From Pyrobaculum aerophilum str. IM2 (GTDB lineage Archaea; Thermoproteota; Thermoprotei; Thermoproteales; Thermoproteaceae): a stretch of 32,000 nt of DNA. A model generated the notes under the pieces. The model did not search any database and was not told the origin of the DNA. It was given only the letters and a program-made list of their open reading frames with translations. This document shows, piece by piece, positions 1 through 32,000 of this stretch. Where the stretch lies: positions 1,230,001-1,262,000 of the forward strand of contig NC_003364.1 of assembly GCF_000007225.1 (NCBI RefSeq), given 5' to 3'. The stretch's first letter is position 1. Each line of letters begins with the position of its first letter. A program made the position numbers and the translations under genes.

Positions 1-9
1 GTTGGGGCG

Positions 10-1095
10 ATGAGGCGTTACGCGGGAGTACTGGCATACATCGCCAGCGTTTTAGTGGTCTGGGCTACTGGCCGTGATGTGAATAGCTATATGCTCACCA
101 CCGCAGTGGACATTTCGATATACGTGCTCATAACGCTTTCGCTAAACTTAGAGGCGGGCATCGCCGGGATACCCAACTTCGGGAGAGTTTTAACAGTGGC
201 ATTCGGCGCATATATCGCGGGGGGCGTGCTGGGCAGAATAGCCCTCTGGGCGCTGGGGCTTAATTACGATTACGTCGCCGATAACCCAACCGCGGTATCT
301 GCGCTGTCTAAAACTCTCACGCCCCCAATGGCAGCCCTGCTGTTATTAGCTGGGTTGTTTCTAGCGGGCATTGTAGGCGCGGCTATTGGCGTCGCGTCCT
401 CATTCCCCGCGAGGAGGCTGACGGCGGATTATCTGGCGATTACCCTACTGGCCTTTGGCGACGTGGCATATTACATAGGTCTTAACTACGAGCCCCTCGT
501 AGGCGGAACGCTAGGCGTTTCAGCGCCTCCTATTTACGAGGGCATTTTCGGAGGCGGCGTCATGAGGGCCGTGGGCGCCGCCTTGGTCTCCGCATCTGTG
601 GCGACGGCCACATACGCCTTGTTTACAAGGCTGGACAAGTCCCCATTTGGGAGAATTTTAAGAGTCCACAGGGAAGATCCCGAGTTAGTGTCCATGTTGG
701 GGAGAGACCCGGCGGCACTACGGGGGTGGGCCATGGCAATTGGAGGGGCCGCGTCTGCAGTCGCAGGGCTTTTATATGCATTATACGTCGGCGCGGTGCA
801 CCCCAGGGGCTTTGAGAGAATTAACTTCACCTTCTATCCGTGGCTTATAATGGTAATGGGCGGCATGGGGAGCAACCGCGGCGTTTTAGAAGGCGTATTT
901 ATATTTATTGTGATCTACCGCCTCCTCGATATATACAAGTATGAAGTCGGCAACGTTGTTGGTTTTGACCCTGTTTGGCTAGGCTATATTCTCTTCGGCG
1001 CGTTAGCCATGTTAGTAATTGTGACAATGCCCCGGGGGGTAGTCCCAGAGGAAGCAAAACCGCTTATTGAGATAAAGAGGCGCGGAGAGGAATGA
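10..1095 (+). CDS. ABC transporter permease, branched-chain amino acid type (LivM/LivH-like)
   Basis: 361-aa polytopic membrane ORF rich in G/A/L/I/V. Its length and hydrophobic pattern resemble LivM-type permeases. Assignment is by recollection of the family only. Confidence 0.55.
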   Translation: MRRYAGVLAYIASVLVVWATGRDVNSYMLTTAVDISIYVLITLSLNLEAGIAGIPNFGRVLTVAFGAYIAGGVLGRIALWALGLNYDYVADNPTAVSALSKTLTPPMAALLLLAGLFLAGIVGAAIGVASSFPARRLTADYLAITLLAFGDVAYYIGLNYEPLVGGTLGVSAPPIYEGIFGGGVMRAVGAALVSASVATATYALFTRLDKSPFGRILRVHREDPELVSMLGRDPAALRGWAMAIGGAASAVAGLLYALYVGAVHPRGFERINFTFYPWLIMVMGGMGSNRGVLEGVFIFIVIYRLLDIYKYEVGNVVGFDPVWLGYILFGALAMLVIVTMPRGVVPEEAKPLIEIKRRGEE

Positions 1096-1205
1096 GGCGA
1101 ATTCCCCTCTTGTAATAATTCGAAATTGGTTCGGAATAGAAATACTTAAAAATACATGATATAGAGGTACTCAAGACGTCTGAAGTAAAAGGCCCGTATC
1201 TGGGG

Positions 1206-1751
1206 ATGAAAATACCAGAAGATCTATGCTTCAACACCGACCACGGCCCGAAATGCTTTAAGGACTATAAGGGCAAGTGGCTGTTGCTTTTCAGCCACCC
1301 GGCGGACTTCACCCCCGTGTGCACCACGGAGTTCGTGGCGTTTAGCAGGAAATATGAGGAGTTTAAGAAAAGAGGCGTCGAGCTGTTAGGCCTCAGCGTT
1401 GATACAAACTACAGCCACATTGAGTGGAAGAGGCAGATTGAGCAAGCATTCGGCGTCAAAGTGCCCTTCCCCATAATCGCAGATGTGGATATGAAAGTCG
1501 CCAGCATTTTCAACGCCGTGCCGCCGGGGCAAAACCTCACAGTGAGAACTGTCGCGTTGATAGACCCAGACTTAAAGCTCGCGTGGTTCGCGGCCTATCC
1601 CTACACCAACGGCCGTAATATCGACGAGATCCTCAGAGTTATCGACGCAATTCAATTCTCATATAAATACGGCTACGCCACGCCGGCAGACTGGAAGCCG
1701 GGCGACCCTGTTATCGTCCCACCGCCGCCTACCACAGAAGGGGCCGCGTAG
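1206..1751 (+). CDS. Peroxiredoxin (AhpC/TSA family, archaeal Prx6-like)
   Basis: Peroxidatic-Cys motif FSHPADFTPVCTTEF, plus LGLSVDTNYSHIEW and PFPIIAD. The upstream in-frame extension has no alternative start codon. Confidence 0.85.
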   Translation: MKIPEDLCFNTDHGPKCFKDYKGKWLLLFSHPADFTPVCTTEFVAFSRKYEEFKKRGVELLGLSVDTNYSHIEWKRQIEQAFGVKVPFPIIADVDMKVASIFNAVPPGQNLTVRTVALIDPDLKLAWFAAYPYTNGRNIDEILRVIDAIQFSYKYGYATPADWKPGDPVIVPPPPTTEGAA

Positions 1752-2137
1752 GCGGCTCTCCACATCTGCCAGGGCAATCCCACGTCGGCATATATACAGC
1801 CAGCAGGCGCCCTCCCCCTAACCGGCTTGTCTACTATAATCCCCATGTCGAGCTTAAAGCGGTAGACAAATCTGTCAAAAGCGGCAAACGCCGCGAAGAA
1901 CCACGCAGTTCTCTCCTCGAGGGATATCCTCACCACGTCGCCAAACCACTGGTTAAGCCAGATGGTCTTGCTCCTGGCAATATCCCCAAGCTCTTTAAGA
2001 GAAATCTCAACTGCGAGAGAGGGGCGGCCTTTCCACATGCCGCCGTATACCACTTCTTTAAATTCTGCGTCTTTCTCCACATCTCCTATACGTATTTTCA
2101 AAACACCCTTTACCTCAGCCCTGGAGCGCAACTCCAC
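1673..2137 (-). CDS. Hypothetical protein; the C-terminal tail overlaps the peroxiredoxin 3' end
   Basis: 154-aa ORF 23 nt downstream of the SDR gene on the same strand. The first ~110 aa look protein-like. The last ~26 aa are antisense to the peroxiredoxin gene and low complexity. Confidence 0.4.
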   Translation of the reverse strand: MELRSRAEVKGVLKIRIGDVEKDAEFKEVVYGGMWKGRPSLAVEISLKELGDIARSKTIWLNQWFGDVVRISLEERTAWFFAAFAAFDRFVYRFKLDMGIIVDKPVRGRAPAGCIYADVGLPWQMWRAAYAAPSVVGGGGTITGSPGFQSAGVA

Positions 2138-2160
2138 TTACCTCCAGCCGTGTGGAAAAT

Positions 2161-2892
2161 TTAACCGTACCAGCCTCCATTTACGTCTATAAAGGCCCCG
2201 TTTATATAAGATGCGCCGTCGCTGACAAGAAAAGCGATTACCTCAGCCACCTCTTCGGGCTTTCCAACCCGCCTCATGTATACCATGTTTCTAGCCCACG
2301 CATCTATGTCCCCCGTCTGCGCCTTTTCGTGAAACGGCGTGTTTATTAGGCCGGGGAGAACGGCAACTACTCTTATGCCCCTGGGCCCCAGCTCCTTAGC
2401 CAGCGCCCTCGTTAGCCCCAAGAGACCGGCTTTTGCCGCGGCGTACGCGAAGGCGCCGCGCCCCCCTCCAGTATACGCAGCAATTGAGCTTACATATACG
2501 ACGACTCCTTTCTCCATCATAGGGACGAAGAGCTTTGTGGCGATGTACGCGCTAGTGAGGTTTAAATCTATTAGAGTTTTCCAGTAGTCTAAGTCGGACT
2601 CATCAAGATTCCTCCGCTGGGGTAGGCCGCCGGCATTGGCCACCAACGCGTCTACCTTGCCAAAAACGCGGCGCACTTCGTCGGCAAAAGCCCTCATCTC
2701 CTCCCAAGAAGTCGCGTCGGCCCGCCTGTACAGAATCCTAACGCCGTGGGATTCCGCCTCCTTTGCCACGGCCTCCGCCACTCTTTCGCTTTTTAAATAA
2801 GTAAAAGCAACGTCGTACCCCCTTTTGGCGAGCGTTTTCACCACGGCGGCGCCAATACCTGTGGAGCCCCCCGTGACGACGGCAACGGGCAT
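2161..2892 (-). CDS. Short-chain dehydrogenase/reductase (FabG-like)
   Basis: N-terminal VVTGGSTGIGAA (TGxxxGxG) and catalytic YAAAKAG (YxxxK). The 243-aa length is typical of classical SDRs. Confidence 0.85.
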   Translation of the reverse strand: MPVAVVTGGSTGIGAAVVKTLAKRGYDVAFTYLKSERVAEAVAKEAESHGVRILYRRADATSWEEMRAFADEVRRVFGKVDALVANAGGLPQRRNLDESDLDYWKTLIDLNLTSAYIATKLFVPMMEKGVVVYVSSIAAYTGGGRGAFAYAAAKAGLLGLTRALAKELGPRGIRVVAVLPGLINTPFHEKAQTGDIDAWARNMVYMRRVGKPEEVAEVIAFLVSDGASYINGAFIDVNGGWYG

Positions 2893-2918
2893 ATGTAAAA
2901 TAAGTTGTATTTATTTAC

Positions 2919-3419
2919 GTGACTGTCGCCGGAATTGACCTCGCTGTTAAAAAGCCCACTGCCATTGCAGTATTAGAGGAGTGTCAATTGCTCTACTTAG
3001 GCCTTGCAGATACCGACGAGGAAATAGTCTACACAACCTCTCTCTTTAAGCCCTCAGTAGTGGCAATAGACGCCCCTCTCACACTGCCAGAGGAGGGGAA
3101 GTGGGTTAGAGATGTTGAGGTAGAGCTCCGCAGTCTGGGCTATAGGCTACTCCCCCCGCTCCTCGGCCCAATGAAATCGCTCACAGAGCGGGGGATTAGG
3201 ATTAGCCGCATGTTCAGCGCCGAGGTAATTGAAATACACCCAGCCACTAGTCTTAAAGCAATGGGCTTGACGCGGGAGGACCTGCGCCGCAAATTCGGCG
3301 TAAGGCACAGAGATCTCATAGACGCAATAGCGGCCGCGCTGACGGCAACGGCGTATAAACTAGGCCATTACAAGAGATATGGCCCCTTTGTCCTCCCCAA
3401 CGCCAGAGTCTGCATCTAA
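2919..3419 (+). CDS. Predicted RNase H-fold nuclease-like protein (DUF429-like)
   Basis: GTG start. VAGIDLA near the N-terminus, VVAIDAPLTLP and EIHPATSLKA match my recollection of the DUF429/COG2410 pattern. Not verified. Confidence 0.4.
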   Translation: MTVAGIDLAVKKPTAIAVLEECQLLYLGLADTDEEIVYTTSLFKPSVVAIDAPLTLPEEGKWVRDVEVELRSLGYRLLPPLLGPMKSLTERGIRISRMFSAEVIEIHPATSLKAMGLTREDLRRKFGVRHRDLIDAIAAALTATAYKLGHYKRYGPFVLPNARVCI

Positions 3420-3900
3420 ACGCCGATCTCTGCGAGGAGTGTGGCCATTAAAGCGCCTTATAAAAATCCAAGGCCTTTCCCTCAGCTCCACACACCCCAG
3501 CCTCTTGTAAAGACAGAGTGCTACCCTATTGACGTGTAAGTAGGCCGCCGCGCCTGAGGCCAGGGCATCTCTTGTAATAGCCGACGTGACTATTTTCCCA
3601 TAGCCAAGCCCCTATACTCAGGCAGGGTAGACACACCGCCTATAAGCTAGATCTCAGGTAGCGCGATATATCTGCATGCAATCACTACTATTTTGACCTC
3701 TCTAAAAATTCCGCGTTTTAAGCGACTCCTCTGCCAGCTCTCTGCTAATCTCTACTCCCTGGGCCTTTTCAGCTCGATAAATTGCACTACGTGGCGCCTT
3801 GGGTCAAGCCTCACAGAGCCGCTGTGCTTTTAGAGACCGTCTCCCTTATGAGGGTGGTAGCGCCCGACGTGAATCGCGAGATGATCCGGCCCCCGCCATA
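3420..3900 (-). pseudogene. Degraded GNAT-family N-acetyltransferase
   Basis: Minus-strand translation gives ...VYPA*V*GLGYGKIVTSAITRDALASGAAAYLHVNRVALCLYKRLGCVELRERPWIFIRRF. This is the GNAT motif A (R/Q-x-x-G-x-G) region followed by the C-terminal YxxxGF-like segment. Upstream frames are broken by several stops and shifts, and no intact ORF of 60 aa or more exists here. Confidence 0.45.
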
Positions 3901-4086
3901 TTAAAATACGCCTTTCGTTAAAATCGGCGTACATATATACGTCTTGTCCAGTTGATACAAGAGATCATTGAGCAAATAGGCGCGATCATGGGGGTTTTGT
4001 CTATATAGTCTTAGGATACCTCGGTATATAAGAATCGAGTTCCTCTAAACTAACTCTTCTCCGGCCGATTCCCTCTTACACTGCCC

Positions 4087-5175
4087 TTAGCGCCTAAATC
4101 TACTGGCCGAGAGTGCATCTACTCCGCGTCTCCCCAGGGCGAGGTCTGCGGCGAGTTTGCCTAGGGCTGGTCCGTACGTCCAGCCCAGGCGGCATGCGCC
4201 GGTTACCACGACCACAGAGCCTATTCTGTCCACGACGGGAAAGCCGTCTGGAGTACATGGCCTGTAGCCGACGGCCATATCTATGACGTTGAAATCCCCC
4301 AACACCTCCCTGGCCCGTTGTAATACCCTCTGCGAGGGGCCGTGGTCACTGGTGCCGTCTAAATCGAAACGCCCCGTCACTTTAGTCCACTTGGACAGGG
4401 GGACTACCGCCACCCCCTTTGCCATTTCTACAAACATCTTGTCGGCCTTGGCGTTAGTCCTAAACCCGTAGCCTTTAAACGGCGCCACGGGGATCCCCAG
4501 CCTCCTGGCCCAGTACCCCGCAGCCACAACTACGCCGTCTCCATGAATTACGCCGCCGCCTTCCAGCCACACCTCTCTCCCCGCCACTTCCTCAACTCTT
4601 TTGTTCACTACCTCCACCCCCTCTAGCTCTTTTAACATTCTCTCAATAAAGGCATCTGTGGAGAGCTTAGCGGCGTCTAGATAGGCCAAGGCCTCTCTGC
4701 CGCAACACGTCCCGGCCTCGACTTTGGGCGACAGCGGGTCTCTCTTCGCCTCCTCAAGCGCCTTCCCCACATCAATGCCGATTTCATACAGCGGCTCCTC
4801 GGCGTAGTCGAAGTCATTTCGCTCCTCCGCCAGCGCTCTGTACTGCCGCCGGGAGAAATCGCCTAAAGCCCTGACGGCCTCCCACATTTCTTGACTCGGC
4901 TCCTTGCCCCAGACCCTCAAATATGTAGAAATCCAGCCCCAGTCCCAAGTCTTTACTCTGGCGTCTCCGCGGAGCATCATGCTGATATACCTTCTGGGGT
5001 AGGCGCGGACGTTTATGCGGTTAATGACAAAACGCGTGAACTCCAAGATCCCCGCGGCGGCCCTGGACCAATCCCCCGGCCTGCCCTGTTCTATTATTAC
5101 CACATCTGCCCCCTCTTTTTTTAAGAAAAAGGCAGTGAAGAGGCCTACAATCCCGCCTCCGACTACTATAATCAT
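4087..5175 (-). CDS. FAD-dependent oxidoreductase (glycine/D-amino-acid oxidase-like)
   Basis: N-terminal dinucleotide-binding fingerprint MIIVVGGGIVGL...EQG. The 362-aa length and C-terminal GACRLGW region are typical of the DAO family. Confidence 0.8.
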   Translation of the reverse strand: MIIVVGGGIVGLFTAFFLKKEGADVVIIEQGRPGDWSRAAAGILEFTRFVINRINVRAYPRRYISMMLRGDARVKTWDWGWISTYLRVWGKEPSQEMWEAVRALGDFSRRQYRALAEERNDFDYAEEPLYEIGIDVGKALEEAKRDPLSPKVEAGTCCGREALAYLDAAKLSTDAFIERMLKELEGVEVVNKRVEEVAGREVWLEGGGVIHGDGVVVAAGYWARRLGIPVAPFKGYGFRTNAKADKMFVEMAKGVAVVPLSKWTKVTGRFDLDGTSDHGPSQRVLQRAREVLGDFNVIDMAVGYRPCTPDGFPVVDRIGSVVVVTGACRLGWTYGPALGKLAADLALGRRGVDALSASRFRR

Positions 5176-5211
5176 GAATATAATGTTATAAACGCGTTTT
5201 AATATATTGAC

Positions 5212-6060
5212 ATGAAATCCCTAGCGCTTACAGTAATAGCGCTAATCATCGGCCTTGTAATAGGCTATTTCCTCGGAATATACTCTACACCTCAGCCTGC
5301 CGCCACAACAACCACTCCCCAGACGACACAGACTCCCCAGTGCCGGGTGTCTGTAGACGCCATTAAAAAGCGCGGCAAACTCATCGTGGGGACAGACGCC
5401 ACGTGGCCTCCCTGGGAGTGGGTTATGGGCAATCAAATTGTGGGCTGGGACGTAGACATCGCAAGAGAAATAGCAAACGCCCTCGGCGTACAGCTGGAGT
5501 TACGCGATATGAGGTTCGCAGGGCTGTTAGAGGCCGTGAGAAATGGAGACGTAGACCTCGCCATAAGCGCAATTACGTGGACTACGGAGAGGGAGAAAGT
5601 GTTGGAGTTCTCCATGCCGTACTACCTCGAGTCTATTGTGGTAGTCACTAAGGCCAGCCGCACTGATATAAATAAAGTGGAGGACCTCTACGGAAAAACC
5701 GTCGGGGTTCAGATAGGCACTACCCACGAGGAGTGGGCCGCGACAAATTTAGAAAAACCAGGCAAGGCGTCGGTTAGGAGATACGACAAGGTATACCCGT
5801 ATATGGTTGAGGTGTTGAGGAGGGGGGACGTCGACGCCATAATTCTCGACAGATCTATCGCCACTGCGCTGGTGAGGAAATTCCCCGATTTAAAAATAGC
5901 GTTTGAGCTACCTGGCTCCGCGGGCTATATATCAGTGGCAATGCCTAAATGCGCCCAGGATTTGAAACTAGTAGTAAATCAAGTGATTGAGAACTTAATA
6001 CAGACTGGGAAGCTGGACCAGATAATGCAAAAGAACTTCGAGCTGTTCCTCCAGTCGTAA
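5212..6060 (+). CDS. Polar amino acid ABC transporter substrate-binding protein
   Basis: N-terminal TM anchor, a T/P/Q-rich linker ([17 protein letters not shown]), then the family-3 SBP pattern ([38 protein letters not shown]). Confidence 0.8.
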
Positions 6061-6062
6061 AA

Positions 6063-6071
6063 TTTTAAATA
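6063..6071 (+). promoter_or_regulatory. TATA-like box for the S14 gene (leaderless arrangement)
   Basis: TTTTAAATA centred about 25 nt upstream of the GTG at 6092. Confidence 0.45.
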
Positions 6072-6091
6072 GAGATCCCTTTTTCCTAGCC

Positions 6092-6256
6092 GTGCCCTCT
6101 ACAAAACCTCCTAAGGAGAGGCCCTACGGGAAGAGCAAAATTAGGTGTCTAAGGTGCGGCACGCGCGAGGCAGTGATACGCAAATACGGCCTCTATCTAT
6201 GCAGAAGGTGTTTTAGGGAGGTTGCCCCCCAACTAGGCTTCAAGAAGTACTACTAG
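6092..6256 (+). CDS. rps14: 30S ribosomal protein S14 (uS14, zinc-binding type)
   Basis: 54-aa ORF, too short for the supplied track: [54 protein letters not shown]. It has CxxC...CxxC and sits directly upstream of S8. Confidence 0.9.
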
Positions 6257-6260
6257 AAAT

Positions 6261-6270
6261 GTTTTTAAAG
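6261..6270 (+). promoter_or_regulatory. TATA-like box for the S8 gene
   Basis: GTTTTTAAAG centred about 25 nt upstream of the ATG at 6291. Confidence 0.45.
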
Positions 6271-6290
6271 TCGGAGGTTCGTCGTGGGTT

Positions 6291-6683
6291 ATGGTAATGC
6301 TGGACATACTATCAAACGCTTTGATTCAGATAAAAAACGCGGAGATCGTGGGGAAGAAGCAGGCGGTGATTTGGCCAGTGAACAAATTAACTTACTACAC
6401 TCTGCGCGTCTTGCAGAGATACGGTTATGTCGGCGAAATTGAATATATAGACGACGGCAAGGGGGGCAAGTATATAGTCCAGTTGCTCGGCAAGATAAAC
6501 GACATCGGCCCCATTAGGCCCCGATACCCAGTTAAATACAGAGAGATAGTGCAGTGGGAGCAGAAGTTCCTGCCTGCTAGGCAAATAGGTATTTTAATTA
6601 TCTCAACGAGCCAGGGCGTCATGTCGCACATAGAGGCAAAGGAGAGGAAAATAGGCGGAGTCCTCCTGGCTTACGTCTACTAA
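6291..6683 (+). CDS. rps8: 30S ribosomal protein S8 (uS8)
   Basis: [15 protein letters not shown]-terminus and the [10 protein letters not shown]-terminus typical of uS8; 130 aa. Confidence 0.95.
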
Positions 6684-6695
6684 AGTTTTAATATT
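6684..6695 (+). promoter_or_regulatory. TATA-like box for the L32e gene
   Basis: AGTTTTAATATT centred about 26 nt upstream of the GTG at 6716. Confidence 0.4.
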
Positions 6696-6715
6696 CTTAA
6701 AGTCTTTGCCCTTTC

Positions 6716-7174
6716 GTGTCTAGGCCAAGGAGAGAGCTCCCCCAGCCGCTCAAGAGGTTGTTAAAACTAAGGCTATTGTTAAAGAGGAAGAAGCCAGAGT
6801 TCGTGAGAATTGACCAGTGGAGGTATAAGAGAATAGAGGACAGCGGCTGGCGCAATACGCGCTCTATTGATAATAAAATACGGAGGAAGTGGAAGGGGTG
6901 GCCGAAGCCAGTTGAGGTGGGGTATAGAAAGCCCGCCGCAGTGCGCGGGCTCCACCCCAGCGGCTTTGTAGAAGTATTAGTACACAACGTGGAAGAGCTG
7001 GCCAAGCTCGATCCAAAGACGCATGCGATTAGAATAGGCAGAACGGTGGGGCTTAGGAAGAGGATAGAGATAGTAAAGAGGGCGAGGGAAATGGGCTTCT
7101 ACGTGTTAAACCCTGGGAAGAGGGTGGAGGAGGCGTTGAAAAAAGAGTTAAATACTGCTCAGACTGGGCAGTGA
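6716..7174 (+). CDS. rpl32e: 50S ribosomal protein L32e (eL32)
   Basis: WRKPRG-like core (WRNTRSIDNKIRRKWKGWPKPVEVGYRKP, GLHPSGF) and its position before L19e. Confidence 0.9.
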   Translation: MSRPRRELPQPLKRLLKLRLLLKRKKPEFVRIDQWRYKRIEDSGWRNTRSIDNKIRRKWKGWPKPVEVGYRKPAAVRGLHPSGFVEVLVHNVEELAKLDPKTHAIRIGRTVGLRKRIEIVKRAREMGFYVLNPGKRVEEALKKELNTAQTGQ

Positions 7175-7175
7175 T

Positions 7176-7619
7176 ATGGTCGACGTTAAGAGACTGGCGG
7201 CAGATATCCTCGGCGTCGGCGTCTCTAGGATAAAAATATCGCCCGAAGCCGCGGAGAGGTTAGAGGAAGTGGTCACTAAAGACGACGTTAGGGCGTTAAT
7301 AGATCAAGGCCTTATTTGGGCAGAGCCCGAAAGGGGAGTCTCCAGAGGTCGCTGGCGCGTGAGACATATAAAGAAAAAGAAGGGCAGGAGGAGGGGACAC
7401 GGCAGCAGAAAGGGGCCTAGGACAGACGAGGAGGAGGCGTGGAAGGAGAAAGTGCGGGCAATGAGGAGGTTTCTCAATACCCTCAAGAGAAAGGGCAAGT
7501 TGGAGCCGCGCGTGTGGCGCCAGCTGTACAGAATGGTCAAGGGCAATTACTTCCGCGACTTAGACCACTTAAAGACTTATATAAACGAGCACAAACTCGC
7601 CAAAGAGCCAGTTAGATAA
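7176..7619 (+). CDS. rpl19e: 50S ribosomal protein L19e (eL19)
   Basis: [22 protein letters not shown]-terminus and the basic [15 protein letters not shown] tract. Starts 1 nt after the L32e stop. Confidence 0.9.
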
Positions 7620-7620
7620 T

Positions 7621-8238
7621 ATGGCGCGAAGCGGCAGGTACAAAGTCCCGTTTAGGCGCAGAAGGGAGGGGCTAACTAATTACAGAAAAAGGAGAAAACT
7701 CCTCCTGTCTAAAAAGCCAAGACTTGTTGTTAGGAAGACAAACAAACACATCATAGCGCAAATAGTAGTGGCCAAGCCCCAGGGCGACGTGACAATAGTT
7801 GGCGCCGACACGAGGATACTGGCTAAATTCGGTTGGAGGGGAGATGAGAACAACGTTGCAGCGGCGTATCTCCTGGGGCTAGTCGTGGGGTACAAGGCCA
7901 GAGCGCGCAGAGTGGAGGAGGCTATTTTAGACATCGGCTTGCACAGGCCGGCGCCGGGGGCCAGGGTTTTCGCCGTATTGAAGGGGGCGCTAGACGCCGG
8001 GCTTAAAATACCCCACGGAGAAGAGGTATTGCCAGATGAAGACAGGATAAAGGGCAAACACGTGGCCGAGTACGCAGAGAAGCTGAAAGAGGAAAACCCA
8101 GAGGCATATAAAGCGAGGTTCTCGAGATATTTACAGAGAGGGCTTGAGCCCGAAAAACTACCAGAGCACTTTGAAGAAGTCAAAAAGAAGATAGTGGAAT
8201 ACTACGAGAAAAAACTCGCAAAAGTCGCCGCACAATAA
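7621..8238 (+). CDS. rpl18: 50S ribosomal protein L18 (uL18)
   Basis: [23 protein letters not shown]-terminus and LDIGL...[16 protein letters not shown]. Starts 1 nt after the L19e stop. Confidence 0.9.
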
Positions 8239-8269
8239 TTTTAACCCTTCGCACCTATTATCACGAGTG

Positions 8270-8308
8270 CCGCCGGAGAGCCGCGCGCCGCGGCCCCATG
8301 AGCGGCGG
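8270..8308. other. GC-rich nested stem-loop (candidate structured RNA or terminator-associated hairpin)
   Basis: CCGCCG (8270-8275) can pair with CGGCGG (8303-8308). This encloses the hairpin GCCGCG-CGC-CGCGGC (8280-8294). A T-rich tract follows. Confidence 0.25.
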
Positions 8309-8378
8309 TTCCCCGGCCATATTTCTCTTTAAACAACAATACCATAACAAGGTACATTAGTTTATAATACAATGTAAA

Positions 8379-8406
8379 GCCCCAGTAGCTCAGCCCGGTC
8401 GGAGCG
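8379..8406 (+). pseudogene. Duplicated 5' fragment of tRNA-Thr (acceptor 5' strand plus complete D-arm only)
   Basis: AAGCCCCaGTAGCTCAGCCCGGTCGGAGCG (8377-8406) matches 9013-9042 at 29 of 30 positions. No anticodon arm, T-arm or 3' acceptor strand follows. Confidence 0.6.
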
Positions 8407-8505
8407 TGCAGAAGGAAGTCTCCAAGCTACTGATTGAGGGGGTTTCACAAAACCTACAACACATATAAATAATTTCCCAGATACAGCAGTGCAGACGCTA
8501 AAAAA

Positions 8506-8937
8506 ATGCCTAGAGGAGATACCCAGAAGGCCGGGGACAGCTCACAGCTACATAATAGAATGGCTCGTGAAAAAACTAGAGGAGCCATGAAGCTCTACGC
8601 CTCCCTCGCCGTAATAACCGCCGTTTATGCCATCGCCCTAACTCTGTCAGCCACAGACAACCCGCAGGGAGTAGTGTGGAACGGCGTGATAGGCGCATTG
8701 CTCTCTCTGGCGTTGGCAATATCAACAGTGCCGCTGGGAGGACCGTTGCTCTACGAAACCGCATTACAAATACTCACATCAACTCTAAATCCGCCTATAG
8801 ATCTCGCCCTTTTAGTAACAGTCCTAAGAATTGCTTCCTGGGCCGTAAACTTAATATTCACCGCCGCGCTAATCCTCTACCTAATACGATGGAAAAGACC
8901 CCTCATGAGGAAAATCCTAAGGGTATTACTATTCTAA
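8506..8937 (+). CDS. Small hypothetical membrane protein (about 4 TM segments)
   Basis: 143-aa ORF with hydrophobic segments. CATATAAATAAT box at 8462-8473. An internal Met (MKLYASLAV...) is an alternative start. Confidence 0.45.
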   Translation: MPRGDTQKAGDSSQLHNRMAREKTRGAMKLYASLAVITAVYAIALTLSATDNPQGVVWNGVIGALLSLALAISTVPLGGPLLYETALQILTSTLNPPIDLALLVTVLRIASWAVNLIFTAALILYLIRWKRPLMRKILRVLLF

Positions 8938-9014
8938 AACCTTGACGAGACAGAAACTGTCCGCTGGCTTTTGAGGCAGAAAACTTAAAAACACGACGGA
9001 AAATATAGGGCGAA

Positions 9015-9132
9015 GCCCCGGTAGCTCAGCCCGGTCGGAGCGCCCAGGGGCAAAGCCCCGTGTAGGCCTTGTAAGCGGGAGGTCCCGGGTTCGAAGGCGG
9101 CTTTGCCGCCGAAACTCCCGGCCGGGGCTCCA
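9015..9132 (+). tRNA. tRNA-Thr (anticodon UGU) with two non-canonical introns and encoded CCA
   Basis: Acceptor GCCCCGG/CCGGGGC. D-arm GCTC-AGCCCGGTCG-GAGC. Anticodon arm CCC[intron 9046-9065]GC-CTTGTAA-GCGGG. Variable loop AGGTC. T-arm CCGGG-TTCGAA[intron 9096-9115]T-CCCGG. Discriminator T, then CCA. Each intron contains its own hairpin (GGGGC-AAA-GCCCC; GGCGGC-TTT-GCCGCC). Confidence 0.85.
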
Positions 9133-9213
9133 CTCAATTATTCCTTCAATCTCTATGTTTCTGGGACTGCACAGACTTGCTTGCTCATTCTCTCGTCTTC
9201 CCGACATACCATC

Positions 9214-9573
9214 TCAAAAGCTCCCACTAATGGAGCCCGTTGTAAGCCCTATGCGCCACTCCCCACCATACTCCTTCGCCTCTACGCTGGCGCCCAGCGC
9301 GTTCAGTATTGAGGCCAGCCGCTCTGCCTTTTCTCTGACGCTGGCAGAGAAGGCGCGTAACTCATTCCGATGCCATCTAATATTTATATGGGCTACCTCA
9401 TTCCCCCTCTCGTCCTTGAACCTAACCTTTACCCGTGTGTCTACGCCGGGGAGGCTGTACAGCGTGTACTCAATCCTCAGCTTCTCCACATACTCCTCCA
9501 CGTACCTTCTAATGTGATTTAGCTTATTAAAATGTGGTCGGCGTATAGGCCATTCTCTACGCCGAAGCTCCAC
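9214..9573 (-). CDS. Truncated paralog of one module of the 991-aa protein (paREP2-like, from memory)
   Basis: VKVRFKDERGNEVAHINIRWHRNELRAFSASVREKAERLASILNALGASVEAKEYGGEWRIGLTTG aligns by eye with VIRFKLGGEEVAYITVYWTGSKLLAQFDGSREKAEQLASIITALGGKAEVKPKNAKWTVHLHTDG of ORF 22640-25615. Confidence 0.55.
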   Translation of the reverse strand: MELRRREWPIRRPHFNKLNHIRRYVEEYVEKLRIEYTLYSLPGVDTRVKVRFKDERGNEVAHINIRWHRNELRAFSASVREKAERLASILNALGASVEAKEYGGEWRIGLTTGSISGSF

Positions 9574-9625
9574 AGCCGCGAGAGCTCAGTCCACGCCGTT
9601 GTGAACATCCCCGCGGCTTGAACAA

Positions 9626-10054
9626 ATGGCCGCGCGTATTAGAACGGCGGAGGAGGAGCGGAGGAGGCTTGAGCTTAAGAGCCAAGTCATGGCCGCCCTT
9701 AAGGACTGGTATCGCAGATGTTTTAAGTGGCCAATCCTGTCGGGGGAGGAGGGCAAGGTAGTGTGAAGGCTTGAGCTTTACTACGGAATGTGCTAAATGG
9801 CGAAAATAACAATCGCTGAGTACGGGGAGAAGTACGCCGAACCGCTAATCAGCGAATACGCCCTTAGGAGGGCCTTTTGGTGGGAGGGGGAGTGGAAGGG
9901 GAAGCCCATGTCGTGTTTCGTGACGGAGAAAAAGGCGATATGCAAGATAGGCGATAAGATGGCCGCGTTTTATGTATTTGACGCGCCCGACAGCGTCTAC
10001 CTAAAGCCAGAGATCAAGCTAATAGACGACTGGATAAAGCCTGTAGAGAGCTAG
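9626..10054 (+). pseudogene. Copy of the WWEGEW family (C-domain unit) interrupted by two in-frame stops
   Basis: A single frame reads MAARIRTAEEERRRLELKSQVMAALKDWYRRCFKWPILSGEEGKVV*RLELYYGMC*MAKITIAEYGEKYAEPLISEYALRRAFWWEGEWKGKPMSCFVTEKK... It is collinear with ORF 21033-21410. TGA at 9764-9766 and TAA at 9794-9796. Confidence 0.75.
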
Positions 10055-10088
10055 ACATTTTTCACCGACTTAACGGCTGTATGTAGTA

Positions 10089-10099
10089 ATTATTTATAT
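10089..10099 (+). promoter_or_regulatory. TATA-like box for polB
   Basis: AATTATTTATA about 20 nt upstream of the ATG at 10114. Confidence 0.4.
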
Positions 10100-10113
10100 G
10101 TGTTGTAGATTTT

Positions 10114-12471
10114 ATGAAGTTTAAGTTGTGGCCTCTAGACGCCACTTATTCAGTAGTTGGAGGCGTCCCTGAGGTTAGGATTTTCGGCATTTCTGAAAGC
10201 GGCGATAGAGTCGTGGTGGTGGATAGGAGGTTTAGGCCTTATTTCTATGCTGACTGCCCCGCCTGCGATCCCGAGTCGGTAAGATCTCAGCTGGGGCGGG
10301 TGGCGCCCGTGGAGGAGGTAGTGGCCGTGGAGAGGAGGTATTTGGGGAGGCCTAGGAGTTTTTTAAAAATAGTAGCCAGAGTTCCTGAGGACGTGAGGAA
10401 GCTGAGGGAGGCGGCGGCGGCCCTGCCCGGGGTCTCGGGAGTGTATGAGGCGGATATTAGATTTTATATGAGGTATATGCTCGACATGGGCGTCGTGCCG
10501 TGTAGCTGGAATACTGTTGACGCCGAGGCGACTGGGGAGAAGTTGGGCAACCTCCCCGTCTATAAAGTGGCTGAGTGGGGCGGCGTGACTGAGGGGTTTC
10601 CCCCTCCTCTGAGGGTGTTGGCTTTTGACATTGAGGTGTATAACGAGAGGGGGACTCCGGATCCCTTGAGGGATCCGGTTATTTTACTGGCCGTCCAGGC
10701 CAGCGATGGCCGGGTTGAGGTTTTTGAGGCCTCTGGCCGCGACGATAGGTCTGTACTTCGCTCTTTTATTGACTTCGTTAGGGAGTTTGACCCAGATGTA
10801 ATTGTAGGCTATAACTCAAATCAGTTTGACTGGCCTTATCTCGCCGAGCGGGCCAGGGCCTTGGGAATTCCTTTAAAAGTTGACAGAGTGGGCGGCGCTC
10901 CTCAACAGAGCGTGTACGGCCACTGGTCTGTGACCGGCAGGGCGAATGTGGATTTGTACAACATAGTGGACGAATTCCCTGAGATTAAGTTGAAGACGCT
11001 GGATAGAGTGGCTGAGTATTTCGGCGTGATGAAGAGAGAGGAGAGGGTGTTGGTGCCTGGGCATAAGATTTACGAGTACTGGAGGGACCAGGGGAAGAGG
11101 CCGCTCCTCCGTCAGTACGTAATAGACGACGTGAAGTCCACTTACGGCTTGGCGGAAAAACTGCTCCCATTTCTCATACAACTATCCTCCGTCTCTGGCC
11201 TGCCTCTTGACCAAGTGGCCGCCGCCAGCGTGGGCAACCGCGTGGAGTGGATGCTTTTGAGATATGCGTATAGGCTCGGGGAGGTCGCGCCTAATAGAGA
11301 GGAGAGGGAGTACGAGCCTTATAAGGGAGCCATAGTGTTAGAGCCGAGGCCGGGCTTGTACAGCGACGTGTTAGCGCTGGACTTCTCGTCGATGTATCCA
11401 AATATAATGATGAAGTATAACCTTTCCCCCGACACGTATTTAGAGCGGGGAGAGCCCGATCCGCCCGGGGGAGTATACGTCGCGCCCGAAGTGGGGCATA
11501 GGTTTAGGAGAGAGCCGCCCGGCTTTATCCCCCTAGTGCTTAGGCAGTTAATAGAGCTTAGAAAAAGAGTTAGAGAGGAGTTGAAAAAATATCCCCCAGA
11601 CTCCCCCGAGTATAGAGTATTAGACGAGAGGCAGAGGGCGTTGAAAATTATGGCCAACGCCATGTACGGCTACACGGGCTGGGTGGGGGCCAGGTGGTAT
11701 AAAAAAGAGGTGGCCGAGTCTGTAACTGCGTTTGCAAGGGCTATTCTAAAAGACGTCATTGAGTACGCGAGGAAGGCGGGGATTGTTGTGATATACGGCG
11801 ATACTGACAGCCTTTTTGTTAAGAAAAGCGGCGACGTGGAAAAGCTCGTTAAATACGTAGAGGAGAAATACGGTATAGATATCAAAATTGACAAGGACTA
11901 TTCCACCGTGCTCTTCACAGAGGCGAAGAAGCGATATGCAGGCCTGTTGAGAGATGGGAGAATTGACATTGTGGGCTTTGAGGTGGTCAGAGGCGACTGG
12001 AGCGAGCTGGCCAAGGAGGTACAACTGAGAGTGATTGAGCTCATTTTGACCTCCCGCGACGTCTCAGAGGCGAGGCAGAAAGTCGTCAAGTACGTGAGAG
12101 GCGTTATTGATAAACTGAGAAATTACGAGGTTGACCTTGACGACTTAATTATATGGAAGACGCTAGACAAAGAGCTGGACGAATATAAGGCATATCCTCC
12201 ACATGTACACGCCGCAATACTCTTAAAAAAGAGGGGGTATAAAGTGGGAAAGGGCACTACCATCGGATATGTTGTTGTTAAGGGAGGCGAGAAGGTGTCG
12301 GAGCGGGCCGTTCCCTATATATTTATTGACGATATTGAGAAAATAGATCTTGACTATTATGTCGAGAGACAAGTCATCCCTGCGGCGTTGAGAATAGCAG
12401 AAGTGATTGGAATAAAGGAGGGCGATTTAAAGACTGGGAGAAGTGAAAGAACTCTCCTTGACTTTTTTTAA
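10114..12471 (+). CDS. polB: Family B DNA polymerase
   Basis: Exo I FDIEV, Exo II-like NxxxFDWPYL, Pol A DFSSMYPNIM, Pol B KIMANAMYGY, Pol C YGDTDS; 785 aa with no intein. Confidence 0.95.
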   Translation: MKFKLWPLDATYSVVGGVPEVRIFGISESGDRVVVVDRRFRPYFYADCPACDPESVRSQLGRVAPVEEVVAVERRYLGRPRSFLKIVARVPEDVRKLREAAAALPGVSGVYEADIRFYMRYMLDMGVVPCSWNTVDAEATGEKLGNLPVYKVAEWGGVTEGFPPPLRVLAFDIEVYNERGTPDPLRDPVILLAVQASDGRVEVFEASGRDDRSVLRSFIDFVREFDPDVIVGYNSNQFDWPYLAERARALGIPLKVDRVGGAPQQSVYGHWSVTGRANVDLYNIVDEFPEIKLKTLDRVAEYFGVMKREERVLVPGHKIYEYWRDQGKRPLLRQYVIDDVKSTYGLAEKLLPFLIQLSSVSGLPLDQVAAASVGNRVEWMLLRYAYRLGEVAPNREEREYEPYKGAIVLEPRPGLYSDVLALDFSSMYPNIMMKYNLSPDTYLERGEPDPPGGVYVAPEVGHRFRREPPGFIPLVLRQLIELRKRVREELKKYPPDSPEYRVLDERQRALKIMANAMYGYTGWVGARWYKKEVAESVTAFARAILKDVIEYARKAGIVVIYGDTDSLFVKKSGDVEKLVKYVEEKYGIDIKIDKDYSTVLFTEAKKRYAGLLRDGRIDIVGFEVVRGDWSELAKEVQLRVIELILTSRDVSEARQKVVKYVRGVIDKLRNYEVDLDDLIIWKTLDKELDEYKAYPPHVHAAILLKKRGYKVGKGTTIGYVVVKGGEKVSERAVPYIFIDDIEKIDLDYYVERQVIPAALRIAEVIGIKEGDLKTGRSERTLLDFF

Positions 12472-13024
12472 CCGGCTTCGGTAGGGCAAAAAGGCGTTGA
12501 CGTAGTTGTCTAACTTATCACTTCAGCACGTCGCCTCAACAACTTCCAGCCGACGCCCCTGTGCAGTGCCGGCGGCCATGACAGCAGTCTTGACCACCTT
12601 TTCCACCACAGCAATACATTTCAGAGCCTCCTCCACGTATTTATTCGCCTTTTAAAAACGACTTAAGGAGGGGCCAAGCGTAGACAGACGCCATTGCCCA
12701 AGGCCTTTGAACAGCTCCGCAGATTCGGAGTGTCGCAGGGCTGTTTGGCGCAAGGCGCCTTTTACGTCCAAGATGCAGTGATGGCCGAATGGAGGGAGAA
12801 AGGCCTATTTCCGCTATGTATTGCCTTACGATTCCCACAGAAATACAAAGGCGATTAAGTTGTCAATTTGCTGTCTGATACCGATTAGCCGATTGCTACT
12901 GGCGTAAGCCGCGGTGTTGACAGGCGGTCGTGGAAAAGGAGGTAGGATTAGATCATGAGGCCACGTTATTGATTTCGAAATGCTTAAGGAAAAAGGCAAA
13001 TAACCCTTGATCTCATCACAATCC

Positions 13025-14251
13025 TTACTCGACTTTTTTTAACTGATCAAAAGTGAGTATTTGCATATTTTCTGGTACTTTTGTCAACGGCCCGGTGCGC
13101 GCAGTGACGATAATTTTGACTCCTTTCTTCGCCGCTAGATCTACAATACGCTGTGTTGTAATGCCGTCTAGTATAATTGCGTAAATAGAGTCGCCCGAGG
13201 TGGTCAGGAAATCGGGTAGCTCTCTCACTGGCAGTCTTTTGACCAACGTCCAGTTCTCGTCGTAAATCTCTGCCTCTAACGTGCCCAGCATTTCGTCAAT
13301 TTTCTTAGTTATGTCGAAGGGGAAGGCCGGTTTCTGCGCCTCCTCGCGCACTTCTTGCTGTGGGACGGGCTGTTGGGGAGGAGGCTGTTGTGGCGTCTCG
13401 GCCTTTTCTCCGGCGGCTTTTTGCTGGGCTAGCCACTCCTCCAGCGTTATTTTATTCCTCAACGCCTTGGCTATCTCCTTGGCTGTGAGTTGCTCAACCT
13501 CTTTTCCCGGTGGCGCCCTGGCTATATAGTCCACATGTGCCACTTTTAGCAACTCTCTGAGTACTAACTCGCCGCCTTTATCTCCGTCGATAAACACAGT
13601 GACGTTCTTTTTCTTGCTGAGTTCTATTATCGTCTGGGGCACTCCTCTGCTTATGCCCTCTAGCGCTATGACGTTTCTATAGCCGTGTTTCACTAGGTTA
13701 ACCACATCCGCCCTGCCCTCGACAATTATTATAGAGTCTGACTTGTCCACGTCCGGGCCTGCAGGGAGGCGCTCGGGGCCGTATTCAATTATCTCGGCTT
13801 TTGCCACGTCTTCTTTTAACTTTTCTATTATCTCCTTGGTATCCGGCAGAATTTCCTCCTCTATCAGCTTGACTAATTCCTTTGCCTTTTCTATTATTTT
13901 TTTCCTCTTCTCCTCTCTGAGATCTCTTATTTCAACGACTTTAACGGCGGCGGGGTATGGGCCGACTCTTTCTATGCTTTCTATTAACGCCGCGACGAGG
14001 GCTGTTTCATATCTATCGAGGTTACTAGGTATGTGTATCTTCGCCTTTGTTTTGCCGTTTTTCTCAAATATGTCTACTTCTATCCTCCCTATGCGGCCCA
14101 TCATTTGTAATTCTCTTAAATCCATGTCTTTGCCCAGCAACCCCTCTGTCTGGGAGAACAATGCCCCTATTATGTCTGATTTATCCACGCTCCCGTTTAC
14201 TTCTATCTGCGCCACTATCATGTACTTAGCGACGATTGTTAAGGCGCCCAT
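13025..14251 (-). CDS. dnaG: Archaeal DnaG-like primase (Toprim; exosome-associated type)
   Basis: The conserved archaeal DnaG N-terminus (YMIVAQIEVNGSVDKSDIIGALFSQTEGLL) and the Toprim core (IIIVEGRADVVNL...VFIDGDKGGE). Confidence 0.9.
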   Translation of the reverse strand: MGALTIVAKYMIVAQIEVNGSVDKSDIIGALFSQTEGLLGKDMDLRELQMMGRIGRIEVDIFEKNGKTKAKIHIPSNLDRYETALVAALIESIERVGPYPAAVKVVEIRDLREEKRKKIIEKAKELVKLIEEEILPDTKEIIEKLKEDVAKAEIIEYGPERLPAGPDVDKSDSIIIVEGRADVVNLVKHGYRNVIALEGISRGVPQTIIELSKKKNVTVFIDGDKGGELVLRELLKVAHVDYIARAPPGKEVEQLTAKEIAKALRNKITLEEWLAQQKAAGEKAETPQQPPPQQPVPQQEVREEAQKPAFPFDITKKIDEMLGTLEAEIYDENWTLVKRLPVRELPDFLTTSGDSIYAIILDGITTQRIVDLAAKKGVKIIVTARTGPLTKVPENMQILTFDQLKKVE

Positions 14252-14270
14252 GTCCTACTTCTATTATGTG

Positions 14271-14280
14271 TCTTTATAAA
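14271..14280 (-). promoter_or_regulatory. TATA-like box for dnaG
   Basis: TTTATAAAGA on the minus strand, centred about 25 nt upstream of the ATG at 14251. Confidence 0.4.
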
Positions 14281-14413
14281 CTCTCTTCTCTCTATAGACG
14301 CGCCAAGCGCCTCTCCGGTTGCGGCCGCGCCCTCCGCCGCTGGGCCAGACGCATTAGAGCCTCCGCGCTGAGGGTGTCAAGCTAGCCGGTAGTACTCACT
14401 TGTTAACCGGCGT

Positions 14414-15352
14414 ATGGCGCTCTCGGCGGCATTTCTCTGTTTTAAGATATTTAACTTGGTCACTCCACTGGTGGCGATGTTGAGAATATTAAGACAAGTA
14501 GGCGACGTGGTCAACAAGGCGCTTAAATACGCCCTGGACTTAACACAGCCAGACATGCCTGTGTTAGAGCTTTGCGAACGCGTCGAGGCTTTTATTAGGG
14601 CTAACGACGCCAAGCCCGCCTTCCCCGTTAACGTGAGCGTAAACGAAGTGGCGGCGCATTATACTGCAAAGCGCGGCGACTCGTTGAAAATCCCGAAAAC
14701 TGGGCTTGTCAAAATAGACGTCGGAGCGCAACGAGATGGGTATATTGTAGACGCCGCCGTGACAGTGACCTTAGGCCCCGTATTTAACAACTTGCAAAAA
14801 GCCGCAAAATCAGCCCTTGAATCTGCAATTAACGCAGCAAAGCCGGGAATCAAGGCGTGGCAAATAGGCGAAGTCGTGGAGAGAGTTATTAAGAGCTTCG
14901 GGCTAAGCCCCATTTACAACCTCACTGGCCACAAAGTTGAGCGCTATTTACTACACGCTGGTCACGTCATTCCTAACTACTCCGACAAGACGGCGTCTCA
15001 AGCATTGGCGCCTGGCGATGTATACGCCATTGAGCCCTTTGCCACAAACGGCGAGGGGTATGTGGTGGACGGGGGCGAAATTACCATATACCGCCTCGCC
15101 AGGATGAGGCATAAGAATTATCAACATTTAATTGATATTATAAGCGCCGAGGCGGGGCCCTTGCCCTTCACGCCGAGGTGGTTCCCCCAGCTAACTGATG
15201 ACGCAATAAGAGAGGCCCTCAAAGCCGGCGTCCTCCAGGGCTACGAGGTGCTCGTGGAGAGATCAAAGGGCTTCGTGGCGCAGTTTGAAGACACCGTATA
15301 TGTGGGCGAGAACGAGGTTATACCGCTTGTCCGCACATTAGAGCTACTCTAA
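14414..15352 (+). CDS. map: Methionine aminopeptidase, type 2 (archaeal)
   Basis: KPAFPVNVSVNEVAAHYT, KIDVGAQRDGYIVDAAVT, GHKVERYLLHAG and AQFEDTVYV. The true start may be the internal Met at 14477, because the first ~21 aa look non-homologous. Confidence 0.88.
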   Translation: MALSAAFLCFKIFNLVTPLVAMLRILRQVGDVVNKALKYALDLTQPDMPVLELCERVEAFIRANDAKPAFPVNVSVNEVAAHYTAKRGDSLKIPKTGLVKIDVGAQRDGYIVDAAVTVTLGPVFNNLQKAAKSALESAINAAKPGIKAWQIGEVVERVIKSFGLSPIYNLTGHKVERYLLHAGHVIPNYSDKTASQALAPGDVYAIEPFATNGEGYVVDGGEITIYRLARMRHKNYQHLIDIISAEAGPLPFTPRWFPQLTDDAIREALKAGVLQGYEVLVERSKGFVAQFEDTVYVGENEVIPLVRTLELL

Positions 15353-15360
15353 GGGGAGAA

Positions 15361-15372
15361 AAGTTTTTATAG
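15361..15372 (+). promoter_or_regulatory. TATA-like box for the thermosome gene
   Basis: AAGTTTTTATAG centred about 26 nt upstream of the ATG at 15393. Confidence 0.45.
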
Positions 15373-15392
15373 ACACAATTTTTGTCAAAGAC

Positions 15393-17042
15393 ATGAGTCA
15401 GGCGGTATTGACCCAAATAGGCGGCGTGCCCGTGTTGGTGCTTAAGGAGGGCACGCAGAGGGCTTTTGGAAAAGAGGCGCTGAGGCTTAATATTATGATC
15501 GCCAGGGCAATAGCAGAGGTAATGAGGACGACGCTGGGGCCCAAGGGCATGGATAAGATGTTAATAGACTCTCTTGGCGACATAACTATTACCAACGACG
15601 GCGCAACTATTTTAGACGAAATGGACGTCCAGCACCCAATTGCGAAATTACTAGTTGAGATCTCTAAGTCTCAAGAGGAGGAGGCCGGCGATGGCACCAC
15701 TACTGCCGTCGTCCTCGCCGGCGCGTTATTAGAGGAGGCTGAGAAGCTTCTTGAGAAGAACATCCACCCCACGGTCATTGTAAGCGGGTTTAAGAAGGCT
15801 CTCGACGTGGCTGCTGAGCACTTGCGCAAAGTGGCCATACCAGTGAATCGTACTGACGTCGATACCTTGAGGAAAATAGCCATGACGTCTATGGGCGGGA
15901 AGATCTCTGAGACTGTTAAAGAGTATTTCGCGGACCTCGCTGTAAAGGCCGTGTTGCAAGTGGCTGAGGAGAGAAACGGAAAGTGGTACGTAGATTTAGA
16001 CAATATACAAATAGTGAAAAAGCACGGAGGCTCTCTGTTAGACACGCAACTGGTATACGGTATTGTCGTGGACAAGGAGGTTGTCCACGCTGCGATGCCA
16101 AAGCGCGTGGTAAACGCCAAAATCGCCTTGCTTGACGCGCCGCTGGAGGTGGAGAAGCCAGAGATAGACGCCGAGATTAGAATAAATGACCCGACTCAAA
16201 TGAGGGCGTTCCTCGAGGAGGAGGAGAGGATACTAAGGGGCTATGTAGATAAACTTAAGTCGCTGGGAGTTACTGTCCTCTTCACCACTAAGGGCATTGA
16301 CGACATTGCGCAGTACTATTTAGCTAAGGCCGGCATTCTCGCCGTGAGGAGAGTCAAGCGCAGTGATATAGAGAAATTAGTGAGGGCCACAGGAGCAAGG
16401 CTAGTGACAAGTATTGAGGACTTGACAGAGGCCGACTTGGGCTTCGCCGGCCTTGTGGAGGAGAGGCGTGTTGGCGATGAGAAAATGGTATTTGTGGAGC
16501 AGTGCAAGAACCCGAAGGCCGTGTCAATTTTAGTAAGAGGCGGCTTTGAGAGGCTCGTTGACGAGGCCGAGCGTAATTTAGACGACGCGCTATCGGTAGT
16601 CTCAGATGTTGTAGAGGATCCCTACATACTGCCCGCCGGAGGAGCCGCCGAGATAGAGGCCGCAAAGGCCGTCAGAGCCTTTGCTCCAAAAGTCGGGGGC
16701 AGGGAGCAATACGCAGTGGAGGCCTTTGCCAGGGCGTTAGAGGTTATTCCAAAGGCGCTGGCCGAGAACGCCGGGCTTGACCCAATTGACATACTCACAG
16801 AGCTGACGCACAAGCACGAGCAAACAGACGGCTGGAAGTACGGCCTCGACGTCTATCAAGGCAAAGTGGTGGACATGGTGTCGCTGGGCTTAGTAGAGCC
16901 TTTGACGGTGAAGATTAACGCCTTAAAAGTGGCCGTTGAGGCCGCGTCAATGATCCTTCGCATTGACGAAATTATAGCTGCCTCTAAGTTAGAAAAAGAG
17001 AAGGAAGAAAAGAAAGAAGAGAAGAAAGAAGAGTTTGACTAA
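15393..17042 (+). CDS. ths: Thermosome subunit (group II chaperonin)
   Basis: LGPKGMDKM, ITNDGATIL, GDGTTTAVVLAG and VLPAGGAAEIE motifs, with a K/E-rich C-terminal tail. Confidence 0.95.
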   Translation: MSQAVLTQIGGVPVLVLKEGTQRAFGKEALRLNIMIARAIAEVMRTTLGPKGMDKMLIDSLGDITITNDGATILDEMDVQHPIAKLLVEISKSQEEEAGDGTTTAVVLAGALLEEAEKLLEKNIHPTVIVSGFKKALDVAAEHLRKVAIPVNRTDVDTLRKIAMTSMGGKISETVKEYFADLAVKAVLQVAEERNGKWYVDLDNIQIVKKHGGSLLDTQLVYGIVVDKEVVHAAMPKRVVNAKIALLDAPLEVEKPEIDAEIRINDPTQMRAFLEEEERILRGYVDKLKSLGVTVLFTTKGIDDIAQYYLAKAGILAVRRVKRSDIEKLVRATGARLVTSIEDLTEADLGFAGLVEERRVGDEKMVFVEQCKNPKAVSILVRGGFERLVDEAERNLDDALSVVSDVVEDPYILPAGGAAEIEAAKAVRAFAPKVGGREQYAVEAFARALEVIPKALAENAGLDPIDILTELTHKHEQTDGWKYGLDVYQGKVVDMVSLGLVEPLTVKINALKVAVEAASMILRIDEIIAASKLEKEKEEKKEEKKEEFD

Positions 17043-17590
17043 ACCCAACTTCTTTTTCTAAAGAGTAATATTACTATTAACAGAATTACCCCAATTGCTA
17101 TAATATCTTTATTTAGAACTAAATGGGGAATTGATATTGTTAGTGCAGTTATTGTTATCACAAGCCGATTTTTGGCCCTCAGTGCTGTAATGCTCTGGCT
17201 GAACAGATACGTCGACGCCCTTATCTTCTTTTTCTCAGCGGCAATTATGGGATCTTCAATTGTGGGCTCTGCGTAGAGTTTAGTGAGGTAGTCTATTGGG
17301 TTGTAATATTCCTTAAGCGTGGCGAAGTACCTCCTGGCCATAGCCTCCCTCTCCACATTGGCCATAAACTTCCTGATTTTCTCCTCAGCGTTTCTCAAGA
17401 CTCTTCTTGAGAGGAGCACCCCTAGTGCTAACAAGGCCAGTGACAAATATTTAAACGCGGGTTCGAAGAAAAGCGCAAGGCCGCTCATCATTACACTCGA
17501 CATAGAAGTCGCCGAGAGGATTACCACTAGCCTGTGATACGCCCTCTCCTGTATTAAGGCTACTCTCTGGGCAACGTATTCAGCTAGCAT
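17039..17590 (-). CDS. Small polytopic membrane protein, last gene of the ATPase operon (possible single-domain platform-like protein)
   Basis: 183 aa with two N-terminal and two C-terminal hydrophobic helices flanking a charged helical region. Its start overlaps the ATPase stop by 11 nt. The gene is AT-rich. Confidence 0.6.
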   Translation of the reverse strand: MLAEYVAQRVALIQERAYHRLVVILSATSMSSVMMSGLALFFEPAFKYLSLALLALGVLLSRRVLRNAEEKIRKFMANVEREAMARRYFATLKEYYNPIDYLTKLYAEPTIEDPIIAAEKKKIRASTYLFSQSITALRAKNRLVITITALTISIPHLVLNKDIIAIGVILLIVILLFRKRSWV

Positions 17591-18611
17591 AAAGCTCGAC
17601 CACTCTCCGTTCTATTCCCTCGTCGTATCGTTTCGCCAACTGAATTATGGCCAGGTTTTCACGGCTTATTCCCCGCCTCTCTAATCTCTTTAATGCGTCT
17701 TTTACGCTTGTAGCGTGCATAGTCGCCAGAGTCTGTAGCCCTATCTCGACGGCTGTTTTAAAAGCGTTGAAATGCTCTTCGTACTGCAACTCGCCTATGA
17801 TTATTATGTCTATATTGCGGTTAAGCGAGGCGTAGACCTCTCTAAGTTTATTGACGTTTCGTATCTTTATCTGATTCTTATCAGGATCGTCGTCAAACTC
17901 GTCGGCCTCGTCTATATAGACTCTTTGTAGCTGGCCTGGGATTAAGTCGTCAATTACTGACAGTAGAGTCGTCTTTCCAGAGCCCGGAGGCCCCGTTATT
18001 ACAATGTGGCGTCCCTCTTTAACCCAAGCGTATACGGTTTTAAGTTGCTCCTCTGTTATAAATCCCGATTTTAACATGTCAGCAACGGCTATTTTCCCTC
18101 TGTGTATTCTTATGTATGCCTGCGGCACAGGGACTACGGGCGGGAGATCTAGCGATATTCTTAGGCGTAAATCCCCCAGTTTTAAGCCGTAGCGTAGGGA
18201 CGGGTTAGACGTCGTAAGCTCAACCCCCTTTAAATACGCAATTTTCAGCAGGCTCTTCACGGTCTTGAGCTCGGCTGTAACGTCGGCCTTTTCCTTGCCG
18301 CTTTTACGCGTAATATAAATAGGCCTGCCCGGGATTACAACAATATCCTCTACTTCTCTGTCCTCTAAAAAAGGGCTGAGCTCCTCAAGGCCCACTGTTG
18401 CCAGAACTCCTCTAATTGCCATTTTTTCATTTATTCTCCTCAACACGCCGTATCTAAAGTCTAGAGTTTCGTCAATGGATTTTTTAAACACTCTGGACAA
18501 AAGCTTTATTACTAAGGGGAGTTCCTCTTTGGCGAAGTCGCAAATCCCCTTCTCAACGCACGAAGACTTGCACTCAGCGCATTCAAGTAGTCTCTTTAAT
18601 ATTGGGTACAT
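17580..18611 (-). CDS. PilT/VirB11/FlaI-class secretion-type ATPase (minimal, 343 aa)
   Basis: VEDIVVIPGRPIYI N-domain signature, Walker A GPPGSGKTT, Walker B-like IDIIIIGELQ and His-box TMHAT. An N-terminal Cys cluster CAECKSSCVEKGIC is also present. Confidence 0.85.
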   Translation of the reverse strand: MYPILKRLLECAECKSSCVEKGICDFAKEELPLVIKLLSRVFKKSIDETLDFRYGVLRRINEKMAIRGVLATVGLEELSPFLEDREVEDIVVIPGRPIYITRKSGKEKADVTAELKTVKSLLKIAYLKGVELTTSNPSLRYGLKLGDLRLRISLDLPPVVPVPQAYIRIHRGKIAVADMLKSGFITEEQLKTVYAWVKEGRHIVITGPPGSGKTTLLSVIDDLIPGQLQRVYIDEADEFDDDPDKNQIKIRNVNKLREVYASLNRNIDIIIIGELQYEEHFNAFKTAVEIGLQTLATMHATSVKDALKRLERRGISRENLAIIQLAKRYDEGIERRVVELYAS

Positions 18612-19062
18612 ATTTTCTGAGCCGTGACGCCGTGTCTCTAATAGAGAATTTGCTTACTCCGAGAATTTTTGCTATGACCTGTTTGTGAATATATATTCCA
18701 AGCCGCTCTGCTGCTAAATACGCTACCGCAGCCGCGATTACCCTAGGCGATTTACCTTGATATATTCTCTTGTCAAGACGCTGGAAAATTTGAAGCGCCA
18801 CCACCGTAACTTCAGGCACGCCTAAGGCCTCAGCGACTTTGCCAGTATACATTTTTACCATCTCGCTGTATTTCTTCTTAATACTCTTTTTGTTCTCTTG
18901 TTCAAGAGCCAGCATTATTAATTTATGCCTTACTGGTACTGGAAGCACTTGCCTAGGCCTTGGGGGCACGACCTCTGGGCCTAACACAGTCCCGCAGTCT
19001 CGGCATACATACTCGCCATCTGCTAATGTAATATTCATTGACTGACAATATGGACATTTCAT
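18583..19062 (-). CDS. Truncated TFB/TFIIB-like protein (Zn ribbon plus a single cyclin-like repeat)
   Basis: MKCPYCQS...YVCRDCGTVL Zn ribbon. One cyclin/HTH-like repeat follows (KSPRVIAAAVAYLAAERLGIYIHKQVIAKILGVSKFSIRD). At 159 aa there is no second repeat. The stop overlaps the ATPase start by 29 nt. Confidence 0.7.
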   Translation of the reverse strand: MKCPYCQSMNITLADGEYVCRDCGTVLGPEVVPPRPRQVLPVPVRHKLIMLALEQENKKSIKKKYSEMVKMYTGKVAEALGVPEVTVVALQIFQRLDKRIYQGKSPRVIAAAVAYLAAERLGIYIHKQVIAKILGVSKFSIRDTASRLRKYVPNIKETT

Positions 19063-19081
19063 GAGCCTGGGAAACTTCGAT

Positions 19082-19094
19082 TTTTAAAAATAAT
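19082..19094 (-). promoter_or_regulatory. TATA-like box for the TFB-like/ATPase operon
   Basis: An A/T box (plus strand TTTTAAAAATAAT) centred about 26 nt upstream of the minus-strand ATG at 19062. Confidence 0.4.
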
Positions 19095-19160
19095 AACTTA
19101 TATTTTTTTCTATAAAGAGAGAGTTCTCTAAAACTTTTAAAGCACTAATGCCTCCTCAAA

Positions 19161-19170
19161 ATTTTTAAAG
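19161..19170 (+). promoter_or_regulatory. TATA-like box for the Rpo8-like gene
   Basis: ATTTTTAAAG centred about 24 nt upstream of the ATG at 19190. Confidence 0.4.
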
Positions 19171-19189
19171 AGCCTCGATTTGAGCCCAC

Positions 19190-19504
19190 ATGGAGTTTTC
19201 CCTTGCCGTAGTGGATGTCACTAACGATATGCCTAACGTTATAAAGCTCAAGGGCGACGTAGAGGCGACAATAGAGTTGCCGCTAGAAAAGCTAGGAGTA
19301 GTATTTTCTGTCGGCGACCGCTTAAAATTAGTTCTACAAAAGGAGAAAGACCAAGACTTAAATAAGTACAAAGTATACGCATGGGGCATTGTCTATTACG
19401 TCGGTAATGGCATGACTAGAATCTCTATTGGGGGTTTACAACTTGACATAATGAAGGAGTTGCCGTTAAAAGCCGGGGAAAAGATTTACGTGGGGATTTT
19501 ATAG
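19190..19504 (+). CDS. rpo8: Probable RNA polymerase subunit Rpo8 (RpoG, Rpb8-like)
   Basis: The C-terminal pattern YKVYAWGIVYYVG...RISIGGLQLDIM...GEKIYVGIL resembles the Rpb8 signature Y-x-M-x-G-K-V-Y...S-F-G-G-L-L-M...Y-L-L. The size fits the crenarchaeal homologs. Motif-level call only. Confidence 0.5.
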   Translation: MEFSLAVVDVTNDMPNVIKLKGDVEATIELPLEKLGVVFSVGDRLKLVLQKEKDQDLNKYKVYAWGIVYYVGNGMTRISIGGLQLDIMKELPLKAGEKIYVGIL

Positions 19505-19507
19505 TGA

Positions 19508-19520
19508 TAAATTTTTAATG
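19508..19520 (+). promoter_or_regulatory. TATA-like box for the Sm-like gene
   Basis: TAAATTTTTAATG centred about 26 nt upstream of the ATG at 19540. Confidence 0.4.
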
Positions 19521-19539
19521 TCCTACGGTCGTTACGCGT

Positions 19540-19974
19540 ATGGCGTCTACACTGGCCGAGGCCAGCAAGCGGTTTGTGGCCGAGCTGAATAACCTCCTCG
19601 GAAGAGAAGTCCAAGTGGTGTTGTCCAACGGCGAGGTATATAAGGGCGTATTACACGCGGTAGACAACCAATTGAACATTGTGCTGGCAAACGCAAGTAA
19701 CAAGGCCGGGGAGAAGTTTAACAGAGTATTCATTATGTATAGGTATATTGTCCATATAGACAGTACTGAGAGGCGAATAGACATGAGGGAATTCGCCAAG
19801 CAAGCCGAAAAGATATTCCCTGGTATGGTGAAATACATAGAGGAGACAAACGTAGTGTTAATCGGCGACAAAGTAAGGGTGAGTGAAATAGGCGTCGAAG
19901 GGGTGGGCCCCGTCGCGGAGAGGGCGAAGAGACTTTTCGAAGAGTTCCTGAAAAGATACTCCCTGGAACAGTAA
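19540..19974 (+). CDS. Sm-like archaeal protein with a C-terminal extension (SmAP3-type)
   Basis: Sm1/Sm2 pattern (LLGREVQVVLSNGEVYKGVLHAVDNQLNIVLANA ... RVFIMYRYIVHI) plus an extra domain of about 70 aa, as described for Pyrobaculum SmAP3. Confidence 0.8.
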   Translation: MASTLAEASKRFVAELNNLLGREVQVVLSNGEVYKGVLHAVDNQLNIVLANASNKAGEKFNRVFIMYRYIVHIDSTERRIDMREFAKQAEKIFPGMVKYIEETNVVLIGDKVRVSEIGVEGVGPVAERAKRLFEEFLKRYSLEQ

Positions 19975-19989
19975 AAATACATTGTACTG

Positions 19990-20214
19990 CGGTAGCTTGT
20001 CGCTTTTTCTCCCCGCGCCTTTACGCCGCTAATAACCCGCCTCAACGTCGTAAGGCAGTACGTAACGTATATGTGTCCCCTCAGCTCCTGCCTCAGCCGC
20101 GTTAACGCCGTTATAAGCCTCCTGTATAAGACAGCATTAGGAGGCTCCAAACCGCCTCTGTAACTCAAGGGCCTCCGATAGGGCGATTTTTGCGCACCTC
20201 GTCTTAACTGTCAT
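19990..20214 (-). pseudogene. Degenerate third unit (N-domain remnant) of the tandem array
   Basis: It starts with the same ATGACAGTTAAG junction and reads MTVKTRCAKIALSEALELQRRFGAS*. After frame changes it reads ...AYNGVNAAEAG..IRYVLPYD.., collinear at DNA level with the N-terminus of ORF 20204-21043. Confidence 0.6.
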
Positions 20215-21043
20215 CGCCCCTATGGGCCACCTTAATCCAGTCGTCCACAAGCTTTATCTCCGGCCTTAGGTACACGCCGTGGGGGGTGTCAAATACGTAA
20301 AACGCGGCCATTTTTTCGCCCACTTTACACACAGCCCTTTTCTCCGTCACGAAACACGACATGGACTTGCCACGCCATTCCCCCTCCCACCAAAAGGCCC
20401 CTCTTAGGGCCCTTTCCATTGGCGCTATTCCGAATTCCCTCTTCGCGGCGCTTCTCATTTGACACAGCGCGTGGTATTCCTCAAGCCTCTTGGCCACTTT
20501 CAGCGGGTGTGCTGGCGTCTCGCCGAAACAGCGGAAATACCACTCCGTTAAGGCGTTCAGCACTTCCTCTCTAATTCTCTGCCTCCGTAATTGCTCCTCC
20601 CACTCCCTCTGCTCTTTAACCCGCCTCAACACCTCGCTGATACAGCCCCTAAGGCTTTCCCTATAGCAAAGACTCCCCTCTATCCTCACACCGTCTACAA
20701 CGGCGTAATAATACGTTTTGTATCGCGTTTTTTCTATCATAATTTCTATCTTGTGATTTTCAGCCAGCTCGTATAGGGCCTCCGCCAGCGTAGGCGATAT
20801 GCCATAGCCCTCCCACCTCTTCTTTGGCTTGTATTCAGCCATATAGCGTTTAGCGATTGTGTCGTAGGGCAATACATAACGAAAGCGTATACCCTTCCTC
20901 CCGCCTTCTGCAATAACGGCGTCAACGCCGTAGAAGGCCCCTTGCGTGAAACACCCCCAAGAGACGCCGAATTTGCGCGGTAAGGAAAAGGCCTCTGGTA
21001 GCGCCACTTTTACACACGCCGCCTTAACCGCCTTAACTGTCAT
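20204..21043 (-). CDS. Uncharacterised two-domain protein, the full unit of the WWEGEW repeat family
   Basis: 279 aa. The N-domain is MTVKAVKAACVKVALPEAF...IRFRYVLPYD... The C-domain is ...LNALTEWYFRCFGE...AFWWEGEWRGKSMSCFVTEKRAVCKVGEKMAAFYVFDTPHGVYLRPEIKLVDDWIKVAHRGDDS. The C-domain has paralogs at 21033-21410, 9626-10054 and 31052-31400. Confidence 0.75.
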   Translation of the reverse strand: MTVKAVKAACVKVALPEAFSLPRKFGVSWGCFTQGAFYGVDAVIAEGGRKGIRFRYVLPYDTIAKRYMAEYKPKKRWEGYGISPTLAEALYELAENHKIEIMIEKTRYKTYYYAVVDGVRIEGSLCYRESLRGCISEVLRRVKEQREWEEQLRRQRIREEVLNALTEWYFRCFGETPAHPLKVAKRLEEYHALCQMRSAAKREFGIAPMERALRGAFWWEGEWRGKSMSCFVTEKRAVCKVGEKMAAFYVFDTPHGVYLRPEIKLVDDWIKVAHRGDDS

Positions 21044-21410
21044 CGCCCCTATACGCCACTTTAATCCAGTCGTCTATTAACTTGATTTCAGGCCTTAGGT
21101 ACACGCCGTGGGGCGTGTCAAATACATAAAACGTTGCCATCTTATCGCCTACTTTACACACAGCCTTTTTCTCCGTCACGAAACACGACATGGGCTTTCC
21201 CCTCCATTCCCCTTCCCACCAAAAGGCCTTCCTCAGGGCGTATTCGCTGATTAGCGGTTCGGCGTATTTCTCCCCGTACTCAGCAATTGCGGTCTTTGCC
21301 ATTTCGCACATGCCGTAATACAGTTCAATCCGCCTTACTAATTTGCCCTCCTCGCCCGGCATGATGGGCCACTTAAAACATCTGCGGTACCAGTCCTTTA
21401 ACGCCGCCAT
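21033..21410 (-). CDS. Uncharacterised protein, C-domain-only member of the WWEGEW repeat family
   Basis: 125 aa, closely similar to the C-terminal half of ORF 20204-21043. Its stop overlaps the next gene's start (GGCGATGACAGTTAAG). A further 34 homologous codons upstream (to 21512) lack any start codon. Confidence 0.7.
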   Translation of the reverse strand: MAALKDWYRRCFKWPIMPGEEGKLVRRIELYYGMCEMAKTAIAEYGEKYAEPLISEYALRKAFWWEGEWRGKPMSCFVTEKKAVCKVGDKMATFYVFDTPHGVYLRPEIKLIDDWIKVAYRGDDS

Positions 21411-21567
21411 TACCTGACTCTTAAGCTCAAGTCTCCTCTGCTCCTCCTCCTTCTTCCTCCACTCCAGTACGCGGGACTCCTCGTTCTTTATGTAATCTAT
21501 GGCGCGTATGCGTTAAAATATTGCCTTAAATCTCGCTTAAGTTGTTTTTAAAAAGGCGCGGAAATAC

Positions 21568-22596
21568 GTGGAAGAGGCGCCGGGATGCATCGCGGCGGTA
21601 GAGGAGGCAGTCAAGCCGGCAGTTGTAGCCGCCGCCGGCCTGGCCGGATACGCGGCGCTACACGACGGGCTGTACTCAACGGCTGTTGTGTCAGCGACGG
21701 CCGCGGCGGTAGTACTGGCGAGGGAGGGGGCCTTTGAGAGGGCAGTGGAGTACGTAAGAAGGGCCGCCGAGGCGGCGTATGAAGCCGCGAGGGAGGTATT
21801 CGAAAAGGCGAGAATAACGTTGCAGAGGCTTTACGAGCTGTTTGTAGAGGCGGTGGCGAGAGTCCTTGACTACGTAAGAGCGCATTGGTTCATAATGGCC
21901 GCCGCGGCGGCCGGGCTGATGGCGTGGGTAGTGGCGCAACAACTGGACTACACGCTTTGGCAGAACCACATAGCGCTTAACGCCGGGGCGATAGCGGGAC
22001 TGGCAAAGGCGGCTGGCGTTGGCGATAAGTGGAAGGAAGTAGGGAATGCGGTATTGACAAAAACAGCAAGCGAGAAAGAGATTGTAGAGCGCGCCGCCCA
22101 GCTAGGCCTTGACAAAGGCGTTGTGGAGAAGGCGGTAAGCGCCTTCTCAACGCTGAGACACGCGATGGATGAGAAGCAAATAGAAAATGCAGTGTTAGAG
22201 TTAAGGCGCTTGACGAGTTACGTGCAGGCGATGAAAGCCGCCAACTACAAAAAGGCCCTTGAGGAGGCCTCTAAGGCGTGGTATGAGCAAAGAGATCCCG
22301 CGGCGCTTTGGGCTCTGGCAGTACTTGGCGCTAGGGAGACCGGCAAGAGCGTAAAGGTCTTTGAAGATGACGATGACAGAATAGCATATCTAATAGCCTC
22401 CTTCACGCTATTAAACCACTTGAGGGAGTTTGTAGAGCTGAAGAACAAGTCCTACAAGGCGCTTGAAAGGCTGGAAGGAGCTGTGAAAAGCGGCAGATTT
22501 GCCCTTAGCGACGTATGGGGTGACCTCAACGTGTTGGTAGAAGCCGCGGAAAGGGCGAAGGGAGGTTACCAACGAGCTGGACAGAATTGCATATAG
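21568..22596 (+). CDS. Uncharacterised Ala-rich membrane-anchored protein, probably the N-terminal part of a frameshifted large gene (paREP2-like, from memory)
   Basis: GTG start with a GTTTTTAAAAAGG box about 18 nt upstream. Hydrophobic A/V/G-rich segments are followed by helical repeats. The 3' end overlaps the open upstream extension of the next ORF's frame. Confidence 0.6.
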   Translation: MEEAPGCIAAVEEAVKPAVVAAAGLAGYAALHDGLYSTAVVSATAAAVVLAREGAFERAVEYVRRAAEAAYEAAREVFEKARITLQRLYELFVEAVARVLDYVRAHWFIMAAAAAGLMAWVVAQQLDYTLWQNHIALNAGAIAGLAKAAGVGDKWKEVGNAVLTKTASEKEIVERAAQLGLDKGVVEKAVSAFSTLRHAMDEKQIENAVLELRRLTSYVQAMKAANYKKALEEASKAWYEQRDPAALWALAVLGARETGKSVKVFEDDDDRIAYLIASFTLLNHLREFVELKNKSYKALERLEGAVKSGRFALSDVWGDLNVLVEAAERAKGGYQRAGQNCI

Positions 22597-22639
22597 GCTG
22601 GAGGGAGCTGGTTACAGCGGAATTGCCGAAAGGCTGAGA

Positions 22640-25615
22640 GTGGCTACGGAGAACGTAATAAGGCTTGCGGAGGCTACGCGAGACGATCTTCCCAAGATAG
22701 ACGCCACTAGAGGAGAGAGGACAGTGACCGCTTTGCTATCGCTTGTAACTGGCGGCCTATTCGGCGTCACTGTGGAGAGGGCATTGGCGGAAAGAGGCAA
22801 ATGGACAGTAGGCGCTCTTGGCATTGCGTCAGCAGTTAGGAGTACACCCTCAAACTTCTACAACGCGTTTAGCTCAGTCAGCGGCGATGAGAAGCCTTCA
22901 GAGGCCAAAAAGCTGACCTTCCGCATTGCCACTTTGCTGGCAGATCCCGCAATGAGAGAAATACTGGCCGGCAGACAGGGCGTGGAAGTACGCGTAGAGC
23001 AAAAAACAGAAAACGGCAAAAAGTACATTTATATCACGTTTGTAGACAAGGACGGCCACGAGCTCCTCAAAGCCCCATGGGATGCCGACAGGGGGTTAAT
23101 GCCGCTTTGGGCTGAGGGAGAGGTAGTAGAGCTGTTTAAAGAAGTTGGCAAATTGGCTGTGGCTGTCTCCTCCGGCTCTAAACCGCTGGAAGAGCTGAAC
23201 GAGGAGGAATGGAAAAAAGTGGTAGAAACAGTGAGGAGGGTGAAAAAGGCAATTGAATGGACCGTCAAGGCCGTTGCAATCGGCGCACTGCCCACAGACG
23301 CTGTCCTATTACCTGGGTCTGAGTACGTCCGCGGTACCTCCTCCTACCTCTCGCAGACATTTACCTATTGGGCGCTAGCTAAGGACAGAATTGGGCTCGT
23401 AAGAGTATACCCCTCCGAAGAGGGGCTAAAGCCGATGTGGCGCGTTGAGGGCAAGTACACTGAGGCGGTGCGCGAGGTGCTGAGTGTAAGCCGCGCCGTG
23501 TTTGAAAATCTATTGACACCTAACAAACAGTCGGAAGGCGGCGTTGATCTGAAGGTGGCTCTAACTGATGTTAAAATGAATGATGAATTAAAGAAGGCCT
23601 TGGAGACGGCGGCCGGCGAGTTCTGGGAGCGCGTTAATGAGCTGTTAGCACTGTGGAAACAGCTAGAAGAGGAGGCAAAGGAGAAAAAGGACGAAGAGAG
23701 GAAAAAGGTGGTAATGGAGGTAGACAAGCTGGGCAAATACCTCCGCGTCCTCCTCCCGCTGGCATATGCCGTAGAGGCGCGCAAGATGGGTGAACTGTCT
23801 AGAGAGGAGGCGGCCCTTGCGGTGATTTTCGCTGTGTTGTACGATGGGACTGTGTTTAGAGACGAAATTCTGCTTTTCATCGGCGGCCCTGAACACGTGG
23901 AAAGCCCGATTATGACCCGCGACCACTTCACCGCTTTCTGGCTGTGGGCTCTGAAGGAGCTTGGCCTTAAGCCAAGCTCAGTGTATAGGGGCAGAGGCGC
24001 GCACCATATTGCCTTCAAAGGCGCCGAGCTGAACGGCTTACTGGAGGCTGTAACGCCGGCGCTACCCGCGTTGCACGAGCTTAGGGATGCCCTGACAGAA
24101 TTCGCCGACGCGTTTAAAGTCGTTACCCGCGAGGCGGTTAAAAGGAAATTCGGCATTGACTGGGGTTACGACGTGAGAAACGAAATGTTTTTCAAAAAGC
24201 TAGAGGAAGTTGTTACAATGGCAGAGGACTACGTCTACAGAAACGTCACAGTGGAGAGGGATCAGCTGGACACAAGCGGACAGTTGCCAAAGACTGTCAT
24301 CCGCTTTAAGCTTGGCGGGGAGGAGGTGGCGTACATAACCGTATACTGGACTGGCAGTAAGCTACTAGCCCAATTCGACGGCTCTCGAGAAAAAGCCGAA
24401 CAGTTAGCCTCTATCATTACGGCTTTGGGCGGCAAGGCGGAGGTCAAACCAAAGAATGCCAAATGGACTGTTCACCTCCACACCGACGGCATAATTGCCA
24501 TTCGCCATGACAGCTGGTTAAATGCTGTGAAGGGCTTTGTTGACGAACTTTACAGTAAGGGGCTGATCAGCGAGGATAGATACGAACAGTTGGTGAGGGA
24601 CATAGCTACAGGCCCCAACACCGTCAACTATGCCGGGGTGGAGTTCTCGGTTTATCACAAGACGGAAGGTAAATACGATTTTTTAGAAATAAGGTATCAC
24701 CCAGGCAACGAGGCCTCTAAAAATGCCGTTGTGAACGCCCTAAAGGCAAGAGGGCTGAAAGAGGGTGTACACTTCACTGTGAAAGAGTACGGCGACTACG
24801 AAATTCACGTGGCTGTTGAATCGTATACAAAAGCTTTGGAAGCCTTGGCACGTAGCTGGCTGAGAAAGGGAGAGTACTACGCCATTGATGACAGAAAGCG
24901 TGTAATCAGCGTCAAGGCGGAGCACAAAGACGCAGTTGTAAATACCCTAAAAACCGCTGGGCTGGAGGAGGATAGACACTTTACGGTGAAGTGGGACGGA
25001 TACTACGTAATTCGTATTACATATGAAGGCCTCCGCGAAATCCAGCGTATGGCGCTAAACGGCGACGTGGAGGCTGAGCGCTTTATAAGGGAGCTTGAGG
25101 ATGTGCTGAGGCGCCGCCACGGCCAAAACGCAGTGAAAAGGCTGATTGAAGTGTTGACGCCGGCGAGGGAGGAGGGGACGATAGATTTACCGCTAGAAGT
25201 GCGCGACGAAAGGGGCAACGTGGTAGCCCGCGTTGTGGACTTGAGGTATGAATTCGTAATGGGCGATCAACCCGTTGGCCAGTGCGCCGGGGAGGACTGC
25301 CGCCTGCGCATAATAGTGGAGTACGAGACAGAGGGGGAAAGGAGACAGCTAAAGATAGTATGTTACTGGGTTAAGAAACAGAAAGAGAAAGGCAACGCAA
25401 CAGTCACATACTACTATGAAGCGGCATGGTCGAGAGTCAAAAACGATGTGGAAGCCGCCGTGTTGAAGGCGCTGACGGGAAAGGCGAAGAGGGGCAGAGT
25501 GCAACTCTTTTCCAGCGACTTAGACACCCTGTACCGCTTTAAGGCCCTAAAGGATGCCGTAGATAAGTGGAGAGGGGGAAAGCCACAGAGTGTTGTTCAA
25601 AGACGAGGTATATAA
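22640..25615 (+). CDS. Large uncharacterised modular protein (paREP2-like, from memory)
   Basis: 991-aa ORF with a coiled-coil-like K/E stretch and internal repeated modules, plus a paralogous fragment at 9214-9573. Its frame is open for 33 further codons upstream (from 22541) without a start codon. Confidence 0.75.
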   Translation: MATENVIRLAEATRDDLPKIDATRGERTVTALLSLVTGGLFGVTVERALAERGKWTVGALGIASAVRSTPSNFYNAFSSVSGDEKPSEAKKLTFRIATLLADPAMREILAGRQGVEVRVEQKTENGKKYIYITFVDKDGHELLKAPWDADRGLMPLWAEGEVVELFKEVGKLAVAVSSGSKPLEELNEEEWKKVVETVRRVKKAIEWTVKAVAIGALPTDAVLLPGSEYVRGTSSYLSQTFTYWALAKDRIGLVRVYPSEEGLKPMWRVEGKYTEAVREVLSVSRAVFENLLTPNKQSEGGVDLKVALTDVKMNDELKKALETAAGEFWERVNELLALWKQLEEEAKEKKDEERKKVVMEVDKLGKYLRVLLPLAYAVEARKMGELSREEAALAVIFAVLYDGTVFRDEILLFIGGPEHVESPIMTRDHFTAFWLWALKELGLKPSSVYRGRGAHHIAFKGAELNGLLEAVTPALPALHELRDALTEFADAFKVVTREAVKRKFGIDWGYDVRNEMFFKKLEEVVTMAEDYVYRNVTVERDQLDTSGQLPKTVIRFKLGGEEVAYITVYWTGSKLLAQFDGSREKAEQLASIITALGGKAEVKPKNAKWTVHLHTDGIIAIRHDSWLNAVKGFVDELYSKGLISEDRYEQLVRDIATGPNTVNYAGVEFSVYHKTEGKYDFLEIRYHPGNEASKNAVVNALKARGLKEGVHFTVKEYGDYEIHVAVESYTKALEALARSWLRKGEYYAIDDRKRVISVKAEHKDAVVNTLKTAGLEEDRHFTVKWDGYYVIRITYEGLREIQRMALNGDVEAERFIRELEDVLRRRHGQNAVKRLIEVLTPAREEGTIDLPLEVRDERGNVVARVVDLRYEFVMGDQPVGQCAGEDCRLRIIVEYETEGERRQLKIVCYWVKKQKEKGNATVTYYYEAAWSRVKNDVEAAVLKALTGKAKRGRVQLFSSDLDTLYRFKALKDAVDKWRGGKPQSVVQRRGI
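24719..25057 (+). repeat. Internal tandem duplication of a module of about 45 aa, spaced 69 aa apart, inside the 991-aa ORF
   Basis: KNAVVNALKARGLKEGVHFTVKEYGDYEIHVAVESYTKALEALA (from 24719) versus KDAVVNTLKTAGLEEDRHFTVKWDGYYVIRITYEGLREIQRMAL (from 24926). Confidence 0.6.
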
Positions 25616-25647
25616 ATGTGTAACATTATACGCAAGGGCTCCAGTGA

Positions 25648-28392
25648 CTAGTCCCAAAACGCCCTAGTAGCGGCGAATTGTTTTTCTGCGTCTATAATCG
25701 CCGCCCACAAGTCTTCGCCCTGAATTACTTTATTGAGAATCCGCACTGCCGTCTTGGGGCCGACGCCGTGTGCGAGCTGTACTAATACGCCAAGTCTGCC
25801 GTGTTCTAACACGAGAGATGCGCTGAGTTGCAAATACTCCAATATTTTCCTCTCCTCTGGATCAAGTTTTTGTTTTATTTTAAACTTTTTAATTACTTGC
25901 CTGGCCTTTTCTATATTAAAACCTTTAACTACTGCTAGAGCCTTTACGCCGCAGTTTTGGCACGAAATGTCTTCAGGCAACATAGAGGCCTTTGATATAT
26001 ATGACCACCCGCAGTTGAGACAGAGGAGAGTGGCGTATTTGTTCATAATTCTCTTTCTGGCCAAATCGGCTAAAGACTCCTTTGAGAGGCCCTTAAAGGA
26101 GAAGTCCAGTCGCAAAGCCTCTTCAAGAATGGGCTTTTCCAGCGCAGTGGGTTTTGCAAGCCTTCGAAATATAAGCGGCATTTCGCCACTTGCCACTTTT
26201 TCGAGTAGCGTGAAGAGGGCCTTTACGTCAAGTTTCTCAACGAAAATCTCGTTGAGAGTTTCTAACCCCGGGAGGTCATCAGAGTAGAGATCTGGCAATT
26301 TAGAGGGCACCTCCTCTGCGTCTTTTGACACGAGACCTACCCTCCTAGCCACTTGTAAGAATCTGTATCTATACATCTTAGAGCTTTTAACGGCGTTTTT
26401 AAGAGTGGTGTATACAAAGGGCTGGGGCTTTTTAAAAACTTCCTCAAGGGCTTGTACCGGGACGAAGTCTCTAAAAATTAAGAGGACTCTGTACGCATCT
26501 GATCTATACCCCACGGGCCCTACGTAGCCAGAAAGGGCGTGGGATAAGTAGGCCCCAAGCGCCTCGTTGCCCTTATGGCCAAGACAGCTGTGCACCACGG
26601 CGTATTTATTCCCAACAATGTGTATATGTAATTTATCTGGCCGCGGTATTAAATCCGGCGTAATCCCCTCCATATCAACTGGCCACTCCTCCGCGCCGGC
26701 TTTTAACAACGCCTCTGCTCGCCTTTTACAAACCTCTTGAGCTATTTCGTAGGGGACTGGTATCTGCTCCCCTAGCCACGCCGGCAGGGCGCCCGTCAGC
26801 TCAAAATCGGGATAGAGGTATACCACATCGCCTTCCCGCCTAATAAAAGTCCACACGCATCCCGACAGAACTATTTTCGTCCCCGGCTCTATGGAGTATA
26901 CAAATTCTCTGTCGAGCTCTCCCACTGCCTTCCCTGTGGTGTCGTCCACAGCTCTATAGCTCTTCTCGTCTGGAATTGTAGAGACGTTCTCAAAATAATA
27001 GCGAATACTCCCCTTCCTTGGCCTCAGCCCCTTGAGAAGCCCGTGTCTTTCGGCGAAGTCAATTACCAGGCGGAGATCGTCTTCTGTCAAATTCCGATAG
27101 GGGTGCGCCCTCTTCACCACGCGCGCTACATAGTGAATATCCGCATCCCTCCCGTCAAGCCGTCCCTCTAGGGCAATGCCGACAACTTGGTGCAAGAGGA
27201 CGTCTAAGGCGTTTTCGTGATATTCCACGTCTGTTTCAAGAACCCCCTTCACTGCCCGCTCGGCTATAACTTCAGACTCTAAATAGTCCTCTAAATCGGC
27301 GGCTATTACAATCCCTCTCGAAGTAAGGCCCAGCTTGTGCCCGCTCCTCCCGACTCTTTGAACAAGCTTTGCCACTTGTCTGGGACTGCCGTATTGCACC
27401 ACTAAGTCAATTTCGCCTATATCAATGCCCAGCTCAAGACTTGACGTAGCCACTACGGCCTTTAATTCCCCCCTCTTCAGCCGCTCTTCTACTGCGATTC
27501 TGTGATCCCTTGAAAGAGAAGAGTGGTGCACCTCCACAACGTCTCCCAAAATCTGTTTTAACCTCGAGGCGAGGAACTCCGCGCCGTCTCTAGTATTTGT
27601 AAACACCAAGACAGAGCCCTTGGAAGATTTTACGTACTCACCAACTCTTTTAATCCGCGCCACAGCCTCAGGAGTTGCGTCAAATTTCTCTGCGTCGATA
27701 TAATCCTCGTCTGAAGGCGTTGGCAACACCACTTCTATATCTAACTTCTTCTCCCCCGACACGTCCACTACCTCGACCCTCCTCCCCACGCCTCCCAAAA
27801 ACTCCGCCACAAGCCCCGGCGCCCCCACTGTGGCCGAGAGTCCAATACGTTGAAACTCCCCCGCTAGCTCAACCAGCCTCTCCAAGCCAACTGTCAGTTG
27901 TACCCCGCGCTTGCTGTTTATAAGCTCATGCACTTCATCGACTATTACAAAACGCACCTTTCTCAAACTCGGCCTAAGCCCTCTGTGAAGTAACAATATT
28001 TGTAAAGTCTCGGGCGTAGTTATTAACACATCAGGCGGCTTGCGCGCCAGCGATCTCCTCTCGCCCTCTGGAGTATCGCCGTGTCTCACCGCAATGCTAA
28101 CCCCTACTCTTTCAGCCAAGGCGAATAACCTGCGCAACAAGTCCCTGTTTAAGCTCCTAAGAGGCGTAATGTACAGACACTTAACGCCCCCCTCTCCTCG
28201 GCTTTCTAAAATCCGCGACAGAACTGGAAAAAACGCGGCCTCAGTCTTGCCAAAGCCCGTCGGCGCTATTAATAACACGTGCAAACCAGCCAAAATTTTG
28301 GGAATAGCCCCTATCTGCGCGGGAGTGGGCTCTGCATATCCCAGCTCTTTAATAGCCTTCTGCAACTCAGGGTGCAGAAGGTTGAAAACCAC
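25648..28392 (-). CDS. lhr: Lhr-type large ATP-dependent helicase (DEAD/DEAH superfamily 2)
   Basis: Motif I APTGFGKTEAA, motif II DEVH, motif III SAT, motif VI QRVGRSGH. A long C-terminal extension carries CLNCGW...CQNCG. GTG start. Confidence 0.9.
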   Translation of the reverse strand: MVFNLLHPELQKAIKELGYAEPTPAQIGAIPKILAGLHVLLIAPTGFGKTEAAFFPVLSRILESRGEGGVKCLYITPLRSLNRDLLRRLFALAERVGVSIAVRHGDTPEGERRSLARKPPDVLITTPETLQILLLHRGLRPSLRKVRFVIVDEVHELINSKRGVQLTVGLERLVELAGEFQRIGLSATVGAPGLVAEFLGGVGRRVEVVDVSGEKKLDIEVVLPTPSDEDYIDAEKFDATPEAVARIKRVGEYVKSSKGSVLVFTNTRDGAEFLASRLKQILGDVVEVHHSSLSRDHRIAVEERLKRGELKAVVATSSLELGIDIGEIDLVVQYGSPRQVAKLVQRVGRSGHKLGLTSRGIVIAADLEDYLESEVIAERAVKGVLETDVEYHENALDVLLHQVVGIALEGRLDGRDADIHYVARVVKRAHPYRNLTEDDLRLVIDFAERHGLLKGLRPRKGSIRYYFENVSTIPDEKSYRAVDDTTGKAVGELDREFVYSIEPGTKIVLSGCVWTFIRREGDVVYLYPDFELTGALPAWLGEQIPVPYEIAQEVCKRRAEALLKAGAEEWPVDMEGITPDLIPRPDKLHIHIVGNKYAVVHSCLGHKGNEALGAYLSHALSGYVGPVGYRSDAYRVLLIFRDFVPVQALEEVFKKPQPFVYTTLKNAVKSSKMYRYRFLQVARRVGLVSKDAEEVPSKLPDLYSDDLPGLETLNEIFVEKLDVKALFTLLEKVASGEMPLIFRRLAKPTALEKPILEEALRLDFSFKGLSKESLADLARKRIMNKYATLLCLNCGWSYISKASMLPEDISCQNCGVKALAVVKGFNIEKARQVIKKFKIKQKLDPEERKILEYLQLSASLVLEHGRLGVLVQLAHGVGPKTAVRILNKVIQGEDLWAAIIDAEKQFAATRAFWD

Positions 28393-28553
28393 AGCTTAAA
28401 AAGAAAACTAATTTAAAGCCTAATACTGCGGCGGTGCCCTCACTACGGCGAACGAAATTTCCACACCGCTTCCTTAACTCCCGCCTCCGATTCAATTGCT
28501 CTCAGAATAGTCCTCGGTCACAACGGGATTTAAAAAGCTGGTAAAGACGGGTT

Positions 28554-29159
28554 TTAATGGAGCCACTCTATAGAGCTCAGAATCTCTGGGACTTTAGCCC
28601 TCGCCTCCTCTCTCAGCTCATCGTAATAATTCCTCCCGGTGGAATCGATCATTACAGTTAACGGGCCGAAGTTTTCCACTTCTAATACCCACATGGCCTC
28701 GGCGATGCCTAAATCCAGCCAGTGGACGTCTACTACCCTCTTAATTGCCTTTGCCGCCAGCACGCCGGCGCCGCCTGTAAATATGGCGTATGCGGCTATG
28801 TGTTTCCTCATGGCTTCCGCCGTCCTCTTCCCCATGCCCCCCTTTCCCACCACAAGCTTTACCCCCAGCTTCTCTATGACGTCCGCTTGAAATGCCTCCA
28901 TTCTGGCGCTTGTAGTGGGGCCCATGCTTATAATCTCCCAGCCCCCGTCTTTTTTCCTCGCCACAGGCCCTGCGTGATATATCACGCCGCCTTTTAAGTC
29001 AACGGGCAGTTTTTCGCCCCTCTCCACGTATTCCAACATCCTCTTGTGGGCCGAGTCTCTGGCGCTGACAATTACCCCGCTTATATAAACGGTATCCCCC
29101 ACCCGTAGTTTAGAAACGTCCTCTGTTGTGAGGGGCGTTTTTAAATAATACGTCGGCAT
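28554..29159 (-). CDS. Class I (Fe-S) fumarate hydratase / tartrate dehydratase, beta subunit
   Basis: GDTVYISGVIVSARDSAHKRM, IYHAGPV and MGPTTSARME. Start placed at the internal Met (MPTYYLKTP...) because the 14-aa extension to 29201 runs into the divergent promoter region. Confidence 0.8.
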   Translation of the reverse strand: MPTYYLKTPLTTEDVSKLRVGDTVYISGVIVSARDSAHKRMLEYVERGEKLPVDLKGGVIYHAGPVARKKDGGWEIISMGPTTSARMEAFQADVIEKLGVKLVVGKGGMGKRTAEAMRKHIAAYAIFTGGAGVLAAKAIKRVVDVHWLDLGIAEAMWVLEVENFGPLTVMIDSTGRNYYDELREEARAKVPEILSSIEWLH

Positions 29160-29264
29160 GTAGATAATTGCCCTGTGCAATTTAAAGTTAAACAACGACA
29201 ATTTACGTAAACAGCATATCGAGGAGTATAGGAAAATGATATTAATAGAAACCAGTTTGTATAT

Positions 29265-30131
29265 ATGCTCGAAGCAGTCCTCCTCAAAGCCGCTAAAGAA
29301 GTCGTCGCTCGCGCCAGCGTCGGCCCCGCCCTAGATATAAACAACGCGCTTAAAAAAGCATATGAAATCGAAGAGGGAGAGGCGGCAAAGCTACAGCTCG
29401 GCGCCATATTGAAAAACATAGAGCTTTCCATCTCTGAAAACGCCGCAGTTTGTCAAGACACGGGGTTTCCCAATTTTTACATAAAACTAGGCGATAGGTT
29501 CCCCATTCGGAGTAAAATATATGACATATTAACCCAGGCAGTGCGTGAAGTGACTAAAGGGCTCCCCCTACGGCCTAATACTGTACACCCGTTTACAGAG
29601 AAAAACCCAGGGGACAACACAGGGGTAGGAGCGCCATGGTTTGAAGTCGAGCTTTTCGACGGCGACTACGTGGAGTTTTACTACGTCCCCAAGGGCGGGG
29701 GGACGGAGCTACCTAGCAAAGCCTTTACTCTACCCCCTGGAGTGGCCATGAAGGAGCTACCCCGCCTAGTGTTAGAGGCGGTAATAGACGCAGGTCCCAT
29801 GCCTTGCCCCCCCGTAATAGTAGGCGTTGGAGTAGGCCCCTCGGTAGACATAGCCGCGAAGCTGGCGAAAAAAGCCGCCGTTCTCAGGCCAGTGGGCAGT
29901 AGACATCCAGAGCCTGAAATTGCCAAGATGGAGGAGGAGTTGCTAAAAGCAATTAATAAACTCGGCATAGGGGTACACGGCGTAGGCGGCAAGGTGACAG
30001 CGCTTGACGTCCATATTGAATATGCATACCGCCATCCGGCGGCGTTTTCAATAGGCATAGTGTTTTCATGCTGGGCAACCCGGCGGGCTGGCGCAAGAGT
30101 ATATCCAGACGGGCGCTACGAGCTACTCTAG
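29265..30131 (+). CDS. Class I (Fe-S) fumarate hydratase / tartrate dehydratase, alpha subunit
   Basis: CQDTGFPNFYIKLG, VPKGGGTE and the PCPPVIVGVGVG signature regions. Confidence 0.85.
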   Translation: MLEAVLLKAAKEVVARASVGPALDINNALKKAYEIEEGEAAKLQLGAILKNIELSISENAAVCQDTGFPNFYIKLGDRFPIRSKIYDILTQAVREVTKGLPLRPNTVHPFTEKNPGDNTGVGAPWFEVELFDGDYVEFYYVPKGGGTELPSKAFTLPPGVAMKELPRLVLEAVIDAGPMPCPPVIVGVGVGPSVDIAAKLAKKAAVLRPVGSRHPEPEIAKMEEELLKAINKLGIGVHGVGGKVTALDVHIEYAYRHPAAFSIGIVFSCWATRRAGARVYPDGRYELL

Positions 30132-30284
30132 CGGCCCTCCGTATTTCTCCAACAGCTTTTCAACCGCATACCTCACCGCCTCGCAACGGTTGGGAAAAAA
30201 CCCTCTAGACACTAGGCGGTCAATTTTTCTAACCAGCGGCTTGGGCAAAGTCACCGTAGTCAACACAGTCCTCTCAATTTCCAC
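30123..30284 (-). CDS. Ribbon-helix-helix (CopG/NikR-type) DNA-binding protein, 53 aa
   Basis: Absent from the ORF track because it is under 60 aa. GTG start. MEIERTVLTTVTLPKPLVRKIDRLVSRGFFPNRCEAVRYAVEKLLEKYGGPLE shows the beta strand (VTLPKPLV) plus two helices typical of RHH. A TTTTAATAAAG box lies about 20 nt upstream. Confidence 0.6.
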   Translation of the reverse strand: MEIERTVLTTVTLPKPLVRKIDRLVSRGFFPNRCEAVRYAVEKLLEKYGGPLE

Positions 30285-30313
30285 ATATATAATTCAACTC
30301 TTTATTAAAAGTA

Positions 30314-30736
30314 ATGTGCGAACGGTCCCCCATTCCCACTCCGGTGTTTGTTATAGTAGTGGCAGATCACGGCGCCGTTGTGGGGTGGCCCGTGGTCATT
30401 CCGGGCGACCAGACAATAGTGGGCCTGCCGCTTCATAAAAGCAGGAGGACTCTCCAGTTAATACGGCGCGAAAAAGCCTTCTCGATAAACATGGTGGCTG
30501 ACGCAGATAGGGCTTATGAGATTTTCGGCAAGCCCGGCGATAAAAAACTGGAAAGGTGGGGCGCCGTCGCCGACTGCAAGATACTGCCGTGCAAGAGGCT
30601 GGGAGACGCCGCCAGAGTCGTCGAGTGTCTCTACGAGCGGGAGGTGGAAGTAAGTGACCACGTAATTGTATTTTGTAAAGCCGTTATTAGTTATGGCTGT
30701 GGCAATTATGCCGTGTGGGATCCTTGTAAGGCCTAG
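30314..30736 (+). CDS. Flavin reductase-like (FMN-binding split-barrel) protein
   Basis: PTPVFVIVVADHG...VVGLPLHKSRRTLQLIRREKAFSINMV resembles the flavin reductase-like domain pattern. Motif-level recollection only. Confidence 0.45.
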   Translation: MCERSPIPTPVFVIVVADHGAVVGWPVVIPGDQTIVGLPLHKSRRTLQLIRREKAFSINMVADADRAYEIFGKPGDKKLERWGAVADCKILPCKRLGDAARVVECLYEREVEVSDHVIVFCKAVISYGCGNYAVWDPCKA

Positions 30737-31014
30737 CCGCCCGCCGCAGGAGGGATAAACACCACTTCATCCCCCTCTTTTAACTCAGTATCGAGCCCTT
30801 TTAACCATTCGACAGCCCTCCCGTTCACCAGTATATTGTACATAGGCTTCAGCTGATTCCCTTCTTCCAGTAGCTCGCTTTTTAATTTTGGAAACTTCTC
30901 GTTTAGTATATCAATGAGACTTTTCACAGTTATGCCTTGGGGGACCTCTAACTCCGTCTTCATAACTCCAGTCAAGTCGTATAAAGTCGCCAAGAACTTC
31001 ACCCGTATTTTCAC
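30733..31014 (-). CDS. MoaD/ThiS-family ubiquitin-like small protein (SAMP-like)
   Basis: 93 aa with a beta-grasp-like pattern, ending ...GDEVVFIPPAAGG immediately before the stop. Confidence 0.75.
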   Translation of the reverse strand: MKIRVKFLATLYDLTGVMKTELEVPQGITVKSLIDILNEKFPKLKSELLEEGNQLKPMYNILVNGRAVEWLKGLDTELKEGDEVVFIPPAAGG

Positions 31015-31051
31015 AGTATAAATCGCATGCTACTTTATTAACTTTTCCCGC

Positions 31052-31465
31052 TCAAACGCTTTAAACACTTGGCGCCGCCAATGCTTCGGAGAGTCAGCGC
31101 CGACGTTTAGGGAGAGGGAGGTGGCTAGAAGGCTAGAGGACTACTACGTCCTTTGAGAAATGACAAAGGCTGCGAAAAGGGAGTTTGGGCGCCTCCTCAC
31201 TGACGGGCTTGGCATTGTGGAGGGCCTTGGAGTGGCCTTTTGGTGGGAGGGGAGGCAAGCCAATGTCGTGTTTCGTGACGTAGAGAAAGGCCTTCTATAA
31301 TGTGGGGGAAAAGATGGCTATGTTTTACGTGCACGGTACGCCCCATGGGGTGTACCTTAGATCCTAAGTCAAGGCACATAAGGGAGATGGGAGTAGTTAA
31401 AGCGGCATGTTAAAGGGCTCTCCCGCCAATTTTTCAAACCCTCGCGTAGGTTTAAAGCACTTTAT
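31052..31465 (+). pseudogene. Heavily degraded copy of the WWEGEW family (C-domain plus the start of the next unit)
   Basis: Across frames it reads SNALNTWRRQCFGESAPTFREREVARRLEDYYVL*EMTKAAKREFG ... AFWWEG ... MSCFVT* ... GEKMAMFYVHGTPHGVYLRS*VKAHKGDGSS*, followed by VVKAAC. It is collinear with ORF 20204-21043 and its junction. Confidence 0.6.
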
Positions 31466-31470
31466 AACTC

Positions 31471-31851
31471 CTAGCGTTCAAAATAAAAACACGGCGACGC
31501 ATATGCGCTTTCACAAACTCTTACCCAAGTGGCGCCCATGAGGTCGGCTATATGCTTCGCCAAACACTCGCCGCTGACGCCCTTCGCCTCGCAAGGTACT
31601 ATATACACCTCGTCGGCGCTTAAAGGCGTCTGCTCTGAGCTTGAAGCCAAATACTTGCCATCAAGTTTTGCAAGCAGTTCTTTAAACCTATCGCCGGCAG
31701 CAGAGGCGTCGACCACAACTTCGTGATATCCCTCTTTACATATCCCCACGGTTATGTAGTAGTCATGGCCGTGTACTCTACTCCATGTCGGCGAAAAAGC
31801 GGGTTTATGGGCCACTGAGATCGAGCCCCGTAATTCCACGCATGTGCGCAT
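31471..31851 (-). CDS. queD: 6-carboxytetrahydropterin / 6-pyruvoyl-tetrahydropterin synthase family protein (QueD-like)
   Basis: 126 aa with a zinc-ligand region HKPAFS...RVHGHDYYITVG, typical of the PTPS family. Confidence 0.65.
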   Translation of the reverse strand: MRTCVELRGSISVAHKPAFSPTWSRVHGHDYYITVGICKEGYHEVVVDASAAGDRFKELLAKLDGKYLASSSEQTPLSADEVYIVPCEAKGVSGECLAKHIADLMGATWVRVCESAYASPCFYFER

Positions 31852-31954
31852 GGCGCAAGCTTTTTGCCAATTAATAGTTCTTTTCCGGGGATCTGCCAGA
31901 GCTCTTGCTAATGTTTAAGTGCTAGGTTTTATTAAGGGGGGAGACATAAGCTCT

Positions 31955-32000
31955 GTGAGTGCCGTCGATATAGATACGGCAGAGGTAGTTGCCGAGATAT
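31955..32000 (+). CDS. 5' end of an unidentified gene (partial)
   Basis: GTG about 24 nt downstream of a GGTTTTATTAAGG box. Only 15 codons are visible (VSAVDIDTAEVVAEI). Confidence 0.25.
   Translation, partial: MSAVDIDTAEVVAEI

Follow-up and report, generated by a model that had tools for sequence, protein, structure and literature searches.

The Pyrobaculum aerophilum copy of archaeal subsystem 4D: a conserved operon of a one-cyclin TFB paralog, a minimal FlaI/VirB11-class ATPase and a small membrane protein

Three overlapping minus-strand genes in the 32,000-nucleotide stretch of DNA analyzed here (the window) are well supported as the P. aerophilum IM2 copy of the type-IV-filament-derived module known as "subclade" or "subsystem" 4D. 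It is also well supported that they form a core operon which Thermoproteaceae have inherited vertically and which occupies a fixed place between the thermosome gene and rpoG. The operon consists of a TFB/TFIIB paralog gene (18583..19062, 159 aa, AAL63960, arCOG05559 type), a T2SSE/FlaI/VirB11-class ATPase gene (17580..18611, 343 aa, AAL63959, arCOG05558 type) and a gene for a membrane protein with about four transmembrane (TM) segments (17039..17590, 183 aa, AAL63958, arCOG05557 type); all three proteins exactly matched these P. aerophilum records. We reproduced the coordinates and overlaps given in an earlier note on this DNA, with 29 nt shared by the TFB-like and ATPase ORFs (18583-18611) and 11 nt by the ATPase and membrane-protein ORFs (17580-17590). 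As had been claimed, the membrane gene and the thermosome gene have 4 nt in common, because their respective stop codons, TAG (17041-17039) and TAA (17040-17042), overlap. The N-terminus of the ATPase is conserved among orthologues, which bears on the choice of its start codon (alignment A1), and overlapping gene junctions were seen again in 12 orthologous loci. A check of neighborhood conservation bore out the overlapping operon, with the trio found together in 14/14 Thermoproteaceae loci examined. The TFB gene had been described as "fused into" the module; it is in fact a separate, overlapping gene, with no fusion.

The earlier note could not assign the arrangement to any described system, but the trio corresponds to the type IV pilus (T4P) "subclade 4D" of Makarova, Koonin and Albers 2016, defined by arCOG05558/05557/05559 with an adjacent RPB8 gene (PMC4858521), and restated in a 2026 preprint as "subsystem 4D", a remnant with a repurposed function (bioRxiv 10.64898/2026.04.22.720090). 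As here, the 4D ATPase is short, carries an N-terminal Cys-rich mini-domain and lacks the C-terminal domain; a 4-5 TM protein of no known family adjoins it; a one-cyclin TFIIB homologue lies in the same operon; the locus contains no pilin or secreted protein; and RPB8 is adjacent, in the opposite orientation in Pyrobaculum. Because no feature differs from the published description, we assign the trio to 4D, and the operon arrangement is already known. We add to this description that the Vulcanisaeta orthologues of all three proteins are long forms at the same chromosomal position, that truncation of the TFB removed precisely the first cyclin repeat, that the membrane protein fails the TadC tests by both sequence and fold, that low GC3 is lineage-wide, and that the order rpo8-TFB-ATPase occurs in Asgard MAGs too. 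This adjacency is conserved in Thermoproteales and recurs in Thor- and Hermod-type Asgard MAGs, where rpo8, a divergent TFB paralog and a related ATPase are followed by a Flp-like prepilin.

In the TFB paralog, a Zn ribbon (residues ~1-30) is joined by a flexible linker (31-64) to a single cyclin repeat (65-149). Pfam searches returned Zn_Ribbon_TF (6.8e-8, residues 1-35) and a single TFIIB repeat (2.2e-7, residues 75-145), and NCBIfam families matched as well. By phmmer against PDB sequences, residues 68-147 aligned with residues 107-189 of Pyrococcus woesei TFBc and residues 228-293 of human TFIIB; the sole cyclin repeat corresponds to the C-terminal, BRE-binding helix-turn-helix (HTH) repeat of TFB. 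The cyclin domain was confidently modelled by AF2 (model pLDDT 79.7), and the best Foldseek matches were TFIIB, TFB and Brf structures (1ais_B, rmsd 2.1 Å over 90 columns). Conservation of the Zn-ribbon cysteines is 90% or more in family alignments A4 and A5, and A5, which includes the Vulcanisaeta and Asgard forms, shows no variation at R142 of the HTH recognition helix. With a single cyclin repeat the protein cannot be a complete general factor, a point of the earlier note on which Pfam, NCBIfam, PDB phmmer and the AF2 model agree.

The ATPase matched Pfam T2SSE (4.8e-18; 65.4 bits against a cut-off of 24.9), and its translation contains the motifs that had been read from it: an N-terminal four-Cys cluster (C10-x2-C13-x3-C17-x5-C23), Walker A (GPPGSGKTT) and a His box (TMHA, in LATMHAT), together with an Asp box (YIDEADE) and Walker B (IGELQ). 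Residues K213, D234, E235, D237, E238, E274 and H299 are invariant in alignment A1; with every catalytic motif invariant, the protein is predicted to be catalytically active. In a profile search against the PDB, the best match was FlaI (4ii7, 2.4e-21), with query residues 64-341 aligned to residues 114-408 of 513. Because the alignment covers only this part of FlaI, the FlaI-type N- and C-terminal extensions are missing, and both A1 and the profile search support a minimal FlaI/VirB11-class ATPase. Thermoproteaceae ATPases of this family are about 340 aa long, those of Vulcanisaeta 515-550 aa.

Hydrophobic segments and the AF2 model give the membrane protein four long helices, with about four TM segments and a ~70-aa cytoplasmic helical region between TM2 and TM3. 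The model, built on 8 sequences, is all-helical and of moderate confidence (pLDDT 75.6). Every Thermoproteaceae locus has a positional orthologue (phmmer 1e-56 to 3e-4; alignment A2), and the family has 9 representatives among 1.84 billion proteins. Pfam and further sequence tests gave no T2SSF signal, and Foldseek found no fold match in its PDB library. The protein had been called too small for a canonical FlaJ/TadC platform; these analyses uphold the four-helix description and indicate that it is also too different. Pyrobaculum and Thermoproteus share ~20% identity in this protein, against ~48% in the ATPase and ~43% in the TFB paralog, so the membrane protein evolves much faster than its partners. 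It is lineage-specific, with no relative detected outside its own family, is not a canonical platform, and is presumed to be a membrane anchor or platform for the ATPase.

The reported lack of a nearby prepilin also stood. Prepilin-like ORFs were found in 31/55 control loci but in none of the 24 Thermoproteales loci, and the window yielded none either; in Asgard and Nitrososphaerales loci, a prepilin-like ORF of ~70 aa with a G|xxxxE motif follows the ATPase. Archaeal pilins can act in trans (PMC4858521), so the absence of a cis pilin is no proof that pilus function has been lost.

Upstream of the operon lies rpoG, which encodes the Rpo8/RPB8 RNA polymerase subunit (19190..19504, plus strand; alignment A7). 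Against Pfam RNA_pol_RpbG, the window protein scored 2e-4 and its Vulcanisaeta counterpart 8e-6. In Pyrobaculum the gene and the operon are divergently oriented; in Thermoproteus and Vulcanisaeta the gene lies directly upstream and points the same way as the operon. RPB8 adjacency was recorded by Makarova et al. 2016 (PMC4858521). The putative divergent promoter region between operon and rpoG (19063..19189, GC ~0.39) was delimited by reading the sequence. It contains a TATA-like T5A5 at 19081-19090 (-19 to -28 from the TFB-like ATG), a position that fits a leaderless transcript, and a second TATA-like box, for rpoG, on the opposite strand. Thirteen orthologous upstream regions also have a TATA-like box at this distance, and we regard these boxes as candidate promoters. 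Pyrobaculum species share a conserved C/T-rich element, AACTCTCTC (19117..19125, minus strand), at -55 to -63 relative to the TFB-like start codon, which is retained as ACTC[CT]C in Thermoproteus despite the other orientation of rpoG there. The rest of the window shows no enrichment of this element (13 matches versus 7.2±2.7 expected).

The low GC of the block had been taken as a sign of possible foreign origin. Formal analysis found the dip to be real but modest (trio GC 0.44-0.46 and GC3 0.41-0.50; most other window genes GC ~0.51 and GC3 0.55-0.69). Low GC3 recurs in every orthologous locus and is common to housekeeping rpoG, which argues against a foreign origin. We consider it highly improbable that the block is a recently acquired remnant of a virus, plasmid or integrative and conjugative element (ICE) placed between housekeeping genes, even though thaumarchaeal ICEs pair TFIIB with FlaI/PilT ATPases and PaREP2 repeat genes lie 1 kb away. 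The best NCBIfam matches of the ATPase are conjugative TrbB/VirB11 models, but their scores fall far under the cut-offs (62 versus 304 bits). A search of viruses, phages and plasmids yielded no close relative (matches ≤29% identity), neither an integrase nor a tRNA nor repeats turned up in the block, and no tRNA was found in the window. Synteny of the trio and its flanks (thermosome, rpoG and an Sm-like gene) extends over 14 species of Pyrobaculum and Thermoproteus, and both are kept in ~9 Vulcanisaeta loci; together with the lineage-wide GC3, this shared synteny essentially refutes recent acquisition. The trio was possibly acquired anciently, before the Thermoproteales radiation. There is similarly little to recommend the reading that the TFB-like ORF is what remains of a full-length tfb gene undergoing decay, in an operon heading for loss. 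It would explain why this gene has the lowest GC3 in the block, why the protein is ~115 aa shorter than its Vulcanisaeta orthologue, and why the ORFs are split in some Vulcanisaeta draft genomes (L021, L022 and L024). However, alignment A5 against the ~276-aa Vulcanisaeta orthologue revealed a clean deletion of exactly one structural domain, the first cyclin repeat, and the remaining repeat is predicted to fold well. The short form is intact in 28 homologues from two genera, with constant architecture and 43-78% identity, the ATPase and membrane partner are conserved alongside it, and the split ORFs are limited to draft assemblies and may be sequencing errors.

Comparison among loci supports the module as a probable reduced derivative of a pilus-type ATPase/membrane module carrying its own TFB paralog. 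Vulcanisaeta retains the larger forms, and in related Asgard and Nitrososphaerales ATPase loci a Flp-like prepilin still adjoins the ATPase. Thermoproteaceae would have lost the pilin, cut the ATPase to N2 plus the catalytic core and removed from the TFB paralog exactly the TBP-contacting cyclin repeat, with the membrane partner becoming a fast-evolving 4-TM protein. The best explanation, to which we give about an even chance and which is the likeliest, is that a pilus machine has been reduced to a remnant and coupled to a dedicated TFB paralog able to bind RNAP and DNA. One leaderless transcript, with coupled translation, would yield all three proteins, and the ATPase, as an active hexamer, would be held at the membrane by docking on the 4-TM protein. 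In the TFB paralog, the Zn ribbon may still provide binding to the RNA polymerase dock, and the BRE-type HTH, with its invariant key Arg, binding to DNA; the protein would be unable to assemble with TBP as a general TFB does. With RNAP and DNA binding kept and TBP assembly lost, it might serve specific promoters as a dedicated modulator, working there as an activator/recruiter or in competition with TFB. Most likely the module would no longer assemble a pilus, and a membrane-associated ATPase activity would be coupled to transcription, as suggested by Makarova et al. 2016 (PMC4858521).

The TFB paralog may instead be just the operon's regulator, since TFIIB homologues occur in many ordinary archaeal T4P loci, where they are the commonest regulators (PMC4858521), and in thaumarchaeal ICEs. 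It is possible, if rather doubtful, that the ATPase and the 4-TM protein, as a very diverged short TadC, still function as a minimal motor for a type IV filament or for secretion, assembling pilins encoded elsewhere in the genome. Makarova et al. explicitly kept this option and proposed that ATPase/TadC modules use pilins in trans (PMC4858521). The ATPase catalytic motifs are intact, and related Asgard and Nitrososphaerales ATPases have a cis Flp-like prepilin and a nearby TFB; as the Asgard rpo8-TFB-ATPase relatives carry a pilin-like gene, the rpo8/TFB linkage is compatible with a real pilus machine. Against such a motor stand the pilin-free Thermoproteales loci, a membrane protein that lacks any T2SSF signal and evolves like a mere anchor, and an ATPase without the terminal regions of FlaI. 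The locus is also universally conserved and fixed beside rpoG and the thermosome gene, whereas typical T4P loci are variable and HGT-prone (PMC4858521). An accessory role in DNA uptake or transfer seems improbable; here, the trio would supply a VirB11-like ATPase to the conjugation-like Ted system of Thermoproteales, with the truncated TFB acting as TFB3 does for Ced/Ups in Sulfolobales. The Ted system has no described VirB11-like ATPase or regulator, and in Nitrososphaerales the ATPase relatives are followed by a HerA/VirB4-like ATPase. This proposal is drawn by analogy, however; none of TedA, TedB and TedC lies in or near any of the loci, and TFB3 is a different truncation from the TFB paralog.

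Among known systems, Sulfolobales TFB3 resembles the TFB paralog in being a small crenarchaeal protein with a four-Cys Zn ribbon that cannot be a general factor and that is functionally tied to type-IV-filament-type machinery, activating ups and ced after DNA damage. Truncated TFBs fall in three separate classes (Feng et al.), and the two proteins, told apart by description, are truncated differently: in TFB3 the C-terminal HTH is missing and a coiled coil is present; in the TFB paralog the C-terminal cyclin/HTH is kept and the first repeat is missing. Unlike its gene, tfb3 lies outside any ATPase operon. With the Tad/Flp core and FlaI-FlaJ, the trio shares an ATPase of the same superfamily (best PDB matches FlaI, archaeal GspE2 and CpaF), encoded directly upstream of a polytopic membrane protein, like TadA with TadB/C. 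Related archaeal loci encode two platform-like proteins and a Flp-like prepilin, but the trio locus has no pilin, prepilin peptidase or T2SSF-type platform, and its ATPase lacks the regions matching FlaI residues 1-113 and 409-513. VirB11/TrbB proteins are of like size (~320-340 aa) and two-domain architecture; TrbB, TadA-conjugal and VirB11 were the best, though sub-threshold, NCBIfam matches, and 1g6o and 6bge were among the PDB matches. In contrast to those systems, the locus contains no VirB4, VirB6 or VirB2. Finally, bacterial sigma factors and their membrane anti-sigma factors may offer a working analogy, in which a membrane protein encoded alongside an initiation-factor paralog that binds RNAP could gate the availability of that paralog; there is no homology, and here an ATPase would replace the anti-sigma logic.

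The three minus-strand ORFs of the trio were recovered as the earlier note gave them, and each translation matched a P. aerophilum protein record exactly: the TFB paralog (18583-19062, 159 aa; AAL63960), the ATPase (17580-18611, 343 aa; AAL63959), and the membrane protein (17039-17590, 183 aa; AAL63958). Consecutive genes overlap by 29 nt and 11 nt, and the last gene has 4 nt (CTAA) in common with the convergent thermosome gene. The overlapping junctions are also present in a dozen species, and the start codon of the ATPase is supported because the N-terminus is conserved in orthologues; the three genes are probably co-transcribed and translationally coupled. In the profile searches that the earlier note had proposed, protein 1 matched Zn_Ribbon_TF together with just one TFIIB repeat, protein 2 matched T2SSE, and protein 3 matched no family.

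The trio is almost certainly the vertically inherited T4P subclade 4D (TFF subsystem 4D) of Makarova, Koonin and Albers 2016 (PMC4858521). As described there, 4D has two components and never a pilin. The ATPase of Pyrobaculum and Thermoproteus (arCOG05558) bears a small cysteine-rich domain at its N-terminus and no C-terminal domain. The membrane component, with 4-5 TM segments (arCOG05557 or arCOG13890), “might be” a short, highly diverged TadC, and the operon also contains a TFIIB homologue with one cyclin repeat (arCOG05559). RPB8 belongs to the operon in Thermoproteus, while Pyrobaculum has it on the opposite strand (PMC4858521). We found the same features here: a VirB11/FlaI-family ATPase without the C-terminal domain and with the small Cys-rich N-terminal domain in Pyrobaculum; a second component of approximately four TM segments that resembles no other membrane protein family; a locus free of genes for pilins or secreted proteins; and, in the predicted operon, a TFIIB homologue with a single cyclin repeat, next to RPB8 on the opposite strand. 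The assignment to arCOG05558, arCOG05557, and arCOG05559 was made by match with the published description and organism. The earlier note had considered the arrangement not assignable to any described system; as 4D was already published, that statement is wrong, though the anatomical reading behind it is accurate. Our analysis directly shows the families to which proteins 1 and 2 belong, the operon-like overlaps, the conservation and synteny of the three genes, the lack of a cis-encoded pilin, the exact extent of the TFB truncation, and the intact catalytic motifs of the ATPase. The finding is thus a rediscovery of a published oddity and in itself adds nothing new. Literature searches by arCOG number and keyword returned only the 2016 paper and a 2026 preprint (bioRxiv 10.64898/2026.04.22.720090), with no experimental follow-up on 4D. 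The Thermoproteales are at present not amenable to genetics (PMC9905601).

To the Pfam model T2SSE, the 343-aa ATPase scored 65.4 bits (gathering score 24.9), and it has the Walker A, Asp box, Walker B, and His box of the T2SSE/PilT/FlaI superfamily; the GPPGSGKTT, TMHAT, and CxxCxxxCxxxxxC motifs named in the earlier note can all be read directly in the translation. In our ATPase alignment, which spans Pyrobaculum, Thermoproteus, and Vulcanisaeta, four sets of residues never vary (the Walker A Lys, the acidic residues of the Asp box, the Walker B Glu, and the His of the His box), and the enzyme, judged from its sequence, is presumably active. Profile matches of the family ranked FlaI first (4ii7, 2.4e-21), followed by Archaeoglobus GspE2 and CpaF and then by VirB11 and PilT. 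Residues 64-341 align to residues 114-408 of the 513 in FlaI, so the enzyme has neither the N-terminal nor the C-terminal extension of FlaI. The top NCBIfam matches were TrbB, TadA-conjugal, and VirB11, all far under their cut-offs; the equivalog thresholds were not reached for TrbB (62.1 vs 304.6) or VirB11 (50.7 vs 250), and the T4SS gene context of conjugative VirB11/TrbB enzymes (VirB4, VirB6, VirB2) is not present among the neighbors. The N-terminal cysteines C10, C13, C17, and C23 are conserved in Pyrobaculum members and the Vulcanisaeta ATPase has a CxxC and further Cys in a long insert, while the Thermoproteus enzymes have no such cluster, which therefore cannot be essential to the system. 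A T2SSE ATPase from an uncultured archaeon (P0050, 594 aa) carries fused 4Fe-4S ferredoxin-type domains, possibly a parallel to the Cys-rich N-termini of 4D ATPases. We found no known defense system in the trio (PADLOC gave only generic P-loop matches) and no virus-family membership (PHROGs matches were weak and uninformative).

In TFIIB/TFB, the Zn ribbon binds the RNAP dock, the first cyclin repeat provides the main TBP contacts, and the BRE is recognized by the HTH of the second repeat, which has a key Arg in its recognition helix. The TFB paralog retains the four-Cys ribbon (Pfam Zn_Ribbon_TF, 32.4 bits vs a cut-off of 29), and the cysteines are conserved in the family alignment. An AF2 model (pLDDT 79.7) has a three-stranded Zn ribbon at residues 1-30 and a five-helix cyclin repeat at residues 65-149; the poorly defined 34-aa linker between ribbon and core has one low-confidence helix (residues 45-58, pLDDT ~53) and, in the family alignment, no recognizable conserved B-reader motif beyond GPExxPP. 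Foldseek on this model gave TFIIB, TFB, and Brf structures. In place of the two-cyclin core there is a single repeat equivalent to the C-terminal one: residues 68-147 match the second repeat in solved structures (P. woesei TFBc 107-189, human TFIIB 228-293), and in NCBIfam the protein aligns to positions 214-299 of the 312-position TFB model (PRK00423), at 32.4 bits vs a cut-off of 384. Aligned to the Vulcanisaeta orthologues, the short form is without a contiguous stretch of ~115 residues corresponding to the first cyclin repeat, and the two forms have the motifs GEYVCxxCG, KxxxQGKxP, and VSxF[ST][IL]RD in common. R142, which we take to be the key BRE-reading Arg of the recognition helix, is invariant in an alignment that includes Vulcanisaeta and Asgard forms. 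Because the ribbon and the HTH with its invariant Arg are retained, the protein should still bind RNAP and DNA; because the first repeat is missing, a canonical TBP-TFB-DNA complex is not possible, and we infer binding to RNAP and DNA but not to TBP. Our search yielded 28 homologues. Among the 18 family members aligned with the window protein, 17 have an intact protein with 43-78% identity to it, and the most distant one (P0148) has 32% identity. The gene is intact and conserved in its family and is therefore not a pseudogene, which argues against the possibility, raised in the earlier note, that the ORF is a decayed fragment.

The membrane protein diverges fast. Positional orthologues are recognizable within the Thermoproteaceae, and between Pyrobaculum and Thermoproteus it is ~20% identical, where the ATPase reaches ~48% and the TFB paralog ~43%. 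An exhaustive phmmer/HMMER search over 1.84 billion representatives yielded only nine relatives, all of ~180 aa, and similarity to the 5-TM counterpart in Vulcanisaeta is marginal (hhalign 32%, N-terminal 78 residues only). The AF2 model (pLDDT 75.6) has helices at residues 2-41, 46-77, 79-92, 98-107, 114-160, and 163-181, which are predicted to form four TM segments and a cytoplasmic helical stalk; the ATPase would probably dock on this 4-TM protein as a hexamer. We looked for signs of a T2SSF platform (TadC/FlaJ/PilC/GspF) and found none by sequence profile or fold: relaxed Pfam scans gave no T2SSF match in 14 Thermoproteaceae and 9 Vulcanisaeta members, even at E ≤ 10; a profile search of the PDB found nothing; Foldseek of the model against the PDB gave only generic helical bundles (E > 0.1); and hhalign against platform-like proteins of related loci gave a probability below 1%. 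We therefore rejected the identification as a diverged TadC, for which there is no T2SSF sequence signal, no PDB fold match, and no relative beyond the lineage.

Conservation was assessed by scanning species-representative genomes with the ATPase alignment, which produced 79 loci (L001-L079) that we then characterized with ORF maps and HMM and phmmer searches. All loci in Pyrobaculum (8) and Thermoproteus (6) have the order TFB-like protein (150-175 aa), ATPase (~340 aa), and membrane protein (180-190 aa) with overlapping junctions, and in these 14 Thermoproteaceae loci the trio is preceded by rpoG, the Rpo8/RPB8 subunit gene, and an Sm-like gene and followed by the convergent thermosome gene. 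The trio, whose neighborhood the earlier note had proposed to check in relatives, is thus conserved with its flanks in both genera. In Vulcanisaeta (~9 loci), the same flanks enclose rpoG, a TFB-like protein of ~276 aa, an ATPase of 515-550 aa, and a 5-TM protein of ~257 aa. The pattern of synteny is one of vertical inheritance of the core locus. In three Vulcanisaeta JCM drafts (L021, L022, L024), the TFB-like and/or ATPase ORFs are in two pieces, which could be frameshift sequencing errors or real decay.

The earlier note had taken the low GC of this block as a sign of a possible foreign origin. The deviation is real, with GC3 of 0.41-0.50 in the trio vs 0.55-0.69 for most neighbors, but the same dip is present in every orthologous locus: across L001-L023, the block of rpoG, TFB-like, ATPase, and membrane protein genes (17039-19504 in the window) lies 10-40 points under its flanking genes in every genome examined. 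The dip includes the housekeeping gene rpoG and is largest in Thermoproteus (0.33-0.41 vs 0.72-0.80 in the flanks of L011). IMG/VR, phages, and PLSDB plasmids contained no close relative, the best being bacterial CpaF/TrbB at ≤29% identity. Synteny, the lineage-wide GC3 dip, and the lack of close relatives on mobile elements together argue against a recent foreign origin, which we rejected; on this point the earlier note was wrong.

In the window, one flank of the trio encodes PolB, a Toprim/DnaG-like protein, methionine aminopeptidase, and the thermosome, and the other has rpoG, a Lsm + Lsm_C protein, and a PaREP2a/PaREP2b cluster specific to P. aerophilum. The Lsm + Lsm_C protein (19540-19974, + strand) is Sm-like, with Lsm_C as an additional domain; in all Thermoproteaceae loci, an ORF of ~142 aa adjoins rpoG. 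The PaREP2 cluster (20204-25615) stands between the Sm-like gene and a gene of ~914 aa (25648-28392) and contains two tandem minus-strand PaREP2a ORFs (20204-21043 and 21033-21410), a 342-aa ORF (21568-22596), and a 991-aa PaREP2b protein (22640-25615). In other Pyrobaculum loci, an ORF of similar size (~900-915 aa) directly adjoins the Sm-like gene, so the cluster may be a species-specific insertion. Elsewhere in the window, 8265-8321 (+ strand) matched Pyrobaculum sRNA 204, an H/ACA-type family (Rfam, 76.8 bits vs a gathering score of 71).

The operon and rpoG are separated by an AT-rich spacer of 127 nt. A T5A5 box lies at -19 to -28 from the ATG of the TFB-like gene, and the opposite strand carries another such box, for rpoG. 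Orthologous upstream regions have a TATA-like box at the same distance, which fits the expectation for leaderless transcripts. Approximately 60 nt upstream of the TFB-like start is a C/T-rich element, AACTCTCTC (19117-19125, minus strand), that is kept in Pyrobaculum and degenerate in Thermoproteus, despite the differing orientation of rpoG. It was not enriched elsewhere in the window, and we discarded it as a regulon motif.

The earlier note had seen no prepilin nearby, and regular-expression and hydrophobicity scans extended this: no prepilin-like ORF was found across the 32-kb window or in any of the 24 Thermoproteales loci, while as a positive control the motif scan found such ORFs in 31 of the 55 non-Thermoproteales loci. 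A single ORF in the window (5212-6060, + strand) has a hydrophobic segment at its N-terminus that resembles that of a pilin, but it encodes a family-3 solute-binding protein, in which a T/P/Q-rich linker comes after the N-terminal TM anchor, and not a pilin.

Related ATPases outside the Thermoproteales are ~30% identical and score ~100-140 bits to the 4D enzymes, vs 40-70 bits for bacterial CpaF and similar proteins. In 12 Thor-, Hermod-, and other Asgard-type MAGs (L025, L026, L028, L029, L037, L044, L046, L047, L058, L059, L070, L075; for example, L029:3771-7405), the order is a 121-aa protein, a TFB of ~347 aa, an ATPase of ~560 aa, and a protein of ~70 aa with one TM. The 121-aa proteins form a family homologous to Thermoproteales RpoG/Rpo8 (hhalign 95%, E 3.5e-8), with weak Pfam RpbG matches in six of nine members, and the Asgard TFBs are divergent paralogs (50-60 bits vs the 384-bit TFB cut-off). 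The Asgard order parallels the rpoG-TFB-ATPase block of the Thermoproteales. Rpo8 in Asgard archaea was already known, and the Thermoproteales and Asgard archaea belong to the two groups reported with Rpo8; neither PMC4858521 nor the 2026 preprint, which describes TFFs as widespread except in Asgard archaea, mentions this gene order. The small Asgard proteins start with ...[KR]GG|PLVEE (Gly at -1, Glu at +5) and continue into a hydrophobic helix, a putative type IV/Flp prepilin signature (G|xxxxE). In the Nitrososphaerales (many of L030-L079; for example, L054:4400-11091), two to three small 1-TM proteins precede the ATPase, two polytopic proteins, a ~70-aa RRGA|QLIEE protein, and a VirB4-like HerA/DUF87 ATPase, often with a TFB paralog 2-3 kb upstream; these loci resemble the TFIIB-bearing thaumarchaeal ICEs and T4P loci, or ICE/T4P hybrids, of Krupovic et al. 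2019. Pfam Flp_Fap weakly matched only one of six small Asgard and Nitrososphaerales proteins, so we did not adopt that annotation, and the pilin call rests on the G|xxxxE motif and the hydrophobic helix.

Makarova, Koonin and Albers 2016 proposed “some transcription-related pathway” for 4D (PMC4858521), and we tentatively favor a repurposed, transcription-linked function, which we consider nearly as probable as not. That 4D is instead a still-functional pilus or secretion motor, served by pilins in trans and with the TFB as its regulator, we regard as rather unlikely; the intact catalytic motifs of the ATPase speak for it, and the lack of a pilin in the Thermoproteales loci speaks against it. 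The probability of an accessory role in Ted, the conjugation-like DNA-transfer system of the Thermoproteales, is small; the Ted paper mentions neither a VirB11-like ATPase nor a TFB, there are no ted genes in the loci, and a link was rejected. Small too is the probability of decay of the operon, for which split ORFs in Vulcanisaeta drafts could speak and the intact TFB family does not, and of foreign origin, for which the GC deviation speaks and its lineage-wide extent does not.

The comparison with relatives fits a Tad/Flp-like module that had its own TFB paralog beside rpo8, was progressively reduced in the Thermoproteales, and was reduced further in the Thermoproteaceae. A more specific form of the transcription-linked reading starts from the linkage of rpo8, TFB, and ATPase that is common to Thermoproteales and Asgard archaea; here, a membrane-anchored ATPase of the Thermoproteaceae would determine how available or how active the TFB paralog is, itself a protein that would bind the RNAP dock and DNA. 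We consider it improbable that the linkage of rpo8, divergent TFB paralog, and T4-filament ATPase is ancient and reflects a real coupling of membrane ATPase and RNAP, with the pilus discarded and the anchored ATPase in control of the TFB paralog in Thermoproteaceae. The Asgard gene order, if upheld, offers a comparative handle on this question. 4D is among the few universally conserved, function-unknown operons of the Thermoproteaceae, and in it a pilus-type ATPase is linked with the paralog of a general transcription factor and with the gene for an RNAP subunit. If functional, the coupling would be a new archaeal way to link the membrane with transcription initiation and an example of a secretion-ATPase machine repurposed after filament loss.

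Among known systems, Sulfolobus TFB3 has a coiled coil and no HTH (PMC6101594); going by that description, the Sulfolobales protein combines a Zn ribbon with a C-terminal coiled coil, whereas the TFB paralog here keeps the C-terminal HTH of TFB. If the coupling is true, 4D would be an archaeal counterpart of sigma/anti-sigma control, made from pilus parts.

Follow-up and report, generated by a model that had tools for sequence, protein, structure and literature searches.

Three head-to-tail PaRep2a copies lie on the minus strand of the window, the whole 32,000-nt stretch of the Pyrobaculum aerophilum IM2 genome under study: a C-domain-only gene; a two-domain gene; and an N-domain remnant (Table 1). 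As an array, they form the small-gene arm of a paREP2 cassette, divergent from a 342-aa protein gene and PaRep2b. Sequence comparisons show that the three units did not arise by duplication at the site. As a whole, this account is the best explanation of the locus, with a probability of about 0.8. Its structural and evolutionary part, a cassette arm of this origin, is held with high confidence; its functional part is tentative, at odds clearly short of even.

Table 1. Features of the PaRep2a array and its cassette, in positions of the window.
Feature	Position	Strand	Description
paREP2 island	19954-25647		5.7-kb insertion relative to four congeners
Unit 3	19984-20214	-	decayed N-domain pseudogene; start ATG 20214; stops at 20137-20139 and 20029-20031
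Junction 2	20203-20218	-	same 16-mer GGCGATGACAGTTAAG; unit 2 to remnant (unit 3)
Unit 2	20204-21043	-	complete 279-aa PaRep2a protein; ORF list and PF07903
IM2-specific segment	~20295-23734		two other P. aerophilum assemblies lack it at this site
Junction 1	21032-21047	-	GGCGATGACAGTTAAG; unit 1 to unit 2
Unit 1	21033-21410	-	125-aa C-domain-only PaRep2a gene, start MAALKDWY; ORF list and PF07903 (E 2.8e-63)
Divergent spacer	21411-21567		157 bp between unit 1 and 342-aa gene; direct sequence reading
342-aa protein gene	21568-22596	+	long cassette form; no family match
PaRep2b gene	22640-25615	+	991 aa, large divergent partner; PF07775 (E 2e-271)

PaRep2a (PF07903) is matched end to end by the C-domains of both unit 1 and unit 2, with E ~1e-62 and scores of 211.7 bits (unit 1) and 208.3 bits (unit 2) over model positions 2-122, where the gathering score is 25 bits. 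An earlier note on this DNA had guessed at one of the paREP families, and that guess is borne out for the array as PaRep2a, its 991-aa partner ORF being PaRep2b (PF07775). The PF07903 model represents the 122-residue C-domain only, whereas an N-domain of ~130 residues and a head-to-tail operon are present here in addition. The P. aerophilum (IM2) genome annotation is where the paREP2a repeat genes were named, so units 1 and 2 count among the founding members of the PaRep2a family. The array belongs to this already named repeat family and is not a discovery in itself. For >20 years PaRep2a has gone without a functional or structural description, and the literature searched makes no mention of the N-domain, head-to-tail operons, mosaic recombination, selection data or strain polymorphism. 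What is added for the family here is: two-domain proteins; overlapping head-to-tail operons; strong purifying selection on intact copies; and active recombination.

The IM2 genome (a single contig of 2,222,430 bp) contains 46 PaRep2a matches, many of them bearing stops or frameshifts. Of the other 26 genomes in the taxonomic family, 25 have no match, among them 14 of the 15 congeners. PaRep2b is present in 15 of the 27 genomes of the taxonomic family and PaRep2a in 2 of 27; PaRep2a is therefore not needed by PaRep2b cassettes in general. Homologues of PaRep2a number only 22 in a set of 5.8 billion proteins and 60 in one of 1.84 billion representatives. Those with a named source are all from Pyrobaculum bar one MAG labelled Thermofilum, and the remainder are unnamed metagenome proteins.

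The three-unit anatomy, the repeated junction and the 829-nt period described in the earlier note are confirmed by self-comparison of the window, by the ORF list and by the junction sequence at both sites. A 211-nt segment at 20200-20410 recurs in direct orientation at 21029-21239, at a spacing of 829 nt and with 87% identity, and successive units are joined by the same minus-strand 16-mer, GGCGATGACAGTTAAG, which occurs twice in the window and eight times in the genome. The same or a near-identical junction is found at 18 genomic places. Co-oriented ORFs overlap by 11 nt at both junctions (21033-21043 and 20204-20214), and the reading frame of each unit is +1 relative to that of the preceding unit. 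The stop/start overlap claimed for the junction thus holds at the level of the reading frames. It does not hold for the codons themselves, as the TAA of unit 1 (21033-21035) lies 8 nt past the ATG of unit 2 (21043-21041) and does not coincide with it.

Across the genome, ~20 of ~29 distinct PaRep2a C-domain 3′ ends continue into N-domain codons, which is far beyond chance. In their native arrangement, PaRep2a genes form head-to-tail operons in which diverged paralogues follow one another and their stop and start codons overlap. Paralogue operons with such overlaps are an ordinary archaeal gene organisation. The suggestion that an array of this kind is unusual for a cellular gene was not sustained; the array is an arm of a multi-copy, strain-variable cassette that is missing here in four congeners. 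In a metagenomic array (L032), the ORFs overlap by 17 nt and 4 nt and the overlap sequences differ from GGCGATGACAGTTAAG. Overlaps of these sizes resemble those of translationally coupled operons, in which termination-reinitiation operates in archaea and bacteria; unlike in those operons, the genes here are paralogues of each other, and it is the overlap that suggests coupling. Sequence inspection gave no convincing Shine-Dalgarno motif at proper spacing before the unit 2 ATG, and no Rfam family matches across 19000-26000. Translation of unit 2 may proceed by termination-reinitiation across the 11-nt overlap, and transcription of the operon would start from the A/T-rich divergent spacer. This spacer contains the A/T palindrome TTTTTAAAAA at 21545-21554, a candidate bidirectional TATA element.

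The frame of unit 1 remains open for 34 further codons, to 21512; none of them is ATG, GTG or TTG, and they align with the linker helix of full-length relatives. Unit 1 is a 5′-truncated derivative of a full-length gene, with an internal Met codon as its start. It is strongly conserved as a 125-aa protein, and an identical protein is encoded at a locus at 710 kb in the genome. Unit 2 comprises an N-domain (~aa 9-128) that is without a Pfam model, a long helix (131-173), a helical hairpin, and the PF07903 C-domain (163-278). Unit 3 is ~64% identical in nucleotides to the start of unit 2, and its N-domain similarity is traceable to LPQY at ~19984. There, the island edge cuts it at N-domain residue ~88, beside the SmAP3 stop, leaving a dead remnant.

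The order of C-only, two-domain and N-remnant units recurs at 709-710 kb and 922-923 kb in the IM2 genome. Arrays are also found in other assemblies, with units of 295, 278 and 41 aa (L052), 139 and 280 aa plus a remnant (L053), and 302, 300 and 130 aa (L032). Because other loci and other organisms share this layout, the head-to-tail order is older than the locus itself.

The earlier note had proposed comparing the array between strains. In two other P. aerophilum strains (L055 and L056), the site holds only a short cassette, in which the array is represented by no more than the orthologous unit 3 remnant, junction 2 and a C-domain fragment. The DNA at junction 2 is therefore resident: the stretch is identical in L055, and the remnant, the junction and the last ~30 codons of unit 2 are common to the other strains. 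At this one site, strains of the same species differ by 3.4 kb. The IM2-specific segment holds unit 1, the spacer and the 342-aa gene, together with most of unit 2 and PaRep2b aa 1-365. Within this segment, 20915-22209 is an exact 1,295-nt copy of genome positions 710261-711555, a partner locus 540 kb away, and near-identity continues to ~23500. The exact tract takes in unit 1, the first 43 codons of unit 2 and the divergent spacer. The presence of only a short cassette in two strains, together with this identity to the 710-kb locus, argues that the array was built by ectopic recombination.

The IM2-specific segment meets resident DNA within the C-domain WWEGEW/FYVFDTPHG core and within PaRep2b. 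Crossovers may have occurred at these two places, and the segment would have entered via homologous recombination or gene conversion, other copies of the cassette being the partners. The reverse polarity, in which the other strains lost the segment and the long form is the older, could in principle also give the observed difference.

Unit 2 itself is a mosaic. Codons 1-33 are 100% identical to the 709-kb and 922-kb arrays; codons 35-215 are 87-98% identical to L031; and codons 219-279 are 88-90% identical to type-A copies. No donor of codons 43-215 is present in the IM2 genome, the nearest copies being 80-98% identical, and at least two recombination events are therefore assumed. Judged by these alignments, unit 2 is an intact 279-aa chimera, drawn from at least four lineages.

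Such a mosaic raises the possibility that recombination in the family has a purpose. The last 70 C-domain codons and the first 40 N-domain codons could act as recombination handles through which variable cores are exchanged, the partners being expressed arrays and many truncated silent copies, as for pilE/pilS or orphan toxin-module arrays. PaRep2a arrays and ~40 truncated junction-bearing copies could then reassort N-domain, linker and C-domain types into chimeras, of which unit 2 would be a fresh example. Consistent with this proposal, the unit 2 genes at 709 and 922 kb are identical over codons 1-130 with a dS of 1.6 over codons 216-279, three C-terminal types occur in varying combinations with the N types, and the junction-centred 440 nt are exactly what many truncated copies have kept. 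However, there is no signal of diversifying selection, with dN/dS <0.4 in every segment, and PaRep2a is without a signal peptide, membrane segment or toxin domain. Breakpoints also fall outside the junction-flanking segments, and frequent ectopic conversion is expected of any repeat with 46 copies, so that no purpose is needed. Purposeful shuffling is thus considered unlikely. If true, it would be an archaeal counterpart of silent-cassette gene conversion, to the benefit of a selfish cassette or as part of a conflict with another mobile element.

The coding capacity of the array bears on whether any of its proteins functions. Unit 1 compared with five truncated paralogues of the same type gives a dN/dS of 0.03-0.08 at a dS of 0.5-0.8, with 34-38 synonymous and 8-20 non-synonymous changes among these C-only paralogues. 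Full-length PaRep2a genes, including unit 2, give a dN/dS of 0.15-0.35. Purifying selection acts on both unit 1 and unit 2 (dN/dS 0.03-0.35). Structure prediction, also proposed in the earlier note, was carried out for unit 2 with AF2 and returned two beta-rich domains linked by a 43-residue helix (pLDDT 78.7 overall and >90 in the C half). Against these observations, the locus could be viewed as a scrapyard of dead repeat fragments in which no unit makes a functional protein. Unit 3 is indeed dead, unit 1 is without an N-domain, many of the 46 copies are disrupted and the family hardly extends beyond one species. Both unit 1 and unit 2 are nonetheless intact ORFs, the C half of the AF2 model is predicted with confidence, and the low dN/dS of both the C-only and the full-length genes makes this view improbable.

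Local tandem duplication of one 829-nt gene unit, followed by decay at both ends, was the implicit model of the earlier note and would account for the exact period and the identical 16-nt junctions. Under this model, however, units 1 and 2 would not be expected to share only 61% amino acid identity over 146 aligned residues, with the high nucleotide identity (87%) restricted to the last 211 nt. Nor does it fit the two strains with only a C fragment and remnant at the site, the exact identity of unit 1 and the first 43 codons of unit 2 to the 710-kb locus, or the recurrence of the layout at other loci and in other organisms. Local duplication is largely refuted already and is very improbable. 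The proposal that the array encodes a single polyprotein via programmed +1 frameshifting, which would fit the +1 frame of every unit and the conserved junction sequence, is scarcely credible: each unit has its own ATG, sequence inspection of the junction gives no recognisable slippery or hungry-codon context, and the junction is not conserved as a recoding signal because the overlaps in L032 differ and several copies have a mutated TAA or have lost the ATG.

Under the preferred reading, in which the array is a recombined arm of the paREP2 cassette, the role of the proteins can be proposed from their predicted architecture. The PaRep2a proteins may be non-enzymatic, oligomerising binding proteins, each built of a beta-rich domain plus a long coiled helix, and could serve the maintenance or regulation of a selfish cassette. 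The small PaRep2a protein is a candidate maintenance factor. The earlier statement that the family has no recognised function still stands, as the Pfam entry supplies no more than a family name and nothing significant came from PADLOC, PHROGs, PDB or Foldseek. Foldseek comparison of the unit 2 model with PDB and BFVD gave best E values of 0.026 and 0.053, scattered over PH/FERM-like and biotinyl-domain matches that are not trusted, and PDB sequence and profile searches yielded chance-level matches only.

An anti-phage defence or toxin-antitoxin system is not supported: PADLOC has no match for PaRep2a, the 342-aa protein or PaRep2b, and Pfam and NCBIfam find no toxin or antitoxin domain in the cassette proteins and nothing beyond family names. 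A viral or proviral origin is rejected, with no match in PHROGs, in IMG/VR or by tblastn of phage and archaeal-virus records, and none in BFVD at E <0.05. Common ancestry of the N- and C-domains was also rejected (hhalign probability 0.2%). For distant relatives of the N-domain, the C halves of one group reached E 0.001 at a probability of 21%, which is no more than suggestive.

The cassette occupies a defined position between SmAP3 and Lhr. In four congeners these genes are convergent and abutting, with overlapping stop codons, and the site is empty. This comparison shows that the cassette (~19954-25647) is an insertion between the two genes. Window positions 20827-25587 are 87-88% identical to two other cassettes. 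The 342-aa protein, with a single hydrophobic helix around aa 105, has counterparts at 973 and 711 kb that match it at 100% or 99.7% identity. The divergent pairing of PaRep2a with PaRep2b, present at most genomic loci, is found here. The island thus resembles the paREP2 composite cassette in its divergent small/large gene pair, its multiple copies and its strain- and species-specific insertions.

PaREP2b was described as a putative transposon in the P. oguniense genome paper (PMC3558965). In contrast to that label, Pfam and NCBIfam find no transposase or integrase domain in any cassette ORF, no terminal inverted repeats of the cassette were recognised, and no target-site duplication is detectable at the island ends, where 269 of 500 shuffles reach an equal direct-repeat score. 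In these searches the cassette does not show the marks of a transposon-like mobile element. The cassette is a tractable case of how a repeat is spread and maintained without a recognisable transposase in a hyperthermophilic archaeon. A faint, diverged 10-nt resemblance is seen at both island ends and is not counted as evidence. The island has a G+C content of 50-58%, against 41-52% in the flanks, a difference too indistinct to argue for foreign origin.

A further possible likeness involves the large gene of the cassette. The AF2 model of PaRep2b aa 468-991 (pLDDT 86) has LAGLIDADG enzymes, e.g. I-OnuI, I-SmaMI and I-Tsp061I, as most of its top 35 Foldseek matches; these are weak (E 2e-3 to 0.1, TM-score <=0.24, rmsd ~18 Å), and Pfam finds no LAGLIDADG match in PaRep2b. 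This likeness is a feature of PaRep2b and not of the PaRep2a array. The cassette also resembles free-standing LAGLIDADG homing-endonuclease genes in occupying an intergenic site between conserved genes.

Three successive pieces of one gene type occupy the minus strand at 19984-21512 (see table). The earlier note described them as head-to-tail units, an observation that is correct and non-random: two ORFs and a remnant with its own ATG are recovered. Unit 1 is C-domain-only, as had been stated, and its frame stays open for 34 further homologous codons, to 21512, without a start codon; this extension, reading RIRAIDYIKNEESRVLEWRKKEEEQRRLELKSQV, aligns to the linker helix of full-length relatives. 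Unit 3 is dead, and its traceable end comes within a few bases of the stop codon of SmAP3, the convergent Sm-like gene (19540-19974). Self-comparison returns the 829-nt periodicity as a long direct repeat, and the repeated junction sequence is present as one 16-mer, with two occurrences in the window and eight genome-wide. The described overlap of the TAA stop with the next ATG requires correction: the ATG precedes the TAA by 8 nt, which gives an 11-nt overlap of the ORFs and places each unit in the +1 frame relative to its predecessor.

Features of the PaRep2a array and its surroundings (window coordinates)
Feature	Position	Strand	Description
Unit 1	21033-21410	-	ORF, 125 aa
Unit 2	20204-21043	-	ORF, 279 aa
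Unit 2, codons 1-33 (exact tract to codon 43)		-	100% identical to 709- and 922-kb arrays
Unit 2, codons ~35-215		-	gene on L031 (another P. aerophilum assembly), 87-98%; 981-kb copy, 80-93%
Unit 2, codons ~219-250		-	type-A copies, 88-90%
Unit 2, codons ~250-279, with junction 2 and remnant		-	resident DNA, also in L055 and L056
Unit 3	ATG at 20214, traceable to LPQY at ~19984	-	in-frame stops 20137-20139, 20029-20031
Direct repeat, 211 nt	20200-20410, 21029-21239		87% identical, start-to-start spacing 829 nt
Junction 16-mer GGCGATGACAGTTAAG	20203-20218, 21032-21047	-	
Palindrome TTTTTAAAAA	21545-21554		in spacer
342-aa gene	21568-22596		in long cassette
PaRep2b	22640-25615	opposite to units	991-aa ORF, PF07775, E 2e-271
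Island	~19954-25647		5.7 kb, empty-site alignment
Direct repeat, 27 nt	19807-19833, 19950-19976		GAAAAGATATTCCCTGGTATGGTGAAA and GAAAAGATACTCCCTGGAACAGTAAAA, 81% identical
PaRep2b-Lhr spacer	25616-25650		32 nt between stops, ending AAGGGCTCCAGTGACTAG
Decayed PaRep2a C-domain	9686-10039		genome 1239686-1240045
Decayed PaRep2a C-domain	31055-31394		genome 1261055-1261394

The C-domains of units 1 and 2 are Pfam PaRep2a (PF07903; 212 and 208 bits, respectively, cut-off 25 bits), which bears out the guess of a paREP family, one of those named in the P. aerophilum IM2 genome. A reading as a novel, unusual array is not upheld: this is a known family, present in its type genome with the usual operon layout and within a known repeat cassette. 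The genome (a single 2,222,430-bp contig) holds 46 PaRep2a matches, and only one of 26 other genomes of the taxonomic family has any (three matches); PaRep2b is present in 15 of 27. Unit 2 has 22 homologues across 5.8 billion proteins, and a profile search of 1.84 billion representatives gave 60. All homologues found are labelled PaRep2a, hypothetical or not at all, and their source names are all Pyrobaculum apart from one MAG labelled Thermofilum, the remainder being metagenome proteins. Two further C-domain copies in the window are decayed by stops and frameshifts. The searchable literature offers only passing mentions of paREP2; the P. oguniense genome paper ties it to strain-specific regions and terms PaREP2b a putative transposon (PMC3558965). 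What is new here is descriptive: the two-domain architecture, the family-wide head-to-tail organization, purifying selection, the likely recombinational assembly of the array, and strain polymorphism at the SmAP3-Lhr site.

Head-to-tail order characterizes the family as a whole and is not peculiar to this locus. The succession of C-only unit, full unit and N remnant recurs at genome positions 709483-710759 and 922011-923248, a C fragment precedes a full unit at 981134-982201, and, of the roughly 29 distinct C-domain 3' ends genome-wide, about 20 continue directly into N-domain codons. Other assemblies carry comparable arrays: a Pyrobaculum MAG, L052 (295 aa, 278 aa and a 41-aa remnant); another P. 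aerophilum strain, L053 (139 and 280 aa and a remnant); and a hot-spring metagenome contig, L032 (302, 300 and 130 aa, overlapping by 17 and 4 nt). The ancestral form is therefore an operon containing two or three diverged paralogues, each ~300 aa long. Unit 1 is a derivative that has lost the N-domain: its sequence, start-less codons included, corresponds to the C half of a full-length gene located at 692965-693813. On L032, no PaRep2b was found within the 12.9 kb examined, and the PaRep2a neighbours (C5 methyltransferase, TrmB-type HTH protein, AAA ATPase, HerA/DUF87 ATPase and SWIM protein) are of kinds typical of integrated mobile elements. L032 (1-12909) and a second hot-spring contig, L034 (1-12918), both carry PaRep2a without PaRep2b in apparent integrated mobile elements, together with a SWIM zinc-finger protein of ~193 aa; L034 also has an operon of many small ORFs.

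The PaRep2a array forms one arm of an inserted cassette. Genome 710173-714957 and 974295-969643 show 88% and 87% identity, respectively, to window 20827-25587, and at most loci a PaRep2a C-domain gene diverges from a PaRep2b gene, with the 342-aa gene between them or absent. In four congeners the Sm-like and Lhr helicase genes are convergent with overlapping stop codons, and alignment to this empty site delimits the island. No target-site duplication was detected at the island (269 of 500 shuffles score at least as high as the best end-to-end match). The second copy of the 27-nt repeat lies exactly on the island's left edge and provides the Sm-like gene with its stop and final six codons, which differ from the C-terminus in the four congeners; the repeat may be an insertion scar or a chance match. 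To the right, AAGGGCTCCAGTGACTAG reads as an ancestral, congener-like Sm-like C-terminus, KGSSD*, so the original gene end seems to survive there.

The 342-aa protein matches no family and has a single predicted hydrophobic helix, near residue 105. Two other loci encode it with 100% or 99.7% identity; its gene in L052 and at 692 kb has a full-length PaRep2a unit in place of the first 40-50 codons. Short forms with fixed internal boundaries (genome 979236-981363, 997725-1000010, 1014158-1016295; also 204073-205874, 558893-560577, 1316262-1318063 and 1339645-1341442) have the PaRep2a C-domain cut at about residue 37-50 and fused head to head to PaRep2b, which begins at a position corresponding to window 23735 (in three copies, plus L055 and L056) or ~24036 (in five). 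Other strains commonly have intact PaRep2b proteins of 625-641 aa, so this short type may be functional.

How the array arose at this site can be approached through two other P. aerophilum assemblies, L055 and L056. Between the same Sm-like and Lhr genes, they carry a short cassette comprising N remnant, junction 2 (units 2-3) and a C-domain fragment of 86 aa, which lie head to head with a PaRep2b of 631 aa. Their match to the window shows one mismatch in the aligned part of 19157 to ~20295, fades up to 20410 and resumes at 23735-26019 (97%), so that window ~20295-23734 is absent there. This segment holds the first ~250 codons of unit 2, unit 1, the spacer, the 342-aa gene and PaRep2b residues 1-365. 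The 829-nt period corresponds to the unit length of the family and is not the mark of a local duplication. Window 20915-22209 is an exact copy of genome 710261-711555, with near-identity on to ~23500, and the 100 nt adjoining 20915 on the left contain 34 mismatches. Unit 2, whose closest relatives differ from segment to segment (see table), is accordingly a chimera. These sequences are most simply read as the outcome of ectopic exchange between cassette copies, by homologous recombination or gene conversion. Crossovers within PaRep2b and the conserved core of the C-domain would have joined imported units in frame to the resident C-domain end; at least two events, of either polarity, are needed.

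The intact units are real genes. Full-length PaRep2a genes show dN/dS of 0.15-0.35 in every segment compared. C-only genes of the unit 1 type (the copies at 1035, 914, 167, 973 and 692 kb) differ from unit 1 by 34-38 synonymous and 8-20 non-synonymous changes (dN/dS 0.03-0.08, dS 0.5-0.8).

The AF2 model of unit 2 (mean pLDDT 78.7; >90 from residue ~130) contains a beta-rich N-domain of seven strands and one helix, followed by a 43-residue helix (131-173), a helical hairpin and a six-stranded beta C-domain. Foldseek gave no significant match to it in PDB or BFVD, relatedness between the two domains is undetectable, and no membrane segment is predicted. Most invariant residues are aromatic, Gly or Cys; no catalytic set is evident among them, which favors a non-enzymatic binding or oligomerizing protein. 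On the grounds of the conserved divergent pairing, strong purifying selection in many copies and the family's origin in mobile-element contexts, we propose, with low confidence, that PaRep2a is an accessory factor in cassette maintenance or regulation. Transcription may begin in the palindrome-bearing spacer, and the 11-nt overlaps could couple translation. The PaRep2b domain (24041-25612; AF2 pLDDT 86) is modeled as repeated beta-hairpin and helix modules. Its top 35 Foldseek PDB matches are mostly LAGLIDADG meganucleases, all weak (best E 2e-3, TM-score <=0.24); this likeness is a lead, not membership.

The PaRep2a N-domain has no Pfam model and also occurs in ~10 remoter proteins, found in Pyrobaculum assemblies and hot-spring metagenomes, with C halves that show remote similarity at most. 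These relatives (P0032, P0037, P0044, P0048, P0057, P0059, P0063, P0065, P0075 and P0076; 260-340 aa) share the motifs ELPRRFG ... RY ... QxxADALxELA ... VNGV, their C halves being unmatched by HMMER. In a Pyrobaculum genome, one of them (L051) has an MmeI-type restriction-modification gene as its neighbor.
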